A DNA stretch of 64,000 bases from a virus: positions 64,001 to 128,000 of IMG/VR virus record IMGVR_UViG_3300045988_171725; one strand, 5' to 3'. Below the pieces are notes generated by a model, which worked only from the letters and a program-made list of their open reading frames with translations, ran no database searches and was not told the origin of the DNA. How positions within the stretch are numbered: the first letter of the stretch is position 1; each line of letters opens with the position of its first letter. Below, one piece after another: positions 1 through 64,000 of the stretch. Position numbers and translations under genes: made by a program.

Positions 1-666
1 TATATAACGGTTTCTTATAGCGATGGGACTTCTCAGGATATATATATCGAGGAATATCAGGCGCCGTCGACTCCTACTTTCGCGGGTGGAATTTATTTTT
101 CAACAGATAGGAGTAAATATCCGACGCCATCAAATTACGACTATATGATGTCATTGGAGGCAGCAGGAATATTACAAGACGGGAACCTTTTTATATCTGA
201 TTCTGATCTCGATTCTTTCCAAAGCCTGATGAATTCAATGGCAACAGATTATAGAAGAGCGATTATATACCCACCAGAAGAAAGCAGTTTATTGACAGAC
301 TGTCTTGGCGGCCCCGCATTTTCTAGCGTTTGGACGAATTTAGCAAATAACGAAAATAATGCCCTCATACTTGGGTTAAATATCAGTCAGGACATTTGTT
401 ATTACGGAAGGATTGAAGAAAAGGCTCTTGAGGGTTTTCATCCTATGGAAGGGGTTTCAAATTATAATGTTTTGAAAGATATACCGATTTTATTTTTTGG
501 ATTAAGAGAAGGATTGTCCGCTTCGATGTTCGAAACAATCAGGAAAACCCAGAAAGGTATAACGATTTTTGGAGGCTGGGCTTATAGCATGGTTGCTTCT
601 AAAATTTATGGGAGCACGGATTATACGGCGCTGGTAACTTGGGATAAAACTCCGATTTCGATATAA
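1..666 (+). CDS. hypothetical virion-module protein, 5'-truncated by the window edge
   Basis: Frame 1 is open from nt 1 (YITVSYSDGTSQ...) into the listed 145..666 ORF with no upstream stop, so the gene starts before the window. It lies in the tail block. Confidence 0.5.
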   Translation, partial: YITVSYSDGTSQDIYIEEYQAPSTPTFAGGIYFSTDRSKYPTPSNYDYMMSLEAAGILQDGNLFISDSDLDSFQSLMNSMATDYRRAIIYPPEESSLLTDCLGGPAFSSVWTNLANNENNALILGLNISQDICYYGRIEEKALEGFHPMEGVSNYNVLKDIPILFFGLREGLSASMFETIRKTQKGITIFGGWAYSMVASKIYGSTDYTALVTWDKTPISI

Positions 667-692
667 ATTATTTACAATAATGGAGGTACAAT

Positions 693-1020
693 ATGATTTC
701 AGTAAAAACATTTTACGCTTATGGTAAAGAAAAGCCAATTACAGGCGAGAGTTCTGTTATTTTTTAACAATTCTGCGGAAACCTTCACTATGCAAGTTGA
801 CGAACTAGCGGGTAGTGTTGAGTTATATGGTACCGCAGATTTCGATTCAAATATTTTTTACAAACTCACGGGCAATAGCTCGTCTTTTGAGTTAGTAAAC
901 AAAATCACAACCGACGGGATTTATCACTTCTCAATCGAAGGCATTGCGAAAATCAAATTTGAGGTCGAAAACACCAATAAAGATTTGATTGTATTTTGCC
1001 GAATGACAAAGGGGGTATAA
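693..1020 (+). CDS. small structural-module protein that needs a +1 frame change at the T6 run 760-765
   Basis: GGAGGT 682-687 plus ATG 693 opens a 24-codon frame that stops at TAA 765-767. The listed 721..1020 ORF has no RBS and is the +1 frame continuing from the same T-run. Confidence 0.35.
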
Positions 1021-1024
1021 TCTT

Positions 1025-3271
1025 ATGACGGATAAATTAGCGAGAGATTTAGCGTTAAGTGCTTTAGACAAAGTGAATAAAACTGTCGAAGGCGTTCCGA
1101 AAGATTACGTCGACGAGCATTTGTCGAAGAAGGTAGATAAAATAGAAAGTTCGTCCGCAAACCCGCGCTTATACGGGGTTAGCGAGGCGGGGTCTCAAAC
1201 TAGTTATTTCGCCACTCAAACTGCCAACGCGTACACAATTCCGATGAGAGACGCGAGCGGCAGATTTCAAGTTGAAAGCGGGTTGGCTCCGAAACAAGCT
1301 GTAAATAAAGAGCAGCTCGATGCCGCATTAGATACGGTCGCGAAGTTGGCGGAGCCAAACACTTTTACGGAACAAAATACATTTACATCGGAAGTGAAAT
1401 TTTACGGAACCGTTGAACACACGTCCAACGTGAATATAACGAACGGTTTTCTGAAAATATTAAACGGTAACGACAAAGATTATGTTACGACATATAATGT
1501 TGATAACATTAAGGTTGAGGAAAATGGAAGCGAATACACGTTGGCATTTCCAACCCAATCTGGCACATTAGCGTTAATCGACGACATCGCTGCCAAAATA
1601 GACGAAAAAATCGGTTTCAAGCATTCCGAACTCAAAAACAATGACGTTTTTGATAACGGAGTTGTGCAAAAAGAGGACGTGTGGAAAACAGAGGATACAG
1701 ATGTTTCGTTAAATATTCGTCATTCAGACAATATAAATCAGTCTGAAATAACGGTTTCGAAGGCATTTGCAGAAATAGGCGTTCAGGAAGTAACTGATTT
1801 ATCGACTTCTTCTTCTCAAATAACGTGGGACGCTAACAGCATTAACATAACAAGTACGCGCGGAGCCGATACTCTCACGACGGTTATCGTAACCCCTGAC
1901 GGCGCGACGCTCAATGGTGATAAAATCGTGACCGAGAAAACGGTTAACGCGAAAGTTGCGCGTATTCCAGAAGGTGTCGAATTAACTGACCCCGAAGGCG
2001 CAATGCAGGGTAATTTGACGGCGGAGCAGCTGGAAAAGTTACAATTCAACAAAGCGAATTATATCCTTTTCGCAGGGAAGAAATATGATTTGCGGAATGA
2101 GCGTTCACAACAAGATTCGTTATCTTACGTTTACAACGATTATTTGAACAGTCGTTGTATTCAAGACGTTATAACGATCACGGTTTCGACTCGTTCGTGG
2201 GTACGCAACTCGTGCACGTTGGTAACAAACAAAGATTATGGAGATGGTACCGCTGGCGCGGTGTCGATAAAGAAAGACTTTTCTGGCGGGTTACAATTGG
2301 CGACGACAGATGGAGATTTAAGTATATATGGCGCGGTTGATGCGGATATAGCTGGCAGGAATTCCAAGCGCCCAATTACGCCTATAAACCTCAACAAAGC
2401 AGTTTTAGCGGCGTTGACCGACGCGAAAAAGGTTGAACCAACCGAGCAACAAAAAACCGATTTTAAGGCAGCATGGGGAATTATCGACGCTGTAAATATT
2501 CTCGACGCGGAAATGTCCGATGATAGCACTAATGCAGTTCAGAACAAGGTTATTAAAGCAGAATTAGATAATCGTGTTAGGTGCTCAACAAACGTCCAAA
2601 GCGGGCAAGTAAAGGTCTACTGCGCGACACAGAATAACCCAAACGATGTTTGTTTGGTTTCGAGTTCTGGAGTACAAAACTCGATTGCTCGATATACGTC
2701 GACGGGGCAGCTCGCTGTCGGGAGAGAGCCGAGCGGCGATATGGAAATCGCTAACAAAAAATTTGTGGAAGGAATTGTTCCGAAATATGGGGCGGAACTT
2801 CCAAACCCAACCAACGACGCATACAAAATCGGGTGCTCGTTTTTAAACACGACAACTGGCGGCTTATATGTTTTGGTTGCTTCTGGAAGCGCGAGTAATC
2901 GTTCTTGGCAGTTACAAACCACGATTGAAAAGCCGAAATGGAGAAACACGCTACCACACATAAATGACACGCAGGAAATCGACGCGACAAAGGTCTTATT
3001 TACGAAAGTCACGATTACGACGATCGATAGTACAAACTTTCCTGGAATGAGCGGAAAATCTGTAACAATCCAAGGGCTGAGTTCTGACGGGTTCGCGGCT
3101 GGCACGATTGTGTGTGACGAGACGACGGGCGGTATACAGTATAGCCTGTGTTTTATTGGCTCAATAACTTCGAGCAGGGCGTCTGGGGTTTTAATAAAAG
3201 GCTCTAACGCGGTCGCAGTTATAAGTGTTGATAATCCCGAAGTTTCTTTTGCTTACGAGTATTTGTGGTGA
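1025..3271 (+). CDS. tail fiber / receptor-binding-type protein (748 aa)
   Basis: Long Thr/Ser/Asn/Gly-rich ORF with an RBS (AAGGGGG) in the tail block. Assigned from size, composition and position only. Confidence 0.4.
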   Translation: MTDKLARDLALSALDKVNKTVEGVPKDYVDEHLSKKVDKIESSSANPRLYGVSEAGSQTSYFATQTANAYTIPMRDASGRFQVESGLAPKQAVNKEQLDAALDTVAKLAEPNTFTEQNTFTSEVKFYGTVEHTSNVNITNGFLKILNGNDKDYVTTYNVDNIKVEENGSEYTLAFPTQSGTLALIDDIAAKIDEKIGFKHSELKNNDVFDNGVVQKEDVWKTEDTDVSLNIRHSDNINQSEITVSKAFAEIGVQEVTDLSTSSSQITWDANSINITSTRGADTLTTVIVTPDGATLNGDKIVTEKTVNAKVARIPEGVELTDPEGAMQGNLTAEQLEKLQFNKANYILFAGKKYDLRNERSQQDSLSYVYNDYLNSRCIQDVITITVSTRSWVRNSCTLVTNKDYGDGTAGAVSIKKDFSGGLQLATTDGDLSIYGAVDADIAGRNSKRPITPINLNKAVLAALTDAKKVEPTEQQKTDFKAAWGIIDAVNILDAEMSDDSTNAVQNKVIKAELDNRVRCSTNVQSGQVKVYCATQNNPNDVCLVSSSGVQNSIARYTSTGQLAVGREPSGDMEIANKKFVEGIVPKYGAELPNPTNDAYKIGCSFLNTTTGGLYVLVASGSASNRSWQLQTTIEKPKWRNTLPHINDTQEIDATKVLFTKVTITTIDSTNFPGMSGKSVTIQGLSSDGFAAGTIVCDETTGGIQYSLCFIGSITSSRASGVLIKGSNAVAVISVDNPEVSFAYEYLW

Positions 3272-3326
3272 GATAAAACCCTCGTTTTATTACAAGGAGA
3301 AATTTTAGGATATTTTTTAGGTAAAA

Positions 3327-3373
3327 TTAGAGACTTCGCTACGCGCGAGGTCTCTAATTTACTATATTTTTTT
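3327..3373 (+). terminator. candidate intrinsic terminator after the fiber gene
   Basis: 8-bp stem TTAGAGAC/GTCTCTAA (3327-3334/3350-3357) around a GC-rich interior. The T-run 3367-3373 sits about 10 nt downstream, which is far. Confidence 0.3.
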
Positions 3374-3415
3374 GGAATTTGGGAAATAAAAAAACAACAA
3401 GGAGGCACGGAATTT

Positions 3416-3910
3416 ATGGATATAAAACAGACGTTGATACAGGCGTTGAAAAAAGATGTAAAAATAGACTTAGAACGGAAATTAGAAAAAGTGCGAATTC
3501 CGTGCATGAATTATTTGAAAGAAAACGCTCTAAGGATTTTTAAAGAGAAAATAACAGAAGTTTATAAAATAAACTCTGATAGAATACAAGTAATAGATTT
3601 ACCACTGTTTTTAAAAGCAGTAAAAATTATAGATAGAGGCTCATGGGGATTTACTATAAAAACAGAAGAAGACGAATTAGATTTTAAAACAAAATCAGGT
3701 GAGCCGATTTATCAATATACAGACGCTGGACGTTCTTATGTCGACGGGATGGGTAAAGAAGTTCATAATTTAGATGAATATTGGCATTCGCCGATAAATG
3801 GAAGACGTGAATATGAATATTATAAAAATGAAGCTATAAACGATATACAGGATTTTATAAATACTAAATTTATTTTATATGTTCAGAATAAATTAAACGG
3901 AGGTAAGTGA
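3416..3910 (+). CDS. hypothetical protein just upstream of the tape measure gene
   Basis: AAGGAGG RBS plus ATG. The stop abuts the TMP start. No motif recognised. Confidence 0.5.
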   Translation: MDIKQTLIQALKKDVKIDLERKLEKVRIPCMNYLKENALRIFKEKITEVYKINSDRIQVIDLPLFLKAVKIIDRGSWGFTIKTEEDELDFKTKSGEPIYQYTDAGRSYVDGMGKEVHNLDEYWHSPINGRREYEYYKNEAINDIQDFINTKFILYVQNKLNGGK

Positions 3911-3911
3911 T

Positions 3912-6900
3912 ATGGATTTTAATAAAAACATAGGTGATATAGTTTATCATAAAAATTTTGGAAAGGGAAAAGTTACTAAAATTGACAGAGATGGTGACAG
4001 TTTGTCGATTGAGGTTTCTTTTGAAGAAGCTGGAAAACGTAAATCTTCAGGATTAGGTGTTATACCAAAAACTGCGCAATTTAGAGGCGTTGATTTTCAA
4101 TCTTTTTTTTCAGATACAAAAGCCAAAACAAAATCTTTATCGGGAGAAATAAGTAAAAATCGTGTAGTTGATACAACGTCTTATAAAGGTTATAGTTTTG
4201 AAAAATTACCAGAAAGTGATTTAAAGGCAATTCAGGAAGCCGTGAGAACTGGCGTTATAAAAGGCGTAGAAGATTTAAAAAAAATGTTACCAGCGGGCAG
4301 AACTATACCTTTGGAATATTTAAAATTATTAGAGGGTAAAAGCCCGACTGGCGAAAGATTACATGAGTATCAGGAAAGTGGCAAAACCGCAGAATTATAT
4401 AAAGATATTTTTAAGGGTATAAAAACAATAAGTATAACGCAGGGTAGTAAAATTCTTTTTGGTGATGATTATGCGGACGAGAATCAACTTAATAAATATC
4501 AAGAAGAAATCAACAAAAAAATTGCCGAAGTTAATAAAAAAATAGAAAGTGCTGATATAAAAACAAGAGCGATTTTAAATGATCGAAAAGCAGAGTTAGA
4601 AGAATCTAATAGAGAGTTACAGCGGCAAAGAAAACAAGCAAAAGATCAATATTCTGCTAAAGGTGGCACAGTCTTTCATAGCTTTGTCGAGATGTTGGCA
4701 CTTAATAAACTCCCGAAACTTAAAGAGGCTCTTTATTCTGGGGATAAAGAGCTCGCAGAGAATTTAATCAGAAATTACTTTTCAAAAGGTGCCACCGCCC
4801 AAACTTTAATAAAAGATAGCTCGACTAATTTTTCGGAATCGGATTCTGAAATTTTAGATGAATTTTTAAGTAAAATTAAAGATTTTGTTAATGTTGGTGG
4901 CGGAAGCGGCAGCTTCGCAACTGGTTTACAAAATTATGTAAACTTTTTAAAAGATAATAACATCACTTTAACCGATGCTGTTGAAAAAAGTATTGGCTTT
5001 GTCACGAACATCAATGATGAGTTGGTTAAATTTGTCGGAACGGTAGATGCGCTGTTCAGCGGATATCTTTTAGATCTAAAAACTGGTTCTATGCACCCAA
5101 ATGCAATTGCTTGGCAAGTTAATATGGGCAATTTCATACAGACAATGCTTGGCGGAGAGCCTGCGAAACATTTAGGGGCTTTCAACCCTGGCATGTATGG
5201 TAAAAGGGCAGGATATTTACCAGTTGAACAAATACCGTTGGAAACAATGAAAAAACTTATTGTTCAGGCGGCTATGGGAGAAAGAACCGACATTGATTTA
5301 ACCAAGTATGTAAAAGGAAGCGTTAGCACAGGCGTTGTAAAAAGAAGAGGCGAAGAGAAACAAGCTACCTTTATTAATAGTAAAGAAATGTATACTGGTG
5401 GTTACGGAGCAGAAAAACCAGAGTTACAAAAAGACATAGACAAACTAAATCGCGAAGCTAAAGAATTAGTCGAAAGCATAAAAACACTAAAAGGCGACGA
5501 TCTTGAACATATTTTAAATCAGATATATAGCACTAAAGATTATTCGCAAGGCGGAATTGAAAGTAATAAGTTTTATCGTCATGGATATTTCTGGGATCTC
5601 GTTCGCAGTATGTTGCCGTATGATATTTCTACTGTTTTAAATTATGCGATGAACGAGGGTGCAGCAATCCCTGCTACTAAGGGCGTTGGAACAAAAACAT
5701 ATAGAATAGAACAAGGCGAAGACGAACCGATTGCTGAAATAGATGTTCCAACTGTTTTAGGTATAAGTTTAAAGCAGTGGGCAAAATTGGCCAACATACT
5801 GTCTGAACTTCCTGATGGCGCAAATAAGGTGAAAAGACTTGCCGAATTGTTTGAAAAAGAATTCAAAAGTTTTAGTGTAGATGAACAAAGAAAAGTATTA
5901 TCCTCGTTCGAAACATTAATGACTCGAGAAGAAAATTTTAATCCAGAATATATTAAATTAAAAAAGCAGCAGGAATTATTGCGTGCAAAAATTCAAAAGC
6001 CTGAATCCTTTGGTGATGTAAATGTAGAAGAACTTCAGAAGGAATTAGATAAAACAAATGAAATTGTTTCTGAAATGGAAAAGTCTGGCGAATTGAATTT
6101 TTATCAAAATTTTGAAACCGCTTGGACAGACGTTGCCGATGAAATATCATGGAATAACCGCGAACTTCTGCAAGAGAGTATGACGGATTTTAAATCTGTG
6201 AAAATAGCAAGTGAAGATGCGAGACGTGGCGATAGGGAATATATGCCAGATGTTTTCGACTTAGAAACCGATCAAGATGGGCAACGTTATTATTCTGCGA
6301 GTGAATTCGAGACAGACCCAATTAAAAGCGCGACAATGACGGCGAACAGATTAGGACGAATTTTAGATTATTCTGCAAGAATTGATAAAGCGATAGAGCC
6401 GATGGCGCAAGAAATGGGAGTTTCGGTGGTTGATTTGGCAAAAACATTATTGCGAGATTTTGCCGAACAGACTGGAAGTTCCGATTCGTTTAATCGTTAT
6501 ATTAGAAGTAAAGAGTTGGCGGAAGACTTTAAAAAGCAATTCCCAAGTTTCGAAGGCAAAATCACAAAAGATGTAAGTAATTGGATTTATGACCGTTTAG
6601 ATTCCACTATCAAAGAAGAGCGCGAAGCTTTACTTGGAGTGACTGAAAGTCAAGAAGCGGGCGAAGTCACAACTTATAAAATCGGACCAAGCGGGGAGAT
6701 GTTAGATAAACATGCAACAAAGCCTTATGCGTTATTGCAAAATATATTAGGTAGAAGACTTTATTCTACTCTTTATAAATCTACAGATTCTATTCCGATA
6801 GAAGTGCTCGATGATTTAATTAAAGGTAAATCTTTAGAGTTGACGGAAAGAGTGGGGGCGGATTTGCCAGCCTCGTCAGATCACTCGAAAGAAGCCGTAA

Positions 6901-9499
6901 AAAAACGCGAAGCGCAAATAAGAAAAATAGATGAAGAGGCTGAAGAGAGAGAGAAAAGTTGGGTTGAGCAGTTTTTAAATTACGACGAACTCTTACCCGA
7001 AGCTCAAGAGCTTTTACAAAACTATATCAACACTTATAAAGAATATAAGGCAGCCGAAAAAGAACTATCCTTTTATGGTGGCGAAAACACACCAGAACAA
7101 AAATTCGAGGAATCTGATTGGAGTTATAAAGAAAGGTTAAAAGATTGGGAAAAGGTAAAAAGAAACTTCGATGAAAAAAAGAAGCAGATGGAAGAGGTTA
7201 ATGAAAACATAAAAAAGACGTTCCCATCTGGTAGAGTCGAGGGTTATAGTTCTGAAAAAATGTCGGAATTCTTAAAAAGGCGCGCAGAAGAAGGCATTGA
7301 GCAACAAAGACAAAAAAATATCGGATATGCTGCATTGTATTCTTATAGGTTCTCTGATAAAAAGAAGGCCGAACTTACACCCGAAGAAATTAATGAATAT
7401 TTGGATTACTATTCTGAACAATTTGGAATGACCACCGATGAGTTGTTGAATCTTTATAGACAAGAAAATGTTTATATGGGATTCAACGACTTTTTAAAGA
7501 AAATTGCTCAAGGACAAGATAAACGCCTGGTTTATTTTTCACCAAAAAAAATTAAAGCAGCAACAATAAAAGGCGCAGCCGATGGTGTTACTCGGGGTGT
7601 TACTAATACGGTAGAAAATATAGATCAGAAAAGCGTTGAAGAGAATGTTGCTAAAGCCGTATCGGATTCCATAAATATTGGCGAGGTTGAACCCAAAGAA
7701 GCAAGGAAGATATTACGAGATCCTGAGACCAACACACCAATAAATTCTGACGGAACGATAAACGAAGAACAGTGGTTAAAAGAACTAGATGAGAGCTTAC
7801 AGCGTTATCCAGTAGAACTTGAAAATGAATATTTTAAAAGGTTATTCAAAGATTCGCCTGATGATTATGTCCGTTTTGAAAAAGAGGTTAAAAGAACGAA
7901 GAAAGATGGAAGAAGAAACAGAACAGATCTGCGTAAATTTTTCAAGAGTGGAAATTGTGGCGACTTTGACTACAAAGATCTTCAACACGATCTCTATAAC
8001 ATAGAAATGCGAGAGGAACTTCCAGACTATTTAAAAACAAAGGAAGAGATATCCGAAGAAGAACATGGTGTCGTAATCGAAGGTGAAAATAAGGATACAC
8101 AAAAAGAGCTCATTCAAACAACAAAAGAAGAAGTTCAAGTTAAAAAACAAGGAATCGAACAAGAAAAACAAATCCAAGAAGTTCTCGATGACAAAACAAA
8201 GGAAACCAAGAAAAATGTTGATGTCGTTGAAGAAACTGGACGAGTTGAAAAACAGAACCTTGAATTAGAAAAGCAAGTACAAGAAGCAAAAAAAAAGAAA
8301 GTTACTGCAGAAAAAGATGTCAACACCTCTTTGTCGTCCAAAACTTCGATGATACCCGATAATATTTTAAAGGTGCAAGCGACAAGTGCTGACATTTCAG
8401 ATTTATCTAGAACTAAAGCAACTTCGATTACAACTGATTACGAAGGTCACACAATTGGCAAAACTTATAAATATCTTAATGATAAGGTTTTTGCTGATTA
8501 TGGTTCTGGTGGTCTTCAGGCGTGGATCGAGAATGCTAAACAGATTGGTATTGATGCAGCTAAAGCCGAATTGATAGGGATTTTGACTAAAGTTCCATCG
8601 TATAAGAAATCATCTGGCGGTTTGAGTAAAGCTGGAAGAACTGCGTTTGATGAAATAATGACCGATGCTTTTGGCGCTTCATATCAACCGCAACAAGGAC
8701 TTGGAGCCATATTATCCGAAGTCCAAGGTATTCATAAAGATACGTCTTCGATAGATGCGAAGATGGATTATTTGTCTGGCGGCGGAGGTGGCGCCCCATC
8801 TAATAAAATGGAAGTTTCATCTGACGGTGGTGCTGGAGGCGGAGATGAAGGTGGTAAAAAACCACCGAAATCTGGCGGTAGAAAAGGCAAGAGCGATGAA
8901 GAGAAGGCACAAGCGGATACTGAAAAACGGCAGAAACAAGATATAAGGGAATATCAACAGTATATTAACAGAGTTATAAGCCTTGAATCTCAGATTGATA
9001 AGCTTCAAAGGCAAGCAACATTAAGCGGCGGTAAACACAAAGATGCTATTTATGGAACAATTGACGCGCTTAATGAAGAGCTTGGGGATCTCAATCGTAA
9101 TAACGACGCGCTCAAACAAAGGGTTGCGACCGAACAAGCAGCAACAAAAGAATCGATCGACGCAACAGCAGCTCTTAGGAAACAATCAAATGCGCAAAAG
9201 AATCTTGTAAGCGTAAAAGGCGCGACCTCTATCTGGGATATGATGGCGAACGATATTCGCCGTGCGACCATGCGTGTTGCAGACTTCGGAATTGCTGCGA
9301 AGATTTTGAACAAGATCCCGCAGGATATACAGAAGGTAATCCAGTATACGAAAGAATTGGACGCGGCGATGACGAATATTCGTGTCGTCACGGGTGCTAC
9401 GGCGGAAGAGGCTCAAACGCTCGCACAAGGATATACACAACTTGCAAAAGAATTGGGGATAACCACTGTCGAAGTTGCTAATTCGGCAAACGAGTGGGT
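3912..9499 (+). CDS. tail tape measure protein, exon 1 (about 1863 codons)
   Basis: Long coiled-coil/charged ORF. Its end (...AMTNIRVVTGATAEEAQTLAQGYTQLAKELGITTVEVANSANEWV) is the start of the TP901/TIGR01760-type TMP core. The listed ORF runs only about 10 more codons (NKCLAHYKLL) into intron sequence. Exon end is accurate to about +/-2 nt. Confidence 0.8.
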
Positions 9500-10673
9500 T
9501 AACAAATGTCTGGCTCACTATAAACTCCTTTAATTGCTGGAACCCCCTTAGAGCCATATAACTACAACATAACGATGAAATAGGCGTAAGTGTGATAGTT
9601 AAAAATATATGGATTGGGAAATCAGCAGCCAAACCTCGAACAGAGGAAGGTTCAACGAATATGTTCCACGAGTGTGGATAATGGGGAGCTCTACATAGAG
9701 AAATCTATGCGAAAGATATATTCTGAACTTCTGAGGAAACTCAGAGAAAATTCTATAAAAGGAGGTGAAATATTTGTGATAATAGAAAGTGAAGTTAAAA
9801 TGGTTATAAATCAATATAATTTTGATTATTATAAAAATCTTGGTTACGATATTCAAAAATGTGGACAACGAATTTTTGTAAAAGTTTCTGATTTACCAAA
9901 AACATCTGGGACAAAAATCCATACGATATGTGAATATTGTGGAGAAATAGTAGAAAAATCATACCGAAGGTATATAGAATCTATCGAATGTGGGAAAAAC
10001 TGTTGTTCAAAATGTTTGAAATACAAAATTCCTGAAAATGCTTTAGAAAAATACGGATGTCGTTCTACTTTAAGAATTCCAGAAATTCATGAATCGGTAA
10101 CTAAAAATAATCTTAAGAAGTATGGTTGTGAAAACCCTCTTGAATCAGCAGAAATTAGGGCTAAAGGTGTTCAGACTATGCAGAGTCGTTATGGTTGTAG
10201 TTATACCCTTCAAAGTGATGAATTACGTGAAAAGTGTAATCGGACATTATATGAAAATGGGAACGATATAACTGCGACAAGCAGACAACAAAGATATTTG
10301 TGTGATTTATACAAAGGAGAATTGAATTATCCTATTTGGATTTATCACATAGACATTTTGTTGTCGGACAACATATGTTGCGAATATGATGGAAGCGGTC
10401 ACGATCTTAGTGTTAAATTAGGTAATGAAACAAGAGAAAACTTTATTAGAAAAGAAAATAAAAGAATAACCTTTTTAACAAACCACAATTATAAGTTATT
10501 TAAAATACTTTCTAACACAGATATTTTGCCTAGTGATGAGATACTTTTAAACATAAAGAAACGGGCTTTTGAAATATTAAAAGTCCGAAATTATATGTAT
10601 TATGAGTACAATTTAGACACAAATATAGAATCTTTTAAATGATAAACTAAATTTAAAAGTAACACAATTACAG
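9500..10673 (+). mobile_element. group I intron 1 in the TMP gene (HEG located 3' of the catalytic core)
   Basis: P1 pairs AGTGGGTT 9493-9500 with GGCTCACT 9512-9519 and has terminal U-G pairs. Classical core elements are present: P AATTGCTGGAACCC 9532-9545, Q AATCAGCAGCC 9620-9630, R GTTCAACGAATATG 9650-9663, S AAGATATATTC 9713-9723 (P7 is GAATAT/ATATTC). The last base, G10673, restores the frame. Confidence 0.75.
9776..10642 (+). CDS. intron-encoded homing endonuclease candidate (Cys-rich N-terminus, KYGC...EI repeats, PD-(D/E)xK-like C-terminus)
   Basis: GGAGGTG 9761-9767 precedes GTG 9776 (alternative start ATG 9800). The part of the listed ORF upstream of this point overlaps the ribozyme core. 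The C-terminal IDILLSDNICCEYDGSGHD resembles the D...E-x-D/QH nuclease core of the ORFs at 15547 and 40006. Confidence 0.6.
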   Translation: MIIESEVKMVINQYNFDYYKNLGYDIQKCGQRIFVKVSDLPKTSGTKIHTICEYCGEIVEKSYRRYIESIECGKNCCSKCLKYKIPENALEKYGCRSTLRIPEIHESVTKNNLKKYGCENPLESAEIRAKGVQTMQSRYGCSYTLQSDELREKCNRTLYENGNDITATSRQQRYLCDLYKGELNYPIWIYHIDILLSDNICCEYDGSGHDLSVKLGNETRENFIRKENKRITFLTNHNYKLFKILSNTDILPSDEILLNIKKRAFEILKVRNYMYYEYNLDTNIESFK

Positions 10674-11250
10674 ACAAGGTTACGCAGGGGAAGAAGCCAA
10701 TCAATTGATTGTCGCTTCCTCGAAACTCGCTAAACTCGGTATGATTTCGACCACTGAGGCAACTAAAGATTTGACGAGCGCGATAAAAGGCTTTAAACTT
10801 TCGACAGAAGACGCGATGTCGGTTGTCGATAAATTGACAAAAATAGACCAAGTGGCTGCAATTTCCGCAGGAAATTTAGCGGAAGGTCTCGCGCGAGTCT
10901 CCACTACCGCTCAACAAGCAGGGCTTTCGCTCGACGAAACCGCCGCAATGGTAACTACGATTACCGAAGTTACGCAGCGTGACGCAAGCACGGCGGGTGA
11001 GGCGCTCAGAACTCTTATTTCGAGATACTCTAACGTTAAAGCGGGCGTATTCACGGATATGAGCGATAGCGCCGAAGAGACTTCGGGTAATATTAACGAT
11101 ATCGAAAAAGTATTGGGTAAGTTAGGGATTAGAATTCGTACTTCTGGAACTGAAATGAGAAGTATCGAAGATGTCCTTGACGAATTGGCTGAAAAGTGGG
11201 ATACACTTGATGATGTAAGTCGTAATGCAGTTGCGAGTGCTTTTGCTGGT
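10674..11250 (+). CDS. tail tape measure protein, exon 2 (TMP core)
   Basis: QGYAGEEANQLIVASSKLAKLGMISTTEATKDLTSAIKGFKL...STAGEALRTLISRY...NAVASAFAG is the hallmark TIGR01760 / PhageMin_Tail region. It has no start codon or RBS of its own. Exon start is accurate to about +/-2 nt. Confidence 0.8.
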
Positions 11251-12688
11251 AGGATGACGTATGCCAGAAATTATGGAAACATAATTTGTTAAGCACTATA
11301 AATAAATAACAAGGAAGATTGCTATATCGGTGAAGTTCTGGGGACAGATAATACCGAGGAAAGATTAAATATTAATAGTGAATAAGTAAATAACAAGGAG
11401 GTGATTTTCATGAAATGGGAGCAGTGGCAGATAGATTATCTTAAAGAAAATTGGGATAAATATTTAGATAAAGATTTGATGAAATATTTGGGCGTTAGCC
11501 CAGATTGTTTCTATGCTAAAAAGCGAGAATTAGGGTGCCTCCGATTCAAATGGACAGAGGAAAAGATAGAATTGTTAAAGAAGTATTATCCGATCGCTTC
11601 TTGGGAAGAGCTATTTCAAATTTTAGGTTGTAATAAAAGATCTTCGATAACTTCTATGGCTCACTTAAATGGTATAAGCCGAGATGTTTATAATAACAAC
11701 AAATTATCAAACTCCGACAAAGAATTTGTCAAAAACAACCACATGAATATGTCTGTTCATGAAATGTCTGACGTTATTGGTAAAAGAGCTGAATATATAT
11801 CAAACTATGCACGTAATAATCATATAAGAGTTTATTTTGGGCACGAGATAAGACCGTGGGACGAAGAATTATTCATTGAATTATATCCAAAATATACAAA
11901 CAAATATTTACATGAAAAATATTTTCCGTATTTAAGTAGGGCACAATTGCGTTCGCAAGCTAAAAAATATGGATTGGTTAAAAATAAAGAGAAAAGTGTT
12001 AAATGGTTTGATAAAGAGCAACTTTTAGAAGATTTAGAAAAGGCTACAAGAGAGCTGGGAAGAGTCCCTTTGTTAATCGAGTTTCAATCGCTCGGCTTAC
12101 CAACTGAAGCGACATACAGAAGATATTTTGGGTCTGTAACGAAAGCATTTGAGCTTATAGGAATAAAAAGACCATGCTATGTTCATGGTCAATGCCATAA
12201 GTTAATGGTATATAGAGATAAAAATGATAATTTTTGTCTATCTATGTCGGAAGTAATTATAAGTAACATTCTAATAGATTTCGGCATAACATTTGAAAAA
12301 GAAGTCCCTTATAAAAATTTTGTTGACGACGAGGATATTGGCGAAAAGATTAGCGATTGGAAGATTGGTAATAAAATAATCGAATATTTTGGAATGGTAG
12401 ATTATAAAGATTATAATGATGGTATGAATTTAAAAATCGAAATTTGCAAAAGACACAATATTTCATTATTAGCATTATATCCTGAAGATCAAAAAGATAT
12501 CGATAAGATGAAACAAAAGATAAAAGAATTTATTAATATTTAAAATCCGTAGAGACTATACGCAGTCAACCGTATAAGGTTAAGATATAGTCCGACCTGC
12601 ACGTATAATCCAATTAAAAAGAAGGTGCAGAAATAGCCAGAAATGGTTATTCGCCTGTATTATTACAGGTATGAAAAGTAACAAAAAG
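11251..12688 (+). mobile_element. group I intron 2 in the TMP gene (HEG located 5' of Q-R-S)
   Basis: P1 pairs CTGGT 11246-11250 with GCCAG 11263-11267, giving a U11250-G wobble at the splice site. Q AATCCGTAG 12544-12552, R AGAGACTATACG 12551-12562, S AAGATATAGTCC 12582-12593 (P7 is GACTATA/TATAGTC). The intron ends in G12688 and is in frame. Confidence 0.8.
11410..12543 (+). CDS. intron-encoded DNA-binding/endonuclease-type protein (repeated Myb/SANT-like helices plus a homing-endonuclease-associated-repeat-like segment)
   Basis: AAGGAGG then ATG 11410. There are four W/F-x-EE...L...YP-type repeats. LLEDLEKATRELGRVPLLIEFQSLGLPTEATYRRYFGSVTKAFELIGI resembles the repeat found in HNH-type homing enzymes. 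No catalytic motif was identified. Confidence 0.5.
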   Translation: MKWEQWQIDYLKENWDKYLDKDLMKYLGVSPDCFYAKKRELGCLRFKWTEEKIELLKKYYPIASWEELFQILGCNKRSSITSMAHLNGISRDVYNNNKLSNSDKEFVKNNHMNMSVHEMSDVIGKRAEYISNYARNNHIRVYFGHEIRPWDEELFIELYPKYTNKYLHEKYFPYLSRAQLRSQAKKYGLVKNKEKSVKWFDKEQLLEDLEKATRELGRVPLLIEFQSLGLPTEATYRRYFGSVTKAFELIGIKRPCYVHGQCHKLMVYRDKNDNFCLSMSEVIISNILIDFGITFEKEVPYKNFVDDEDIGEKISDWKIGNKIIEYFGMVDYKDYNDGMNLKIEICKRHNISLLALYPEDQKDIDKMKQKIKEFINI

Positions 12689-15421
12689 GTACGTCAACGT
12701 GAATCATTCAATATATTATTAAGCAACTGGGATCGTGTAAAGGAACTCACTGAAGAATCCGCTAACGCCGCAGGAACTGCCGACGAGAAGTATTCCGCTT
12801 ATATGGACTCCATGGAGGCGGCGACGAAGCGGCTTCAAAACGCGTGGGAAGGATTTACTCAATCGCTTGAAACAAGCACGGTAATGAAATTCCTCACGAA
12901 TTCAGTCGCGCTTTTGGTCGAGAATGCCGACAAACTCAAATATATAATAACCGTGTTTGCAGCTGCGAGTTCAGCAAAAATTTTTGACTTCTTTACCAGC
13001 AAAGGCGAAACAGGCGGGTTTAAAGGTTTAATCGCCAACATCCCGTTTATAGGCAGAGGAACGAAAACTAACAATATACTCGAAAGTATTGACAAAAAAG
13101 TCGGAGATATTCGAGGAGAGGTTCAGAAAGACAAAAGTGGAATTACTAAAAATGGTAGTCTAATTAGTAAGATTGGGCAATACGCAGCCGATAAACGTAC
13201 TGTAGGAAAAGATCGTAAGTTTATAAAAGATTATGAAAGTGGTAAATTCGATTCTGTAACTGATCCATCAATACAAAACGCTTATTATAAAAGATATTTG
13301 GGTGCCAAACAAAATTTATCATCAGATGATAACGAAGCGTTAAAGCGTTTGCTGGATGCGAAAGCTGCGAGAATGACCGCATTCGCTCAAACAGCAGCCG
13401 TCTCTGGAATTGCTACCTTAGCAACTCAATTAATGACAACGAAGCAAGTTTCTGGTTACGGCCAAACCGTTGAAGAAACTGGTGGTGACAAAGCGTTAAG
13501 AACTGGGCTTGCCACTGCTGGCTCAGTAGCTGGTGCGGCAACCGCCCTTATCCCCGTTATAGGACCTATGATAGCTCCAATCGTTTCTTCTTTGGGCTCA
13601 ATTGCTGGCGAAGGTTTGGCTGGATTAATAGCTAAATGGGCTCATAAAGACGAGCTTCAAATGAAGCAGCGTGTTGCCGAAGCCAAAGAAAATCTTTCTG
13701 CACTTGGCGATATAAAAACCGCTATCGAAAATAACGAGGATTTATTGAACAAAGACTCCTATACATCTAAAGATTACGAAAAGTTAAAATTATACGCCGA
13801 TTCTTTAAGAGAAAAATTCGCTAATAATGAAGATTTAGCTAAATTGTTTTTAGCCGATGTTCATAATCTTGATATTGGAACATTTACGACAATTGAAGAC
13901 GTTCTCTCTCAAATTACTAAGGGGAATGTCGATATCAATAAGCAACTTAAGAGGCAATTAGAGCTCACGACTGCCAGATTAACGGTAGAGAGCACCCTCG
14001 GCAAACAGGAAGAAGATAGAAAAAAAATACAAGAATACGTTGGTAAAAAATATGAATCGGATCGATCTGGTGTAAAAGCAAATTATTTATTTAAAGATCC
14101 AAATGATACATATTATACACGTAGTAATTTATTGGATTTTTATACAAGAGAAGATATTGCTAACCTTCTAAACACTGCAACTTATACTACTAATGGTGTT
14201 ACCTATCAAGGCAAAACATATAGTGGACCTGAAAAAATAGACTATATTCAAATAAAAGGAAACGATATAGAAGAAGTTCTTCAAAATGCGCAAAAAATCC
14301 TTGAAGAGGTAAGAAAAGGTTATTCTGAAACAAATAAAAATCTTGTATCTGAATGGGAAACAATTGTAAATAATTTATCAAAACAATTAGATAACCAGAA
14401 AAAATTAAATGCAAAACTTTTATCTACCCAAGTTGATTATGCTTATTTAACGTCCGATATTTTAAACACTAAGTCTCGTGATGAAATACGTGATCTTGGT
14501 ATGGAAGGCGTTGTTAAGATAATTCGTGACGAACTAATTTCGCAAGGTGTTGGTGTGGTTGATGAGAATGGAGTAATTCATCAAGACGCTTATGATGCCA
14601 TCGTTAAAAAAATACGTTCCGACTCGACTTTGAGTGATTATATAACGAAAGATATTCGCTCGATTGGGGATCTTATTTCTAAAGACGATATACAAGGTAT
14701 TGAATCGTTTGCAAGAGCGTTTGGTTTAACAACCGAGGCGGCGAAAGAGCTTGGTAAGCAGTTCGGATATTTAACTCAATCAATGGGTTTGATGAACGTT
14801 CAAGAGACGACGGAATACTATGAGAAACTGAGTACGGTATTTTCAAATTTAAGTTCGAATGTCGCTTTGACCGCAGGACAGATCAACAGTCTTTTGACGA
14901 CCTCTGAACTCAAAGATTTGCTTCCGTATTTGATGAATCAAGACGACCCTGACGCTTTGATAAAGGAACTTTATAAGAGAATTTACGGCGGCGGGCAGGA
15001 TGTCCATATGGAGAACGCGCTTTATGACGCGACCATGGGAATGTCGACCGATAAATTCAGAGAATACTTGCAAAACAAAGGGTTAAAAGAATATGTTGCT
15101 GAAATCGACAAAGGCGGGTATACCACCTTATCTCAAATTAGAGATGCAGTTAAAGAATTTGATGAGACAGACCCGAGACGCCAAGAGTTTTTGGAATATC
15201 TTGAAACGATAAATTATACTTACTCCAAAGACTTAACAGCTTTAGAGAAGCCGTCTAAGTATATTAAATCTCAACTCGAAGAGCAAATAAATAATCTCCA
15301 AGAGCAAAAAGATGCTTTGTCTCAAATTAATGACGAGAGAGAAAAAGAACTCAATCTAATTAAAGCGAAACAAGCGCTCGAAGACGCTCGGAAAGAAAAG
15401 AGAAGGGTTTATAGACAGGGT
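12689..15421 (+). CDS. tail tape measure protein, exon 3 (911 codons)
   Basis: Begins VRQRESFNILLSNWDRV..., which continues the TMP core after ...SAFAG. It has hydrophobic Gly/Ala-rich segments and a long coiled coil, and ends ...KEKRRVYRQG. Confidence 0.8.
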
Positions 15422-16660
15422 AAACAAATATGCCCTTAAGTAACTATATCGGTTAAAACCTAGAAGTAGGTAAGACCGAGGTAAGATAAATTTTAAAATG
15501 TTAATATGCAATAAAATATAAATAAATTAAAAAAGGAGGTGATGACATGGAAAATAATATTAAAGAAGATTTGATAGCGTTAACCAACGAACAGGCAAAG
15601 AAGATTAATGCTGAAATTATTGAAAGATTTACGGGGAAAGACGGTAAGGCAAAGTTAAAAATACGCTCTTTATCATATCCCGAAAAAGGAGTAAGGGTCG
15701 TTGATCGATATAATTTCTTGCACTCCACTGCCCAATATAGATATTTTAACGCCGTGACTTGTAAAAATGATTTATTGAGACATGAAGAAATAACATCTAG
15801 AATTGATATAATTGGAGATTATATCAACACTGCGACAAAAATTTTATGCAAATGTAAAATTTGTAGCAATGAATGGATGGTAACTCCAAACAAATTATTA
15901 CAAGGTCGTGGATGCCCTAAGTGTGCTTCACAAAAAGCACATCGGGCTTACTCTAAATCACATGAAGAATTTATAAATGAATTAAAAAACGTCAACCCTT
16001 CTATCATGATACTTGATGAATATTATAATAATCGCACTAAAATAAGATACAAGTGTAATATTTGTAATAAAGTATCTATGTCTACTCCTTGTAAATTATT
16101 AAACGGGGAGAGCGGGTGCCATTTTTGTAAAAGCTCGATCGGTGAACAGAAGATATTCTGTTTTTTATTTGCCCACAAAGTACCATTTGAGAGAGAAAAA
16201 TATTTTGAAGATTGTAAAGATAAAGGGAAATTACCTTTTGACTTTTATTTATCTGATTATAATATTTGTATTGAATTTCAAGGTGAACAACATTTCCGTC
16301 CAGTAGACTTTTCATATACTCCAACTGAGGAATCGAAAAATAAAGCCGTTGAAAAATTTAAAGGTATTCAGAAGCGTGATAAAATAAAAGCAGAATATTG
16401 TAAACAGAATGGAATACGTCTTTTAATTATTGATTATAAACAAATAAAAAATATAGAAAGCATATTAACAAAAGAATTAAATTTATCAACCGTAACGACT
16501 GCAGGATCTTTGTGGTAACATAAAGATTGAAGTTACTTCAATATGTTTTAGACATATTGTAATATACAGTCTGAACTCGTAATATAACGAAATGAAATAC
16601 GAGAGTAAGGATTAACGTCCTTGCCGCCACATTTATTGTGGTCATAAAAGTAACAGATTG
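15422..16660 (+). mobile_element. group I intron 3 in the TMP gene (HEG located 5' of R-S)
   Basis: P1 pairs AGGGT 15417-15421 with GCCCT 15432-15436, giving a U15421-G wobble. R ...CAACCGTAACGACTGCAGG 16488-16505 overlaps the HEG stop. S AATATACAGTCTGAAC 16561-16576 (P7 is GACTG/CAGTC). The intron ends in G16660 and is in frame. Confidence 0.8.
15547..16518 (+). CDS. intron-encoded homing endonuclease candidate (2 zinc ribbons plus PD-(D/E)xK-like nuclease)
   Basis: AAGGAGGTG RBS. Contains two CxxC...W..P..LL.G.GCP.C ribbons. The C-terminal GEQKIFCFL...LPFDFYLSDYNICIEFQGEQHF is nearly the same module as the C-terminus of ORF 40006..41595. Confidence 0.65.
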   Translation: MENNIKEDLIALTNEQAKKINAEIIERFTGKDGKAKLKIRSLSYPEKGVRVVDRYNFLHSTAQYRYFNAVTCKNDLLRHEEITSRIDIIGDYINTATKILCKCKICSNEWMVTPNKLLQGRGCPKCASQKAHRAYSKSHEEFINELKNVNPSIMILDEYYNNRTKIRYKCNICNKVSMSTPCKLLNGESGCHFCKSSIGEQKIFCFLFAHKVPFEREKYFEDCKDKGKLPFDFYLSDYNICIEFQGEQHFRPVDFSYTPTEESKNKAVEKFKGIQKRDKIKAEYCKQNGIRLLIIDYKQIKNIESILTKELNLSTVTTAGSLW

Positions 16661-17638
16661 ATTGGCTTCGTTATGGAAAGCAATGAGGAAGCAATTGCCG
16701 AAGCGCAAAAAAATCTCGAAAACTTAAATACTCAAAAACGCCAAGAAAATCTTCAGACGCAGATCGACACGCTTCAGATGCAGAAAGACATTATCGAAGC
16801 TCTTCCAAATCAGGCTCAACTTGAACAAACCAAAAAGATTTGGGAATTGTGGGCAGCGGATAAGGGAACGAAAGGAAGTCTTGCTTCCGTAACCGAAGGC
16901 GTAACGATGTTGGCGGATGCTTATACAAATGCCACAAATCGGATGAATATGCGTGCTAAAACAGAAGGGGTTCTAAATACACCTGATGAAAAGAGCAGTA
17001 TGCAGACATCTGATGAAAATACTAACCCCGTTATCACCCTTAGTGAAACTCAAATAGAATATACCAAAGCCTTAGTTTCTAACGTGGATGATATTAGAAA
17101 TATCTTATTAGGGAAACATACTAAAAACTTCCAAAATATGTTGGATTTCGTGAACAAAAACAACATGTTACAAGGCGATTATGCACGGTGGGGAGAAATG
17201 TTCAGAGCTGCTGGTATATTAAACGAATGGAATTCTTTGTCTGACAAAGAGAAAGAAGCTATTAGAAGCCAAGCAAATACGAGAGCGGGTGGAGACATTT
17301 CCTTCCAAGGCGGTAAAGCTCTTATCAACGAACTTGGAACCGAAGCGGTCATCACACCTGGCGGCACGCTCACCGCGCTTCCTTCGAAGACGGGTATCGT
17401 CCCTGCGGACATAACCCGAAACGTTTGGGCGCTCGGGGAAGTTGCTCCGACGTTGGTCGCACAGCTCGGTTCGCTTACGCAAAAGACGCTTTCTGGCAAC
17501 GCTGGAAACACGACCTACGAAGAGGGTCAATACTTCGACAACTTTACGATGAACGTTTACCCCGCAAAAGGCGACGACTTGAGCAAGATCCTGGAGCAAG
17601 CACGTGCACAAATGCGGCTTACGCGTCATAATAATTAA
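16661..17638 (+). CDS. tail tape measure protein, exon 4 (C-terminal 325 aa)
   Basis: IGFVMESNEEAIAEAQ... follows ...RVYRQG. It has no RBS of its own, and the ORF track only finds a TTG start. Confidence 0.75.
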   Translation: MGFVMESNEEAIAEAQKNLENLNTQKRQENLQTQIDTLQMQKDIIEALPNQAQLEQTKKIWELWAADKGTKGSLASVTEGVTMLADAYTNATNRMNMRAKTEGVLNTPDEKSSMQTSDENTNPVITLSETQIEYTKALVSNVDDIRNILLGKHTKNFQNMLDFVNKNNMLQGDYARWGEMFRAAGILNEWNSLSDKEKEAIRSQANTRAGGDISFQGGKALINELGTEAVITPGGTLTALPSKTGIVPADITRNVWALGEVAPTLVAQLGSLTQKTLSGNAGNTTYEEGQYFDNFTMNVYPAKGDDLSKILEQARAQMRLTRHNN

Positions 17639-17728
17639 CTTGGATTAAATAAAAGGGTAATTTTATTATACGAAAAACGGTCCAACGCGGGTTCGCCCTT
17701 TCCCGCGCGACCAAAACAAGGAGGAATT

Positions 17729-18544
17729 ATGCTATATTTAGATTACGCGAAACCTCTCGCAGACGGTAAATACATTCTCAGCTTCTTCGCTGACAGTGCG
17801 GCTGACTTAGAGAGTATTTCGCACGGACAAAAATTTGTAACGAAAAACGGGACTGATTACGGCGTTCCGCAGGCTGGAAGCACGGTAATCGTAACGTCCC
17901 CGAATTCTGGCAAAACGACTTACGTTATGGACGCGGAAGGCGTTTGGGTAGTCACGGAAGACATCTCGTATTCGGCGGTTGTGGCAAACCCGAGCGACGC
18001 GGCGACGGCGAAATTGGAGAAATTAAAGGTAAATGACACGACTTATGCGAACTGGACTGAAAGCGAGATAAAAGCGTTGGCAGGGAAAGGGGAAGATGGG
18101 GTTGGTGTTACTTCGTTTGAAACTGTCTCGTCTACCGTTGTTGGGGACAATACTAATACTACGGTTCGCGCTCATTACTCGAACAATACCACCGATGAAT
18201 TTGTTGTAACGGCAAAAAACGGAATATCAAAGTCACTTTACTTTCACAAAATTTACATTAGCGACGGTTGGGGGGATAATATAGTTAAAGCGTGTTTTAT
18301 AAATCATAGTGGTAATGAAGTTAGTAAAATTTCGGAAATTGACGCCATTAGTAATATATTATTTAATATTAGATTTCAGCCAGATAATTCAGCGAATACA
18401 GAGTATATAGGTAATTACCTTGATGTCGAAAATGACAAATTTTCAATTGGGTATTTTTTAAATTATCCATTTAGACTCCCTGTGACCAATAAAAAATTCG
18501 CTTTAGGTATTGGCTCAATTAGTGATGAGGTGACTGCCCTCTAA
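17729..18544 (+). CDS. hypothetical tail-tip protein (271 aa)
   Basis: AAGGAGG RBS. It is the first gene after the TMP, the usual position of a distal tail protein. No motif recognised. Confidence 0.4.
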   Translation: MLYLDYAKPLADGKYILSFFADSAADLESISHGQKFVTKNGTDYGVPQAGSTVIVTSPNSGKTTYVMDAEGVWVVTEDISYSAVVANPSDAATAKLEKLKVNDTTYANWTESEIKALAGKGEDGVGVTSFETVSSTVVGDNTNTTVRAHYSNNTTDEFVVTAKNGISKSLYFHKIYISDGWGDNIVKACFINHSGNEVSKISEIDAISNILFNIRFQPDNSANTEYIGNYLDVENDKFSIGYFLNYPFRLPVTNKKFALGIGSISDEVTAL

Positions 18545-18735
18545 TGTTAACTTTATTTTTATCAACTTTATTCGAAATTTAAGATTACTAAATGATATCT
18601 AAATATATTTAAAAACGGTTTTATCGCGTTTCCGTAAAAAAAACGCGTTACCATTACTTTGGGTGTGGCGGGTTGAGAAAACCTCCCGCCCGTTATACTC
18701 AAATATTAAAAAAATAAAAAAGAGGAGGAAAAATT

Positions 18736-21700
18736 ATGGCTATTTATAAACCGAGCAATTGCACACCGTTTTTGACGTGCCTGGATTTGACAAAAGCGCA
18801 GGATATAACTTGTGAGCTTAACACGTCCAACGAATTAGTTACGGGGTATAAAATTAAGATATTAGACAGTAACAATGACGTGATTTTCGAAGGGGCAAAG
18901 TTTGATCCGATAAATCCCGTTGGTTACGATAACAGCGGCTTGAACGGTTCGACGCTTGTGCTGCCTTTGATCGTCGAAGGGAAGGCGATTAACAATAACA
19001 CGATCGGCTATCAAAACGGGGGATATAACGTAAACGACCCGACTGGCACCAAATTCGATGCGACGCGTTTTTCTAACGGCTATATCAATCAACCGTATAA
19101 GTGGGAGATCGTCCTCGAACAAGGAAACACGACAGGCGTTAAAGCAGATAAATTTTATGATATGACTATCACACAAGGAAAAGTTCTCGGTTCGACGAGA
19201 AACCGCATTCAGAGTTATTTATCCGATAACATATATAAGGATTATTTCATTCAGTTAAACAATACTTCGAAGAGAGTGTTGATAAATAGCTATGATCATA
19301 CATACGGGTATTTATACCCGCAGGAAAACAAGTTTACCGATGAAGAGGTTGAAGCGGCGACTTTTTTCCAGATATACAAATTCAGCAACGACCCCGACGT
19401 GATTGCGGCAGGATCGCAAGTTGCATACGCCATCAGTCAATCGATGAACGATGTTGCAATTGGGAGAAAGAAGAGCACGGTGGCATGGGGTAGTAATTTG
19501 GTTTATCCGTATTATTTCGAGCAGGTTTTTGAAGGGTTGTCCCGTTCTTACACGGCGCAAAACGATATTCCAAATTCCGCGTTCGATTCTGAAATGAGCG
19601 GGTTTCTTGTTACTGGAACGAACGTTATGGTTAAAGGAGAAACAGACGCAAACGCTTTTAACGGAATTTTCACATTAAATTCGGTCTCTGAAAAGGAACG
19701 CGACGTCGAAGTTAATGGCGAGACAAAGACACTATACGATCTTACGCTTAAGTGGCTTAGAAGTACGCCTGGTGATACGTGGGCGAATTTAACTAACGCG
19801 GTGTTTTATGTTCAAAACGGAGCCGACCACGGTACAAGGTGGCAGGTAAATACCGACACGCAAACAGTTGGGACAATTAACCAGACGCCCGTTATTTTTA
19901 TCCGCGAGAAACCCGTGGAGATATATACTGACGCAAGCAAAGGGTACAGTTCCGACAAAACAAAAGGGCAAATTTTTAAAAATACAAACAGACAAGTTTA
20001 TATACGTCCTTTTATTGGAATAGAATCTGGAATGCGGTTTAGTTATTTAAAGAAAGGTGAAATTGCTTATAAAAATATAGATGATTTCACAATAGACACA
20101 GAGATGTGGCAATTGAGTGGGAATATCGGTGAAAAATTAAAACCAGATGAAACCCAATATAAAATTTCGTCTTATTTTAAGGGGAGCGATGAAAATCCGT
20201 TTTACGCTTACGCCGAACCAACGGTCTCAATATATTATGATGGAAATCTTTTACCGTCAGATTTACTTAAAAGAATGATTGTAAGCAGAAGAACTGCGAC
20301 TTTTCAGGGCGTTTTTGAACAAATTAATAATAAAACATGGATAAATTATCAATGGTTTATTAATGATTTGTCAGATGGGACGACCGAGCAATCGGATAAA
20401 TTTTACAGTGGTGATTTATCATACACGTTTCAGGGACTCCAAGATAAGCACATTTATCAAGTCGTGTTGGTTGTCGAAGATGAATTTGGCACAAGTCATA
20501 AAACTTATGGCAATATTGAAATAGAAATAGATTTTATTACTGGCACAACCGATTTGACGGTAGAATTGGATTGCCTTACTCAGTCTTATATAATAGACTT
20601 CAATAAGTTAGGTATCGTAATTCCTGATCCTAGTAGCCAAACGCTCAAATATCGTGTTTATAATTCAACAAATACAGGTAAAGAGAATTATACGGTTAAA
20701 GAAGCGGATGAACCCGTTTCAAATTATGAATATTTTAATGTTGAAAATTCATATGATTACGGATATACGATTGATTACCCTGAATCTCAATCGGGAAGAT
20801 ATTTATCTTTATCGGATATAAAAGATGTAAACAAAATGGAGGGGCGTGATTCTTTAATGAAATATGATAAACTTCAAATCATTGGAGAAGAAACAATTGC
20901 CTCTATCCCTTCCCCAACTGGAGATTCATGCACTATGAATTCACAACATAGATTGGGCGCAGGTTTTAATGGAGATATCATAAAATATGAAATAGACGTA
21001 GACGATTCGTTATTTGGTACTGCTAAAGCAATTATAAAAGTATATCTGCCTCCTGTTACGAGAATGGATTCAAACGGAGAAATTGTGGTTTATACTGATG
21101 ACAGTCTAACTTCGTATAGTCAATACGAGGTAAATAGTACCGATGTAATCGGAAGAAAAGATTACACAGTTATAAAAGCTCCGAATTCCGAGGAGTTATT
21201 CTTCGTTAAAGATATCGGCTCCATAGCAAATCGATATAGTATAATAGCCTTATATACTAAAAAATATTCGGAAAATGACGAAATATTACTTGCTTCGAAG
21301 ATTTTAAACTGGGATGAAGAACGTGGAGATGTTAAGATTGTTTCTGCTTGGGTGCCTCAAAATGAAGCAGCTAACGATAGTTATGACTATTTGGATACTG
21401 ATGCAGTTTATGATGTTCTCCCTGAAAATTCAAATTATCGCCATATTAGAGGTGAAGGGGCCTTGAATAGTAAAGGAAAAATCGGTTATGTTTTCAGCGA
21501 AAAAAAAGATAAAGAATATTCTTATTTTAACGATAAAAAAAGAGTTGTTGTAACGCAGGCAAACGGCGAGAAAATAAACGTATTAAATGGTGAGTATAAT
21601 TATTGGAATGATGCTTATTACGATGAAAATGGAAAAAAGAAATATCATTATTGGTTTGATAAAGGAAGCGAGGAAGGTATTTATGAACAAACTAATATCA

Positions 21701-21855
21701 ACAATTCTTCTGAACATACTGGGAGACAGTTTGTTAATGATAAAATTTGGACTTTAAATTTGGGGTTACGTAATTATAATACGACTTTGACCGCCGAAAC
21801 ATTTAATTCGCAAAATGATTTTATATTTAATTTATTTGAAGAGGAGGCGAAGTAA
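18736..21855 (+). CDS. large tail-tip/baseplate structural protein (1039 aa)
   Basis: AGAGGAGG RBS. Assigned from size and position downstream of the TMP. No enzymatic motif seen. Confidence 0.4.
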   Translation: MAIYKPSNCTPFLTCLDLTKAQDITCELNTSNELVTGYKIKILDSNNDVIFEGAKFDPINPVGYDNSGLNGSTLVLPLIVEGKAINNNTIGYQNGGYNVNDPTGTKFDATRFSNGYINQPYKWEIVLEQGNTTGVKADKFYDMTITQGKVLGSTRNRIQSYLSDNIYKDYFIQLNNTSKRVLINSYDHTYGYLYPQENKFTDEEVEAATFFQIYKFSNDPDVIAAGSQVAYAISQSMNDVAIGRKKSTVAWGSNLVYPYYFEQVFEGLSRSYTAQNDIPNSAFDSEMSGFLVTGTNVMVKGETDANAFNGIFTLNSVSEKERDVEVNGETKTLYDLTLKWLRSTPGDTWANLTNAVFYVQNGADHGTRWQVNTDTQTVGTINQTPVIFIREKPVEIYTDASKGYSSDKTKGQIFKNTNRQVYIRPFIGIESGMRFSYLKKGEIAYKNIDDFTIDTEMWQLSGNIGEKLKPDETQYKISSYFKGSDENPFYAYAEPTVSIYYDGNLLPSDLLKRMIVSRRTATFQGVFEQINNKTWINYQWFINDLSDGTTEQSDKFYSGDLSYTFQGLQDKHIYQVVLVVEDEFGTSHKTYGNIEIEIDFITGTTDLTVELDCLTQSYIIDFNKLGIVIPDPSSQTLKYRVYNSTNTGKENYTVKEADEPVSNYEYFNVENSYDYGYTIDYPESQSGRYLSLSDIKDVNKMEGRDSLMKYDKLQIIGEETIASIPSPTGDSCTMNSQHRLGAGFNGDIIKYEIDVDDSLFGTAKAIIKVYLPPVTRMDSNGEIVVYTDDSLTSYSQYEVNSTDVIGRKDYTVIKAPNSEELFFVKDIGSIANRYSIIALYTKKYSENDEILLASKILNWDEERGDVKIVSAWVPQNEAANDSYDYLDTDAVYDVLPENSNYRHIRGEGALNSKGKIGYVFSEKKDKEYSYFNDKKRVVVTQANGEKINVLNGEYNYWNDAYYDENGKKKYHYWFDKGSEEGIYEQTNINNSSEHTGRQFVNDKIWTLNLGLRNYNTTLTAETFNSQNDFIFNLFEEEAK

Positions 21856-21857
21856 TT

Positions 21858-22865
21858 GTGAATAAAATGAAAGTGTTAGTTTCGCCTTTTGATGAAACGA
21901 CTAAAAATACCAAACTTGGTCAAGATGTATTCTTTATAAATGTTTTAAACACCTTTGATGACAGTAAAGAAAAACCGATTAAAGTAACATATGAACAAAG
22001 AGATACAATTAGCACCGCGTTACTTCTTAATTACCAAGACTATGATAGCGAAGGATTCTTTTGTGATTATACTCAGGGTTATGCTCCGATTGCTAAAAGT
22101 GAAGAATCTATGGCTTCGATATATAAGCAAGAAGTATCGGTTGGAGATGATAAAGAGATTAAAGCTTTAACTCGTTTAAAACCCGTTAAAACCGATATAA
22201 ATAATTTTAAATTTAGGGATTTTAATATATCAAACCATAGATTATACCAATATGTTTTGTATCCAAGTAATGCTCGGCAAGGAGAGGAAATAGAGAAAGC
22301 CACTGTAATTCCAAATAAAACTAATTGGGGTGCTTGGAGTATTACTGAATTGCATCCTGTTGCTGGAAATAAAAAACAATTTACTGCGACCGCTGATGAT
22401 GTGTGGTTATTTAATCTCAATGTTGAAACAGGAGAGCAATCCCAAAATATATCTCGAAATGAACAGCAAACTTTAGGACAATTTAACAAATATTCTCAAG
22501 GGCGAACGAATTATATATCGGGCAGTGTTAGTTGTTTACTTGGAAGTGAAGTTATTCCCGCAAGTTACATTAAACAAAAAAATGGAATCATAAATTCTAA
22601 CGGTGGTTATACCGAAAGACGAATTTTCGACACAAAACCGACCTCTAATGAGCGGGTAGATATGTTATTAGCATGGAGAAAAGTGGTGTATTCCTCAAAC
22701 CCGAAATTGCTTAAAGACCGTGCGGGGCAATCATTTTTAGTGACTTTAAACAGCTCTTCTAATAAACCAATGGATGCGGTAGGAATTCAGCCAAACACCA
22801 TAAGTTTCAATTGGACACAAATTGGGACAACCGAGGATTTGCAGATAATAGATGATACTTTATAA
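21858..22865 (+). CDS. hypothetical tail/baseplate protein (335 aa)
   Basis: Tightly coupled to the preceding gene (GTG 21858, alternative ATG 21867). Assigned by position only. Confidence 0.4.
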   Translation: MNKMKVLVSPFDETTKNTKLGQDVFFINVLNTFDDSKEKPIKVTYEQRDTISTALLLNYQDYDSEGFFCDYTQGYAPIAKSEESMASIYKQEVSVGDDKEIKALTRLKPVKTDINNFKFRDFNISNHRLYQYVLYPSNARQGEEIEKATVIPNKTNWGAWSITELHPVAGNKKQFTATADDVWLFNLNVETGEQSQNISRNEQQTLGQFNKYSQGRTNYISGSVSCLLGSEVIPASYIKQKNGIINSNGGYTERRIFDTKPTSNERVDMLLAWRKVVYSSNPKLLKDRAGQSFLVTLNSSSNKPMDAVGIQPNTISFNWTQIGTTEDLQIIDDTL

Positions 22866-22876
22866 GGAGGCATTGA

Positions 22877-24118
22877 ATGAGCAGTTATAAAGTTAGAAGC
22901 GCAAGTGGAGATATTTTGTCGTATTACTCAACAGAGACTTCTCAAAATATCTCCATAGAATGTATAAAGCAAGAAATAGACAATACCCCCGTGATAAACC
23001 CAAAATTTCGGTTTCATATTCTTAATGAAGACGAGACAATTCGAGAAGATATCCCTGAAGAAGATATAATCATGGGCGGGACTTATAATGAAAATTATCA
23101 GAATGGGCAACGTCGAAGTATCTCAATTTCACTATTTAATTACACTGGGAAATATACACCTTCCATAAATGGGTTATGGGTCGGAGTCAAAATAAGCTTT
23201 GATATGGGTTTAGAAATAAACGGTGTTACTATTTGGTTTAAGAAAGGGATTTATGTTATTTCATCGATCTCCCCCTCTCATGAACCTGGCACGACAAATG
23301 TTAGCGTAGAATTGAGCGATAAATTTGCCGTTTTAGAAGGCGCAACGGGAACATTTGAGACCTCATATACTGTTCCAGTAGGCAATGACATTCAAGAAGT
23401 GATTCAGGATTTGCTTAATTTGCAAAGAGGAAACGGGCAGGTAATCGATCCGAAACCCATAATATATAACAGCAAGTTTAAGGGCGCAAAAATACAAGCC
23501 GAAATACCCAAACAAGCAGGAGACACCATAGGTTCGATAATAATAGACATAGCCACCCAACTTAACGCGGAAGTGTTTTACGATGTCGAAGGAAATCTCA
23601 CGTTTGTTCCGATAAACGATGTGACTGGTGATGAGGATAAACCCGTCATATACCATTTTTATGATGAAAACGGGGATATCTTCAATAATAATTTGTCATT
23701 TGATCTTAGCGGAGCGATTAACCGCGTTATAGTGATTGGTTCGACTGTTAATAGTAATGTCATTATAGCCACTTCCGTGAATGATAATGTCGGGTCGCCC
23801 TTATGTTACCAGCGAATTGGATATCGAACTGCAAGCCCAATAAACGACTCGAATATTACCACCGAAATTCTAGCGCAAGAACGTGCCGATTACGAGCTTC
23901 GTCAGCACTTGATACTTAAATCAAGTGCGAGCAATGGCGTTCGGTATAACCCGCTTCTATCGGTAAACAATTTAATCGGTGTAACAGATTCGTTTTATGG
24001 ATTTAATCAGGAGCGATTTTTGTTGCAAAGTATAAGTTGCCCGATTGATTATAGCGGTTCGATGAGTATAACAAGTGCAAATATACAGAATTTCGGATTT
24101 TTGACGACTCGGAGGTAA
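22877..24118 (+). CDS. baseplate-hub-like protein (413 aa)
   Basis: AAGGAGG RBS. The segment IIDIATQLNAEVFYDVEGNLTFVPINDV resembles hub proteins (gpD/XkdQ style). This resemblance is weak and judged by eye. Confidence 0.35.
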   Translation: MSSYKVRSASGDILSYYSTETSQNISIECIKQEIDNTPVINPKFRFHILNEDETIREDIPEEDIIMGGTYNENYQNGQRRSISISLFNYTGKYTPSINGLWVGVKISFDMGLEINGVTIWFKKGIYVISSISPSHEPGTTNVSVELSDKFAVLEGATGTFETSYTVPVGNDIQEVIQDLLNLQRGNGQVIDPKPIIYNSKFKGAKIQAEIPKQAGDTIGSIIIDIATQLNAEVFYDVEGNLTFVPINDVTGDEDKPVIYHFYDENGDIFNNNLSFDLSGAINRVIVIGSTVNSNVIIATSVNDNVGSPLCYQRIGYRTASPINDSNITTEILAQERADYELRQHLILKSSASNGVRYNPLLSVNNLIGVTDSFYGFNQERFLLQSISCPIDYSGSMSITSANIQNFGFLTTRR

Positions 24119-24121
24119 GAT

Positions 24122-24385
24122 ATGGAAAACAATGCGGAACAACTTGTTTCTCTTATTCGAGAGTTAGTAAGAGAAGAACTTAATAAACGAGATAACACTT
24201 CGATCGGAATGGTGAAAAGTGTTAATAATGATAATACGGTGAATATTTGTTTATTTCCTGATTTTAATACTATAATATCTAATATAAAGAATTCTTCTAA
24301 ATATGAACTTAAAGAAAACGATATAGTAGTATTATATAAAATAAATAACCAAATAAATAATTCTTTTATAATTTCTAAATATTAA
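24122..24385 (+). CDS. small baseplate-associated protein (87 aa)
   Basis: GGAGG RBS. It is the last gene of the late block, directly before the terminator. Confidence 0.4.
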   Translation: MENNAEQLVSLIRELVREELNKRDNTSIGMVKSVNNDNTVNICLFPDFNTIISNIKNSSKYELKENDIVVLYKINNQINNSFIISKY

Positions 24386-24393
24386 TGATGATT

Positions 24394-24431
24394 AAGGATA
24401 TTAGATTTTCAAAGTCTAATATCCTTTTTTT
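24394..24431 (+). terminator. rho-independent terminator of the late/tail operon
   Basis: Perfect 12-bp stem AAGGATATTAGA/TCTAATATCCTT with a 9-nt loop, followed by TTTTT (24427-24431). Confidence 0.85.
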
Positions 24432-24478
24432 ATCCATTTTTGTCCGAAAGATTTTTTTGAAAAATTTACATTAAACGC

Positions 24479-24507
24479 TTGACAAATGAATTTTGTTATG
24501 TTATAAT
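24479..24507 (+). promoter_or_regulatory. early promoter P1 (TTGACA-17-TATAAT, TG extended -10)
   Basis: -35 at 24479-24484, -10 at 24502-24507, TG at 24499-24500. It lies 32 nt upstream of ATG 24540. Confidence 0.7.
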
Positions 24508-24539
24508 GGCAGCGAAGAATAAATTTTGGAGGTTGTATT

Positions 24540-24857
24540 ATGGCAAAAGAAAAGCTTAACACAATGGCGGTAAAAGTGGAAGATATTTTAAGGAACAAAT
24601 CGAAAGCTCGCGACGACGATAACGTGTTATACGCGTATTTCTTGAACTCGCTCGGTGTTTCGGTTCGTAAGACGTCATTTTGGGAAATCACGCGCCGCGT
24701 GGTGAATGGTGATTTGCCGTCGATGGAAAGTGTGGGGCGTGTTCGCCGCAAAGTGCAGGAACTCAACCCCGAACTCGTCGGCACGGCAGAGAAGAGAAAG
24801 ATAAGATATAAGGCGATCGACGATTACAAAGAATTCGCTCGCCAAAAGGAGATTTGA
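24540..24857 (+). CDS. hypothetical early protein (105 aa)
   Basis: GGAGG RBS. It is the first gene after P1. Confidence 0.6.
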   Translation: MAKEKLNTMAVKVEDILRNKSKARDDDNVLYAYFLNSLGVSVRKTSFWEITRRVVNGDLPSMESVGRVRRKVQELNPELVGTAEKRKIRYKAIDDYKEFARQKEI

Positions 24858-24858
24858 C

Positions 24859-25224
24859 ATGGAAGAAAAAGAGGTTTTCAAAGTTCCGCCGAAAGAGGTT
24901 CAACAGGCGGTCATCGACCGCGTTTTGATGCGGATAGAGGCGCGTCGTTCGAGTTTTACCCGCGAAGACGTAATCGGTTTCGCAAAAGAGGCGCAGATCC
25001 CGACCATATACGCAGAGGCAGTTAGCTCCGCTGTTATCGAGGATTTGGGCAGCAGAATTTTCTCGCGTTTGCTCGTAAACGGAATGCTCATTCCCGTAAA
25101 AGGCACCAACTATTACAGGAAAATCACCGAAGAAGAAATGCAAGCGGCAAAGAAGGCTTATTTGGCGGCGCAGGAAGAGACAACGCGGGAGGCACAAAAT
25201 GACGAAAAAATCGTACTTAACTAA
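24859..25224 (+). CDS. hypothetical protein (121 aa)
   Basis: AAGGAG RBS. The gene is tightly packed against its neighbours. Confidence 0.55.
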   Translation: MEEKEVFKVPPKEVQQAVIDRVLMRIEARRSSFTREDVIGFAKEAQIPTIYAEAVSSAVIEDLGSRIFSRLLVNGMLIPVKGTNYYRKITEEEMQAAKKAYLAAQEETTREAQNDEKIVLN

Positions 25225-25555
25225 AGAGCAGTTCGTAGAGTACGTCGGGCGGATAAAAGCGACGTGTGACAAAGACGATATGTTATCAGAGGCAATGGAG
25301 AAGGCATGTAACGATGATTGCCGAGTAATCGGCTTATACGGCGCTGAATGCTCCGCGATGGTTGATTTGCTCTCGCTCGCAATGGGGTCGGAAGTCGGGA
25401 CTTGCAGCGGGAATGAGATTGAGTATTTCATATACGACCTGAATTTCGGGAAAGATTACGCAGAAGGGTGTTTCACCGAAATGGACGGTACACCGATAGA
25501 TATTTCAACGGCAGAAAAGTTATACGACTATATTGCGTCGGAGGCAGAGAAATGA
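25199..25555 (+). CDS. hypothetical protein (118 aa)
   Basis: GGAGG RBS. Overlaps the upstream gene by 26 nt. Confidence 0.5.
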   Translation: MTKKSYLTKEQFVEYVGRIKATCDKDDMLSEAMEKACNDDCRVIGLYGAECSAMVDLLSLAMGSEVGTCSGNEIEYFIYDLNFGKDYAEGCFTEMDGTPIDISTAEKLYDYIASEAEK

Positions 25556-25917
25556 TTACAATGTACGACACGCCCAAAAAGGTTAAACTCACCGATTTAT
25601 TCCCTGATTCGGGGCGCAAGTATTATATTCAAAAGTTCGAGTACGGTGATTTCGATAATTGGGTTACGGCGGTTATATACGAAACGAGCCTCGTTATAAA
25701 CGATTACTCGCTCAATTCAAAAGCGGTAAAAGACGGGAAATATTCCGCATATTTAGCGACGACTTTTATCCCGATCGACGAAGCTGAAAAAATGGGCGGC
25801 AATTTTATAAATAGCAATTGCAAGTTTGTCGGTTGCGGGAATGACCTGAAAATAAGTAAGTTAGAAAATTTGACCGATTTCGAAGTTACGGTAGACGGGG
25901 AATGGACGAGAGGCTGA
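25552..25917 (+). CDS. hypothetical protein (121 aa)
   Basis: ATGA start/stop overlap at 25552-25555. The listed ORF start at 25468 is an unlikely N-terminal extension. Confidence 0.5.
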   Translation: MITMYDTPKKVKLTDLFPDSGRKYYIQKFEYGDFDNWVTAVIYETSLVINDYSLNSKAVKDGKYSAYLATTFIPIDEAEKMGGNFINSNCKFVGCGNDLKISKLENLTDFEVTVDGEWTRG

Positions 25918-25918
25918 A

Positions 25919-26974
25919 ATGCTCAAAGACATAAAGGAAAAGCTCATAACCAACGCGGACGCGCTCATTGAATTACTCGAAGAATTCGGATTTGAAAAAA
26001 TTACTCCGCGAGTAAGCGAAATTCGGTGCGCCCGCGACGCAGATGGTGGCGGCAATAACATTCAGATTCGTCTCAATAATAACGACGGCGCGTATGTTAC
26101 CGATTACGCACGCGGAACGAAAGGCGAAGATATAATCGCTTATATAATGCGTGAGAAAGGCGTTGATTTCCGCACAGTCGTTGGGAAAATTCAGAAAATT
26201 CTCGGTTTATCGGACGATTGGGCGAAGCAAAAACAATTGCCGTTATTCGGCGAGTTTTACAATCAAATCGGGCGAAAGAACGCGGAAATCGAAGTGAAGA
26301 CTTATCCTGAAAGCGTGCTCGACCAATACGATATGACACCGAACGAACGCTGGATAAAAGACGGAATTACGATCGAGGCACAGCGGTTTTACAATGTTGG
26401 GTATGACCAATACGACCAAAGGATTATATTTCCTATTCGTAATGCGGAAACGGGCATGCTCATGGGAATTAAAAAAAGACGCAATTATTCAACGACTGAC
26501 GAGAGTGACCCGAAATATGTTTACGAAAAAGACTATGCTTGCTTAATGAGCCAAACGCTTTTCAATTATTCGGAAAGTTACGGCGATTTATACGGGAACG
26601 AAGTTTGGGTTGTCGAGTCGGAAAAAACTTGTATGGTCAGTTACGGGTTTGGCGTAAAAAACATCGTCGCTCTCGGTTCGCACTCGTTGTCGGAAAAACA
26701 GGCGCAGTTAATTTTACAGCTCAACCCGAAACGCGTGATTATGGCTCTCGACGAAGGGCTGGATTTCGAGGCGACCGAAACAAACCTCAAATTGTTAAAA
26801 TCGTTTTCGGCGTTACGCGATATCGAATTTTGGTATTGGGATACGACGCTCGACCCGACGATCAAAGGGACGAAGTGTGGTCCGTGCGACAATGGCGCGG
26901 AGTATTTCGAAAAGGTAAAAAACGAACAGTTGAAGAGGTGGGATTATGGCAAAAAGAAAGATGAAGAAATTTAA
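25919..26974 (+). CDS. DNA primase (Toprim domain)
   Basis: VWVVESEKTCMVSYGFGVKNIVALGSHSLSEKQAQLILQLNPKRVIMALDEG contains the Toprim E...DxD pattern. The gene sits in a replication context. Confidence 0.6.
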   Translation: MLKDIKEKLITNADALIELLEEFGFEKITPRVSEIRCARDADGGGNNIQIRLNNNDGAYVTDYARGTKGEDIIAYIMREKGVDFRTVVGKIQKILGLSDDWAKQKQLPLFGEFYNQIGRKNAEIEVKTYPESVLDQYDMTPNERWIKDGITIEAQRFYNVGYDQYDQRIIFPIRNAETGMLMGIKKRRNYSTTDESDPKYVYEKDYACLMSQTLFNYSESYGDLYGNEVWVVESEKTCMVSYGFGVKNIVALGSHSLSEKQAQLILQLNPKRVIMALDEGLDFEATETNLKLLKSFSALRDIEFWYWDTTLDPTIKGTKCGPCDNGAEYFEKVKNEQLKRWDYGKKKDEEI

Positions 26975-27380
26975 AGGTTTTCACAATTTATCGGCGGGGC
27001 TTTTTGGCTATCGCGGTTGGTATTGGTATAAAAACATCGGTGATTTATGGATTTTGATTAAGCGTGTGTTTTTTGTCTTGAATCACGGTTATGCTCCGCA
27101 AGCGTTATGGGAAACTGACGGTTGGTTTATCGGCGTTATGCGGGAGATTTTGACAGATTACCGTAATAATCGAGGTTTCGTCGGGTTCTTTGACCGCGAA
27201 ACAGAAACCGAAGAAGAAAACGAGAAAAAGACGAATGAATTGCTCGATTATATGATTGGTTTGCTCGATAAAATGGAGCTTGACTATATATGCGATGAAA
27301 AAACGATGAAAGAATCTGATAAGGCGAGAACGGAATTTTTTACGTTGTTTTGTAAATATTTTTATAATTTTTGTGATTAA
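26946..27380 (+). CDS. hypothetical protein (144 aa)
   Basis: GAGGTGGG RBS. Overlaps the end of the primase gene. Confidence 0.5.
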   Translation: MAKRKMKKFKGFHNLSAGLFGYRGWYWYKNIGDLWILIKRVFFVLNHGYAPQALWETDGWFIGVMREILTDYRNNRGFVGFFDRETETEEENEKKTNELLDYMIGLLDKMELDYICDEKTMKESDKARTEFFTLFCKYFYNFCD

Positions 27381-27403
27381 TTTTAAAATTGGAGAAGGGT
27401 GTT

Positions 27404-27718
27404 ATGAAGGTTTTGGAAAATAACAAAGAGACAAAGGAATATCTCAATTCTCTCCCGAAAGCTTATATCGCGGCTTGTTGGGCTGGTTGGGGCGTTCGTG
27501 ATTTCCCGTTCAGTGGTAAATACGAAGACAAAGAAAAAACTATTCCGCTCGTTTGGGATTATTTCGATTTCAACGGAGCCGCCGATGAATGGCATTTAAT
27601 TAGTATTTACGACACGACGACTGGATTTATTGCTGGTTGGTCTTTTAATGAGGCGATGTTAAAAGATTATGTTCGTCTTAAAAACGCAGAACGCGGGGAA
27701 GAGTGGAGAAATAAGTAA
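27404..27718 (+). CDS. hypothetical protein (104 aa)
   Basis: GGAGAAGGG RBS then ATG 27404. The listed start at 27389 is a non-ATG extension. Confidence 0.5.
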   Translation: MKVLENNKETKEYLNSLPKAYIAACWAGWGVRDFPFSGKYEDKEKTIPLVWDYFDFNGAADEWHLISIYDTTTGFIAGWSFNEAMLKDYVRLKNAERGEEWRNK

Positions 27719-27743
27719 AAGTAATTGTACAGAGGTGGTATAG

Positions 27744-28205
27744 ATGGATTGGTTCGAAATATGTATTATTGTTTTGTGCGTAGTTGTTGTTTTGATGTAT
27801 CTCGTATGTACAGTTGGTTTTTGCATACTTACTCGGCGTTATAAAAAGTTTTACGAAACGACGGAAGAAGGCAGGAAACTTTATTGCGCCTTATACACGA
27901 AAGACCGTTTGGGCAGTAAACATGATTGGCTTGTAAATCGAATGAGTGAATTGCGAGATAAGATAGACGAATTTGAAACCTATTTCCCCGAAGAGAGTCA
28001 CGAAAAAGCGTCTATACATGAAATGAAAGCTCGATATAAAGAATACTCTGATGAACTTTATCGCACGAAAGAAGCTATGACTGATTGGGGTGAACGAATT
28101 AACAAAATGGTCGCGGCGTTGCCAAAAAAGTATAGCGATATCTTGGAGTACAACTGGGCAAATGCAAAAGTAGAAGTTAAGGAGGAGGAAAGCATATGTT
28201 GGTAA
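27744..28205 (+). CDS. membrane-anchored hypothetical protein
   Basis: N-terminal hydrophobic helix ICIIVLCVVVVLMYLVCTVGFCIL. RBS is AGAGGTGG. Confidence 0.5.
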   Translation: MDWFEICIIVLCVVVVLMYLVCTVGFCILTRRYKKFYETTEEGRKLYCALYTKDRLGSKHDWLVNRMSELRDKIDEFETYFPEESHEKASIHEMKARYKEYSDELYRTKEAMTDWGERINKMVAALPKKYSDILEYNWANAKVEVKEEESICW

Positions 28206-28570
28206 AAGATTGGTTAAGCGTAGTTATTCCCGCGTCGAATATTAAGGTCATAGACGGGAATATCTCAGCATATGGAACAAAGGAAAGTCTAGAAGAAAAT
28301 TATGGGGATTTCGACTTGAAAAGAGTTGAGCAAGTAGATGACACAGATCTGTTGATTCTTTATGTTTCGACTAAATGCCCTCATTACAAAACCCGAACAG
28401 TCAAACACTATCTGAGCGAATACGAAAGGGGATATTACGCCGCATTATACGGCGGCACTCAATATGAGTGCATTGACGAAGAAGAATCTTATTGTTTCGG
28501 GACGAAGAACTGCGAAGTTTGCCATTGTGGTGGAGATAAAAGAAAGTGTGATTTTTATCCCGCTAAATAA
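28196..28570 (+). CDS. hypothetical Cys-rich protein (124 aa)
   Basis: The C-terminal CFGTKNCEVCHCGGDKRKCDF cluster suggests metal binding. Confidence 0.45.
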   Translation: MLVKDWLSVVIPASNIKVIDGNISAYGTKESLEENYGDFDLKRVEQVDDTDLLILYVSTKCPHYKTRTVKHYLSEYERGYYAALYGGTQYECIDEEESYCFGTKNCEVCHCGGDKRKCDFYPAK

Positions 28571-28604
28571 AATCGGAATTTTATCAAAAACCTCGTTCAA
28601 ACAG

Positions 28605-28633
28605 TTGACAAACGGATTTCGGTGTGCTATAAT
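28605..28633 (+). promoter_or_regulatory. early promoter P2
   Basis: TTGACA 28605-28610, 17-nt spacer, TG 28625-28626, TATAAT 28628-28633. The shared upstream box AAAACCTCGTTCAAACAG is present. Confidence 0.7.
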
Positions 28634-28662
28634 AAAGCCACAGATTGAGTAAAGGAGTAAAT

Positions 28663-29367
28663 ATGAGAGAAGATTATACTTTTTACAATTGTTATTGTCA
28701 TGATAATGTTCCTATTGACTTTAAAGCTTATGTGCTAAATCAACTTAGAGATTTGGGTTATTTTAATTGGCTTAGAGATGAACCTAGATGGATTAAAGAA
28801 GAGGAAGATTTTTTAAATTCCACCCAAAGAATCCCTTACATAGAAAGGGAAATAAAACGAGACCAAAAAAGAATAAGAGAAGCCAAGGAATTTCTTAAAC
28901 AAATAAAAGAGCACCCTGATGAAGAGTATGGGAAATACGTGAAAGACGAAACCGAGAAATGGCAGGCGCAGTATAATACCAAAATTAACAACAAAACAGA
29001 TTATGCCACTGAGCGCATTAAATACCTGAAACGCCGTGCCGATGAGTTGCAGTCTTTTCTTAATAGTTGGGAGACGCCTGATGAATATTACAACGTGACT
29101 GAAACTTTGAATAATCAGCTTTTGACTGTAAGAAAAGAAGCCAAAGAGCAGCAAGAAGATAGAAAACTGTTTTATGACAACCTTGAAGACAAACCCGTTA
29201 TAGCGTCTGAGGAAGTTTATCTGGAAGATATTAAAGAACAGTGTGAAGACATTATAAAGAGAAGTCGGAATTGGATTTCTGATAATAAAAGAAATATCGA
29301 AAGAATGAAAAAGCAGGACGAGGCCACCCATAAATTATTTGAGTCTTTTAAACAGTTGGGTTTATAA
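28663..29367 (+). CDS. hypothetical charged coiled-coil protein
   Basis: AAAGGAG RBS then ATG 28663. The sequence is highly charged (Lys/Glu-rich). Confidence 0.5.
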   Translation: MREDYTFYNCYCHDNVPIDFKAYVLNQLRDLGYFNWLRDEPRWIKEEEDFLNSTQRIPYIEREIKRDQKRIREAKEFLKQIKEHPDEEYGKYVKDETEKWQAQYNTKINNKTDYATERIKYLKRRADELQSFLNSWETPDEYYNVTETLNNQLLTVRKEAKEQQEDRKLFYDNLEDKPVIASEEVYLEDIKEQCEDIIKRSRNWISDNKRNIERMKKQDEATHKLFESFKQLGL

Positions 29368-29382
29368 TAAGAGGTGTTGGTT

Positions 29383-29616
29383 ATGAAAGTTAAAGAATTA
29401 TTTAAAGTTGTAGATACAAGATTTTTCTGTCCTGATATTACTATTGTTGACGACGCAAACTCAAGAAGTGTAAAAACATTTAAGTATCCACAGGATGGCA
29501 GAACTTATGTTGATGGAATGCTTAATCAATTTGAGGATAGAACAATTGTACAATATGGTGTTGATTTTGGTACTGATGAAAATGGAATTGACTACATTAT
29601 AATCGAGGTAGAATAA
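29383..29616 (+). CDS. hypothetical protein (77 aa)
   Basis: GAGGTG RBS then ATG 29383. Confidence 0.45.
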   Translation: MKVKELFKVVDTRFFCPDITIVDDANSRSVKTFKYPQDGRTYVDGMLNQFEDRTIVQYGVDFGTDENGIDYIIIEVE

Positions 29617-29617
29617 T

Positions 29618-29875
29618 ATGAAAATAAAAGATTTATTTGATAAAAATAAAGGTAAAGTTATTATAGAATATCATAATGGTATTAAACACGAGTTTAACAC
29701 TTATGAAGAATATGAAAAATATCTAAACGATTATTTTGGAGATAAAATAGTTAATTCTGTGCTTAATGAGAGTATAGAAAGTAGAATTTCAGAGGTTTAT
29801 AGTTTAGAATTTAATCTTAGAGATGATAAAGGTAGAATTTTTAACTATGAAGAATTCTTGTGGGAAGTGCAATAA
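29618..29875 (+). CDS. hypothetical protein (85 aa)
   Basis: Coupled to the preceding gene's stop. Confidence 0.45.
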   Translation: MKIKDLFDKNKGKVIIEYHNGIKHEFNTYEEYEKYLNDYFGDKIVNSVLNESIESRISEVYSLEFNLRDDKGRIFNYEEFLWEVQ

Positions 29876-29876
29876 T

Positions 29877-30065
29877 ATGAATAAAGAAGAAATTTCTTGG
29901 GTTGTAGGTGAGGCTATTCATTTTGCTTATGAAGTTGGCTATTTAGATTGTGAGTTAAAAAGAGGCTATTCTAATTTTGATAAAATAGTAGAAAAAGTTT
30001 TAGAATATTTAGATAATGATTCTGAAAGAAATATATTAAAGAAACTTTTAGGTAAAGAGGTTTAA
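29877..30065 (+). CDS. hypothetical protein (62 aa)
   Basis: ATG 29877 lies directly after the upstream TAA. The listed start at 29823 overlaps the previous gene. Confidence 0.4.
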   Translation: MNKEEISWVVGEAIHFAYEVGYLDCELKRGYSNFDKIVEKVLEYLDNDSERNILKKLLGKEV

Positions 30066-30068
30066 GTT

Positions 30069-30368
30069 ATGTTTGTAATAAGTATAAAGAGAATATTTGA
30101 TTGTTCAGGAAACAAATTAGAGAAACCAGAATATGAATATTTTAGTTATGATAAATATGCGGGTTCTTTTAGTATTGGCTATCCTACTTGGGATGATTTT
30201 TATCATGCTGAAACTTTTAAAACTGCTGAACAAGCTAAAAAGGTTTATATGGAAAATTTACATATTCTTTATTGCTGTTGGAAAGATTATGACAGGGACA
30301 GTGTAAGAATTTGTGAAGTTAAATTTAAGCCTGTAGAAAAATTGCCTTGGAAGGAAAATAAAGATTAA
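30069..30368 (+). CDS. hypothetical protein (99 aa)
   Basis: AGAGG RBS. Confidence 0.45.
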   Translation: MFVISIKRIFDCSGNKLEKPEYEYFSYDKYAGSFSIGYPTWDDFYHAETFKTAEQAKKVYMENLHILYCCWKDYDRDSVRICEVKFKPVEKLPWKENKD

Positions 30369-30370
30369 TT

Positions 30371-30664
30371 ATGAAAGTTAAAACTTACCATATTGAAGTC
30401 AATTCCTTTAAGGAGGGAAAAGATTATTCTTTAGAGTAAACTGTAGAAGCAGTAGATATTTACGATGCCATGGAAGTAGTAGAAAATTATTGCTGTGACA
30501 ATCATGGAACTTGTGAAATTACTAGTGTGAAAAAAATAGATAAAAACACTTTTACATGTGAAGTTTGTAAAAGAAAATATCAGTGGGCTTTTCCATGCAC
30601 GCCTGATGACTGCGAGGAGAGGTTAAAAGATTTTTGTGAAGGAAAAGACGATAGGGTGGAGTGA
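30371..30664 (+). pseudogene. small Cys-rich protein gene with an in-frame TAA at 30437-30439
   Basis: ATG 30371 (MKVKTYHIEVNSFKEGKDYSLE), then TAA, then the same frame continues TVEAVDIYDAMEVVENYCCDNHGTCE... The listed ORF start at 30470 has no RBS. Confidence 0.4.
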
Positions 30665-30703
30665 TATGACTAATTTTAAAAAAAATAAAACAAGGAGAAG
30701 ATT

Positions 30704-31105
30704 ATGAAAAAGATTATTAAAATTATGTTGACTTTAATGATTGCTATAATGATGATTTTTGCTTCTGGCTGTAATCAAGCAGATACGATGAGATACAATA
30801 TTCAGAAGGAAGCGGACAAATTCAATGTCTATCGAAAGATTACATTTGTAAATCTATATACTGGTCAGCTTCTTTACAGTGCAGAAGGTTATTTTTCTGT
30901 ACAAACTACATATGACAACAATTATCAAGGACAACAAGAAATAGGTATCGTATTTAACGTTGCCAAGAACGAATATAAAATGGACTATTTCAGTATTGCC
31001 GAGAACGTATGCTATGTTATCGAGCAAGCAAAAAACACGACGGGAGATCCGTACCATTGGAAAATTGTTTGGTATATAGCAATTCCCGAAAACGTAGGTG
31101 GTTAA
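30704..31105 (+). CDS. lipoprotein (133 aa)
   Basis: Signal peptide MKKIIKIMLTLMIAIMMIFASG|C with a lipobox. RBS is AAGGAG. Confidence 0.65.
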   Translation: MKKIIKIMLTLMIAIMMIFASGCNQADTMRYNIQKEADKFNVYRKITFVNLYTGQLLYSAEGYFSVQTTYDNNYQGQQEIGIVFNVAKNEYKMDYFSIAENVCYVIEQAKNTTGDPYHWKIVWYIAIPENVGG

Positions 31106-31125
31106 AAATAAGGAGAGAAACAATA

Positions 31126-31455
31126 ATGAAAATTTGGGTTGATGATGAAAGAGAAATGCCAAAAGACTATAGTTGCACCGCTTGTACAACCAGATGTGCT
31201 CTTTATTTTATCGAGAAAGCTTTTTATAATAAAGATGATGTAGAAATTTCTCTCGATCATGATGCTGGAAAATATGCCGATATGGGCGGTGATTATATTA
31301 AAATTTTAGAGAAATTGGAAGAGTTATCTTATGAATATCCAATGGTTAAAGATTATATCAAAAACAAAATGACCTTTCATCTTCACACAGCAAACCCAGT
31401 TGGAAGAGAGAACATGAGAAGAATTATTCAGAAAAATGGTTGGAAGGAAGTATGA
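31126..31455 (+). CDS. receiver-like domain protein (cyclic-phosphate-processing REC-like family)
   Basis: MKIWVDDEREMP..., ISLDHDAG and HLHTANPVGRENMRRII match the pattern I recall for this common phage family. RBS is AAGGAG. Confidence 0.45.
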   Translation: MKIWVDDEREMPKDYSCTACTTRCALYFIEKAFYNKDDVEISLDHDAGKYADMGGDYIKILEKLEELSYEYPMVKDYIKNKMTFHLHTANPVGRENMRRIIQKNGWKEV

Positions 31456-31559
31456 AAGATAGAGATAATTTAAAATAAGTATAAAAATATAGCGTCAACT
31501 AATTTTATACTATAATATATAATTAAATTATAAAAATTATTTGGAGGTGCCATTAAAAT

Positions 31560-32681
31560 ATGGTGGAATTTATTTTAGGTTTAATTGCTATTGCAATTGG
31601 TGTTATTGTTGGAACAGTTCTTAAGAGATACTCTATTGTGGAAACTGTAAATAACTCGGATAATGAAAGAGTTAAGGTTAAGACCAATCCTCTTAAGAAA
31701 TATGCAGTCATTCCTATTGCAGCTGGAATTGTTTTAGGGTGTATTGGTACATTCTGTGGTAGTGTTGTGTCGGTAACTACAGGTAATACTGGTGTTGTAT
31801 CTACTTTCGGTAAAGTTGAAAACTATACTCTTGAGTCAGGATTCCATTTTAAAGCTCCTTGGAATACTGTAACAGAGATGGATAATAGAGTTCAGAAGCA
31901 GACTATTGAAATGAAATGCTTTAGCTCTGATATTCAGGAAGTTAGTATGAAATATACTCTTAACTATCAAATTGATCGTGCTAATGCTCAGGAAATTTAT
32001 AGAACTATAGGTAAGGATTATTATTCAACTATTATTGAACCTAATATTACTGAGGCTGTAAAAGTTGCTTCTGCTCAGTATACTGCAGAAAAGCTGGTTC
32101 AAACTAGAAGTGAATTAGCAGATGATATTGAAAAACTATTGAGAGAAAATCTTAATAAATATCATATTAATGTAAGTTCAACTGCTATTGAGGATATGGA
32201 TTTTACGGATGCTTTCACTAATGCAGTAGAAGCAAAGCAGGTTGCAGAACAGAAGAAGAAACAAGCAGAAATTGAACAGTCTCAGCAACTTGCTCAAGCT
32301 GAAAATGATAAGAAAATTGCTGAAACAAAAGCTAAAGCTGAAGCAGAGGTAGCAAAGATTAAAGCAGAAGCAGATATGGAAGTAGCTAAGATTGAAGCTG
32401 ATACAGCTGAATATGCAGGTCAGAAAAATGCAGCTATTGCACTTCAAGGACTTGCCTCTACAAATGGGTGGACAGTTGTAACTTATAAAAATCCTGATGG
32501 TGCTTCTATCAATAAGCTTCTTAAATCTGATGGTGAAGTTGTAACTCAAACTGAACTTGAAATTGGCGTTAAGAATTATCTTGAAAAACTTAAAAATGAT
32601 AAATGGGATGGTAAGTTGCCTGTTTATTATCTTGGATCTGATGGAAGTATTACAACTGTAATTCCTACACCTGGCAATTAA
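31560..32681 (+). CDS. SPFH/Band-7 (prohibitin/HflC-like) membrane protein
   Basis: N-terminal TM helix, then GNTGVVSTFGKVENYTLESGFHFKAPWNTV..., followed by an Ala/Glu/Lys coiled coil (AEQKKKQAEIEQSQQLAQAENDKKIAETKAKAEAE). Confidence 0.8.
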   Translation: MVEFILGLIAIAIGVIVGTVLKRYSIVETVNNSDNERVKVKTNPLKKYAVIPIAAGIVLGCIGTFCGSVVSVTTGNTGVVSTFGKVENYTLESGFHFKAPWNTVTEMDNRVQKQTIEMKCFSSDIQEVSMKYTLNYQIDRANAQEIYRTIGKDYYSTIIEPNITEAVKVASAQYTAEKLVQTRSELADDIEKLLRENLNKYHINVSSTAIEDMDFTDAFTNAVEAKQVAEQKKKQAEIEQSQQLAQAENDKKIAETKAKAEAEVAKIKAEADMEVAKIEADTAEYAGQKNAAIALQGLASTNGWTVVTYKNPDGASINKLLKSDGEVVTQTELEIGVKNYLEKLKNDKWDGKLPVYYLGSDGSITTVIPTPGN

Positions 32682-32731
32682 AAGATAATATAAGAAGAAT
32701 TATCCAAAAGAATGGTTGAAGAGAAGTATAA

Positions 32732-33223
32732 ATGAAAAACTATAAGAAGCTAACTTTTAAAAGAAGTAAAAACGCATCTAATGCAAGTTACGAAGAATTA
32801 TTAAATCGTCTTGCCGAACTCGAAGACAAAATCGAGGACGGAACTCTTATTGAGGTTGAGTCGCCTTGTACAGAAGAAAAGTTTGATTATATTTGCAAGT
32901 ATTATGAGAATGGCTTGTGTCATCTCGGCGAGGAATTATTTGGTGTTCCACCTCAGTTGTGTGATTGTATAAATGACTTTGAAAATTGTATGGGTTCTAA
33001 ACCAATTGAATATGAAAAAGAACAGAAGATTGGCATAACTCTTAAAGAAATCAAACAGGATGCCATTACACAATTAGTCAATCTTGTAAATAAAAAATTG
33101 AATATATTGTGTAATAACAAACACAACACCAAATTATCGGCTTTTTATTTATCCAATATGATAAAAGAAGCTTTACATGAACTTGGATATGAGGTTCGAA
33201 TATATGAAAATTCTAATAAATAA
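32732..33223 (+). CDS. hypothetical protein (163 aa)
   Basis: ORF with several Cys residues. No motif recognised. Confidence 0.45.
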   Translation: MKNYKKLTFKRSKNASNASYEELLNRLAELEDKIEDGTLIEVESPCTEEKFDYICKYYENGLCHLGEELFGVPPQLCDCINDFENCMGSKPIEYEKEQKIGITLKEIKQDAITQLVNLVNKKLNILCNNKHNTKLSAFYLSNMIKEALHELGYEVRIYENSNK

Positions 33224-33479
33224 AACTTATCGACCTTTTTGTGATGCTGTGCCTCAAGAATTTTATGATGCGTATAATATAACTGGTGTAGACCAACTTT
33301 GTTTAAGCAGAAAAGATCCAAGATTGATTAAATGGTTAGAGGACCATCCAGAGCAACAGCATCGCACTATTTGGGTAGAAGAAGTTCCAAAAGGGACTAA
33401 ATATAGAATTGTTGTATTAGAAAGTGGTTGCGAAGATATTGAATGTTTTGATGACATTGAGTGGGAAATTGCAGATTAA
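33204..33479 (+). CDS. hypothetical protein (91 aa)
   Basis: ATG 33204 within the listed 33177 ORF. Overlaps the upstream gene's end. Confidence 0.4.
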   Translation: MKILINKTYRPFCDAVPQEFYDAYNITGVDQLCLSRKDPRLIKWLEDHPEQQHRTIWVEEVPKGTKYRIVVLESGCEDIECFDDIEWEIAD

Positions 33480-33495
33480 TAGGAGGATTGAATAT

Positions 33496-33945
33496 ATGAA
33501 ATGCAAGTTTTATTCGGAAGAGATAGGCAAATGCTTATTTGATGGACCACCAGATGATTGTCCTTTTGAAAATAATGAAGATAATTGCGCTTGTTTTGAA
33601 CCCAAAATGATTGAATACGGAAGCAGCGACGTGCATAATGACGAAGACGAGTTTTACAAGAAATATTGCAGAGGATGCAGTTCGTTGGTGTGCAGTGGCG
33701 TCAGAGATACGATCGCAAGAGAGGGTTGTAGATATTATCGGCATGAAATGAAGAAAGAAACTCCCGACAATTTGCCTTTACCCGAAGGCGTCATACCACT
33801 CAAGGGCTACAAAATCGCATTGCCGAAATATTCCGCAAGGATTTCAATTGGCAGTTTGCAAATAAATTTAACTGACAAAACGTTCACCGAAGAGCAAATC
33901 AAAAATATGAAAGAAATGCTTGGTTGGGAGGTTGAAAACTTATAA
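33496..33945 (+). CDS. hypothetical Cys-rich protein (149 aa)
   Basis: AGGAGG RBS 33481-33486 then ATG 33496. Multiple Cys pairs are present. Confidence 0.5.
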   Translation: MKCKFYSEEIGKCLFDGPPDDCPFENNEDNCACFEPKMIEYGSSDVHNDEDEFYKKYCRGCSSLVCSGVRDTIAREGCRYYRHEMKKETPDNLPLPEGVIPLKGYKIALPKYSARISIGSLQINLTDKTFTEEQIKNMKEMLGWEVENL

Positions 33946-34310
33946 TGGAAATTTTGCGAGTGATATTTTTCATACAAGCAGGAGTAACTATTTCTCTTTC
34001 CGTTGGATTGATAACAGAAGGTATTTCGTCAGGTAAATTTGGAATTTTAAATTTACTTGTGAGATCGACGGTTTTGAATAAATTTGGAAAAATTTTTTCA
34101 ATTATATTATATGTACTTATTAGCCCGTTTTGGGCGATAGTGGATACATTGTGGTTTGCAATGACATATAAGAAGGATAATGTAAAATGTAACAATTGCG
34201 GGAAAAATTTTTGTGCAAAAACCACCGAGAGGGCGCCCGCGATTACGGGTGTTGCAAAATGCCCTCATTGTGGTAAGTTTACTGTGATAGATAAAGGAGA
34301 GACAAAATGA
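33945..34310 (+). CDS. membrane protein with a C-terminal zinc ribbon
   Basis: Two or three hydrophobic helices, then CNNCGKNFC...CPHCGKF. Confidence 0.5.
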   Translation: MEILRVIFFIQAGVTISLSVGLITEGISSGKFGILNLLVRSTVLNKFGKIFSIILYVLISPFWAIVDTLWFAMTYKKDNVKCNNCGKNFCAKTTERAPAITGVAKCPHCGKFTVIDKGETK

Positions 34311-34501
34311 AATTAGAACTCGTTCAATACCCTTACCCCAAATCAGGTCCGACCGTTTATCTCGACGATTACCAAATCGCAGGTCCGAGAGCGTATGGCG
34401 TGGGGCCTACGGTCGCGAGTTACGAGCTGAAGAGAGAAAATTTAGAAGATATTCAGAGAATTGTGACACGAGAATTGAACCGTTTAAACGGGATAAAATA
34501 A
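34307..34501 (+). CDS. hypothetical protein (64 aa)
   Basis: ATGA overlap with the upstream gene. Confidence 0.4.
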   Translation: MKLELVQYPYPKSGPTVYLDDYQIAGPRAYGVGPTVASYELKRENLEDIQRIVTRELNRLNGIK

Positions 34502-34518
34502 AAGAGGTGTTTTAATAT

Positions 34519-34800
34519 ATGGATAATGTATGTATGAATATGAACAGTATATGTATGACGGTCGCAGACCTTAAAAGAATTTTAGAAGATTTGCCCGATG
34601 ATATGCTTGTGGCAATCCCCGATCGCGTTGATGAGAATTATAACATTTTGACATGTTGTGTCGCAGTTGGGACCGCTGGCGTTCTGAGCTCGCCGTATGA
34701 GGCGACAAGAGTTTTGTGCTTAAACGCCATAGCAAGCAGAGCAGATACAATCGCGGGTCAGATTAACGACACGATAGAATGCGAACAAGTATTATTTTGA
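34519..34800 (+). CDS. hypothetical protein (93 aa)
   Basis: GAGGTG RBS. Confidence 0.45.
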   Translation: MDNVCMNMNSICMTVADLKRILEDLPDDMLVAIPDRVDENYNILTCCVAVGTAGVLSSPYEATRVLCLNAIASRADTIAGQINDTIECEQVLF

Positions 34801-34822
34801 AACTATTATTTATAATTTTTTT

Positions 34823-34859
34823 AAGAACTTGCGGCTAAATGCTTGACAAGTTCTTTTTT
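34823..34859 (+). terminator. intrinsic terminator whose loop contains the -35 box of promoter P3
   Basis: Stem AAGAACTT 34823-34830 / AAGTTCTT 34848-34855, followed by a T-run through 34859. Confidence 0.5.
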
Positions 34860-34871
34860 ATCTGCTATAAT
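34843..34871 (+). promoter_or_regulatory. early promoter P3
   Basis: TTGACA 34843-34848, 17-nt spacer, TG 34863-34864, TATAAT 34866-34871. Confidence 0.7.
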
Positions 34872-34895
34872 AGAGACACAATCGGAGGTAGAAAT

Positions 34896-35387
34896 ATGGA
34901 AATTGTAACTTGGATCATTTCAGCAGTTGTTCAGGTGACTTTGGCAATCGGGTTTTTTGTGGTTTACACCAAATACCAAAAAGCGACGAAAAAGGTTCGC
35001 AGCTTGGAACGTGAAATCGAGAAACTCACGCAGCCGAGTTTAATCTCTCTAAGCCCCGAAATTTATAACGTGATTTCGCGGTGGATTAAAGATTGCGGGG
35101 TTATGCAGGTCGGGATTGCATTAAAATACGAAAAAGAGAAACGGGGTTATCGTGCCCTGATTTACACGGATCGTGTAGGGTATCTCATCGGGAAAGCGGG
35201 TTGCAAAGTCGCGGCGGTTAAAAAGGAACTCATGGAGCTGAAACAAGCGAATAATATCGTAGGCGTGGAAATCAACGAGGTTTTGGGTTTCATCAATCAA
35301 AGAGAAGTAGATGTGGACGATTATTACAGCGCGTATATGTTGAATTGGCAAGCGTATGAAGACGCAGGCGAAGAAGTGATATATTAA
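34896..35387 (+). CDS. membrane-anchored KH-domain-like protein
   Basis: GGAGGT RBS then ATG 34896. An N-terminal TM helix (VTWIISAVVQVTLAIGFFVVY) is followed by a coiled coil and VGYLIGKAGCKVAAVKKEL, which has the KH-type GxxG signature. Confidence 0.4.
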   Translation: MEIVTWIISAVVQVTLAIGFFVVYTKYQKATKKVRSLEREIEKLTQPSLISLSPEIYNVISRWIKDCGVMQVGIALKYEKEKRGYRALIYTDRVGYLIGKAGCKVAAVKKELMELKQANNIVGVEINEVLGFINQREVDVDDYYSAYMLNWQAYEDAGEEVIY

Positions 35388-35414
35388 AAAGATGATTTTA
35401 TTTGGAGATAAAAG

Positions 35415-35819
35415 ATGGAGCACATAAAAGGTAAAGAACTCGAAACATTCGACGATTTTAGATTTGCAGAAAAACCTGTAATTTTTGAAAATAAGATTGG
35501 GCGGTCTATCGAGGCTGATCTTGAATGGATGTCGGTTGATGAATTTGTAGGCTATAAAAGAAGTGGGTATCGTTTTTATGAAAGAGTAAAGCCTGATAAG
35601 GGTATTTGGCATAAAGTATCGGAAGACGGATTGCCTAAAACAAATGATTATATATTAGTCTATCTTCGTAGTCGAAGCAAGTCGTATCACCCGACTGTTT
35701 CGATGGCTAGGTATACTCCAAATTATGGAGGTTGGTGGATTGCTGTAAATTCCTCTGAAACGCTCGACGATGATGATGAAGTTGTCGCGTGGATGGAAAT
35801 TCCTGAATACGAAGAATAA
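35415..35819 (+). CDS. DUF551-like phage protein
   Basis: The C-terminal ...VVAWMEIPEYEE and W...V...LP pattern is typical of DUF551. Confidence 0.4.
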   Translation: MEHIKGKELETFDDFRFAEKPVIFENKIGRSIEADLEWMSVDEFVGYKRSGYRFYERVKPDKGIWHKVSEDGLPKTNDYILVYLRSRSKSYHPTVSMARYTPNYGGWWIAVNSSETLDDDDEVVAWMEIPEYEE

Positions 35820-35851
35820 TAAAATTGCAGTTTTATCGAGTGGAGGTTGAA

Positions 35852-36820
35852 ATGGAGTATAGATGTAGGATATGTGGAAAGTTAGCGGAAGAAGATGCAC
35901 ATTTTTATAAAACAAAAATGTTATGTAATAGACATTACATTCAAATGTATCGTTATGGGAAAATCATGGATACCATCCCGCGCGGCATTTTAAAACATGT
36001 TTGTGTGGTTTGTGGAGATACAAAATCTTGTCGATATCAAGTTTGGCATGGTGGCGGCGAATACGATGGGCAAGAAGTATGTTCAAAGCATTATACCCAA
36101 TTAAGAAATAAGGGTAAAATTTTGGATTCAGCTCCTGCTCCACATATTAATGTAGAAGATAGAGTCTGTGATGTTTGTGGTTCAACACATCATGTGATTT
36201 ATCATAACGGAAGATATTATTGTTTAAGGCACTATTCGCAAATTAAAAACCTCGGTGGTTTACGCCCGATAACAGTTTTCGATAGAAATGAATATGATAC
36301 AGACGGCGATATAACTTATATTTATATTAGAAACGGTAAGAATGAACGTATCGCTACTTGTAAAATAGATACGGAAGATCTTGATAGAATAATTAAGCAT
36401 AAGTGGAGCTTAGGAACGTGGGGCTATGCTTCGGCCATGCTTGACGGCAACAGTATAATGATGCAGCGTTATATACTTAGTGTGTATGACAAAAAAGATA
36501 TTGTAGATCATATAAATAGAGATCCACTTGATAATAGAAAGAGTAATTTAAGGATAGTAAATAAATCTTTAAACTCAATAAATACAGGGCTACGAGCGAA
36601 TAATGTAAGCGGTGTGACTGGTGTTAGTTGGAGTAATTCATTATCTCATTGGCGTGCTTATATAAATTATGATGGAAAAAGAATAGAACTAGGATGCTTT
36701 GATTCATTCGAAGAAGCGGTTACCGCTCGTTTAATGGCCGAAAATAAATATTATGCTGGGTTGCAACCCCAAATAGAATTATTTGAGAAATACGGAGTTA
36801 AAATAGAAAATGGGCAATAA
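35852..36820 (+). CDS. free-standing HNH homing endonuclease with an AP2-type DNA-binding domain
   Basis: Three CxxCG...C..HY.Q..R.GK zinc modules. The HNH_3-like VDHINRDPLDNRKSNLRIV is followed by the AP2-like SGVTGVSWSNSLSHWRAYINYDGKRIELGCFDSFEEAVTARLMAE. Confidence 0.75.
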   Translation: MEYRCRICGKLAEEDAHFYKTKMLCNRHYIQMYRYGKIMDTIPRGILKHVCVVCGDTKSCRYQVWHGGGEYDGQEVCSKHYTQLRNKGKILDSAPAPHINVEDRVCDVCGSTHHVIYHNGRYYCLRHYSQIKNLGGLRPITVFDRNEYDTDGDITYIYIRNGKNERIATCKIDTEDLDRIIKHKWSLGTWGYASAMLDGNSIMMQRYILSVYDKKDIVDHINRDPLDNRKSNLRIVNKSLNSINTGLRANNVSGVTGVSWSNSLSHWRAYINYDGKRIELGCFDSFEEAVTARLMAENKYYAGLQPQIELFEKYGVKIENGQ

Positions 36821-39800
36821 AAATTATGTTTGTTATCACCTCCATACCGAAGATAGTCTTCTCGATAGTTGCACAAACCATCGACTTTATTCCGATAAAG
36901 CAAAAGAGTTAGGGCAAACCGCTATTGGTTTCTCAGAACATGGAAATTGCTATAACTGGATCGAAAAGAAAGAATATTGCGAAGCTCTCGGATTAAAATA
37001 TATTCACGGTATAGAAATATATCTCACTGAGCACCTTGAACCAAAAGTACGTGATAACTATCACACTATACTTATTGCAAAAGATTATGAGGGGGTGAAA
37101 ACAATTAACTCTCTCTTTAGTTTGTCAACCGATGAAGCGCATTTTTATTACAAACCCCGTTTATCGTTTGATGAATTTAAAAGTATATCATCAGAGCACG
37201 TGATTAGAATAAGTGCGTGTCTTGCATCACCGCTTAATAAATTGCGTGATGAAAGCCTTATTCGGTATTATGATTATTTAGAGATTCAACCCCATATAAA
37301 CAGCGAAGCACAAAAAGAGTATAATTTGTGGCTGTATGATATGGCGCAAAAATATCACAAACCGCTTATCGCTGGAACTGATACTCATAGTATCAATCAA
37401 TATAAAGCCGAGTGCCGTTCGGTTTTGCAGACCGCTAAAAAAATCGAATTTACAAACGAAGACGAGTTTGATTTAACATATAAAAGTTATGAAGAGCTTT
37501 GCGATATGTTCAAAACGCAGGGTGTATTATCCGAACAAACATATCTTGAAGCGATTGAAAACACCAACGTGATGGCGGCGTCTATAGAAGAATTTAAGCT
37601 CGATAAAACATTCAAATATGCAAAATGTTATGAAGATGATGAACTCGAACTTAAACGTAGATGTAACGAAAGATATAAAGACAAAATTACTCGTGGAGTT
37701 ATTAAGCCTAATAAACAATATATTGAAAATGTGAGAGAAGAATTTCGTGTTTTCAAAAAAATTGGTATGCTGGGGTTTATGTTGTTTATGTCCGACCTTG
37801 TAAGTTGGTGTTGGCAAAACGGCATCCCAATTGGCTTTTGTCGTGGGAGTTGTGGGGGATCCACAATTGCATATCTTATAGATATTATTGACGTAGATCC
37901 CGTAGTCTGGCATACGGTATTCTCACGTTTTGCCAATGAAAACCGTACAGAATTGGGCGATATCGATATCGATATAAGCCCCACACAGCGAGAACTTGTT
38001 TATAAGCATATAATTGATACTTACGGCGTCGATTATACTGGTTATATACTTGCCATCGGTACAATTTCCGATAAAGGGACCATCGACGAAATTGGCAGGG
38101 CGTTGCAAACTCGTTGGGAACGTTCTGATAAGGGATATTTGAAACTTGTATCTTATTATGAAAATAAAGGACAAAAACCCGTAATTGATAACGAATTTAT
38201 TCCTTATTACGATGAAAAAAGAAAGGCTGAACTATTGCGTAAATATATCGACGACAAGTCGCCATTCTGCTTAAATCGTATTGCCCAAATTAAAGACGAA
38301 TACGACCAAAATCCCGAGAACACAAAGAAAAAATATCCCGATTTATTTTATTATTTTGACGGATTGTTAAATACGGCGATATCACAATCTATGCACCCCG
38401 CTGGAATTATTGTAAGCCCTATAACATTGCAAGATAATTACGGGATGTTCTGGTCTGACGGTAAAAGAATTCTTCAAATTAATATGGAAGAATGTCATGA
38501 GGTATCACTTAATAAATACGATTTATTGGGTTTGAAGAACGTTGAAATTATTAAAGACACCTGTGTGTTTGCTGGTATACCATATCCAAAATCCTATCAA
38601 ATCAACTGGGAAGACCAAGCGGTATGGAAAGACATGCTTACTTCTCCCGCAGGAATATTTCAGTTTGAAGGAAAATACGCTTTCGATATGTTAAAACAGT
38701 TTGTGCCGTCTAAAATAAACCACTTAAGTTTGGTAAACGCCGCCCTTCGTCCGTCTGGCGCTTCGTACCGAGATCGTCTTATGGCACACGAAATCAATAA
38801 AAACCCATCGCCAATTATCGACGACTTACTTAAAGATAACAATGGTTTTCTTGTTTTCCAAGAAGATACAATTGCTTTTCTTCAAAAGATTTGTGGATTA
38901 AGCGGTGGTGACGCAGACAACGTTCGTAGAGCGATCGGTCGTAAGCAAAAAGATCGACTCGATGCGGCTCTTCCTCAAATACTCGAAGGCTATTGCTCGA
39001 AGTCTGATAAACCTCGCGCAGAAGCAGAAAAAGAGGCAAAAGCGTTTTTACAAATTATTGAGGACTCTGCGAATTATCAATTTGGATTTAATCATTCCAC
39101 AGGTTACAGTATGATCGGTTATACTTGTGCGTTTTTGCGTTATTATTACCCAACCGAATTTATTGCGGCATACTTGAATAACGCGAACAATGATGACGAT
39201 ATTCAAATGGGGACACAGTTGGCAGAATTTAAACATATCCCAATTTTGCCACCTAAGTTCAGACATTCAAAAGATGTTTATGTACCCGATGCAAAAGAGA
39301 AAAAGATATACAAAGGGTTGAGTTCGATTAAGTTTTTATCGTCGGATATTGCTTCTCAACTTTACGAAATGCGAGATATGAAATTCGATTCGTTTGTTGA
39401 TTTTCTTAAGGTTAGCCCTTTGAATTCTAAACAGTTGTATATTCTTACAGTTTTAGATTTCTTTTCTGAATTTGGTGATGTTGGAAAACTCCTCATGATT
39501 ACCGACATTTACAACACTTATTCAGGCAAAAAACTTCTCAAAAAAGAGACCTGCACTCTTCCTCGCGAGGCGGTTCTCCAATTCGCGACTGAGACCGAAA
39601 AGCAATATCGCATAACCGATTCCGCCGCGCTTGTTTCTTATCTCTGCGAGAACGCTAAACCAAAGGAATTCACGCTTTCCGAGCGGTTGGCTTCCGAATT
39701 GGAATATTTGGGATATATCAGTTTCAAAGATTCTTCGAAGCGTTTTTGGGGTTATGTTATTGATGTTCCGTCTACAAAATTTAGTCCTCGTGTAAGTGTT

Positions 39801-40013
39801 TATGATATATCGACTGGGCAACAAAAAATCATAAAGTGTTATAAAAACGCATTTGCAGAACAGCCATTGAGTAAAGGAATGGTTATAATATATGCAACTG
39901 AATCAAAACAAAAAAGTAGAATGAATCCAGAAACGAAGAAATTCGAAAAAATAAACGGAGAATATGAAGATTGGTTTCGTTTTTGGACTATAAAAGAGAA
40001 TCCTTATGCCTAA
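36810..40013 (+). CDS. dnaE: DNA polymerase III alpha subunit (DnaE-type, PHP domain)
   Basis: The N-terminal YHLHTEDSLLDS PHP motif is present, along with GSCGGSTIAYLIDI, IFQFEG and FNHSTGYSMIGYTCAFLRYYYPTEF, which match conserved Pol III alpha blocks. Confidence 0.9.
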   Translation: MGNKNYVCYHLHTEDSLLDSCTNHRLYSDKAKELGQTAIGFSEHGNCYNWIEKKEYCEALGLKYIHGIEIYLTEHLEPKVRDNYHTILIAKDYEGVKTINSLFSLSTDEAHFYYKPRLSFDEFKSISSEHVIRISACLASPLNKLRDESLIRYYDYLEIQPHINSEAQKEYNLWLYDMAQKYHKPLIAGTDTHSINQYKAECRSVLQTAKKIEFTNEDEFDLTYKSYEELCDMFKTQGVLSEQTYLEAIENTNVMAASIEEFKLDKTFKYAKCYEDDELELKRRCNERYKDKITRGVIKPNKQYIENVREEFRVFKKIGMLGFMLFMSDLVSWCWQNGIPIGFCRGSCGGSTIAYLIDIIDVDPVVWHTVFSRFANENRTELGDIDIDISPTQRELVYKHIIDTYGVDYTGYILAIGTISDKGTIDEIGRALQTRWERSDKGYLKLVSYYENKGQKPVIDNEFIPYYDEKRKAELLRKYIDDKSPFCLNRIAQIKDEYDQNPENTKKKYPDLFYYFDGLLNTAISQSMHPAGIIVSPITLQDNYGMFWSDGKRILQINMEECHEVSLNKYDLLGLKNVEIIKDTCVFAGIPYPKSYQINWEDQAVWKDMLTSPAGIFQFEGKYAFDMLKQFVPSKINHLSLVNAALRPSGASYRDRLMAHEINKNPSPIIDDLLKDNNGFLVFQEDTIAFLQKICGLSGGDADNVRRAIGRKQKDRLDAALPQILEGYCSKSDKPRAEAEKEAKAFLQIIEDSANYQFGFNHSTGYSMIGYTCAFLRYYYPTEFIAAYLNNANNDDDIQMGTQLAEFKHIPILPPKFRHSKDVYVPDAKEKKIYKGLSSIKFLSSDIASQLYEMRDMKFDSFVDFLKVSPLNSKQLYILTVLDFFSEFGDVGKLLMITDIYNTYSGKKLLKKETCTLPREAVLQFATETEKQYRITDSAALVSYLCENAKPKEFTLSERLASELEYLGYISFKDSSKRFWGYVIDVPSTKFSPRVSVYDISTGQQKIIKCYKNAFAEQPLSKGMVIIYATESKQKSRMNPETKKFEKINGEYEDWFRFWTIKENPYA

Positions 40014-41595
40014 AGCAAAAACAGAACAAGAATATAAAAATGAAATAGTGAAATTTAATGTAGAGCTTTTAGAGCCGTATAAAAATAACCATACGGCTCT
40101 AAGACATAGATGCTTGTCTTGTGGAAATGAATGGATGATTACACCGCACAACATTTTAAGTGGGCACGGTTGCCCAAAATGTTCGCATAAAAAATCGAAA
40201 GAAGAAATGGAAATGCTCAAAAATAATTTCATAAATTCTCTTTCTGAACAGAAGAGACAGACTATAGAATTAATGGAAGAATTTAAAGGCGTTGAACATC
40301 CAATTCTTTTTAGATGTAAAATATGTGGGAACACATGGAAACGGCGCCCGCTTGAAATTAAAAGCAGAAAATATCCATGTATACATTGCGAATTAAATAG
40401 ACGCAAACAATTAAGACAGAAAACAAAACAAGATAACAAAAAGATAAATGAAAAAAGATTAGAGGAAAAATTAAAGGAAAGGACAATTGCTGCCGAACAA
40501 AAATTTATTAAAAGGATATCGACTTTAAATCCCAATGTAGAGTACATAAGTGATTTTCAATTGGGAGCCAAGAAAGCTAAATTTAAATGTAAAACGTGCG
40601 GATATATTTGGTGTGCTTTGAAGGGCAATATTTTAAAAGGAAGCGGATGCCCAAAATGTAAGAAAAGATACAAATTGACTACTGAGGAATATGCCGAAAA
40701 AATTAAAAATTCGAACATAACACCCATAGAAGATTTTATTGGTCGTCATACGAAAATTAAACATCGTTGTGGTGTTTGTGGGTATGAATGGAGTGCTTAT
40801 CCTGGTAATATTTTAAAAGGGAGTTGCTGTCCAGTGTGCAGGAAAGCTAATGCAAAGAACTCAAAACTAAAATCGCACGAAAAATATGTTCAAGATGCGA
40901 GTCAAAAAAATAGTACAGTCGATGTGATCGGAACGTATGTTAACACCAAAACAAAAATTTTACATCGATGCAAGATATGCGGTAAGGAATTTTATATAGC
41001 ACCAAGCAGCGTTTTGCGTGGGTGTGGTTGTAAAGAGTGTGGGTATAAGCGGGTTATTCAGAAAAAAATAGATTTGAATTTACCTGGATGCCCGAAACCG
41101 AAAGAAAAGTATATTGAACAATTAGCGATTAAAAACCCAAGCGTGAAGTTGGTTGGAGATTATACAAAACAAAGTGCCTATGCAACCTTTCGATGTATTA
41201 AATGTGGACATATATGGAGCGCGTTGGCAGGGAATGTTTTAGGGGGTTGTGGATGCCCAAAATGCAATGTCTCTAAAGGAGAAGAAAAGATCAAGACATA
41301 TTTATCTTTGAAAAATATTAGTTTTGAAGTACAAAAAACATTCGGCGGTTGTAAAAAGAAACGACTGATGAAGTTTGATTTTTATCTTCCCGATTATAAT
41401 TTGTGCATAGAGTACGACGGGGAGCAACATTTTAAGCCATTAAAGCATTTTGGTGGTGAAAAAGACTTGACAGAAAGGCAAGAAAATGATAAAATAAAAA
41501 CGAACTATTGTTTAGAAAATAGAATTTCATTATTGCGCATTCGATATGATGAAAACATCGAACAGGCTTTAGATTTGTTTTTTTCTAAATTTTAA
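40006..41595 (+). CDS. free-standing homing-endonuclease-like protein (6 zinc ribbons plus PD-(D/E)xK-like nuclease)
   Basis: Six repeats of (H/F)RCxxCGxxW...P.N(I/V)L.G.GCPKC. The C-terminal GEEKIKTYL...FDFYLPDYNLCIEYDGEQHF is paralogous to the intron 3 ORF. Confidence 0.7.
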   Translation: MPKAKTEQEYKNEIVKFNVELLEPYKNNHTALRHRCLSCGNEWMITPHNILSGHGCPKCSHKKSKEEMEMLKNNFINSLSEQKRQTIELMEEFKGVEHPILFRCKICGNTWKRRPLEIKSRKYPCIHCELNRRKQLRQKTKQDNKKINEKRLEEKLKERTIAAEQKFIKRISTLNPNVEYISDFQLGAKKAKFKCKTCGYIWCALKGNILKGSGCPKCKKRYKLTTEEYAEKIKNSNITPIEDFIGRHTKIKHRCGVCGYEWSAYPGNILKGSCCPVCRKANAKNSKLKSHEKYVQDASQKNSTVDVIGTYVNTKTKILHRCKICGKEFYIAPSSVLRGCGCKECGYKRVIQKKIDLNLPGCPKPKEKYIEQLAIKNPSVKLVGDYTKQSAYATFRCIKCGHIWSALAGNVLGGCGCPKCNVSKGEEKIKTYLSLKNISFEVQKTFGGCKKKRLMKFDFYLPDYNLCIEYDGEQHFKPLKHFGGEKDLTERQENDKIKTNYCLENRISLLRIRYDENIEQALDLFFSKF

Positions 41596-41625
41596 TATTA
41601 AAGAATTCCCGCCAAAGGAGACAAA

Positions 41626-41817
41626 ATGAAAAAACGCAAATCAAATGGCGAAAAAATATTTATTTCATCTTATGATGGAGCGACCGCCGAAGAAGTAGAA
41701 CCTGGAAAATACAGGATAAAAATAGAGTTTTCTTTTCCGAAATTTGAATTGAGCGGAGAGATAGACATCAAAGATTTATTAGAAGATTCAGGACGGCTAA
41801 AAAAGGAGACAAAATAA
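41626..41817 (+). CDS. hypothetical protein (63 aa)
   Basis: AAAGGAG RBS. Confidence 0.45.
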   Translation: MKKRKSNGEKIFISSYDGATAEEVEPGKYRIKIEFSFPKFELSGEIDIKDLLEDSGRLKKETK

Positions 41818-42824
41818 TGGCAGTTAAAAAACCAACAAGATTTTCATACAGTAGATTAAACCAAATGGAGAATTGTCCGTTTGCCTACTACTTAAAATAC
41901 GAGCAAAAACACTTCCCCAAAGACAGTGCCTTAACAATGGAGTACGGCAATTTGTGCCATTACATTCTCGAAACAATTGGTAATTGCATAAAAGACGGTA
42001 AAGAAATTCCATATGAAAAACTCACAGAGGATTTTTGGAACATCGAATTACACACCCAAGAAAACGGGAAGAAAAAAGAGGATATTCTCGGTGCTAATCT
42101 TCTCGCTAAGAAATATCCCGAAGCGTGGGTAAAACCCAGCCGCGCAGGGAAAACTTACGCAGAAAAGGCAAAATACTTCGCGGCGATTGGAATGTATCGT
42201 TTGGAATGGTATATACAGGATCACCCCGAGCTTGAAATTGTTGGTTGCGAAGTTCCATTCGAGTTTAAATATAACGATAATTACACATTTTTCGGATATA
42301 TTGACCGTTTGTTTAAAGTTAAAGGGCAAAATAAATACGTAATTCACGATATAAAGACCAAGGACAAAGAGTTCAGAAAAGAGGATTTAGCGACGCCGTT
42401 ACAGTTCGTGATTTACGTTTTATCACAGCAAAAGGTCTACGGTGAAGACGCAGAGTTTGAATGTTGTTACGATTTACCTTTCGCAGGTGAAGACGGCGTT
42501 TGGCAGTCGGCGTTGACAAAGGGTGGAATAAAGCGCGGGCTTGCAAAAATCGACAAGCTTTTTACAAAAATCGAAAACCAAGAGTGGAAGCCGTCGCCGA
42601 GCATTTTGTGCGCTTGGTGCCCGTTTAGCGCAAATAACCCCGATCAACCCGAAGATTGTAAGAATTTGTGTTGTTATTATAATCTTTCCACGCAAGACGA
42701 GTTTGATACTTATCACGTTAAAATGGAATGGAAAGGAATGGATAAACACTTTATTCAGATGAAGAAATTCACAGCATTGCAAGCGATCGATGAAGCAATT
42801 GACGACGACGATTTCGAGATTTAA
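41817..42824 (+). CDS. Cas4/RecB-like PD-(D/E)xK exonuclease with a 4-Cys cluster
   Basis: An N-terminal Cys (MENCPFAYYLKY), the nuclease core GYIDRLFKV...YVIHDIKTKD, and the C-terminal CAWCPF...C..LC. The protein ends in the acidic tail DDDDFEI. Confidence 0.7.
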   Translation: MAVKKPTRFSYSRLNQMENCPFAYYLKYEQKHFPKDSALTMEYGNLCHYILETIGNCIKDGKEIPYEKLTEDFWNIELHTQENGKKKEDILGANLLAKKYPEAWVKPSRAGKTYAEKAKYFAAIGMYRLEWYIQDHPELEIVGCEVPFEFKYNDNYTFFGYIDRLFKVKGQNKYVIHDIKTKDKEFRKEDLATPLQFVIYVLSQQKVYGEDAEFECCYDLPFAGEDGVWQSALTKGGIKRGLAKIDKLFTKIENQEWKPSPSILCAWCPFSANNPDQPEDCKNLCCYYNLSTQDEFDTYHVKMEWKGMDKHFIQMKKFTALQAIDEAIDDDDFEI

Positions 42825-42832
42825 GGAGAATT

Positions 42833-42970
42833 ATGGAGGAGCAAAGGTTAATATCGTATGGTGACACGGTTAAATTCGAAATCGCTGAAGAGGAGACAAA
42901 TGGCGGCGCAGTCGCGTTTGAAATCAACGCAGAAGAATTATTTACGATTAATGATTTAAAGGAGGAATAA
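42833..42970 (+). CDS. hypothetical small acidic protein (45 aa)
   Basis: AAGGAG RBS then ATG 42833. It is below the ORF-track size cut-off. Confidence 0.4.
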   Translation: MEEQRLISYGDTVKFEIAEEETNGGAVAFEINAEELFTINDLKEE

Positions 42971-43118
42971 AATGGAAATATTGGCTTATCGAAGACGGCT
43001 CGCTTGACGTCGACGAATTACAACAGTTCATCGACGAAAACAACTTAAAGATAAAGATAATTGTTTATCGGCAAGGTGCAACAAAACCTGAATTAAAGAA
43101 TTTTTAAGAGGTATAAAA

Positions 43119-43424
43119 ATGATAATTGATTATATCGGCCAAGAACTGATTTGGAATTTAACCGCGACACACCCATACAAACAAAATCGCGGCAATTATA
43201 TCATAGGGATAAATTGCAAAACCCCGAAACAGAACAAAGACGCCGTTCATTTTTTGAAGTCTCATCTCGGCAATAAACTCTTGACCGTAGAAACTCGAAA
43301 ATACATCGATAAAAATACGGGGTTGGAATGCGTTCTTGTTAATACAATATCCGTTCCCGACGCGTTTGGCGGGTTTGGAGAAGTGATTCTTATGAATGAA
43401 TTCGCAAGGGAGATCAAACAATGA
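43119..43424 (+). CDS. hypothetical protein (101 aa)
   Basis: AGAGG RBS. Confidence 0.45.
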   Translation: MIIDYIGQELIWNLTATHPYKQNRGNYIIGINCKTPKQNKDAVHFLKSHLGNKLLTVETRKYIDKNTGLECVLVNTISVPDAFGGFGEVILMNEFAREIKQ

Positions 43425-43762
43425 ATAAGCAAAAAGTTATGGAAATAAACAAAGAATTCGTGAAATTAGTCGCAGAAAACCCTGAATTGCCGATTAAGGT
43501 TTTTATAGATGGTAATTGCGTAGAAGATGAGGAATGGGTAGTAAGCGAAATTTACGATTGTAAAGTCACCGAAATAACGGAATACAGAGGCAAGTGTTAC
43601 GAAAGGGATGATTCCGATTGGTTAAAAGAGATAATCTCTAACAAGGTTTGCGACGAGCCTGAATACGTAAATCTCACTGACGAAGAGTTCGATAAAGCAA
43701 TGGAAGAAAAAGTGGAATGGCTCGGCTGGGAAAGAGTAATTTTGTTAAAGGTGAGCGTATGA
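43421..43762 (+). CDS. hypothetical acidic protein (113 aa)
   Basis: ATGA overlap with the upstream gene. Confidence 0.45.
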   Translation: MNKQKVMEINKEFVKLVAENPELPIKVFIDGNCVEDEEWVVSEIYDCKVTEITEYRGKCYERDDSDWLKEIISNKVCDEPEYVNLTDEEFDKAMEEKVEWLGWERVILLKVSV

Positions 43763-44049
43763 GTGAACACAAAGAATTAGTCACCCCCGATGAAATTGAA
43801 AAGCTTATTGCAGAATTTCCAATCAAAATCGGACAGCGCGTTTGGTTCGTAACCTATTACGACAGTAAATCTTTGAGAGATGCGTGGATTTGTTCTGGAG
43901 TAGTTTTAGCAGTCACAATTACAGCAAATGGGATTTATGTAAAATTTAAAGATTCTTATGAACATAATAAAACTTACAAACTTGGCAAATCGGTATTTTT
44001 AACAAAAGAAGAAGCTGAAGAAAGATTAAAAGATTTCTTGACACAATAA
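43759..44049 (+). CDS. hypothetical protein (96 aa)
   Basis: ATG 43759 overlaps the upstream stop. The listed start at 43717 is an extension. Confidence 0.45.
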   Translation: MSEHKELVTPDEIEKLIAEFPIKIGQRVWFVTYYDSKSLRDAWICSGVVLAVTITANGIYVKFKDSYEHNKTYKLGKSVFLTKEEAEERLKDFLTQ

Positions 44050-44076
44050 AATTTATATTTCACCCCGTTAAAACAG

Positions 44077-44105
44077 TTGACAAATGAATTTTAATATGTT
44101 ATAAT
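44077..44105 (+). promoter_or_regulatory. early promoter P4
   Basis: TTGACA 44077-44082, 17-nt spacer, TATAAT 44100-44105. The spacer is almost identical to that of P1 (AATGAATTTT..ATGT). Confidence 0.7.
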
Positions 44106-44150
44106 TTAATTACAAAAAATAAATAAGGCGAAAGCCAAAGGAGCAAATCT

Positions 44151-44753
44151 ATGATGGAAAATATGTTTAATGGCATGTTTGGCAAGGTCGCAAACGGTAT
44201 GTGCCGTTTGTCTATGAACGGAGGGATCGCGGTTAAAACTTCAGGCGGGTACAAAACGTACAACGTTGAAAAGAAAAGATTAACTAATTGTGATAACTTC
44301 GTATTTAACATCGGAGAAGAATTCTTCTTCGTTATTCCCACAAACAAAGTGGCAATCGGAGATATCATTCTTGTGGCGGGCAAACCGAAATGCGTTATCA
44401 AAGCTGATGGCGAAACTATTAAAGTTATCAATTACGAAGATTCGACCGTGGAAGATATTTTGCCCGAAAGACACGTATTTATGGGAGAAACGTACTTCTA
44501 TGGAAAAATTGTTTCGATGTTTGGGCAAAATTTCATGAAAGGCAAGAAAGGAATGAACAAATTTATGTCCTATATGATGATGTCTGAAATGATGAAAGGA
44601 ATGAATGGGAGTTCCTCTTCGATGAACAATATGCTTCCTTTTATGATGATGGGCGGCAATTTGGGTGATATGTTTGGCGATATGTTTGATGGCACGATGG
44701 ATTTTGGAAGTCTAATTGGCGATAACGAAGAAAACGAAGAAGAGGAGAAATAA
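44151..44753 (+). CDS. Met/Gly-rich protein with an acidic tail (200 aa)
   Basis: AGGAG RBS. The C-terminal third reads MNKFMSYMMMSEMMKGMNGSSSSMNNMLPFMMMGGNLGDMFGDMFDG...ENEEEEK. Confidence 0.5.
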   Translation: MMENMFNGMFGKVANGMCRLSMNGGIAVKTSGGYKTYNVEKKRLTNCDNFVFNIGEEFFFVIPTNKVAIGDIILVAGKPKCVIKADGETIKVINYEDSTVEDILPERHVFMGETYFYGKIVSMFGQNFMKGKKGMNKFMSYMMMSEMMKGMNGSSSSMNNMLPFMMMGGNLGDMFGDMFDGTMDFGSLIGDNEENEEEEK

Positions 44754-44755
44754 TT

Positions 44756-45643
44756 ATGGGTGGTGGTAGCTGGACTACAAGTTCGTATACATCTTATACG
44801 AAAACAAAAGGGATTAAAACTTCATGTTTAGCCGATGGGACCGTTACTCTCGATTCTTCTTACGATGTCCAAGATCTTTATAAGGCGAGAAAACTCGACG
44901 AAGCACTTGATCCAAAGGGCGTTGTTAGAGAATGCGTGGATAGCGATGAACATCCAAATACTATCCCTGTAATTCTTGCACTTGATGTTACGGGGAGTAT
45001 GGGGAGTGCCCTTGAGGAAGTTTCAAAGAAACTCAACGCCATTATGACTGAAACATATAAGAAAGTAAAAGATGTCGAGTTTCTTGTGATGGGAATCGGA
45101 GACCTTGCGTATGACGATGCACCTATTCAGGCTTCTCAATTCGAATCCGATATTAGAATAGTGGAGCAACTTGATAAAGTTTATTTTGAACGTGGTGGCG
45201 GTGGTAATCAATACGAATCCTATACGGCAGCTTGGTATTTTGCCATTAACCAAACGAAGTTGGATGCTTGGAAACGCGGCAAGAAAGGTATTTTAATTAC
45301 TCTCGGAGACGAACCTCTTAATCCGTACTTACCAAAAGAAGCTCTCAAAAGGGTGACTGGCAACGAAACGCTGCAAGGGGACGTTGAAACAAAAGAACTA
45401 TATAATGAAGTAATCAAAAAATACGATGTTTATCATTTTGCGATTAACGATAACCATACTTGTTATAGATATTATAGAGACGGTATCAAAGAAACTTGGG
45501 GAAAGTATCTTGATAACAATCACCTCAAAGTCGTTACTTTGAACGAGCTTGCGGCACAAATCGTAAGTGCTATTGTAGAATCTTCCGATTCGGTTATTAG
45601 CGAGACGGGAGCTTGTACTTCTACTGATGGGATTTCTTGGTAA
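44756..45643 (+). CDS. von Willebrand factor A (vWA) domain protein
   Basis: MIDAS-type VILALDVTGSMG (DxTGS) in a Rossmann-like alternating pattern. Confidence 0.65.
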   Translation: MGGGSWTTSSYTSYTKTKGIKTSCLADGTVTLDSSYDVQDLYKARKLDEALDPKGVVRECVDSDEHPNTIPVILALDVTGSMGSALEEVSKKLNAIMTETYKKVKDVEFLVMGIGDLAYDDAPIQASQFESDIRIVEQLDKVYFERGGGGNQYESYTAAWYFAINQTKLDAWKRGKKGILITLGDEPLNPYLPKEALKRVTGNETLQGDVETKELYNEVIKKYDVYHFAINDNHTCYRYYRDGIKETWGKYLDNNHLKVVTLNELAAQIVSAIVESSDSVISETGACTSTDGISW

Positions 45644-45649
45644 AATTTT

Positions 45650-46831
45650 ATGAATGTTAAAATTGTAATAGGATCTAATTATGGAGACGAAGGGAAAGGG
45701 TTAGCCTCTCGTTACTTCGCCCAAAAAGCTGAAGGAAGTTGTTTAACTGTTTTGCACAATGGGGGTGCACAAAGAGGGCACACCGTTGATTATTTGGAAG
45801 GCAAGAGATTCGTATATCATCATCTCGCTTGTGGAACTGCAGATGGGAGCGATACTTATTTTGAGCAAAACTTCATAGTTAATCCTATTCTTTTTAACAG
45901 AGAGGTTGAAGAGCTTGAAAAAATAGGCATTCGTAATTATAGCGTGTTTATTTCACCTCATTGCAGAGTAACTACTCCATACGATATGATACTCAACCAA
46001 ATGGTTGAACGGGCACGAGGTGGTCAAAAACACGGTTCTTGCGGAGTTGGAATTTTTGAAACTATAAAGAGATATGAAAGTTCTGAATATAATAAAACCT
46101 TTTCCGAGATGAAGAATATGACCGATTTGGAATTATTCAGATATATCGAAGAAATCTCTAAGGCGTATTTATTCAGTAAAATTGAAGAATATAAAATTCC
46201 GAGAAATATTTCTGACGATTATTTGCCTTCAATTACTTCTCGTAGATTTTTGAGCGATTACATTATAGATTTTCGTTTAATGGCATCTGAGATAGCAGAA
46301 GCAGAGCCGCAGGACTTATATAGGAATTATAATACTCTCATATTCGAGGGAGCGCAGGGACTTGCTTTAGATATGGATAATAAAGACAATTTTCCTTATC
46401 TGACGCCAAGCAAAACGGGTTGTTATAATCCACAGAAATCTCTTGAAAAATGTGGGGAAACTCCTTTCAATATCGAGTTATGCTATGTTACAAGGACATA
46501 CTTCACTCGACATGGAGCAGGTCCGTTCCCCACAGAATGTAAAAAAGAAGAAATTAACGAACAAATCGAAGATAAGACGAATGTCTCCAACCCATATCAA
46601 GATAGCATAAGATATGGAAAATTCGATATAACAGCATTTTTGAATAGAGTTAAATCAGATAAAGCCACATTCCCTTATCATCATATCTCTACGTGTTTTA
46701 TCACGCATAATAATTACGTGGATTTCGAAAGCTCTGAAATTGAAGAACAACTTACGTCAAATTTTCATTTTTTATATTTTTCAAGAGATAAGTTCGGAAG
46801 AAAAATAACAACGAAAAGAGGTATAAAATGA
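45650..46831 (+). CDS. divergent adenylosuccinate synthetase (PurA/PurZ-like) homolog
   Basis: PurA motifs are present: GSNYGDEGKG (P-loop), GGAQRGHTV (GGxxxGHT), FEGAQG and TRHGAGPFPTE. The IMP-binding blocks diverge: GSCGVGI replaces GTTGRGIGP, and there is no GATTGRRRR. Confidence 0.7.
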   Translation: MNVKIVIGSNYGDEGKGLASRYFAQKAEGSCLTVLHNGGAQRGHTVDYLEGKRFVYHHLACGTADGSDTYFEQNFIVNPILFNREVEELEKIGIRNYSVFISPHCRVTTPYDMILNQMVERARGGQKHGSCGVGIFETIKRYESSEYNKTFSEMKNMTDLELFRYIEEISKAYLFSKIEEYKIPRNISDDYLPSITSRRFLSDYIIDFRLMASEIAEAEPQDLYRNYNTLIFEGAQGLALDMDNKDNFPYLTPSKTGCYNPQKSLEKCGETPFNIELCYVTRTYFTRHGAGPFPTECKKEEINEQIEDKTNVSNPYQDSIRYGKFDITAFLNRVKSDKATFPYHHISTCFITHNNYVDFESSEIEEQLTSNFHFLYFSRDKFGRKITTKRGIK

Positions 46832-47085
46832 CATTAAGAGATTTTTTAAATTCTAAAATAAGATCATATGAAATTTGCCTCATTTATGCACACTACTCGA
46901 CGGTCGCTATTTCGTGGATATTCGAAGAATCGTTTTCGGCAATTCCTGAAAAATACCTAAATTGGACAGTGAAAGGCGACGAATGGGTGGAGCATACAAC
47001 CATAAAACAGGGTGGTTTACCGCAACGCACATGGTTTCATGAAATCACAATAGAGGAAAGCAAAAATGAAAGCACCTTATTTTAA
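46828..47085 (+). CDS. hypothetical protein (85 aa)
   Basis: ATGA overlap with the purA-like gene. Confidence 0.4.
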   Translation: MTLRDFLNSKIRSYEICLIYAHYSTVAISWIFEESFSAIPEKYLNWTVKGDEWVEHTTIKQGGLPQRTWFHEITIEESKNESTLF

Positions 47086-47443
47086 AAAGACAACTGATAG
47101 CGCGGGGAATGAATGGGTTGACGCACAGGATATTTTTCAATACACCGATGAGTTCGGCCCGTTTTTCAACAAGTGGTATCAGTTCATCGTCAGGAAATGC
47201 GAACAATTGAATTATTATAATAACCACACGTCAACCGCTTATGGCAATCCCGACCTTTCGTGGTTAATCGGCTTTTGTTCGGGGTGGATAACAGCAAGAA
47301 ATTGTTATGAAGATTTCAAAGATAACGTTTGTTATATCAAAGATTCACGCGATAAAACGATTATGAAATTCGACGTTCCAAAAATTTCTGAAACAGAGCG
47401 AGAAACCCGAAAGAAAATCGATGAACTTTGGGAGAATATATGA
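47066..47443 (+). CDS. hypothetical protein (125 aa)
   Basis: GGAAAG RBS-like sequence. The ORF is intact. Confidence 0.45.
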   Translation: MKAPYFKKTTDSAGNEWVDAQDIFQYTDEFGPFFNKWYQFIVRKCEQLNYYNNHTSTAYGNPDLSWLIGFCSGWITARNCYEDFKDNVCYIKDSRDKTIMKFDVPKISETERETRKKIDELWENI

Positions 47444-47480
47444 TGAATGAAAAAGCAAAACAAATATTGGAGAGATAATT

Positions 47481-47900
47481 ATGAGTTGGAGAGATATATC
47501 AGTAATTAATTCAGAACATCTAAAAACTATAGTAAGTTACCTTTATCAACTGAAGTGTAAATTAAATGATTCAAAAACTACTTTGGAGAGTGATGAGTTG
47601 TTTGCTTCTTGGGAAGATTATGATAATTTTAAATATCTCATCGAACGGTCTAAAGATTTTTATAATCTTGTGTTTAACATAGAAGAAATAAAAGTCAGAG
47701 ATGAACATTATTCTTTATGGTGCAATAAATTAATAATAGCGTTTGAAGATGACAAAAAAATAATTTTAAATTGCGAAGGAAAGTTTACAGTGGCAGAAAG
47801 ACAGACTCTCGTACTAAACTATGCAGAGGCAGAAAATAAAAGATTAAAAGAAGAGATTGAAAAATTAAAATTAGAATTATCTAAGTATAAAAGGAACTGA
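47481..47900 (+). CDS. hypothetical protein with a C-terminal coiled coil (139 aa)
   Basis: GGAGAG RBS. Confidence 0.45.
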   Translation: MSWRDISVINSEHLKTIVSYLYQLKCKLNDSKTTLESDELFASWEDYDNFKYLIERSKDFYNLVFNIEEIKVRDEHYSLWCNKLIIAFEDDKKIILNCEGKFTVAERQTLVLNYAEAENKRLKEEIEKLKLELSKYKRN

Positions 47901-47903
47901 CAC

Positions 47904-48245
47904 ATGGATGATATAGAATTAGCAAGAGATTTATTTGAAACAACGCCTGGACCATGCAATTTAGGTAATTGTTTTGAATGTAGGTACTTTAATAAAGATA
48001 ATATTTGTATAGAGTTAAAACAAGCTGAAAGTTTGGTTGCTAGAGGTTATCAAAAAATCAAGTGGCATAAAATTACTGATGAGAAAATTCCGTTAGAAGA
48101 TGGCAAAGATGTACTCGTCATCGACGATTATGGGAATTATTGGGTTGCTAAATACGTCAAAGCAACTAACTGGTTTGCAATATACGAAATGGATTGGCCT
48201 TACAAATTTATTGCATGGACCGAATTGCCGAAATTTAATAAATAA
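47904..48245 (+). CDS. DUF551-like phage protein
   Basis: ...KWHKITDEKIPLEDGKDVLV...FIAWTELPKFNK. This is the second member of the family in the window. Confidence 0.4.
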   Translation: MDDIELARDLFETTPGPCNLGNCFECRYFNKDNICIELKQAESLVARGYQKIKWHKITDEKIPLEDGKDVLVIDDYGNYWVAKYVKATNWFAIYEMDWPYKFIAWTELPKFNK

Positions 48246-48265
48246 AACAGTAATTTTAATGTATT

Positions 48266-48538
48266 ATGAAATTAGAAGAATTATTAAGAACATTTATAGG
48301 TATTGGAAGTTGGATCTATAGAATAAATTTATACGAAACGGATTCTAAGGGTAATACTAAATATATAACAGACCATCATATGATAGATTATTATATAGAT
48401 ATGAATAAATTCAAAGATTGGTTTGATATGAAGGTAGAAAATTGTTTCGTTACCCCTTATGGATACGGCAACAATATAGAAAACGGTATAAAAAGAGGAC
48501 TCGTAGATATATACGTAAAAGCGGAGGTGAAAATATGA
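48266..48538 (+). CDS. hypothetical protein (90 aa)
   Basis: Intact ORF with a weak RBS. Confidence 0.35.
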   Translation: MKLEELLRTFIGIGSWIYRINLYETDSKGNTKYITDHHMIDYYIDMNKFKDWFDMKVENCFVTPYGYGNNIENGIKRGLVDIYVKAEVKI

Positions 48539-48933
48539 AAAATAATATACCCGAAATCGGCAAAACATACGCCTTTTTCGATGACGGCAAAACAGGGCTC
48601 ACTCGTTGTTATAAAGCGATAGTTTTAGACATAATCCCGTCCAACGTTGTCGAGGAACTTTATCCAAAACTTTTCGCGGGTTGGAAAGAGAATCTTGAAA
48701 AAGCCAATTTCCTTTACGCGCCGATAACTGACTTTTTTATAAAATGCTCGATTCCGAATTACGCTTACAATAACGTATATTTCGTTAGAGACACAAAAGA
48801 CGGTTGGTTCTCGATTGATTACCCGCACGGTTGGATGAGCGGCTTGCTCGATGTTGATGGGGAATATGGAAGAAAGAACGATGTCCCGCCCGTAGATGAA
48901 TGGGTGGCTGGAAAAGATTATTTGGGAGATTAA
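48535..48933 (+). CDS. hypothetical protein (132 aa)
   Basis: GGAGGTG RBS then ATG 48535 (ATGA overlap). The listed start at 48442 is an extension. Confidence 0.45.
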   Translation: MKNNIPEIGKTYAFFDDGKTGLTRCYKAIVLDIIPSNVVEELYPKLFAGWKENLEKANFLYAPITDFFIKCSIPNYAYNNVYFVRDTKDGWFSIDYPHGWMSGLLDVDGEYGRKNDVPPVDEWVAGKDYLGD

Positions 48934-48936
48934 GTT

Positions 48937-49479
48937 ATGAATGTTTATTTTAGTTCAACGCATTTACAAACTTTGTGTGATTTAAAAGCGCTCGCAGAAA
49001 AGCATGGGTGTTTTATTCGTTTCGGGGTAAATCAAGAGAATTCGGTGAATGTAGATTTTGATAAATTTGATAAAGCGACAGAAAAGATCATTCACGAATT
49101 ATTAAATAAAGGAATATTTTCGCAGTCTGTGTATAATGTGACATCGATGTATTTTGAGCTCTTCGATAATAATAACAAGACCTATCATACACTTACTTAC
49201 AACGAGGGAAGCCAATCCACTTCTTATGAATTAGGTTGGGCTGACGAATTATCAGACGAAGCAATCTCTTTTTTGGAATATAATTTAGTCGAATGGCAAA
49301 CAATAGACGATATAGATGATACAAAGCTCACGATTTATTGTCGTTTAGATGAAACAAAAATTACAGGTTTCCCCAATCAAAAGCATCTAAGCGTTTATCG
49401 CGAAGGAATGGCGCTAAAATTTTTCGGTGATTTGGTTTGCGATTATCTCGGTGAAGAAAGAATTGTGAGGACTTATTAA
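48937..49479 (+). CDS. hypothetical protein (180 aa)
   Basis: Intact ORF, closely packed against its neighbours. Confidence 0.45.
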   Translation: MNVYFSSTHLQTLCDLKALAEKHGCFIRFGVNQENSVNVDFDKFDKATEKIIHELLNKGIFSQSVYNVTSMYFELFDNNNKTYHTLTYNEGSQSTSYELGWADELSDEAISFLEYNLVEWQTIDDIDDTKLTIYCRLDETKITGFPNQKHLSVYREGMALKFFGDLVCDYLGEERIVRTY

Positions 49480-49742
49480 TGACAAAAGACAGTTTTATTG
49501 CATCAATTAAACATTTTGAATCTTTACAAAAACGTTATCAAACCACTAATAACAAGAAGATGTGTGATATAATCTCCAATGCGTTGCAAAGCATGAATCT
49601 CTATTTTAGAATTAAAGATGTGATAGAAGAGTTTTATCCTACGAGCGCAGTTCAGCTAGAATTTTGGCTGGACAAAAATGGATGTTTATCGACTAAATAT
49701 ATTCAGGGAGGAGTACAACCGAATGATAAAGATTACGAATAA
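49479..49742 (+). CDS. hypothetical protein (87 aa)
   Basis: TAATG overlap with the upstream gene. Confidence 0.4.
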   Translation: MTKDSFIASIKHFESLQKRYQTTNNKKMCDIISNALQSMNLYFRIKDVIEEFYPTSAVQLEFWLDKNGCLSTKYIQGGVQPNDKDYE

Positions 49743-50031
49743 AGATTTTTATAAAAGATACAAAAGTTTCAGCGGTTCATTTCTCGAGTGGTTTCGTTCC
49801 TGCGTAAATGAACACGATGTTTTCCGTTTTTGGTACAAAGGCGACCCTGAAGATGTCAACGGTGATTACGTCCAAATTTCGAGTGTTATCGATATAGACG
49901 GAGACTTCCTGCTCGGATTGAAATTCGTCGATTGGAATGGCGAAGAGGAAGGGAAAGAAATGGTCGAGTTTGTAAGGTTGAGCGAAGTAAGAACAATCGA
50001 AATTTTCGCGAATGAGGAGAACGAGGAATGA
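49723..50031 (+). CDS. hypothetical protein (102 aa)
   Basis: GGAGGAG RBS then ATG 49723. Confidence 0.45.
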   Translation: MIKITNKDFYKRYKSFSGSFLEWFRSCVNEHDVFRFWYKGDPEDVNGDYVQISSVIDIDGDFLLGLKFVDWNGEEEGKEMVEFVRLSEVRTIEIFANEENEE

Positions 50032-50282
50032 GATTAGGCACGATTTCCGAATTAAGTCGCGAGCAACTCGAAAAGAAATTTCCGCGAAAAGGTTATTGCA
50101 TCACTTTTTACCCCGTGGAAGACGGTTTCCCCGACCCAATAAACGCACCGCAGATTTTCGTAAAACTTACCGAATCGAAAGCAAAAGAGTTGGCCGAACT
50201 TTTCGAAAAGACGAATGAGAAGAATGACGGACTGAAAATTACGATAGAAATTTTTGAAATAGGTGAGGTAGAAGATGTATAA
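50028..50282 (+). CDS. hypothetical protein (84 aa)
   Basis: ATGA overlap with the upstream gene. Confidence 0.4.
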   Translation: MRLGTISELSREQLEKKFPRKGYCITFYPVEDGFPDPINAPQIFVKLTESKAKELAELFEKTNEKNDGLKITIEIFEIGEVEDV

Positions 50283-50937
50283 ATTTCAAAAACCGTTATC
50301 GGAAATCGATTACATAATCAGCTTCGACCTCGCGCTTTATAAGACAGGTGTCTCGATTTACGACATTTCTCAAAAATCAATCGTTCGAACCGACAAAATC
50401 GAAGTCTCGCACACCGACGAAACGCCCGTCGCGACGCTTTATACGAAGCTCAAAGAGTATTTGACCTCGGCAGTCGAGAAATACGGCAATTTGTTGATGA
50501 TTGTCAAAGAAGCGATGCCCGCGCAGGCAGGTCGATTTACGACTATCGCAACGCTCCAAACGCTCGCGAAAGCGCACGCGGCTCTCGACATCGCGGTTGC
50601 AAAGGTGGACGGAGTTGATTTCTACGACGAAGTGGGCGTTCACGCGGTCTCGGTAAAAGCGCTTTTCAAAACCGAGGAAACGCCGAAGCCGACAAAGACC
50701 GACATCAAAAAAGCGGTTTGCGCCCATTATGGGCTGAAAGCGGGCGATTTGACGGACGATGAAAGCGATTCGGTCGCGGTGATTTACACGCTCATAAAGA
50801 AGAAATGGAACGCGGATTTGAAGGATGAGATAAAACGCGTTAAAAAAGAGATGAAAGGCTTAAAACAGGAACGAGCAATCGCCGCTCACGAGAAGAGAAT
50901 CGAAGAATTACAGGCGATGATTTTGGAGGTAGAATAA
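50275..50937 (+). CDS. RuvC-like Holliday junction resolvase
   Basis: IISFDLALYKTG (first catalytic Asp), VKEAMP (Glu) and DESDSVAV (Asp pair) occur in RuvC order. Confidence 0.65.
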   Translation: MYKFQKPLSEIDYIISFDLALYKTGVSIYDISQKSIVRTDKIEVSHTDETPVATLYTKLKEYLTSAVEKYGNLLMIVKEAMPAQAGRFTTIATLQTLAKAHAALDIAVAKVDGVDFYDEVGVHAVSVKALFKTEETPKPTKTDIKKAVCAHYGLKAGDLTDDESDSVAVIYTLIKKKWNADLKDEIKRVKKEMKGLKQERAIAAHEKRIEELQAMILEVE

Positions 50938-51491
50938 TGGCACTTAATACGGGTGTCCTAACAAGTAATCGAACGGCAGATGGGGACGAACAATATACAC
51001 CCTTTTATGCGTGTGATCCAATCGTGAAATACATTCCTAAAGATTGGATAGTCTGGTGCCCGTGCGACGAAGAATGGTCGGCTTATGTGCGGTTGTTCAA
51101 AGAAAGCGGTTATAAAGTAATTCGCAGTTCGTTATCTGACGGAAAAGATTTTTTGAAATATGAACCCGAAGAACATTACGATGTTATAATTACGAATTTG
51201 CCGTTTTCATTAAAGACCAAAACGCTTAAAAGACTTGATGAACTCGGAAAGCCGTTCGCGGTTTTATTACCGCTAAACAGTTTACAAGGGCAAGATAGGT
51301 TTGAAGTTTTCAGTCACGGGATTCAGCTGCTCGCGTTTGATAAAAGAATTGGATTTCACTCGCCGAAAAGTATGGATAGAACAATCGAAGGCTCACCATT
51401 TGCAAGCGCATATTTTTGCAGAGGGATTTTACCGAGAGATTTGATTTTGGAAGAGTTAGTAAAATATGAGAGACCGCTAATTAGTGAATAA
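50937..51491 (+). CDS. putative N6-adenine-type methyltransferase-like protein (NLPF variant of NPPF)
   Basis: YDVIITNLPFSLKTK...GKPFAVLLP resembles motif IV and its context in small phage methyltransferases. The SAM-binding motif I is not obvious. Confidence 0.4.
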   Translation: MALNTGVLTSNRTADGDEQYTPFYACDPIVKYIPKDWIVWCPCDEEWSAYVRLFKESGYKVIRSSLSDGKDFLKYEPEEHYDVIITNLPFSLKTKTLKRLDELGKPFAVLLPLNSLQGQDRFEVFSHGIQLLAFDKRIGFHSPKSMDRTIEGSPFASAYFCRGILPRDLILEELVKYERPLISE

Positions 51492-51536
51492 AAGACCAAT
51501 TTTATTACACGGCAAAAATAAAAAAAGAGGGTAAAA

Positions 51537-51773
51537 ATGGAAACTTGGGAAAAAGAATTATTAAAAAAACCAAAGGAAATGCAAGAGCGTTATTATAAAT
51601 TCGTCGAAGATGTGAAGGCGAATTTCGACAATGAGGACGCAGTTCTTTTGGAAAACGAACCAAATGCCCTTCGCGTTGTGAAATGGATTGTAGAACACGA
51701 AAGCCTCGATATTCCAGCCGCGTGTTACATTTATTGTTTTTGTGATTTTTGGGAAAACGTTTTATATATGTAA
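51537..51773 (+). CDS. hypothetical protein (78 aa)
   Basis: AGAGGG RBS. Confidence 0.45.
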   Translation: METWEKELLKKPKEMQERYYKFVEDVKANFDNEDAVLLENEPNALRVVKWIVEHESLDIPAACYIYCFCDFWENVLYM

Positions 51774-51798
51774 ATTTTCAAAAACTTCGTTCAAACGC

Positions 51799-51827
51799 TT
51801 GACGGGGACGAAGTTTTGTGTTATAAT
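51799..51827 (+). promoter_or_regulatory. early promoter P5 (TTGACG -35)
   Basis: TTGACG 51799-51804, 17-nt spacer, TG, TATAAT 51822-51827. The -35 box sits in the loop of a 10-bp inverted repeat, AAAACTTCGT 51781-51790 / ACGAAGTTTT 51808-51817. Confidence 0.65.
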
Positions 51828-51849
51828 GAAGCCACAATTGGAGGTAGTT

Positions 51850-52050
51850 ATGAAAAGACTCAACGCGAAAGGTATGGAAAAACTCAACGAAATCTCGGAA
51901 AAATATCGTTTTAAATCAACGTTCGAGATAGAGCAAGAAGAAGTTTATGATTTTTGCAACGATATTTTAAAGGCGGCTTATCTCGGGCTTGATCTCGACC
52001 CCGAAGATTTAGACTGGATTACTGAAGTTAGAGACGCGATGTGCGAATAA
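51850..52050 (+). CDS. hypothetical protein (66 aa)
   Basis: GGAGGT RBS then ATG 51850. The listed start at 51742 runs through the promoter. Confidence 0.45.
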   Translation: MKRLNAKGMEKLNEISEKYRFKSTFEIEQEEVYDFCNDILKAAYLGLDLDPEDLDWITEVRDAMCE

Positions 52051-52060
52051 GGAGCAGGCT

Positions 52061-52468
52061 ATGAGAACGAAAAATAAAGACATCGCAATGATCTGTAAAG
52101 GATTTTATGTGGTCACTAATGAATATCGTGATCCTATTTCAGCATTAAAAGATTATATCAAAGAATATACAGGAAACGCAGAATTATCGTCGGAGAGTCT
52201 TTTGCATCATTTGACGAAAGCTGTTTTGGAATTTATACCAAAAGAAGAATTGCTAAGAGCGGCATTTACACAATCTTCTCAAATTGGAAATACAGAGATA
52301 AAACCACGGTGTTTTTTAGAACATCTTTATCTTCGTTTGTTGGGCGGGATTGCGATGGACGAGATTGGAGTGAACGATTATCTTGAAATTTGGGAATATA
52401 TTGAAGATAATCGTCATAGTAAAAAACCTTGGTGGTCTATTGACAAATTTAAGGAGAATATTAAATGA
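52061..52468 (+). CDS. hypothetical protein (135 aa)
   Basis: AAGGAG RBS. Confidence 0.45.
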   Translation: MRTKNKDIAMICKGFYVVTNEYRDPISALKDYIKEYTGNAELSSESLLHHLTKAVLEFIPKEELLRAAFTQSSQIGNTEIKPRCFLEHLYLRLLGGIAMDEIGVNDYLEIWEYIEDNRHSKKPWWSIDKFKENIK

Positions 52469-52905
52469 GACTGTGGCATATTGATTTAATTCCGTATCTT
52501 CCAAAATCGCAGTTGCTTGCGCAGTGGCGCGAACTCAACTCGATATACGCAAAACAAGACAAGCACATTTTGATCAATTATATATACGATTACAACCGTC
52601 ATTACCTCAAAGCGTATTCAGACAAGGTAATTGCTGAAATGCGGCGGCGCGAAATAAATATTCGTGATTTTTCGAAATACGACGATTATTTTTGGGGAAT
52701 GCAAAACGGGTTTGCGGGAAAAGAAATCATCGGGTTAGAATCGGGCTTGCGGTTCAAAGAGCACGACGATGAATATTTACGGATTTGTTATTACAATCTC
52801 AAAGAGAAATATATGCGCGGGCAAAAAGATTTTGATTACCCGACGTGGATAAAATTATATTATTTTTGCAAAAATATTTTAGAAAAGGAGAAGACAAATG
52901 GCTGA
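52465..52905 (+). CDS. pyrimidine-dimer DNA glycosylase (T4 endonuclease V family)-like protein
   Basis: The N-terminal MRLWHIDLIPYLPKSQLLAQWRELNSIY matches the MRLWH..L...LP..QLL.QHRE signature of this family. Confidence 0.55.
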   Translation: MRLWHIDLIPYLPKSQLLAQWRELNSIYAKQDKHILINYIYDYNRHYLKAYSDKVIAEMRRREINIRDFSKYDDYFWGMQNGFAGKEIIGLESGLRFKEHDDEYLRICYYNLKEKYMRGQKDFDYPTWIKLYYFCKNILEKEKTNG

Positions 52906-53389
52906 ATTTCCAAAAGTGATATGTAAGGAATTTGACCACAATCGACAAGTGATTTCCGATTGGGACGTTTTACATTATCGCGAAGATGACATCAAAAAAC
53001 TCAAAAAGAAGTGCGCGACGCGAGCCGAGTTTGCAGAAGAACTTCGCAAAGAATTTATGTGGCGGTTTTGGTCGAAAGCCGAACACGAACTCATCATAAG
53101 CAGAACCGAAGACGGGAGAATTCTGCTTATACCGTGGTGCGGCTGCCGCGATGACGAAAAAGCGACAATCGACGTGACGGACGATTATTCGCAGCTCGAT
53201 TGGGGCGCGTTCGCTGATTACCATATAAATAAGCAGATTTTCAAAACAGAGGCAAAAATCGACGTTTACGACCAAATTATGTTCGGCGACAGATTCGAAA
53301 AGTTGGTCGATGCGTTATGGACAACGCGACTTAAATACGAGCGCGACAACCCCAAATTCCACGATAAAAACAAGGAGAACAAACAATGA
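52898..53389 (+). CDS. hypothetical protein (163 aa)
   Basis: AAGGAG RBS. Confidence 0.45.
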   Translation: MAEFPKVICKEFDHNRQVISDWDVLHYREDDIKKLKKKCATRAEFAEELRKEFMWRFWSKAEHELIISRTEDGRILLIPWCGCRDDEKATIDVTDDYSQLDWGAFADYHINKQIFKTEAKIDVYDQIMFGDRFEKLVDALWTTRLKYERDNPKFHDKNKENKQ

Positions 53390-53898
53390 GTTGGAATAGA
53401 CAATCAGTTAGAGAATTCAACCGCAAAAACAAAACCAATTACACAAAGGCGGAGCTTGAAGCACTCGACTTCGCAATAAAGTTCCGCGCAGGCAACGCGA
53501 ACGTTCAATCAATGAGCGACCTCGCACTTAACCCGTTTATCAACATCGAACTCGAAGAGCCGATTCCCGAAGGAACGGAAGTGAAGCTTAATTACGAGGT
53601 CATAAAGAACCGCCCGACTTATCCGAGATTATCGCAGAAATATAAGGATTTCATCGAGGCGAACAAAGACGCGATTTTACACACGACGGACGAGAATGCG
53701 AAGAAGGGTTACGTTTGTCTCGCGGAAGACCCCGACAAGTTGTGGTTATGGACGCCGCTTTTCGACCTTTTGTATCGGAACGAAGCGGGTGAGTTTGTGG
53801 AATACGGCGACTCGATTTTGGCGCCGAAAGAAGAAGAAAAAGAGGGAGAGGAAGAAAATGTATCAAACAAAACTGACGAAGGAACAGTTATCGTATAA
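53386..53898 (+). CDS. hypothetical protein (170 aa)
   Basis: ATGA overlap with the upstream gene. Confidence 0.45.
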   Translation: MSWNRQSVREFNRKNKTNYTKAELEALDFAIKFRAGNANVQSMSDLALNPFINIELEEPIPEGTEVKLNYEVIKNRPTYPRLSQKYKDFIEANKDAILHTTDENAKKGYVCLAEDPDKLWLWTPLFDLLYRNEAGEFVEYGDSILAPKEEEKEGEEENVSNKTDEGTVIV

Positions 53899-54016
53899 CA
53901 TTGCGTATCATCTCGAAAAGGAGACCGACAAACCGACGCATGAAGTTATTATCGAAACATTGGCGGCATACGAAGAAAAACCAAAAAAAGCATCAAAAAC
54001 GCTTGACAACGATTAA
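53858..54016 (+). CDS. hypothetical small protein (52 aa)
   Basis: GGAGAGG RBS then ATG 53858. Overlaps the upstream gene's end. Confidence 0.35.
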   Translation: MYQTKLTKEQLSYNIAYHLEKETDKPTHEVIIETLAAYEEKPKKASKTLDND

Positions 54017-54031
54017 AAAGCGTGCTATAAT
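54003..54031 (+). promoter_or_regulatory. early promoter P6
   Basis: TTGACA 54003-54008, 17-nt spacer, TG, TATAAT 54026-54031. Confidence 0.7.
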
Positions 54032-54062
54032 GAAAGAAAAGTGATTAAAAGGAGCAAATTAA

Positions 54063-55280
54063 ATGGCAGTTTATTTTGACGCGGTGGGAACAATTCATCC
54101 CATCAAGGAAACAGAAAAGTTTAAGGCGGTTGAATACCTCAGATTCGATTCGGGCTGGGCGAAGAAAGTTCTTCGTTTCAACTTCCGCACCAACACGGGC
54201 TCGGTAACGAATATGGAAATTTCCGCGCTTTACAGAGCGAATGAAGACGGAACCCCCGCAGACGACAACAAAACTTACGTCAGAGAGGGAGGTTGGATTG
54301 AGTACCTCGAAAGAAAAAAGCATTCGGGGAAAGGCAGATTTATGACGAGTTTTCTCGATAAATCGCCTTATAAGGTCGCAAATGTTCTTAAAGCGTATGA
54401 CGAGGGAAATCTTTCGACTTATGATGCGGACAAATACGGCATTCATTCCGATAAAGATTACGAAGAATTAAGTAAAAAATATAACAGTTGCGTAAAATAC
54501 TTCCTTTTCGACATTGATTTTATCAATTACTTCGAAAGAATTTTGGAAAATTACGACAAGTTCCTCAAAGGCAGACTTATGAGGGTGAGCGGCGAATGGA
54601 CGTTTGAATATTCGACGCAGAAAGACGCGATTTACAAGAAATTCGTGCCCAGCCGCATTGAATATTGCCACGATGAAGACCCCGTTCAGGTCATCGCGCT
54701 TAAAGTCCCGTTTATTTTCAAGGGCAAAAACCCGATTGCGGTCGGCAAAGGCGATAAAAAGGTGCTTAAAGGTTACACAAATTACTTCGCGAGAGAATTT
54801 AAGACTGAAGAATTCAAAGGCAAATACCTCGCCCCCATTGAAATCGTTATTCCCGAAAATCTCGAACAGTCGATTTCTAACAGATTCGATAAAGAAGACC
54901 CAACCGTAACATCGGATTACAAGTTATGGAATTTGAATTGTGCTTATATCAACGGCGCAGAAAAGAAAGATATCGAAGAAGACGATTTGTCCCCCGACGA
55001 GAAGTTCGATATCGAGTGTGGTTTCAGAACGCTTGAAGAAATTAGAGCCGAACACGCGAAAGCCGATAAAGGCGCGGACGAAAAAGGCAAATATGACTCG
55101 ACCAAAGTTTACGGTGACAGAATTACCGAAATCAGACTTATAAAGTGCGGCGAAAAAGGTAATCCCGAAAACGCCGAATATGACGATAGACAGACCGAAA
55201 GTCCGTCGCACGACATACCCGAAGAAGTAAAACAAGCAGTCGGCGCGGAAAGCGATGACGACGATATTTTTGAGATTTAA
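54063..55280 (+). CDS. putative ssDNA-binding / recombination accessory protein with an acidic C-terminal tail
   Basis: Lies directly upstream of the ERF annealase gene. The C-terminus ...AESDDDDIFEI is an SSB/gp2.5-style acidic tail ending in aromatic/hydrophobic residues. The body of the protein was not recognised. Confidence 0.3.
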   Translation: MAVYFDAVGTIHPIKETEKFKAVEYLRFDSGWAKKVLRFNFRTNTGSVTNMEISALYRANEDGTPADDNKTYVREGGWIEYLERKKHSGKGRFMTSFLDKSPYKVANVLKAYDEGNLSTYDADKYGIHSDKDYEELSKKYNSCVKYFLFDIDFINYFERILENYDKFLKGRLMRVSGEWTFEYSTQKDAIYKKFVPSRIEYCHDEDPVQVIALKVPFIFKGKNPIAVGKGDKKVLKGYTNYFAREFKTEEFKGKYLAPIEIVIPENLEQSISNRFDKEDPTVTSDYKLWNLNCAYINGAEKKDIEEDDLSPDEKFDIECGFRTLEEIRAEHAKADKGADEKGKYDSTKVYGDRITEIRLIKCGEKGNPENAEYDDRQTESPSHDIPEEVKQAVGAESDDDDIFEI

Positions 55281-55293
55281 TCGGAGGTAAGAT

Positions 55294-55989
55294 ATGAATA
55301 TTTTTGAGAAAATTCAGGCGGTAAGAGTTGAACTCCGCCACACAAAGCTTAAAATGAGCGGCAAGAACAGGTTCGCGAATTACGAATACATGGAACTCGA
55401 CGATTTCCTTCCCACGCTCAACGAACTTATGAACAAGTATAAGATGACGGCAATTGCGTCGTTCACGAGAGAAAAAGCGATTCTCACGGCGATCGACTGT
55501 GAAAAGCCCGAAGATAGATATACGATTGAATCTCCGTTTGGAACAGCCGACCTTAAAGGCTGTCACGAAGTTCAGTGCATCGGCGCGGTCGAGACTTATC
55601 AGCGTCGTTACCTTTATCAGGCAATGTTCGACATCGCAGAAAGCGATGGTTTGAACAAGTCGCAGGGCGACCCGAGCAAACCTGCTCCGAAGAAGACGGC
55701 TGAATTCCCGAATCATACAGAAGAAGAGCCGCTTCCTGGCGAAGAAAAACCCGCTGCAAAGCCTGTGAAACCCGTTGATGAAAAAGACCCGAACGGTGCG
55801 GAAAGAGCGGCAAAAATAAAGGAAGTTTTCAACGCGAAGAGAAAGGCAAAAGAATTGACGACCGATACGCAAAAAGCGGTTAAGAAGTTGTTAGTTGAAA
55901 ATAGTGAAGACGGCACGGGAATGATAGACGGAAATTACTCGACGAGGGTTTATGACCAACTCGAAGAACTTCTCGGAATCGGTGAATAA
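55294..55989 (+). CDS. ERF-family single-strand annealing protein
   Basis: MNIFEKIQAVRVEL....SGKNRFANYEYMELDDFLPTLNELMNKY... and ETYQRRYLYQAMFDI match the conserved ERF N-terminal domain pattern. Confidence 0.6.
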   Translation: MNIFEKIQAVRVELRHTKLKMSGKNRFANYEYMELDDFLPTLNELMNKYKMTAIASFTREKAILTAIDCEKPEDRYTIESPFGTADLKGCHEVQCIGAVETYQRRYLYQAMFDIAESDGLNKSQGDPSKPAPKKTAEFPNHTEEEPLPGEEKPAAKPVKPVDEKDPNGAERAAKIKEVFNAKRKAKELTTDTQKAVKKLLVENSEDGTGMIDGNYSTRVYDQLEELLGIGE

Positions 55990-56063
55990 GCTAAACTGCC
56001 ATTTTGGTTTAGATATGGGAAAGCGTGGAAAGTAAAATTTCTGCGCTTTTTCTCGCCAAACAC

Positions 56064-56092
56064 TTGACAAAAAGGTTTTATTGTGATATAAT
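56064..56092 (+). promoter_or_regulatory. early promoter P7
   Basis: TTGACA 56064-56069, 17-nt spacer, TG 56084-56085, TATAAT 56087-56092. Confidence 0.7.
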
Positions 56093-56117
56093 AAGTTCAT
56101 AAAACGGAGGTAAAGAT

Positions 56118-56321
56118 ATGACAAGCAAAGAAAAGTTTATGAAGTCTTTCAAGGCGGATATTCAAATACAAAAAGAGAAAAAGGAACTCGCAGAAAAACT
56201 CGCTGAAAGAATTAAGAACGAATTTTACATTCAATTCGACGAGATCATTCCGTCGATTATGGCGGATCAAATTGACAAAATTGTGAAAGAAGTTCTCGAC
56301 GAAGAGTTTTTTGGCAATTAA
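56118..56321 (+). CDS. hypothetical protein (67 aa)
   Basis: GGAGGT RBS. Confidence 0.45.
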   Translation: MTSKEKFMKSFKADIQIQKEKKELAEKLAERIKNEFYIQFDEIIPSIMADQIDKIVKEVLDEEFFGN

Positions 56322-56353
56322 AGGTCGTGAATTCGATGCCTTTGGAGGAATAA

Positions 56354-56887
56354 ATGCAAGTAAAATGTCAAATTTGCGGCAAATCAATCGACCGTTCAAC
56401 TGCATATAAAGTCGTGGTCGGTGGCACGAACAAATATTTCTGCTCGGAAGAAGAATTTAACGCCGATAAAGCCCGCAAAGACCACGCGAAAGAAATCCTC
56501 GAAACGATAACCGAATGTTATCAATATTGCGCTGGGTACGGCGAGCCGCCTTATAATATAATCAGAAAAGAGCTCGGCGAAAATCTCAAAGCAGTTGACG
56601 CAGAGACGATTTATCAATTCGTAAAAGAGAATCGTGAAAAGCTTAAAAAGACAGTCGACAAGAAAATCGAGCGAGACGGACCGTTTTCACGAGCTTATTT
56701 TGTATTTCGATATGTAAGCGGAATAATTAAACGGGAAATATTAGAAAAGGATTGGAAGGCGAAACAAGTCACGCCAACAGTCCAAAAAACGGGGATTGAC
56801 TTGAATTTTTACAATGTTAAACCAAACACAAATCAACTTAAAAAGAGACGTTCGTTAGACGAATTGGAGGACGAAGTAGATGGCTAA
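56354..56887 (+). CDS. zinc-finger protein, possible helicase loader/replication organiser
   Basis: N-terminal CQICGK...YFCSEEEF. The gene lies directly upstream of, and overlaps, the helicase gene. Confidence 0.3.
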   Translation: MQVKCQICGKSIDRSTAYKVVVGGTNKYFCSEEEFNADKARKDHAKEILETITECYQYCAGYGEPPYNIIRKELGENLKAVDAETIYQFVKENREKLKKTVDKKIERDGPFSRAYFVFRYVSGIIKREILEKDWKAKQVTPTVQKTGIDLNFYNVKPNTNQLKKRRSLDELEDEVDG

Positions 56888-58451
56888 CAAAGAGGCTTTT
56901 ATTGCTGGAATATGTGACAAAATAGATGAAAGGCTTCTCGAAGATCGTGTTACGGTCGAAGGAAACGCCGTCTCAATCTTTTTACAGGATTTGACGAATT
57001 ACAACGATATTAATTATAAACCCGAAGATTTCCTGACGAAAGACGGGCGATTCCTTTTTTGCGTAGGAAAGTCGCTTCGTGATTTAGGATATAATTACCT
57101 CGATGAAGTAACAATTATGTCGAAGTGTTCGCAGGAAATCAAAGACAGGATTTCCGCACTCGGCGGGTATAAGACGATTCAACACCTTCTCGATGTCGTG
57201 AATGCTGAAAACGCCGACGCAATTCTCGATGATTTGACAAAGAGCAATATCTTGGTTAAACTTTATAAAAGCGGGTTCAATCTCTTCGATGAAGTAACGC
57301 TCGATAACGGAAAACGCATTTCCCCGTTTAAATTGTTTAAGAATTTCACTTCGACGGAAGTTCTTGATTGGTATGACGCGAAAATCAGCGGATTGAGCGA
57401 GGTAAATAATAACCAAATCATTTACGATGAATACGTCGATTTCGGCGAGAAATTTATCTCGGATTTGCAAAACAACGTCGACAGCGGTGTCTCGTTCGCA
57501 GATGCGGGCGAAGACATTAACGGCGATAAAATCAGCATCGCGCCTTTTTTAAGCAGTAACATACTCGGTCTCGCGCCTGGGACATTGAGCCTTTTCGGCG
57601 GGTTCAGCGGCGTTGGCAAAACGACTTATATGGTCGGCGTGATTATGGCACTTATTTCGCAAGGGAAGAAGGTCCTCGTGCTCGAAAACGAAATCATGAA
57701 GAACAAACTTTACCTTATGATTTTCAGTTGGTTTATTTCCCGCTATATGGGTTATCAGAAACTCCCGAAGAAAAAACTCGAATCGGGCGTTTATACCGAC
57801 GAAGAAAAGAAGGTAATCGCCGAGGCCGAAAAGCAATGGAAAGAGAAATTCGCAGACAAATTGCGCGTTGTCGGTTTATCGTCGGCAAACTCGAAGTTAA
57901 GTTCGCAAATTATCAAAAACTCGGTTCTCCGTTCGGGGTTCGACGTTTTTATTGTCGATACGTTTAAACTTGACGATAACGCGGACATAAACGGCGCATT
58001 GTGGCAAGTTATGAAGAACAACATCAGCGAACTCGAAGGACTGACAAAGAAGTACGGAGTTATCGGTATCGCGACCGTTCAGCTGACGAACAACGACCTA
58101 AAACGGTTGTGGCTTGATTCAAGTTGCCTCGGAACATCGAAAGGTATAAAAGAAGTGTGTTCTAACTTGATTTTGCTCAGAAAGCTTGGGGGAGATTTGG
58201 AGTTAATTAACGGCTCGGATATTTACTGCCGCCCGTTCCGTTCGAAGAAAAACGAGCAGGGCGACTGGATAGAAGAACCATACGATGCCGATCCGAGCAA
58301 GGTTTGGAGAGTGCTTTTTATAGATAAGTCGCGTTCGGGACCTGACAGCGGTGATACGGGCGTAGCGTATTTGCTGAGATACGACGGTGATCACTGCTCG
58401 TTTTACGAAACGGCGAAGTGCCGCCCTGTTCGAAAAATCATAAATGGATAA
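56880..58451 (+). CDS. DnaB-like replicative DNA helicase
   Basis: Walker A GGFSGVGKTTYMVGV, Walker B-like FDVFIVDTF, RecA-type C-terminal domain. Size is 523 aa. Confidence 0.7.
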   Translation: MANKEAFIAGICDKIDERLLEDRVTVEGNAVSIFLQDLTNYNDINYKPEDFLTKDGRFLFCVGKSLRDLGYNYLDEVTIMSKCSQEIKDRISALGGYKTIQHLLDVVNAENADAILDDLTKSNILVKLYKSGFNLFDEVTLDNGKRISPFKLFKNFTSTEVLDWYDAKISGLSEVNNNQIIYDEYVDFGEKFISDLQNNVDSGVSFADAGEDINGDKISIAPFLSSNILGLAPGTLSLFGGFSGVGKTTYMVGVIMALISQGKKVLVLENEIMKNKLYLMIFSWFISRYMGYQKLPKKKLESGVYTDEEKKVIAEAEKQWKEKFADKLRVVGLSSANSKLSSQIIKNSVLRSGFDVFIVDTFKLDDNADINGALWQVMKNNISELEGLTKKYGVIGIATVQLTNNDLKRLWLDSSCLGTSKGIKEVCSNLILLRKLGGDLELINGSDIYCRPFRSKKNEQGDWIEEPYDADPSKVWRVLFIDKSRSGPDSGDTGVAYLLRYDGDHCSFYETAKCRPVRKIING

Positions 58452-58475
58452 CCTTAAATGGCATAGGAGATTTGT

Positions 58476-58637
58476 ATGAGTGAATTGGAAGAAATGCTTA
58501 AAAAATTATATGGTTTACCGCCCTATGATAATTGGTCGAATATTTGTTACGGCGATGGATATTTTGCTAAATCTATTGAAGACAAATTTTCAGAGCAAGA
58601 AATTAAGCAGGCAAAAAAGAAATTAAAAATTTTTTGA
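58476..58637 (+). CDS. hypothetical small protein (53 aa)
   Basis: AGGAGA RBS then ATG 58476. It is below the ORF-track cut-off. Confidence 0.4.
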   Translation: MSELEEMLKKLYGLPPYDNWSNICYGDGYFAKSIEDKFSEQEIKQAKKKLKIF

Positions 58638-58655
58638 AAAACCTCGTAAAAACGC

Positions 58656-64000: not shown

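What the first reader, a model, noticed from the sequence alone, without database searches (positions are those of the whole stretch)
3912..17638. Tape-measure gene split into four exons by three group I-type introns, each with its own endonuclease ORF
Four same-strand ORFs (3912..9533, 10705..11292, 12671..15439, 16658..17638) together spell one tape-measure protein.
- Exon 1 ends ...ELGITTVEVANSANEWV.
- Exon 2 is the TP901/TIGR01760-type core (...SSKLAKLGMISTTEATKDLTSAIKGFKL...NAVASAFAG).
- Exon 3 continues VRQRESFNILLSNW... and ends ...RRVYRQG.
- Exon 4 starts IGFVMESNEEAI.

Pieces 2-4 have no RBS or ATG of their own. Each piece reads only 6-11 junk codons past the break before a stop.

At all three breaks the last exon bases pair with a guide sequence 10-12 nt inside the insert, and the helix ends in a U-G wobble at the predicted 5' splice site:
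- 9493-9500 with 9512-9519
- 11246-11250 with 11263-11267
- 15417-15421 with 15432-15436

Each insert ends in G at a position that restores the frame. Each carries R/S-type P7 elements such as AAGATATAGTCC. Each hosts a separate RBS-led ORF.

Multiple introns in one phage gene are known but rare. I do not know of a tape measure gene carrying three.
Basis: partly seen in the sequence, partly recalled or inferred. Interest (0 to 1): 0.8.

Follow-up and report, generated by a model that had tools for sequence, protein, structure and literature searches.

The report
Tape-measure gene with three self-splicing introns
A phage tail-length (tape measure) gene is interrupted by three mobile group I introns, each carrying its own homing-endonuclease gene; this is real and well supported, but it is another example of a known phenomenon rather than a new kind of element.

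Summary
Four + strand ORFs (3912-9533, 10705-11292, 12671-15439, 16658-17638) join into one stop-free 3,291-aa TP901-type tape measure protein (TMP).

All three inserts are group I introns:
- Intron 1 (9500-10673) matches Rfam RF00028 full length, at 51.7 bits against a cut-off of 50.
- Introns 2 (11251-12688) and 3 (15422-16660) carry their endonuclease ORF inside the P6 loop, so RF00028 finds nothing in them.
- Both belong to families of compact ORF-less phage introns with strong covariation. For the intron-3 family, 33 of 56 pairs show compensatory changes and 98.6% of cells are paired.
- A relative carries the intron-2 ribozyme with the ORF naturally missing.

Junctions 2 and 3 are exactly colinear with uninterrupted homologues. 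Relatives carry zero to three of these introns at the same sites. Some have swapped endonucleases, and one has a different ribozyme at site 2.

One point is open. At junction 1 the canonical U-G / terminal-G splice (9499|10674) gives EWVQGY. Every uninterrupted homologue reads EWxRQGY.

Group I introns at three TMP sites (Bacillus cereus-group prophages) and three-intron phage genes (Twort orf142) are already published. I class this as a new member of a known kind, of moderate interest.

The parts
3912..9499 (+). TMP exon 1 (about 1,862 codons; ends ...ANSANEWV). The mechanical ORF reads on to the stop at 9533.
   Evidence: The last ~40 residues match PF10145 positions 2-40 only when joined to exon 2. 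Residues 7-43 hit PF21196, the PcrA/UvrD tudor domain.
9500..10673 (+). Intron 1 (1,174 nt under the canonical model), group I. P1 9493-9499/9513-9519; P3 9525-9530/9683-9688; P4 9534-9540/9622-9628; P6 9634-9646; R 9650-9662; P7.1 9666-9677; P8 9694-9709; S 9713-9725; P9 9730-9745. The ORF sits in the P9.1 loop. The tail is GTAACACAATTACAG, 10659-10673. The 3' end could instead be 10670 (keeps the Arg codon).
   Evidence: RF00028 hit at 9490-9746, 51.7 bits, E 1.5e-12, model 1-253. P1 compensatory changes. P7 covariation. ORF-less alleles in L145 and L149.
9776..10642 (+). Endonuclease ORF 1 (288 aa, GTG start after AAAGGAGGTGA), DUF7487 type.
   Evidence: PF24308, E 7e-13. phrog_12131 'homing endonuclease', E 2.5e-38. 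The same 288-aa gene is called in relatives L003, L011 and L161.
10674..11250 (+). TMP exon 2 (192 codons), core of the TP901/PhageMin_Tail domain. Ends ...NAVASAFAG.
   Evidence: PF10145, E 1e-25. Colinear with uninterrupted homologues.
11251..12688 (+). Intron 2 (1,438 nt), group I. P1 11246-11250/11263-11267; P10 11256-11262 with 12689-12695; P3 11318-11322/12562-12566; P4 11327-11331/11353-11357; P5 11337-11348; P6 11363-11375/12533-12547 enclosing the ORF; R 12549-12560; P8 12568-12581; S 12582-12593; P9 12597-12630; P9.1 12633-12650; P9.2 12654-12669. Terminal G at 12688.
   Evidence: Sequence and coordinates. Natural ORF-less allele in L145, RF00028 31.2 bits, E 4.6e-4. nhmmer E 3.2e-17 for 12544-12656. 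In the family alignment 19 of 31 pairs are compensatory.
11410..12543 (+). Endonuclease ORF 2 (377 aa from ATG 11410; the mechanical ORF starts at GTG 11401, inside the GGAGGTG).
   Evidence: PF18780 'homing endonuclease associated repeat', E 9.5e-11. phrog_22655. Absent from the otherwise identical intron in L145.
12689..15421 (+). TMP exon 3 (911 codons). Begins VRQRESFNILLSNW and ends ...RRVYRQG.
   Evidence: P0016 is the identical gene call, on a 145-kb contig.
15422..16660 (+). Intron 3 (1,239 nt), group I. P1 15417-15421/15432-15436; P3 15438-15444/16532-16538; P4 15449-15453/15475-15479; P5 15459-15470; P6 15485-15493/16479-16487 enclosing the ORF; R 16492-16501 (inside the ORF's last codons); P7.1 16506-16527; P8 16539-16559; S 16562-16573; P9 16576-16603; P9.1 16605-16624; P9.2 16627-16641. 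Terminal G at 16660.
   Evidence: Sequence and coordinates. Alignment A2: RNAalifold recovers the helices de novo. 98.6% of cells paired, 33 of 56 pairs compensatory, 0 of 500 shuffles reach this, slid controls 32-36%. The family tail consensus GTAACAG-NNN-G fits.
15547..16518 (+). Endonuclease ORF 3 (323 aa), with CapR/DUF4379 zinc-ribbon modules and a C-terminal nuclease-like region.
   Evidence: PF21817 and PF14311. phrog_559, phrog_9084 and phrog_7140, annotated endonuclease / homing endonuclease / intron-encoded nuclease; best E 3e-59. In L161 and L163 a LAGLIDADG ORF replaces it in the same ribozyme.
16661..17638 (+). TMP exon 4 (325 codons plus stop). Begins IGFVMESNEEAI.

Best explanation
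Bases 3912-17638 encode one very long (about 3,291 aa) TP901-family tail tape measure protein of an uncultured phage. The phage resembles large Firmicute siphoviruses and is about 145 kb.

**What interrupts the gene.** Three mobile group I introns of the phage IA type interrupt the coding sequence. After transcription each intron folds into a ribozyme.
1. An external guanosine bound in P7 attacks the U-G-marked 5' splice site in P1.
2. The freed 5' exon then attacks behind the intron's terminal G.
3. The four exons are ligated in frame.

**What each intron carries.** Each intron holds a Shine-Dalgarno-led endonuclease gene in a peripheral loop: P9.1 for intron 1, P6 for introns 2 and 3. The endonuclease cuts intron-less alleles in co-infecting relatives, and repair copies the intron in (homing). 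This explains the patchy distribution of zero to three introns at the same three sites in the clade.

**Shown here**
- The reading-frame logic and colinearity at junctions 2 and 3.
- Rfam membership of intron 1.
- Covariation-supported folds for all three ribozyme families.
- Presence/absence polymorphism, ORF-less derivatives and endonuclease swaps.

**Inferred**
- Actual splicing.
- Endonuclease activity.
- The exact 3' splice site of intron 1. My best guess is 10673|10674. That gives EWVQGY and drops one conserved Arg.
For: **Frame and gene identity**
- The conceptual splice gives one 3,291-aa ORF.
- PF10145 2-201 and TIGR01760 8-301 span the junctions.
- Cultured-phage TMPs (Enterococcus, Lactococcus, SPbeta-like phages) match across junctions 1 and 2 in one piece.
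- Junctions 2 and 3 are gap-free against 13-14 uninterrupted homologues.

**Intron 1**
- RF00028 at 51.7 bits, with a gathering score of 50.
- Relatives in other genes score 82.6 and 71.8 bits.
- P1 has two compensatory pairs: G-C to C-G at 9498/9514 and at 9494/9518.
- P7 covaries: GAATAT/ATATTC against GACTAT/ATAGTC and GAGCAT/GTGCTC.

**Intron 2**
- A natural ORF-less allele exists in L145, with RF00028 E 4.6e-4.
- The 3' half matches the family profile at nhmmer E 3.2e-17.
- A 7-bp P10 lies contiguous with P1.
- The family alignment has 19 of 31 compensatory pairs.

**Intron 3**
- 33 of 56 pairs are compensatory and 98.6% of cells are paired. Controls are far lower.

**Mobility**
- Of the 120 best homologous gene calls, 86 start just after site 1, 28 start at site 2 and 9 end at site 3. 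Only 4 are uninterrupted.
- Closely related intron-less alleles exist (L002, L144).
- Site 3 carries the same ribozyme with a LAGLIDADG ORF in L161 and L163.
- Site 2 carries a different ribozyme in L007.

**Other**
- The endonuclease ORFs hit homing-endonuclease families and have GGAGG sites. Exon pieces 2-4 have none.
- Introns are 30-31% G+C against 37-46% for the exons.
Against: - There are no RNA data, so splicing is inferred.
- RF00028 gives no hit in introns 2 and 3 as they stand. It does not hit compact intron-3-type relatives either. Their group I assignment therefore rests on architecture, covariation and relatedness to RF00028-scoring introns.
- At junction 1 the canonical splice is one residue short of all uninterrupted homologues. 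It scores 7.8 bits (PF10145) and 10.4 bits (TIGR01760) lower than the Arg-containing join.
- No nuclease fold could be assigned. There are no PDB sequence relatives, and single-sequence AlphaFold models were unusable, with pLDDT 34-35.
Confidence: 0.9

Rival explanations
1. The ribozyme biology is the same, but intron 1 uses a non-canonical 3' splice site three bases upstream (9499|10671). The intron then ends in A, not G. The Arg codon AGA is kept and the product reads EWVRQGY. Alternatively both sites are used, giving two isoforms.
For: - Every uninterrupted homologue reads W-x-R-Q-G-Y.
- Intron-less alleles have exactly ...AGACAAGGTTA(C/T), for example L144 at 97% identity, L006 and L007.
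- 10671-10676 (CAGACA) pairs with 9507-9512 (TGTCTG), a 6-bp P10-like helix contiguous with P1. The variants seen keep the pairing: C10671T in L148, C9510T in L145, and A9506T in L011, which extends the helix.
- The Arg-containing join scores +7.8 and +10.4 bits.
- A natural group I intron without the canonical terminal G has been reported in the Coxiella 23S rRNA gene. I could read only the title, from the reference list of PMC3428280.
Against: - The terminal G is near-universal, and the G-binding G-C pair of P7 is intact in this intron.
- The CA before G10673 can form P9.0 with the UG that follows P7.
- The GTAACA-N8-G spacing equals that of the L018 intron.
- The tail ACAATTACAG is shared with the 3' exons of related introns L016 and L018, and the similarity stops exactly after G10673.
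- A junction-peptide search found nothing spanning the site.
Confidence: 0.3
2. The inserts are free-standing homing-endonuclease cassettes that have truly split the tape measure gene into four separately translated proteins. No splicing occurs.
For: - Gene callers annotate the pieces separately in all relatives.
- Piece 3 has an in-frame ATG at 12671.
- RF00028 gives no hit in inserts 2 and 3.
Against: - Conserved ribozyme cores with compensatory changes flank each ORF.
- ORF-less versions keep the ribozyme precisely.
- The P1 guide sequences co-vary with the exon.
- Pieces 2-4 lack Shine-Dalgarno sites while the endonuclease ORFs have them.
- The Pfam and TIGRFAM domain is cut mid-domain at sites 1 and 2.
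Confidence: 0.04
3. The gene is a decaying pseudogene, or the arrangement is an assembly chimera.
For: The window comes from an uncultured source, and no record in the phage collection is similar at the nucleotide level.
Against: - The same intron-exon arrangements recur on many independent long contigs from different samples: L003, L004/L015/L164, L011-L013, L145, L161-L163.
- All exons are open and conserved at 40-100% identity.
Confidence: 0.02

Closest known systems
Group I introns TMP-IVS1, -IVS2 and -IVS3 in tape measure genes of Bacillus cereus-group prophages (Tourasse & Kolsto 2008, NAR 36:4529; PMC2504315)
   Same: - IA-type group I introns sit at three distinct sites of a TP901-type TMP gene.
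- Distribution among related (pro)phages is patchy.
- Related introns are adapted to different sites through P1.
- Different introns share one site.
- There are ORF-less, immobile copies.
- All of these patterns recur here.
   Different: - In that paper no single gene is described with more than two of the three sites occupied. Here all three are occupied and all three introns keep an intact endonuclease ORF.
- The host clade differs: uncultured gut phages of about 135-150 kb, with TMPs of 2,600-3,300 aa.
- I could not test whether the insertion sites are homologous, because the figures are not held.
Staphylococcus phage Twort orf142 (tail tube gene) with three self-splicing group I introns (Landthaler & Shub 1999, PNAS 96:7005; cited in PMC11878797)
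   Same: A phage virion-structure gene carries three group I introns. Exon skipping between similar introns was seen there.
   Different: - The gene is different (tail tube, not tape measure).
- From my own recollection, not checked here, the Twort orf142 introns are short and ORF-less. Here each intron carries an endonuclease gene.
- Splicing was shown experimentally for Twort and has not been shown here.
Multi-intron DNA polymerase and terminase genes of Bastillevirinae (NAR 2025, PMC11878797) and RNA polymerase genes of jumbo phages (for example AR9; Serratia phage 2050HW)
   Same: - Two or three endonuclease-bearing group I introns occur per gene.
- The intron-1 ribozyme is 79% identical over 106 nt to an unannotated stretch that splits the RNA polymerase beta gene of Serratia phage 2050HW. 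RF00028 scores that stretch at 82.6 bits.
   Different: Those hosts are DNA/RNA-metabolism genes. That paper asks why introns colonise mainly such genes. This case adds a structural gene that is heavily colonised across a whole clade.

Membership tests
Group I intron (Rfam RF00028) | Covariance-model match at or above the gathering score (50 bits) | tested here: inconclusive
   - Intron 1 meets it: 51.7 bits, full model. Wider scans missed this hit because of the filters.
- Intron 2 gives no hit in the window. Its natural ORF-less allele in L145 scores 31.2 bits, E 4.6e-4, below the cut-off.
- Intron 3 gives no hit, and its compact relatives are not hit either.
- Related CTATATCGGT-type introns score 31-75 bits.
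Group I intron | P1 helix between the 5' exon end and an internal guide sequence, with a U-G pair at the 5' splice site | tested here: met
   Present at all three sites. For intron 1 two P1 pairs change on both sides among relatives.
Group I intron | Conserved core P3-P8, including the P3/P7 pseudoknot, supported by covariation | tested here: met
   - Intron-3 family: 33 of 56 pairs compensatory, 98.6% paired, 0 of 500 shuffles reach this, slid controls 32-36%. P7 itself is invariant there, so it is uninformative.
- Intron-2 family: 19 of 31 pairs compensatory.
- Intron-1 family: P4, P5, P5a, P6 and a covarying P7.
Group I intron | Terminal G as the last intron base, at a position giving a colinear, in-frame product | tested here: inconclusive
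   - Met for intron 2 (G12688) and intron 3 (G16660), with gap-free colinearity.
- For intron 1, G10673 restores the frame but drops a conserved Arg. The colinear join would end in A or C.
Group I intron | GTP-dependent self-splicing | not testable with these tools
   Needs in vitro transcription and splicing, or RT-PCR.
Intron-encoded homing endonuclease | ORF in a peripheral loop with its own translation signals, related to known homing-endonuclease families | tested here: met
   - GGAGG sites lie 6-8 nt upstream of each start.
- ORF 1: phrog_12131, E 2.5e-38.
- ORF 3: phrog_559, phrog_9084 and phrog_7140.
- ORF 2: PF18780.
- The nuclease fold is unassigned.
Intron-encoded homing endonuclease | Presence/absence polymorphism of the element at the same site in otherwise related genes | tested here: met
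   ORF loss. ORF replacement.
TP901-family phage tail tape measure protein (TIGR01760 / PF10145) | Profile match above cut-off, in a tail gene neighbourhood | tested here: met
   - TIGR01760 at 116-127 bits (cut-off 28.8) and PF10145 at 105-112 bits (cut-off 33.2) on the spliced product.
- Neighbours hit minor-tail and tail PHROGs.
- Cultured-phage homologues are annotated as tape measure proteins.
Intein | In-frame insertion without stops, translated with the host protein | tested here: not met
   Each insert has a stop 5-13 codons after the break. No Hint or intein domains were found.
Group II intron | Domain V/VI RNA and a reverse-transcriptase ORF | tested here: not met
   No group II Rfam family was hit. 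The ORFs are not reverse transcriptases.

The most novel reading that the evidence does not exclude
Splicing may diversify the tape measure rather than merely restore it.

- Introns 2 and 3 belong to the same ribozyme family, share the ...AAAAGTAACA-N4-G tail, and both lie between codons. Exon skipping of the kind reported for Twort orf142 would join 11250 to 16661 in frame.
- That join removes the 911-aa exon 3 and gives a tape measure of about 2,380 aa. One gene would then specify a second tail length.
- Separately, intron 1 may use two in-frame 3' splice sites, 10670 and 10673. That would give isoforms with and without a conserved Arg, one of them through a non-G terminal nucleotide.
Probability: 0.08. 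Interest if true: 0.8.

Novelty: new member of a known kind. Interest (0 to 1): 0.4.

Why it matters
- **A colonised structural gene.** Across a whole clade of uncultured gut phages the tape measure gene is a hot spot for mobile group I introns. Site 1 is occupied in most relatives, and up to three endonuclease-bearing introns sit in one gene. Annotation pipelines report three to seven fragments instead of one TMP of 2,600-3,300 aa. That distorts protein clustering, tail-length estimates and gene counts for these phages.
- **A natural series of intron states.** The relatives include intact introns, ORF-less introns, the same ribozyme with a different endonuclease, and a different ribozyme at the same site. 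This series could be used to study the intron life cycle and how introns retarget to new sites.
- **Possible new enzymes.** The three endonucleases (DUF7487-type, HNH_repeat-type, CapR/DUF4379-type) have no solved relatives. They are candidate new site-specific nucleases.
- **A testable exception.** The conflict at junction 1 between ribozyme rules and protein colinearity is a small question about 3' splice-site choice that one experiment could settle.

Tried and rejected
- **Wide Rfam scans** (whole window at gathering; 9300-17000 at E<=10) found no group I intron. This was a filter effect, because a 321-nt scan found intron 1.
- **Narrow Rfam scans of introns 2 and 3** found nothing. The roughly 1-kb ORF sits inside P6.
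- **Rfam on compact intron-3-type relatives** did not hit them. I used covariation instead.
- **Megablast against the phage collection** gave only a 106-nt match.
- **A junction-1 peptide search of the protein collection** returned 3 partial hits, none spanning the junction.
- **PDB sequence searches** for the three endonucleases gave nothing below E 0.06.
- **A lenient Pfam scan** gave only a weak DUF2726 hint for ORF 3. BLASTP between the C-terminal parts of ORF 2 and ORF 3 gave E 0.044.
- **Single-sequence AlphaFold models** of ORF 3 and ORF 1 had pLDDT 34.7 and 33.9, so I ran no fold search.
- **Weak nhmmer hits at 36144 and 50650** were examined and rejected as coding-sequence coincidences.
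- **The DnaE region (36.8-41.6 kb)** was checked for an intron. The gene ends with its own stop, and the downstream CapR/DUF4379 ORF looks free-standing.
- **Apparent extra interruptions of TMPs in L197-L207** are single in-frame stop codons, probably recoded stops, not introns.
- **The promoter/terminator scan** of 9400-17000 gave nothing decisive.
- **One collection scan failed** and was repeated.

Full report
**1. The observation**

The ORF listing finds the four + strand ORFs exactly where stated, and three further ORFs in the gaps between them. Joining 3912-9499, 10674-11250, 12689-15421 and 16661-17638 gives 9,876 nt. This reads as one 3,291-aa ORF with no internal stop.

- The inserts are 30-31% G+C. 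The exons are 37-46%.
- Exon 2 alone matches only positions 41-201 of PF10145.
- The spliced product matches PF10145 2-201 and TIGR01760 8-301 as single stretches, so the domain is cut by inserts 1 and 2.
- The read-through tails are 10, 13 and 5 codons long.
- The inner ORFs have GGAGG sites 6-8 nt before GTG 9776, ATG 11410 and ATG 15547. Exon pieces 2-4 have none.

**2. Context**

- No record in the phage collection is similar at the nucleotide level.
- Protein-level relatives lie on 50-155 kb contigs, mostly from gut metagenomes.
- The nearest cultured homologues are at most 30% identical. They are TMPs of large Firmicute siphoviruses: Enterococcus VRE9/EF1, Lactococcus AM4/AM5 and SPbeta-like phages. 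They match across junctions 1 and 2 in one piece.
- Neighbouring genes hit minor-tail and tail PHROGs.

**3. Uninterrupted and differently interrupted relatives**

I mapped the 120 best homologous gene calls onto the spliced protein.

| Where the gene call starts or ends | Number |
|---|---|
| Starts at the first Met after junction 1 | 86 |
| Starts at junction 2 | 28 |
| Ends at junction 3 | 9 |
| Runs through all three sites | 4 |
| Bounded by junctions 2 and 3 (P0016, this phage) | 1 |

- L002, a Hadza gut contig, encodes an uninterrupted 2,636-aa TMP.
- Alignments at junctions 2 and 3 are gap-free...SAFAG|VRQRESF... and ...VYR(Q/A)G|(I/V)GF....
- L145 also has all three sites occupied. Its introns 1 and 2 lack their ORFs.

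**4. Intron 1**

A 321-nt Rfam scan gives a full-length RF00028 match at 9490-9746: 51.7 bits against a gathering score of 50, E 1.5e-12. Wider scans had missed it. The alignment shows P1-P9 upstream of the ORF, which sits in the P9.1 loop.

- A 26-nt P3-P5 motif is shared with introns in other phage genes. Two of these reach 82.6 and 71.8 bits. One splits the RNA polymerase beta gene of Serratia phage 2050HW.
- Copies at the same TMP site in diverged exon backgrounds show compensatory changes:
  - P1: AGTGGGT/GCTCACT against AGTGGCT/GGTCACT and ACTGGCT/GGTCAGT.
  - P3, P7, P8 and P9 also change on both sides.
- RNAalifold recovers P4, P5, P5a, P6 and a covarying P7 de novo.
- ORF-less copies exist in L145 (53.4 bits) and L149.

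**5. Intron 2**

The ORF sits in the P6 loop, and RF00028 finds nothing in the window. L145 carries the same ribozyme with the ORF precisely absent (297 nt). There RF00028 aligns end to end at 31.2 bits, E 4.6e-4.

- The motif CTATATCGGT-N(15-30)-ACCGAGG (P4-P5-P4') occurs in more than 119 viral contigs.
- 22 of these are compact ORF-less elements. Some score 31-75 bits on RF00028.
- A profile built from them hits 12544-12656 at E 3.2e-17. This 3' half is independent of the selecting 5' motif. The S element was, however, part of how I picked the compact set.
- RNAalifold on eight members, including the L145 allele, gives P3, P4, P5, P8 and P9.1, with 19 of 31 pairs compensatory.
- P1 (CTGGT/GCCAG) ends in a U-G pair.
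- A 7-bp P10 (11256-11262 with 12689-12695) lies contiguous with P1.
- The terminal G is 12688.

**6. Intron 3**

RF00028 does not hit it, nor its compact relatives. A second pattern, TAACGACTG...ATACAGTCTGAAC, found 36 viral loci. Several of them are compact ORF-less homologues ending ...GTAACAG-NNN-G.

I aligned the window intron, with the P6 loop trimmed, to the L161 allele and six compact members (alignment A2).

- RNAalifold predicts P3, P4, P5, P6, P7.1, P9, P9.1 and P9.2 de novo.
- With P7 added as a pseudoknot, 98.6% of cells pair and 33 of 56 pairs have changes on both sides. None of 500 shuffles reaches this, and slid controls give 32-36% pairing.
- P7 is invariant in this set, so it is uninformative.
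- The ORF's last codons overlap P6 3', J6/7, P7 5' and P7.1.
- In L161 and L163 the same ribozyme at the same site carries a LAGLIDADG ORF instead.
- In L007, site 2 is occupied by a ribozyme of the intron-1 type.

**7. Junction 1, the unresolved point**

Every uninterrupted homologue reads W-x-R-Q-G-Y. Intron-less alleles have ...TGG NNN AGA CAA GGT TA(C/T), for example L144 at 97% identity.

| Model | Join | Last intron base | Product | Support |
|---|---|---|---|---|
| (a) canonical | 9499\|10674 | G10673 | EWVQGY | Near-universal terminal-G rule |
| (b') | 9499\|10671 | A10670 | EWVRQGY | Colinearity; +7.8 and +10.4 bits |

*For (b').* A 6-bp helix, 9507-9512 with 10671-10676, lies contiguous with P1. 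The natural variants seen keep it paired.

*For (a).*
- The G-binding G-C pair of P7 is intact.
- The CA before G10673 can pair with the UG after P7 (P9.0).
- The GTAACA-N8-G spacing is the same as in L018.
- The tail ACAATTACAG is also found in the 3' exons of related introns L016 and L018, and the similarity stops exactly after G10673.

That last point suggests intron 1 reached this site by an ectopic move that carried a remnant of an old exon. This is inference. L016 itself obeys the canonical rules. Both L016 and the window intron begin with UAA, which places the 5' splice site after U9499.

My estimate is about 65% for (a) and about 30% for (b') or use of both sites. A natural intron lacking the canonical terminal G has been reported for Coxiella. 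I could read only the title, in the reference list of PMC3428280; the paper itself is not held.

**8. The endonucleases**

| ORF | Hits |
|---|---|
| ORF 1 | DUF7487; phrog_12131 'homing endonuclease', E 2.5e-38 |
| ORF 2 | PF18780 'homing endonuclease associated repeat' |
| ORF 3 | CapR/DUF4379 zinc ribbons; phrog_559, phrog_9084 and phrog_7140 |

No solved structure is related by sequence, and single-sequence AlphaFold models were unusable.

All three C-terminal regions contain an hhhE(Y/F)xG-type motif: CEYDGSGH, IIEYFG and CIEFQGEQH. From my own knowledge, this recalls Vsr-like / PD-(D/E)XK homing endonucleases. It is a lead, not a test.

**9. Comparison with what is known**

- Tourasse & Kolsto 2008 described IA1/IA2 group I introns at three sites (IVS1-3) of TMP genes in B. 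cereus-group prophages. Up to two sites are described as occupied per gene. They also saw related introns retargeted through P1, different introns at one site, and ORF-less copies (PMC2504315).
- Twort orf142, a tail tube gene, has three introns and shows exon skipping. Bastillevirinae polymerase and terminase genes have two or three introns (PMC11878797).
- The present case therefore adds a new host clade, three ORF-bearing introns in one TMP, and near-ubiquity of the site-1 intron. It does not add a new kind of element.

**10. Verdict**

It is a new member of a known kind. Interest is moderate at 0.4. What raises it slightly is the junction-1 anomaly, the possibility of in-frame exon-3 skipping between the two same-family introns, and three uncharacterised endonuclease types.

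Noticed in passing
window 60814-61869 and 62364-63883: A HEARO RNA (RF02033, 106 bits) at 60814-61014 is followed directly by a short IscB-like ORF (61042-61869, 275 aa, RRXRR + HNH). A second, 415-aa RRXRR + HNH ORF lies at 62450-63697. It is preceded by a partial tRNA-like hit (62364-62420) and followed by a tRNA (63810-63883). This looks like two IscB-type RNA-guided nuclease loci in a phage.
   Followed up: partly
window 35825-41595: A DnaE-type DNA polymerase III alpha gene (36810-40013) is flanked by an HNH_3 ORF (35825-36820) and by a 529-aa CapR/DUF4379 ORF (40006-41595). The latter shares the N-terminal modules of intron-3 ORF 3. These are probably free-standing homing endonucleases. 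No intron features were seen, and DnaE ends with its own stop.
   Followed up: partly
window 3930-4040 (TMP residues 7-43): The N-terminus of the tape measure protein hits the PcrA/UvrD tudor domain (PF21196, E 1e-5). The same hit is on record for relative L162. This is unexpected in a TMP.
   Followed up: no
L083 (IMGVR_UViG_3300037067_001909) 1173-5118; L050 105-1548: Intron density is extreme elsewhere. L083 has about nine RF00028 matches within 4 kb. L050 has three introns within 1.5 kb.
   Followed up: no
L197-L207 (IMG/VR contigs of 94-148 kb): In this sister group the TMP homologues are broken by single in-frame stop codons between consecutive same-frame ORFs. This suggests stop-codon recoding rather than introns.
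   Followed up: partly
L012 about 2600-2640, L013 (intron-1 variants): A variant of intron 1 carries a longer DUF7487 ORF. That ORF is preceded by a near-consensus sigma-70 promoter inside the intron (TTGACA-17 nt-TACAAT, with TG upstream). The endonuclease could therefore be transcribed on its own.
   Followed up: no
L016 and L020 (other phage TMP genes), L018 (helicase gene): Ribozymes of the intron-1 type sit at two further TMP positions...GRVANG|LSTITARL and ...NEIG|TESIV, and in a helicase Walker A motif, GKPG|FGKT. The 10-nt string ACAATTACAG recurs next to the 3' splice site in L016, L018 and the window.
   Followed up: partly
window 31560-32681 and 45650-46831: The phage encodes an SPFH/Band 7 protein and an adenylosuccinate synthetase homologue.
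   Followed up: no
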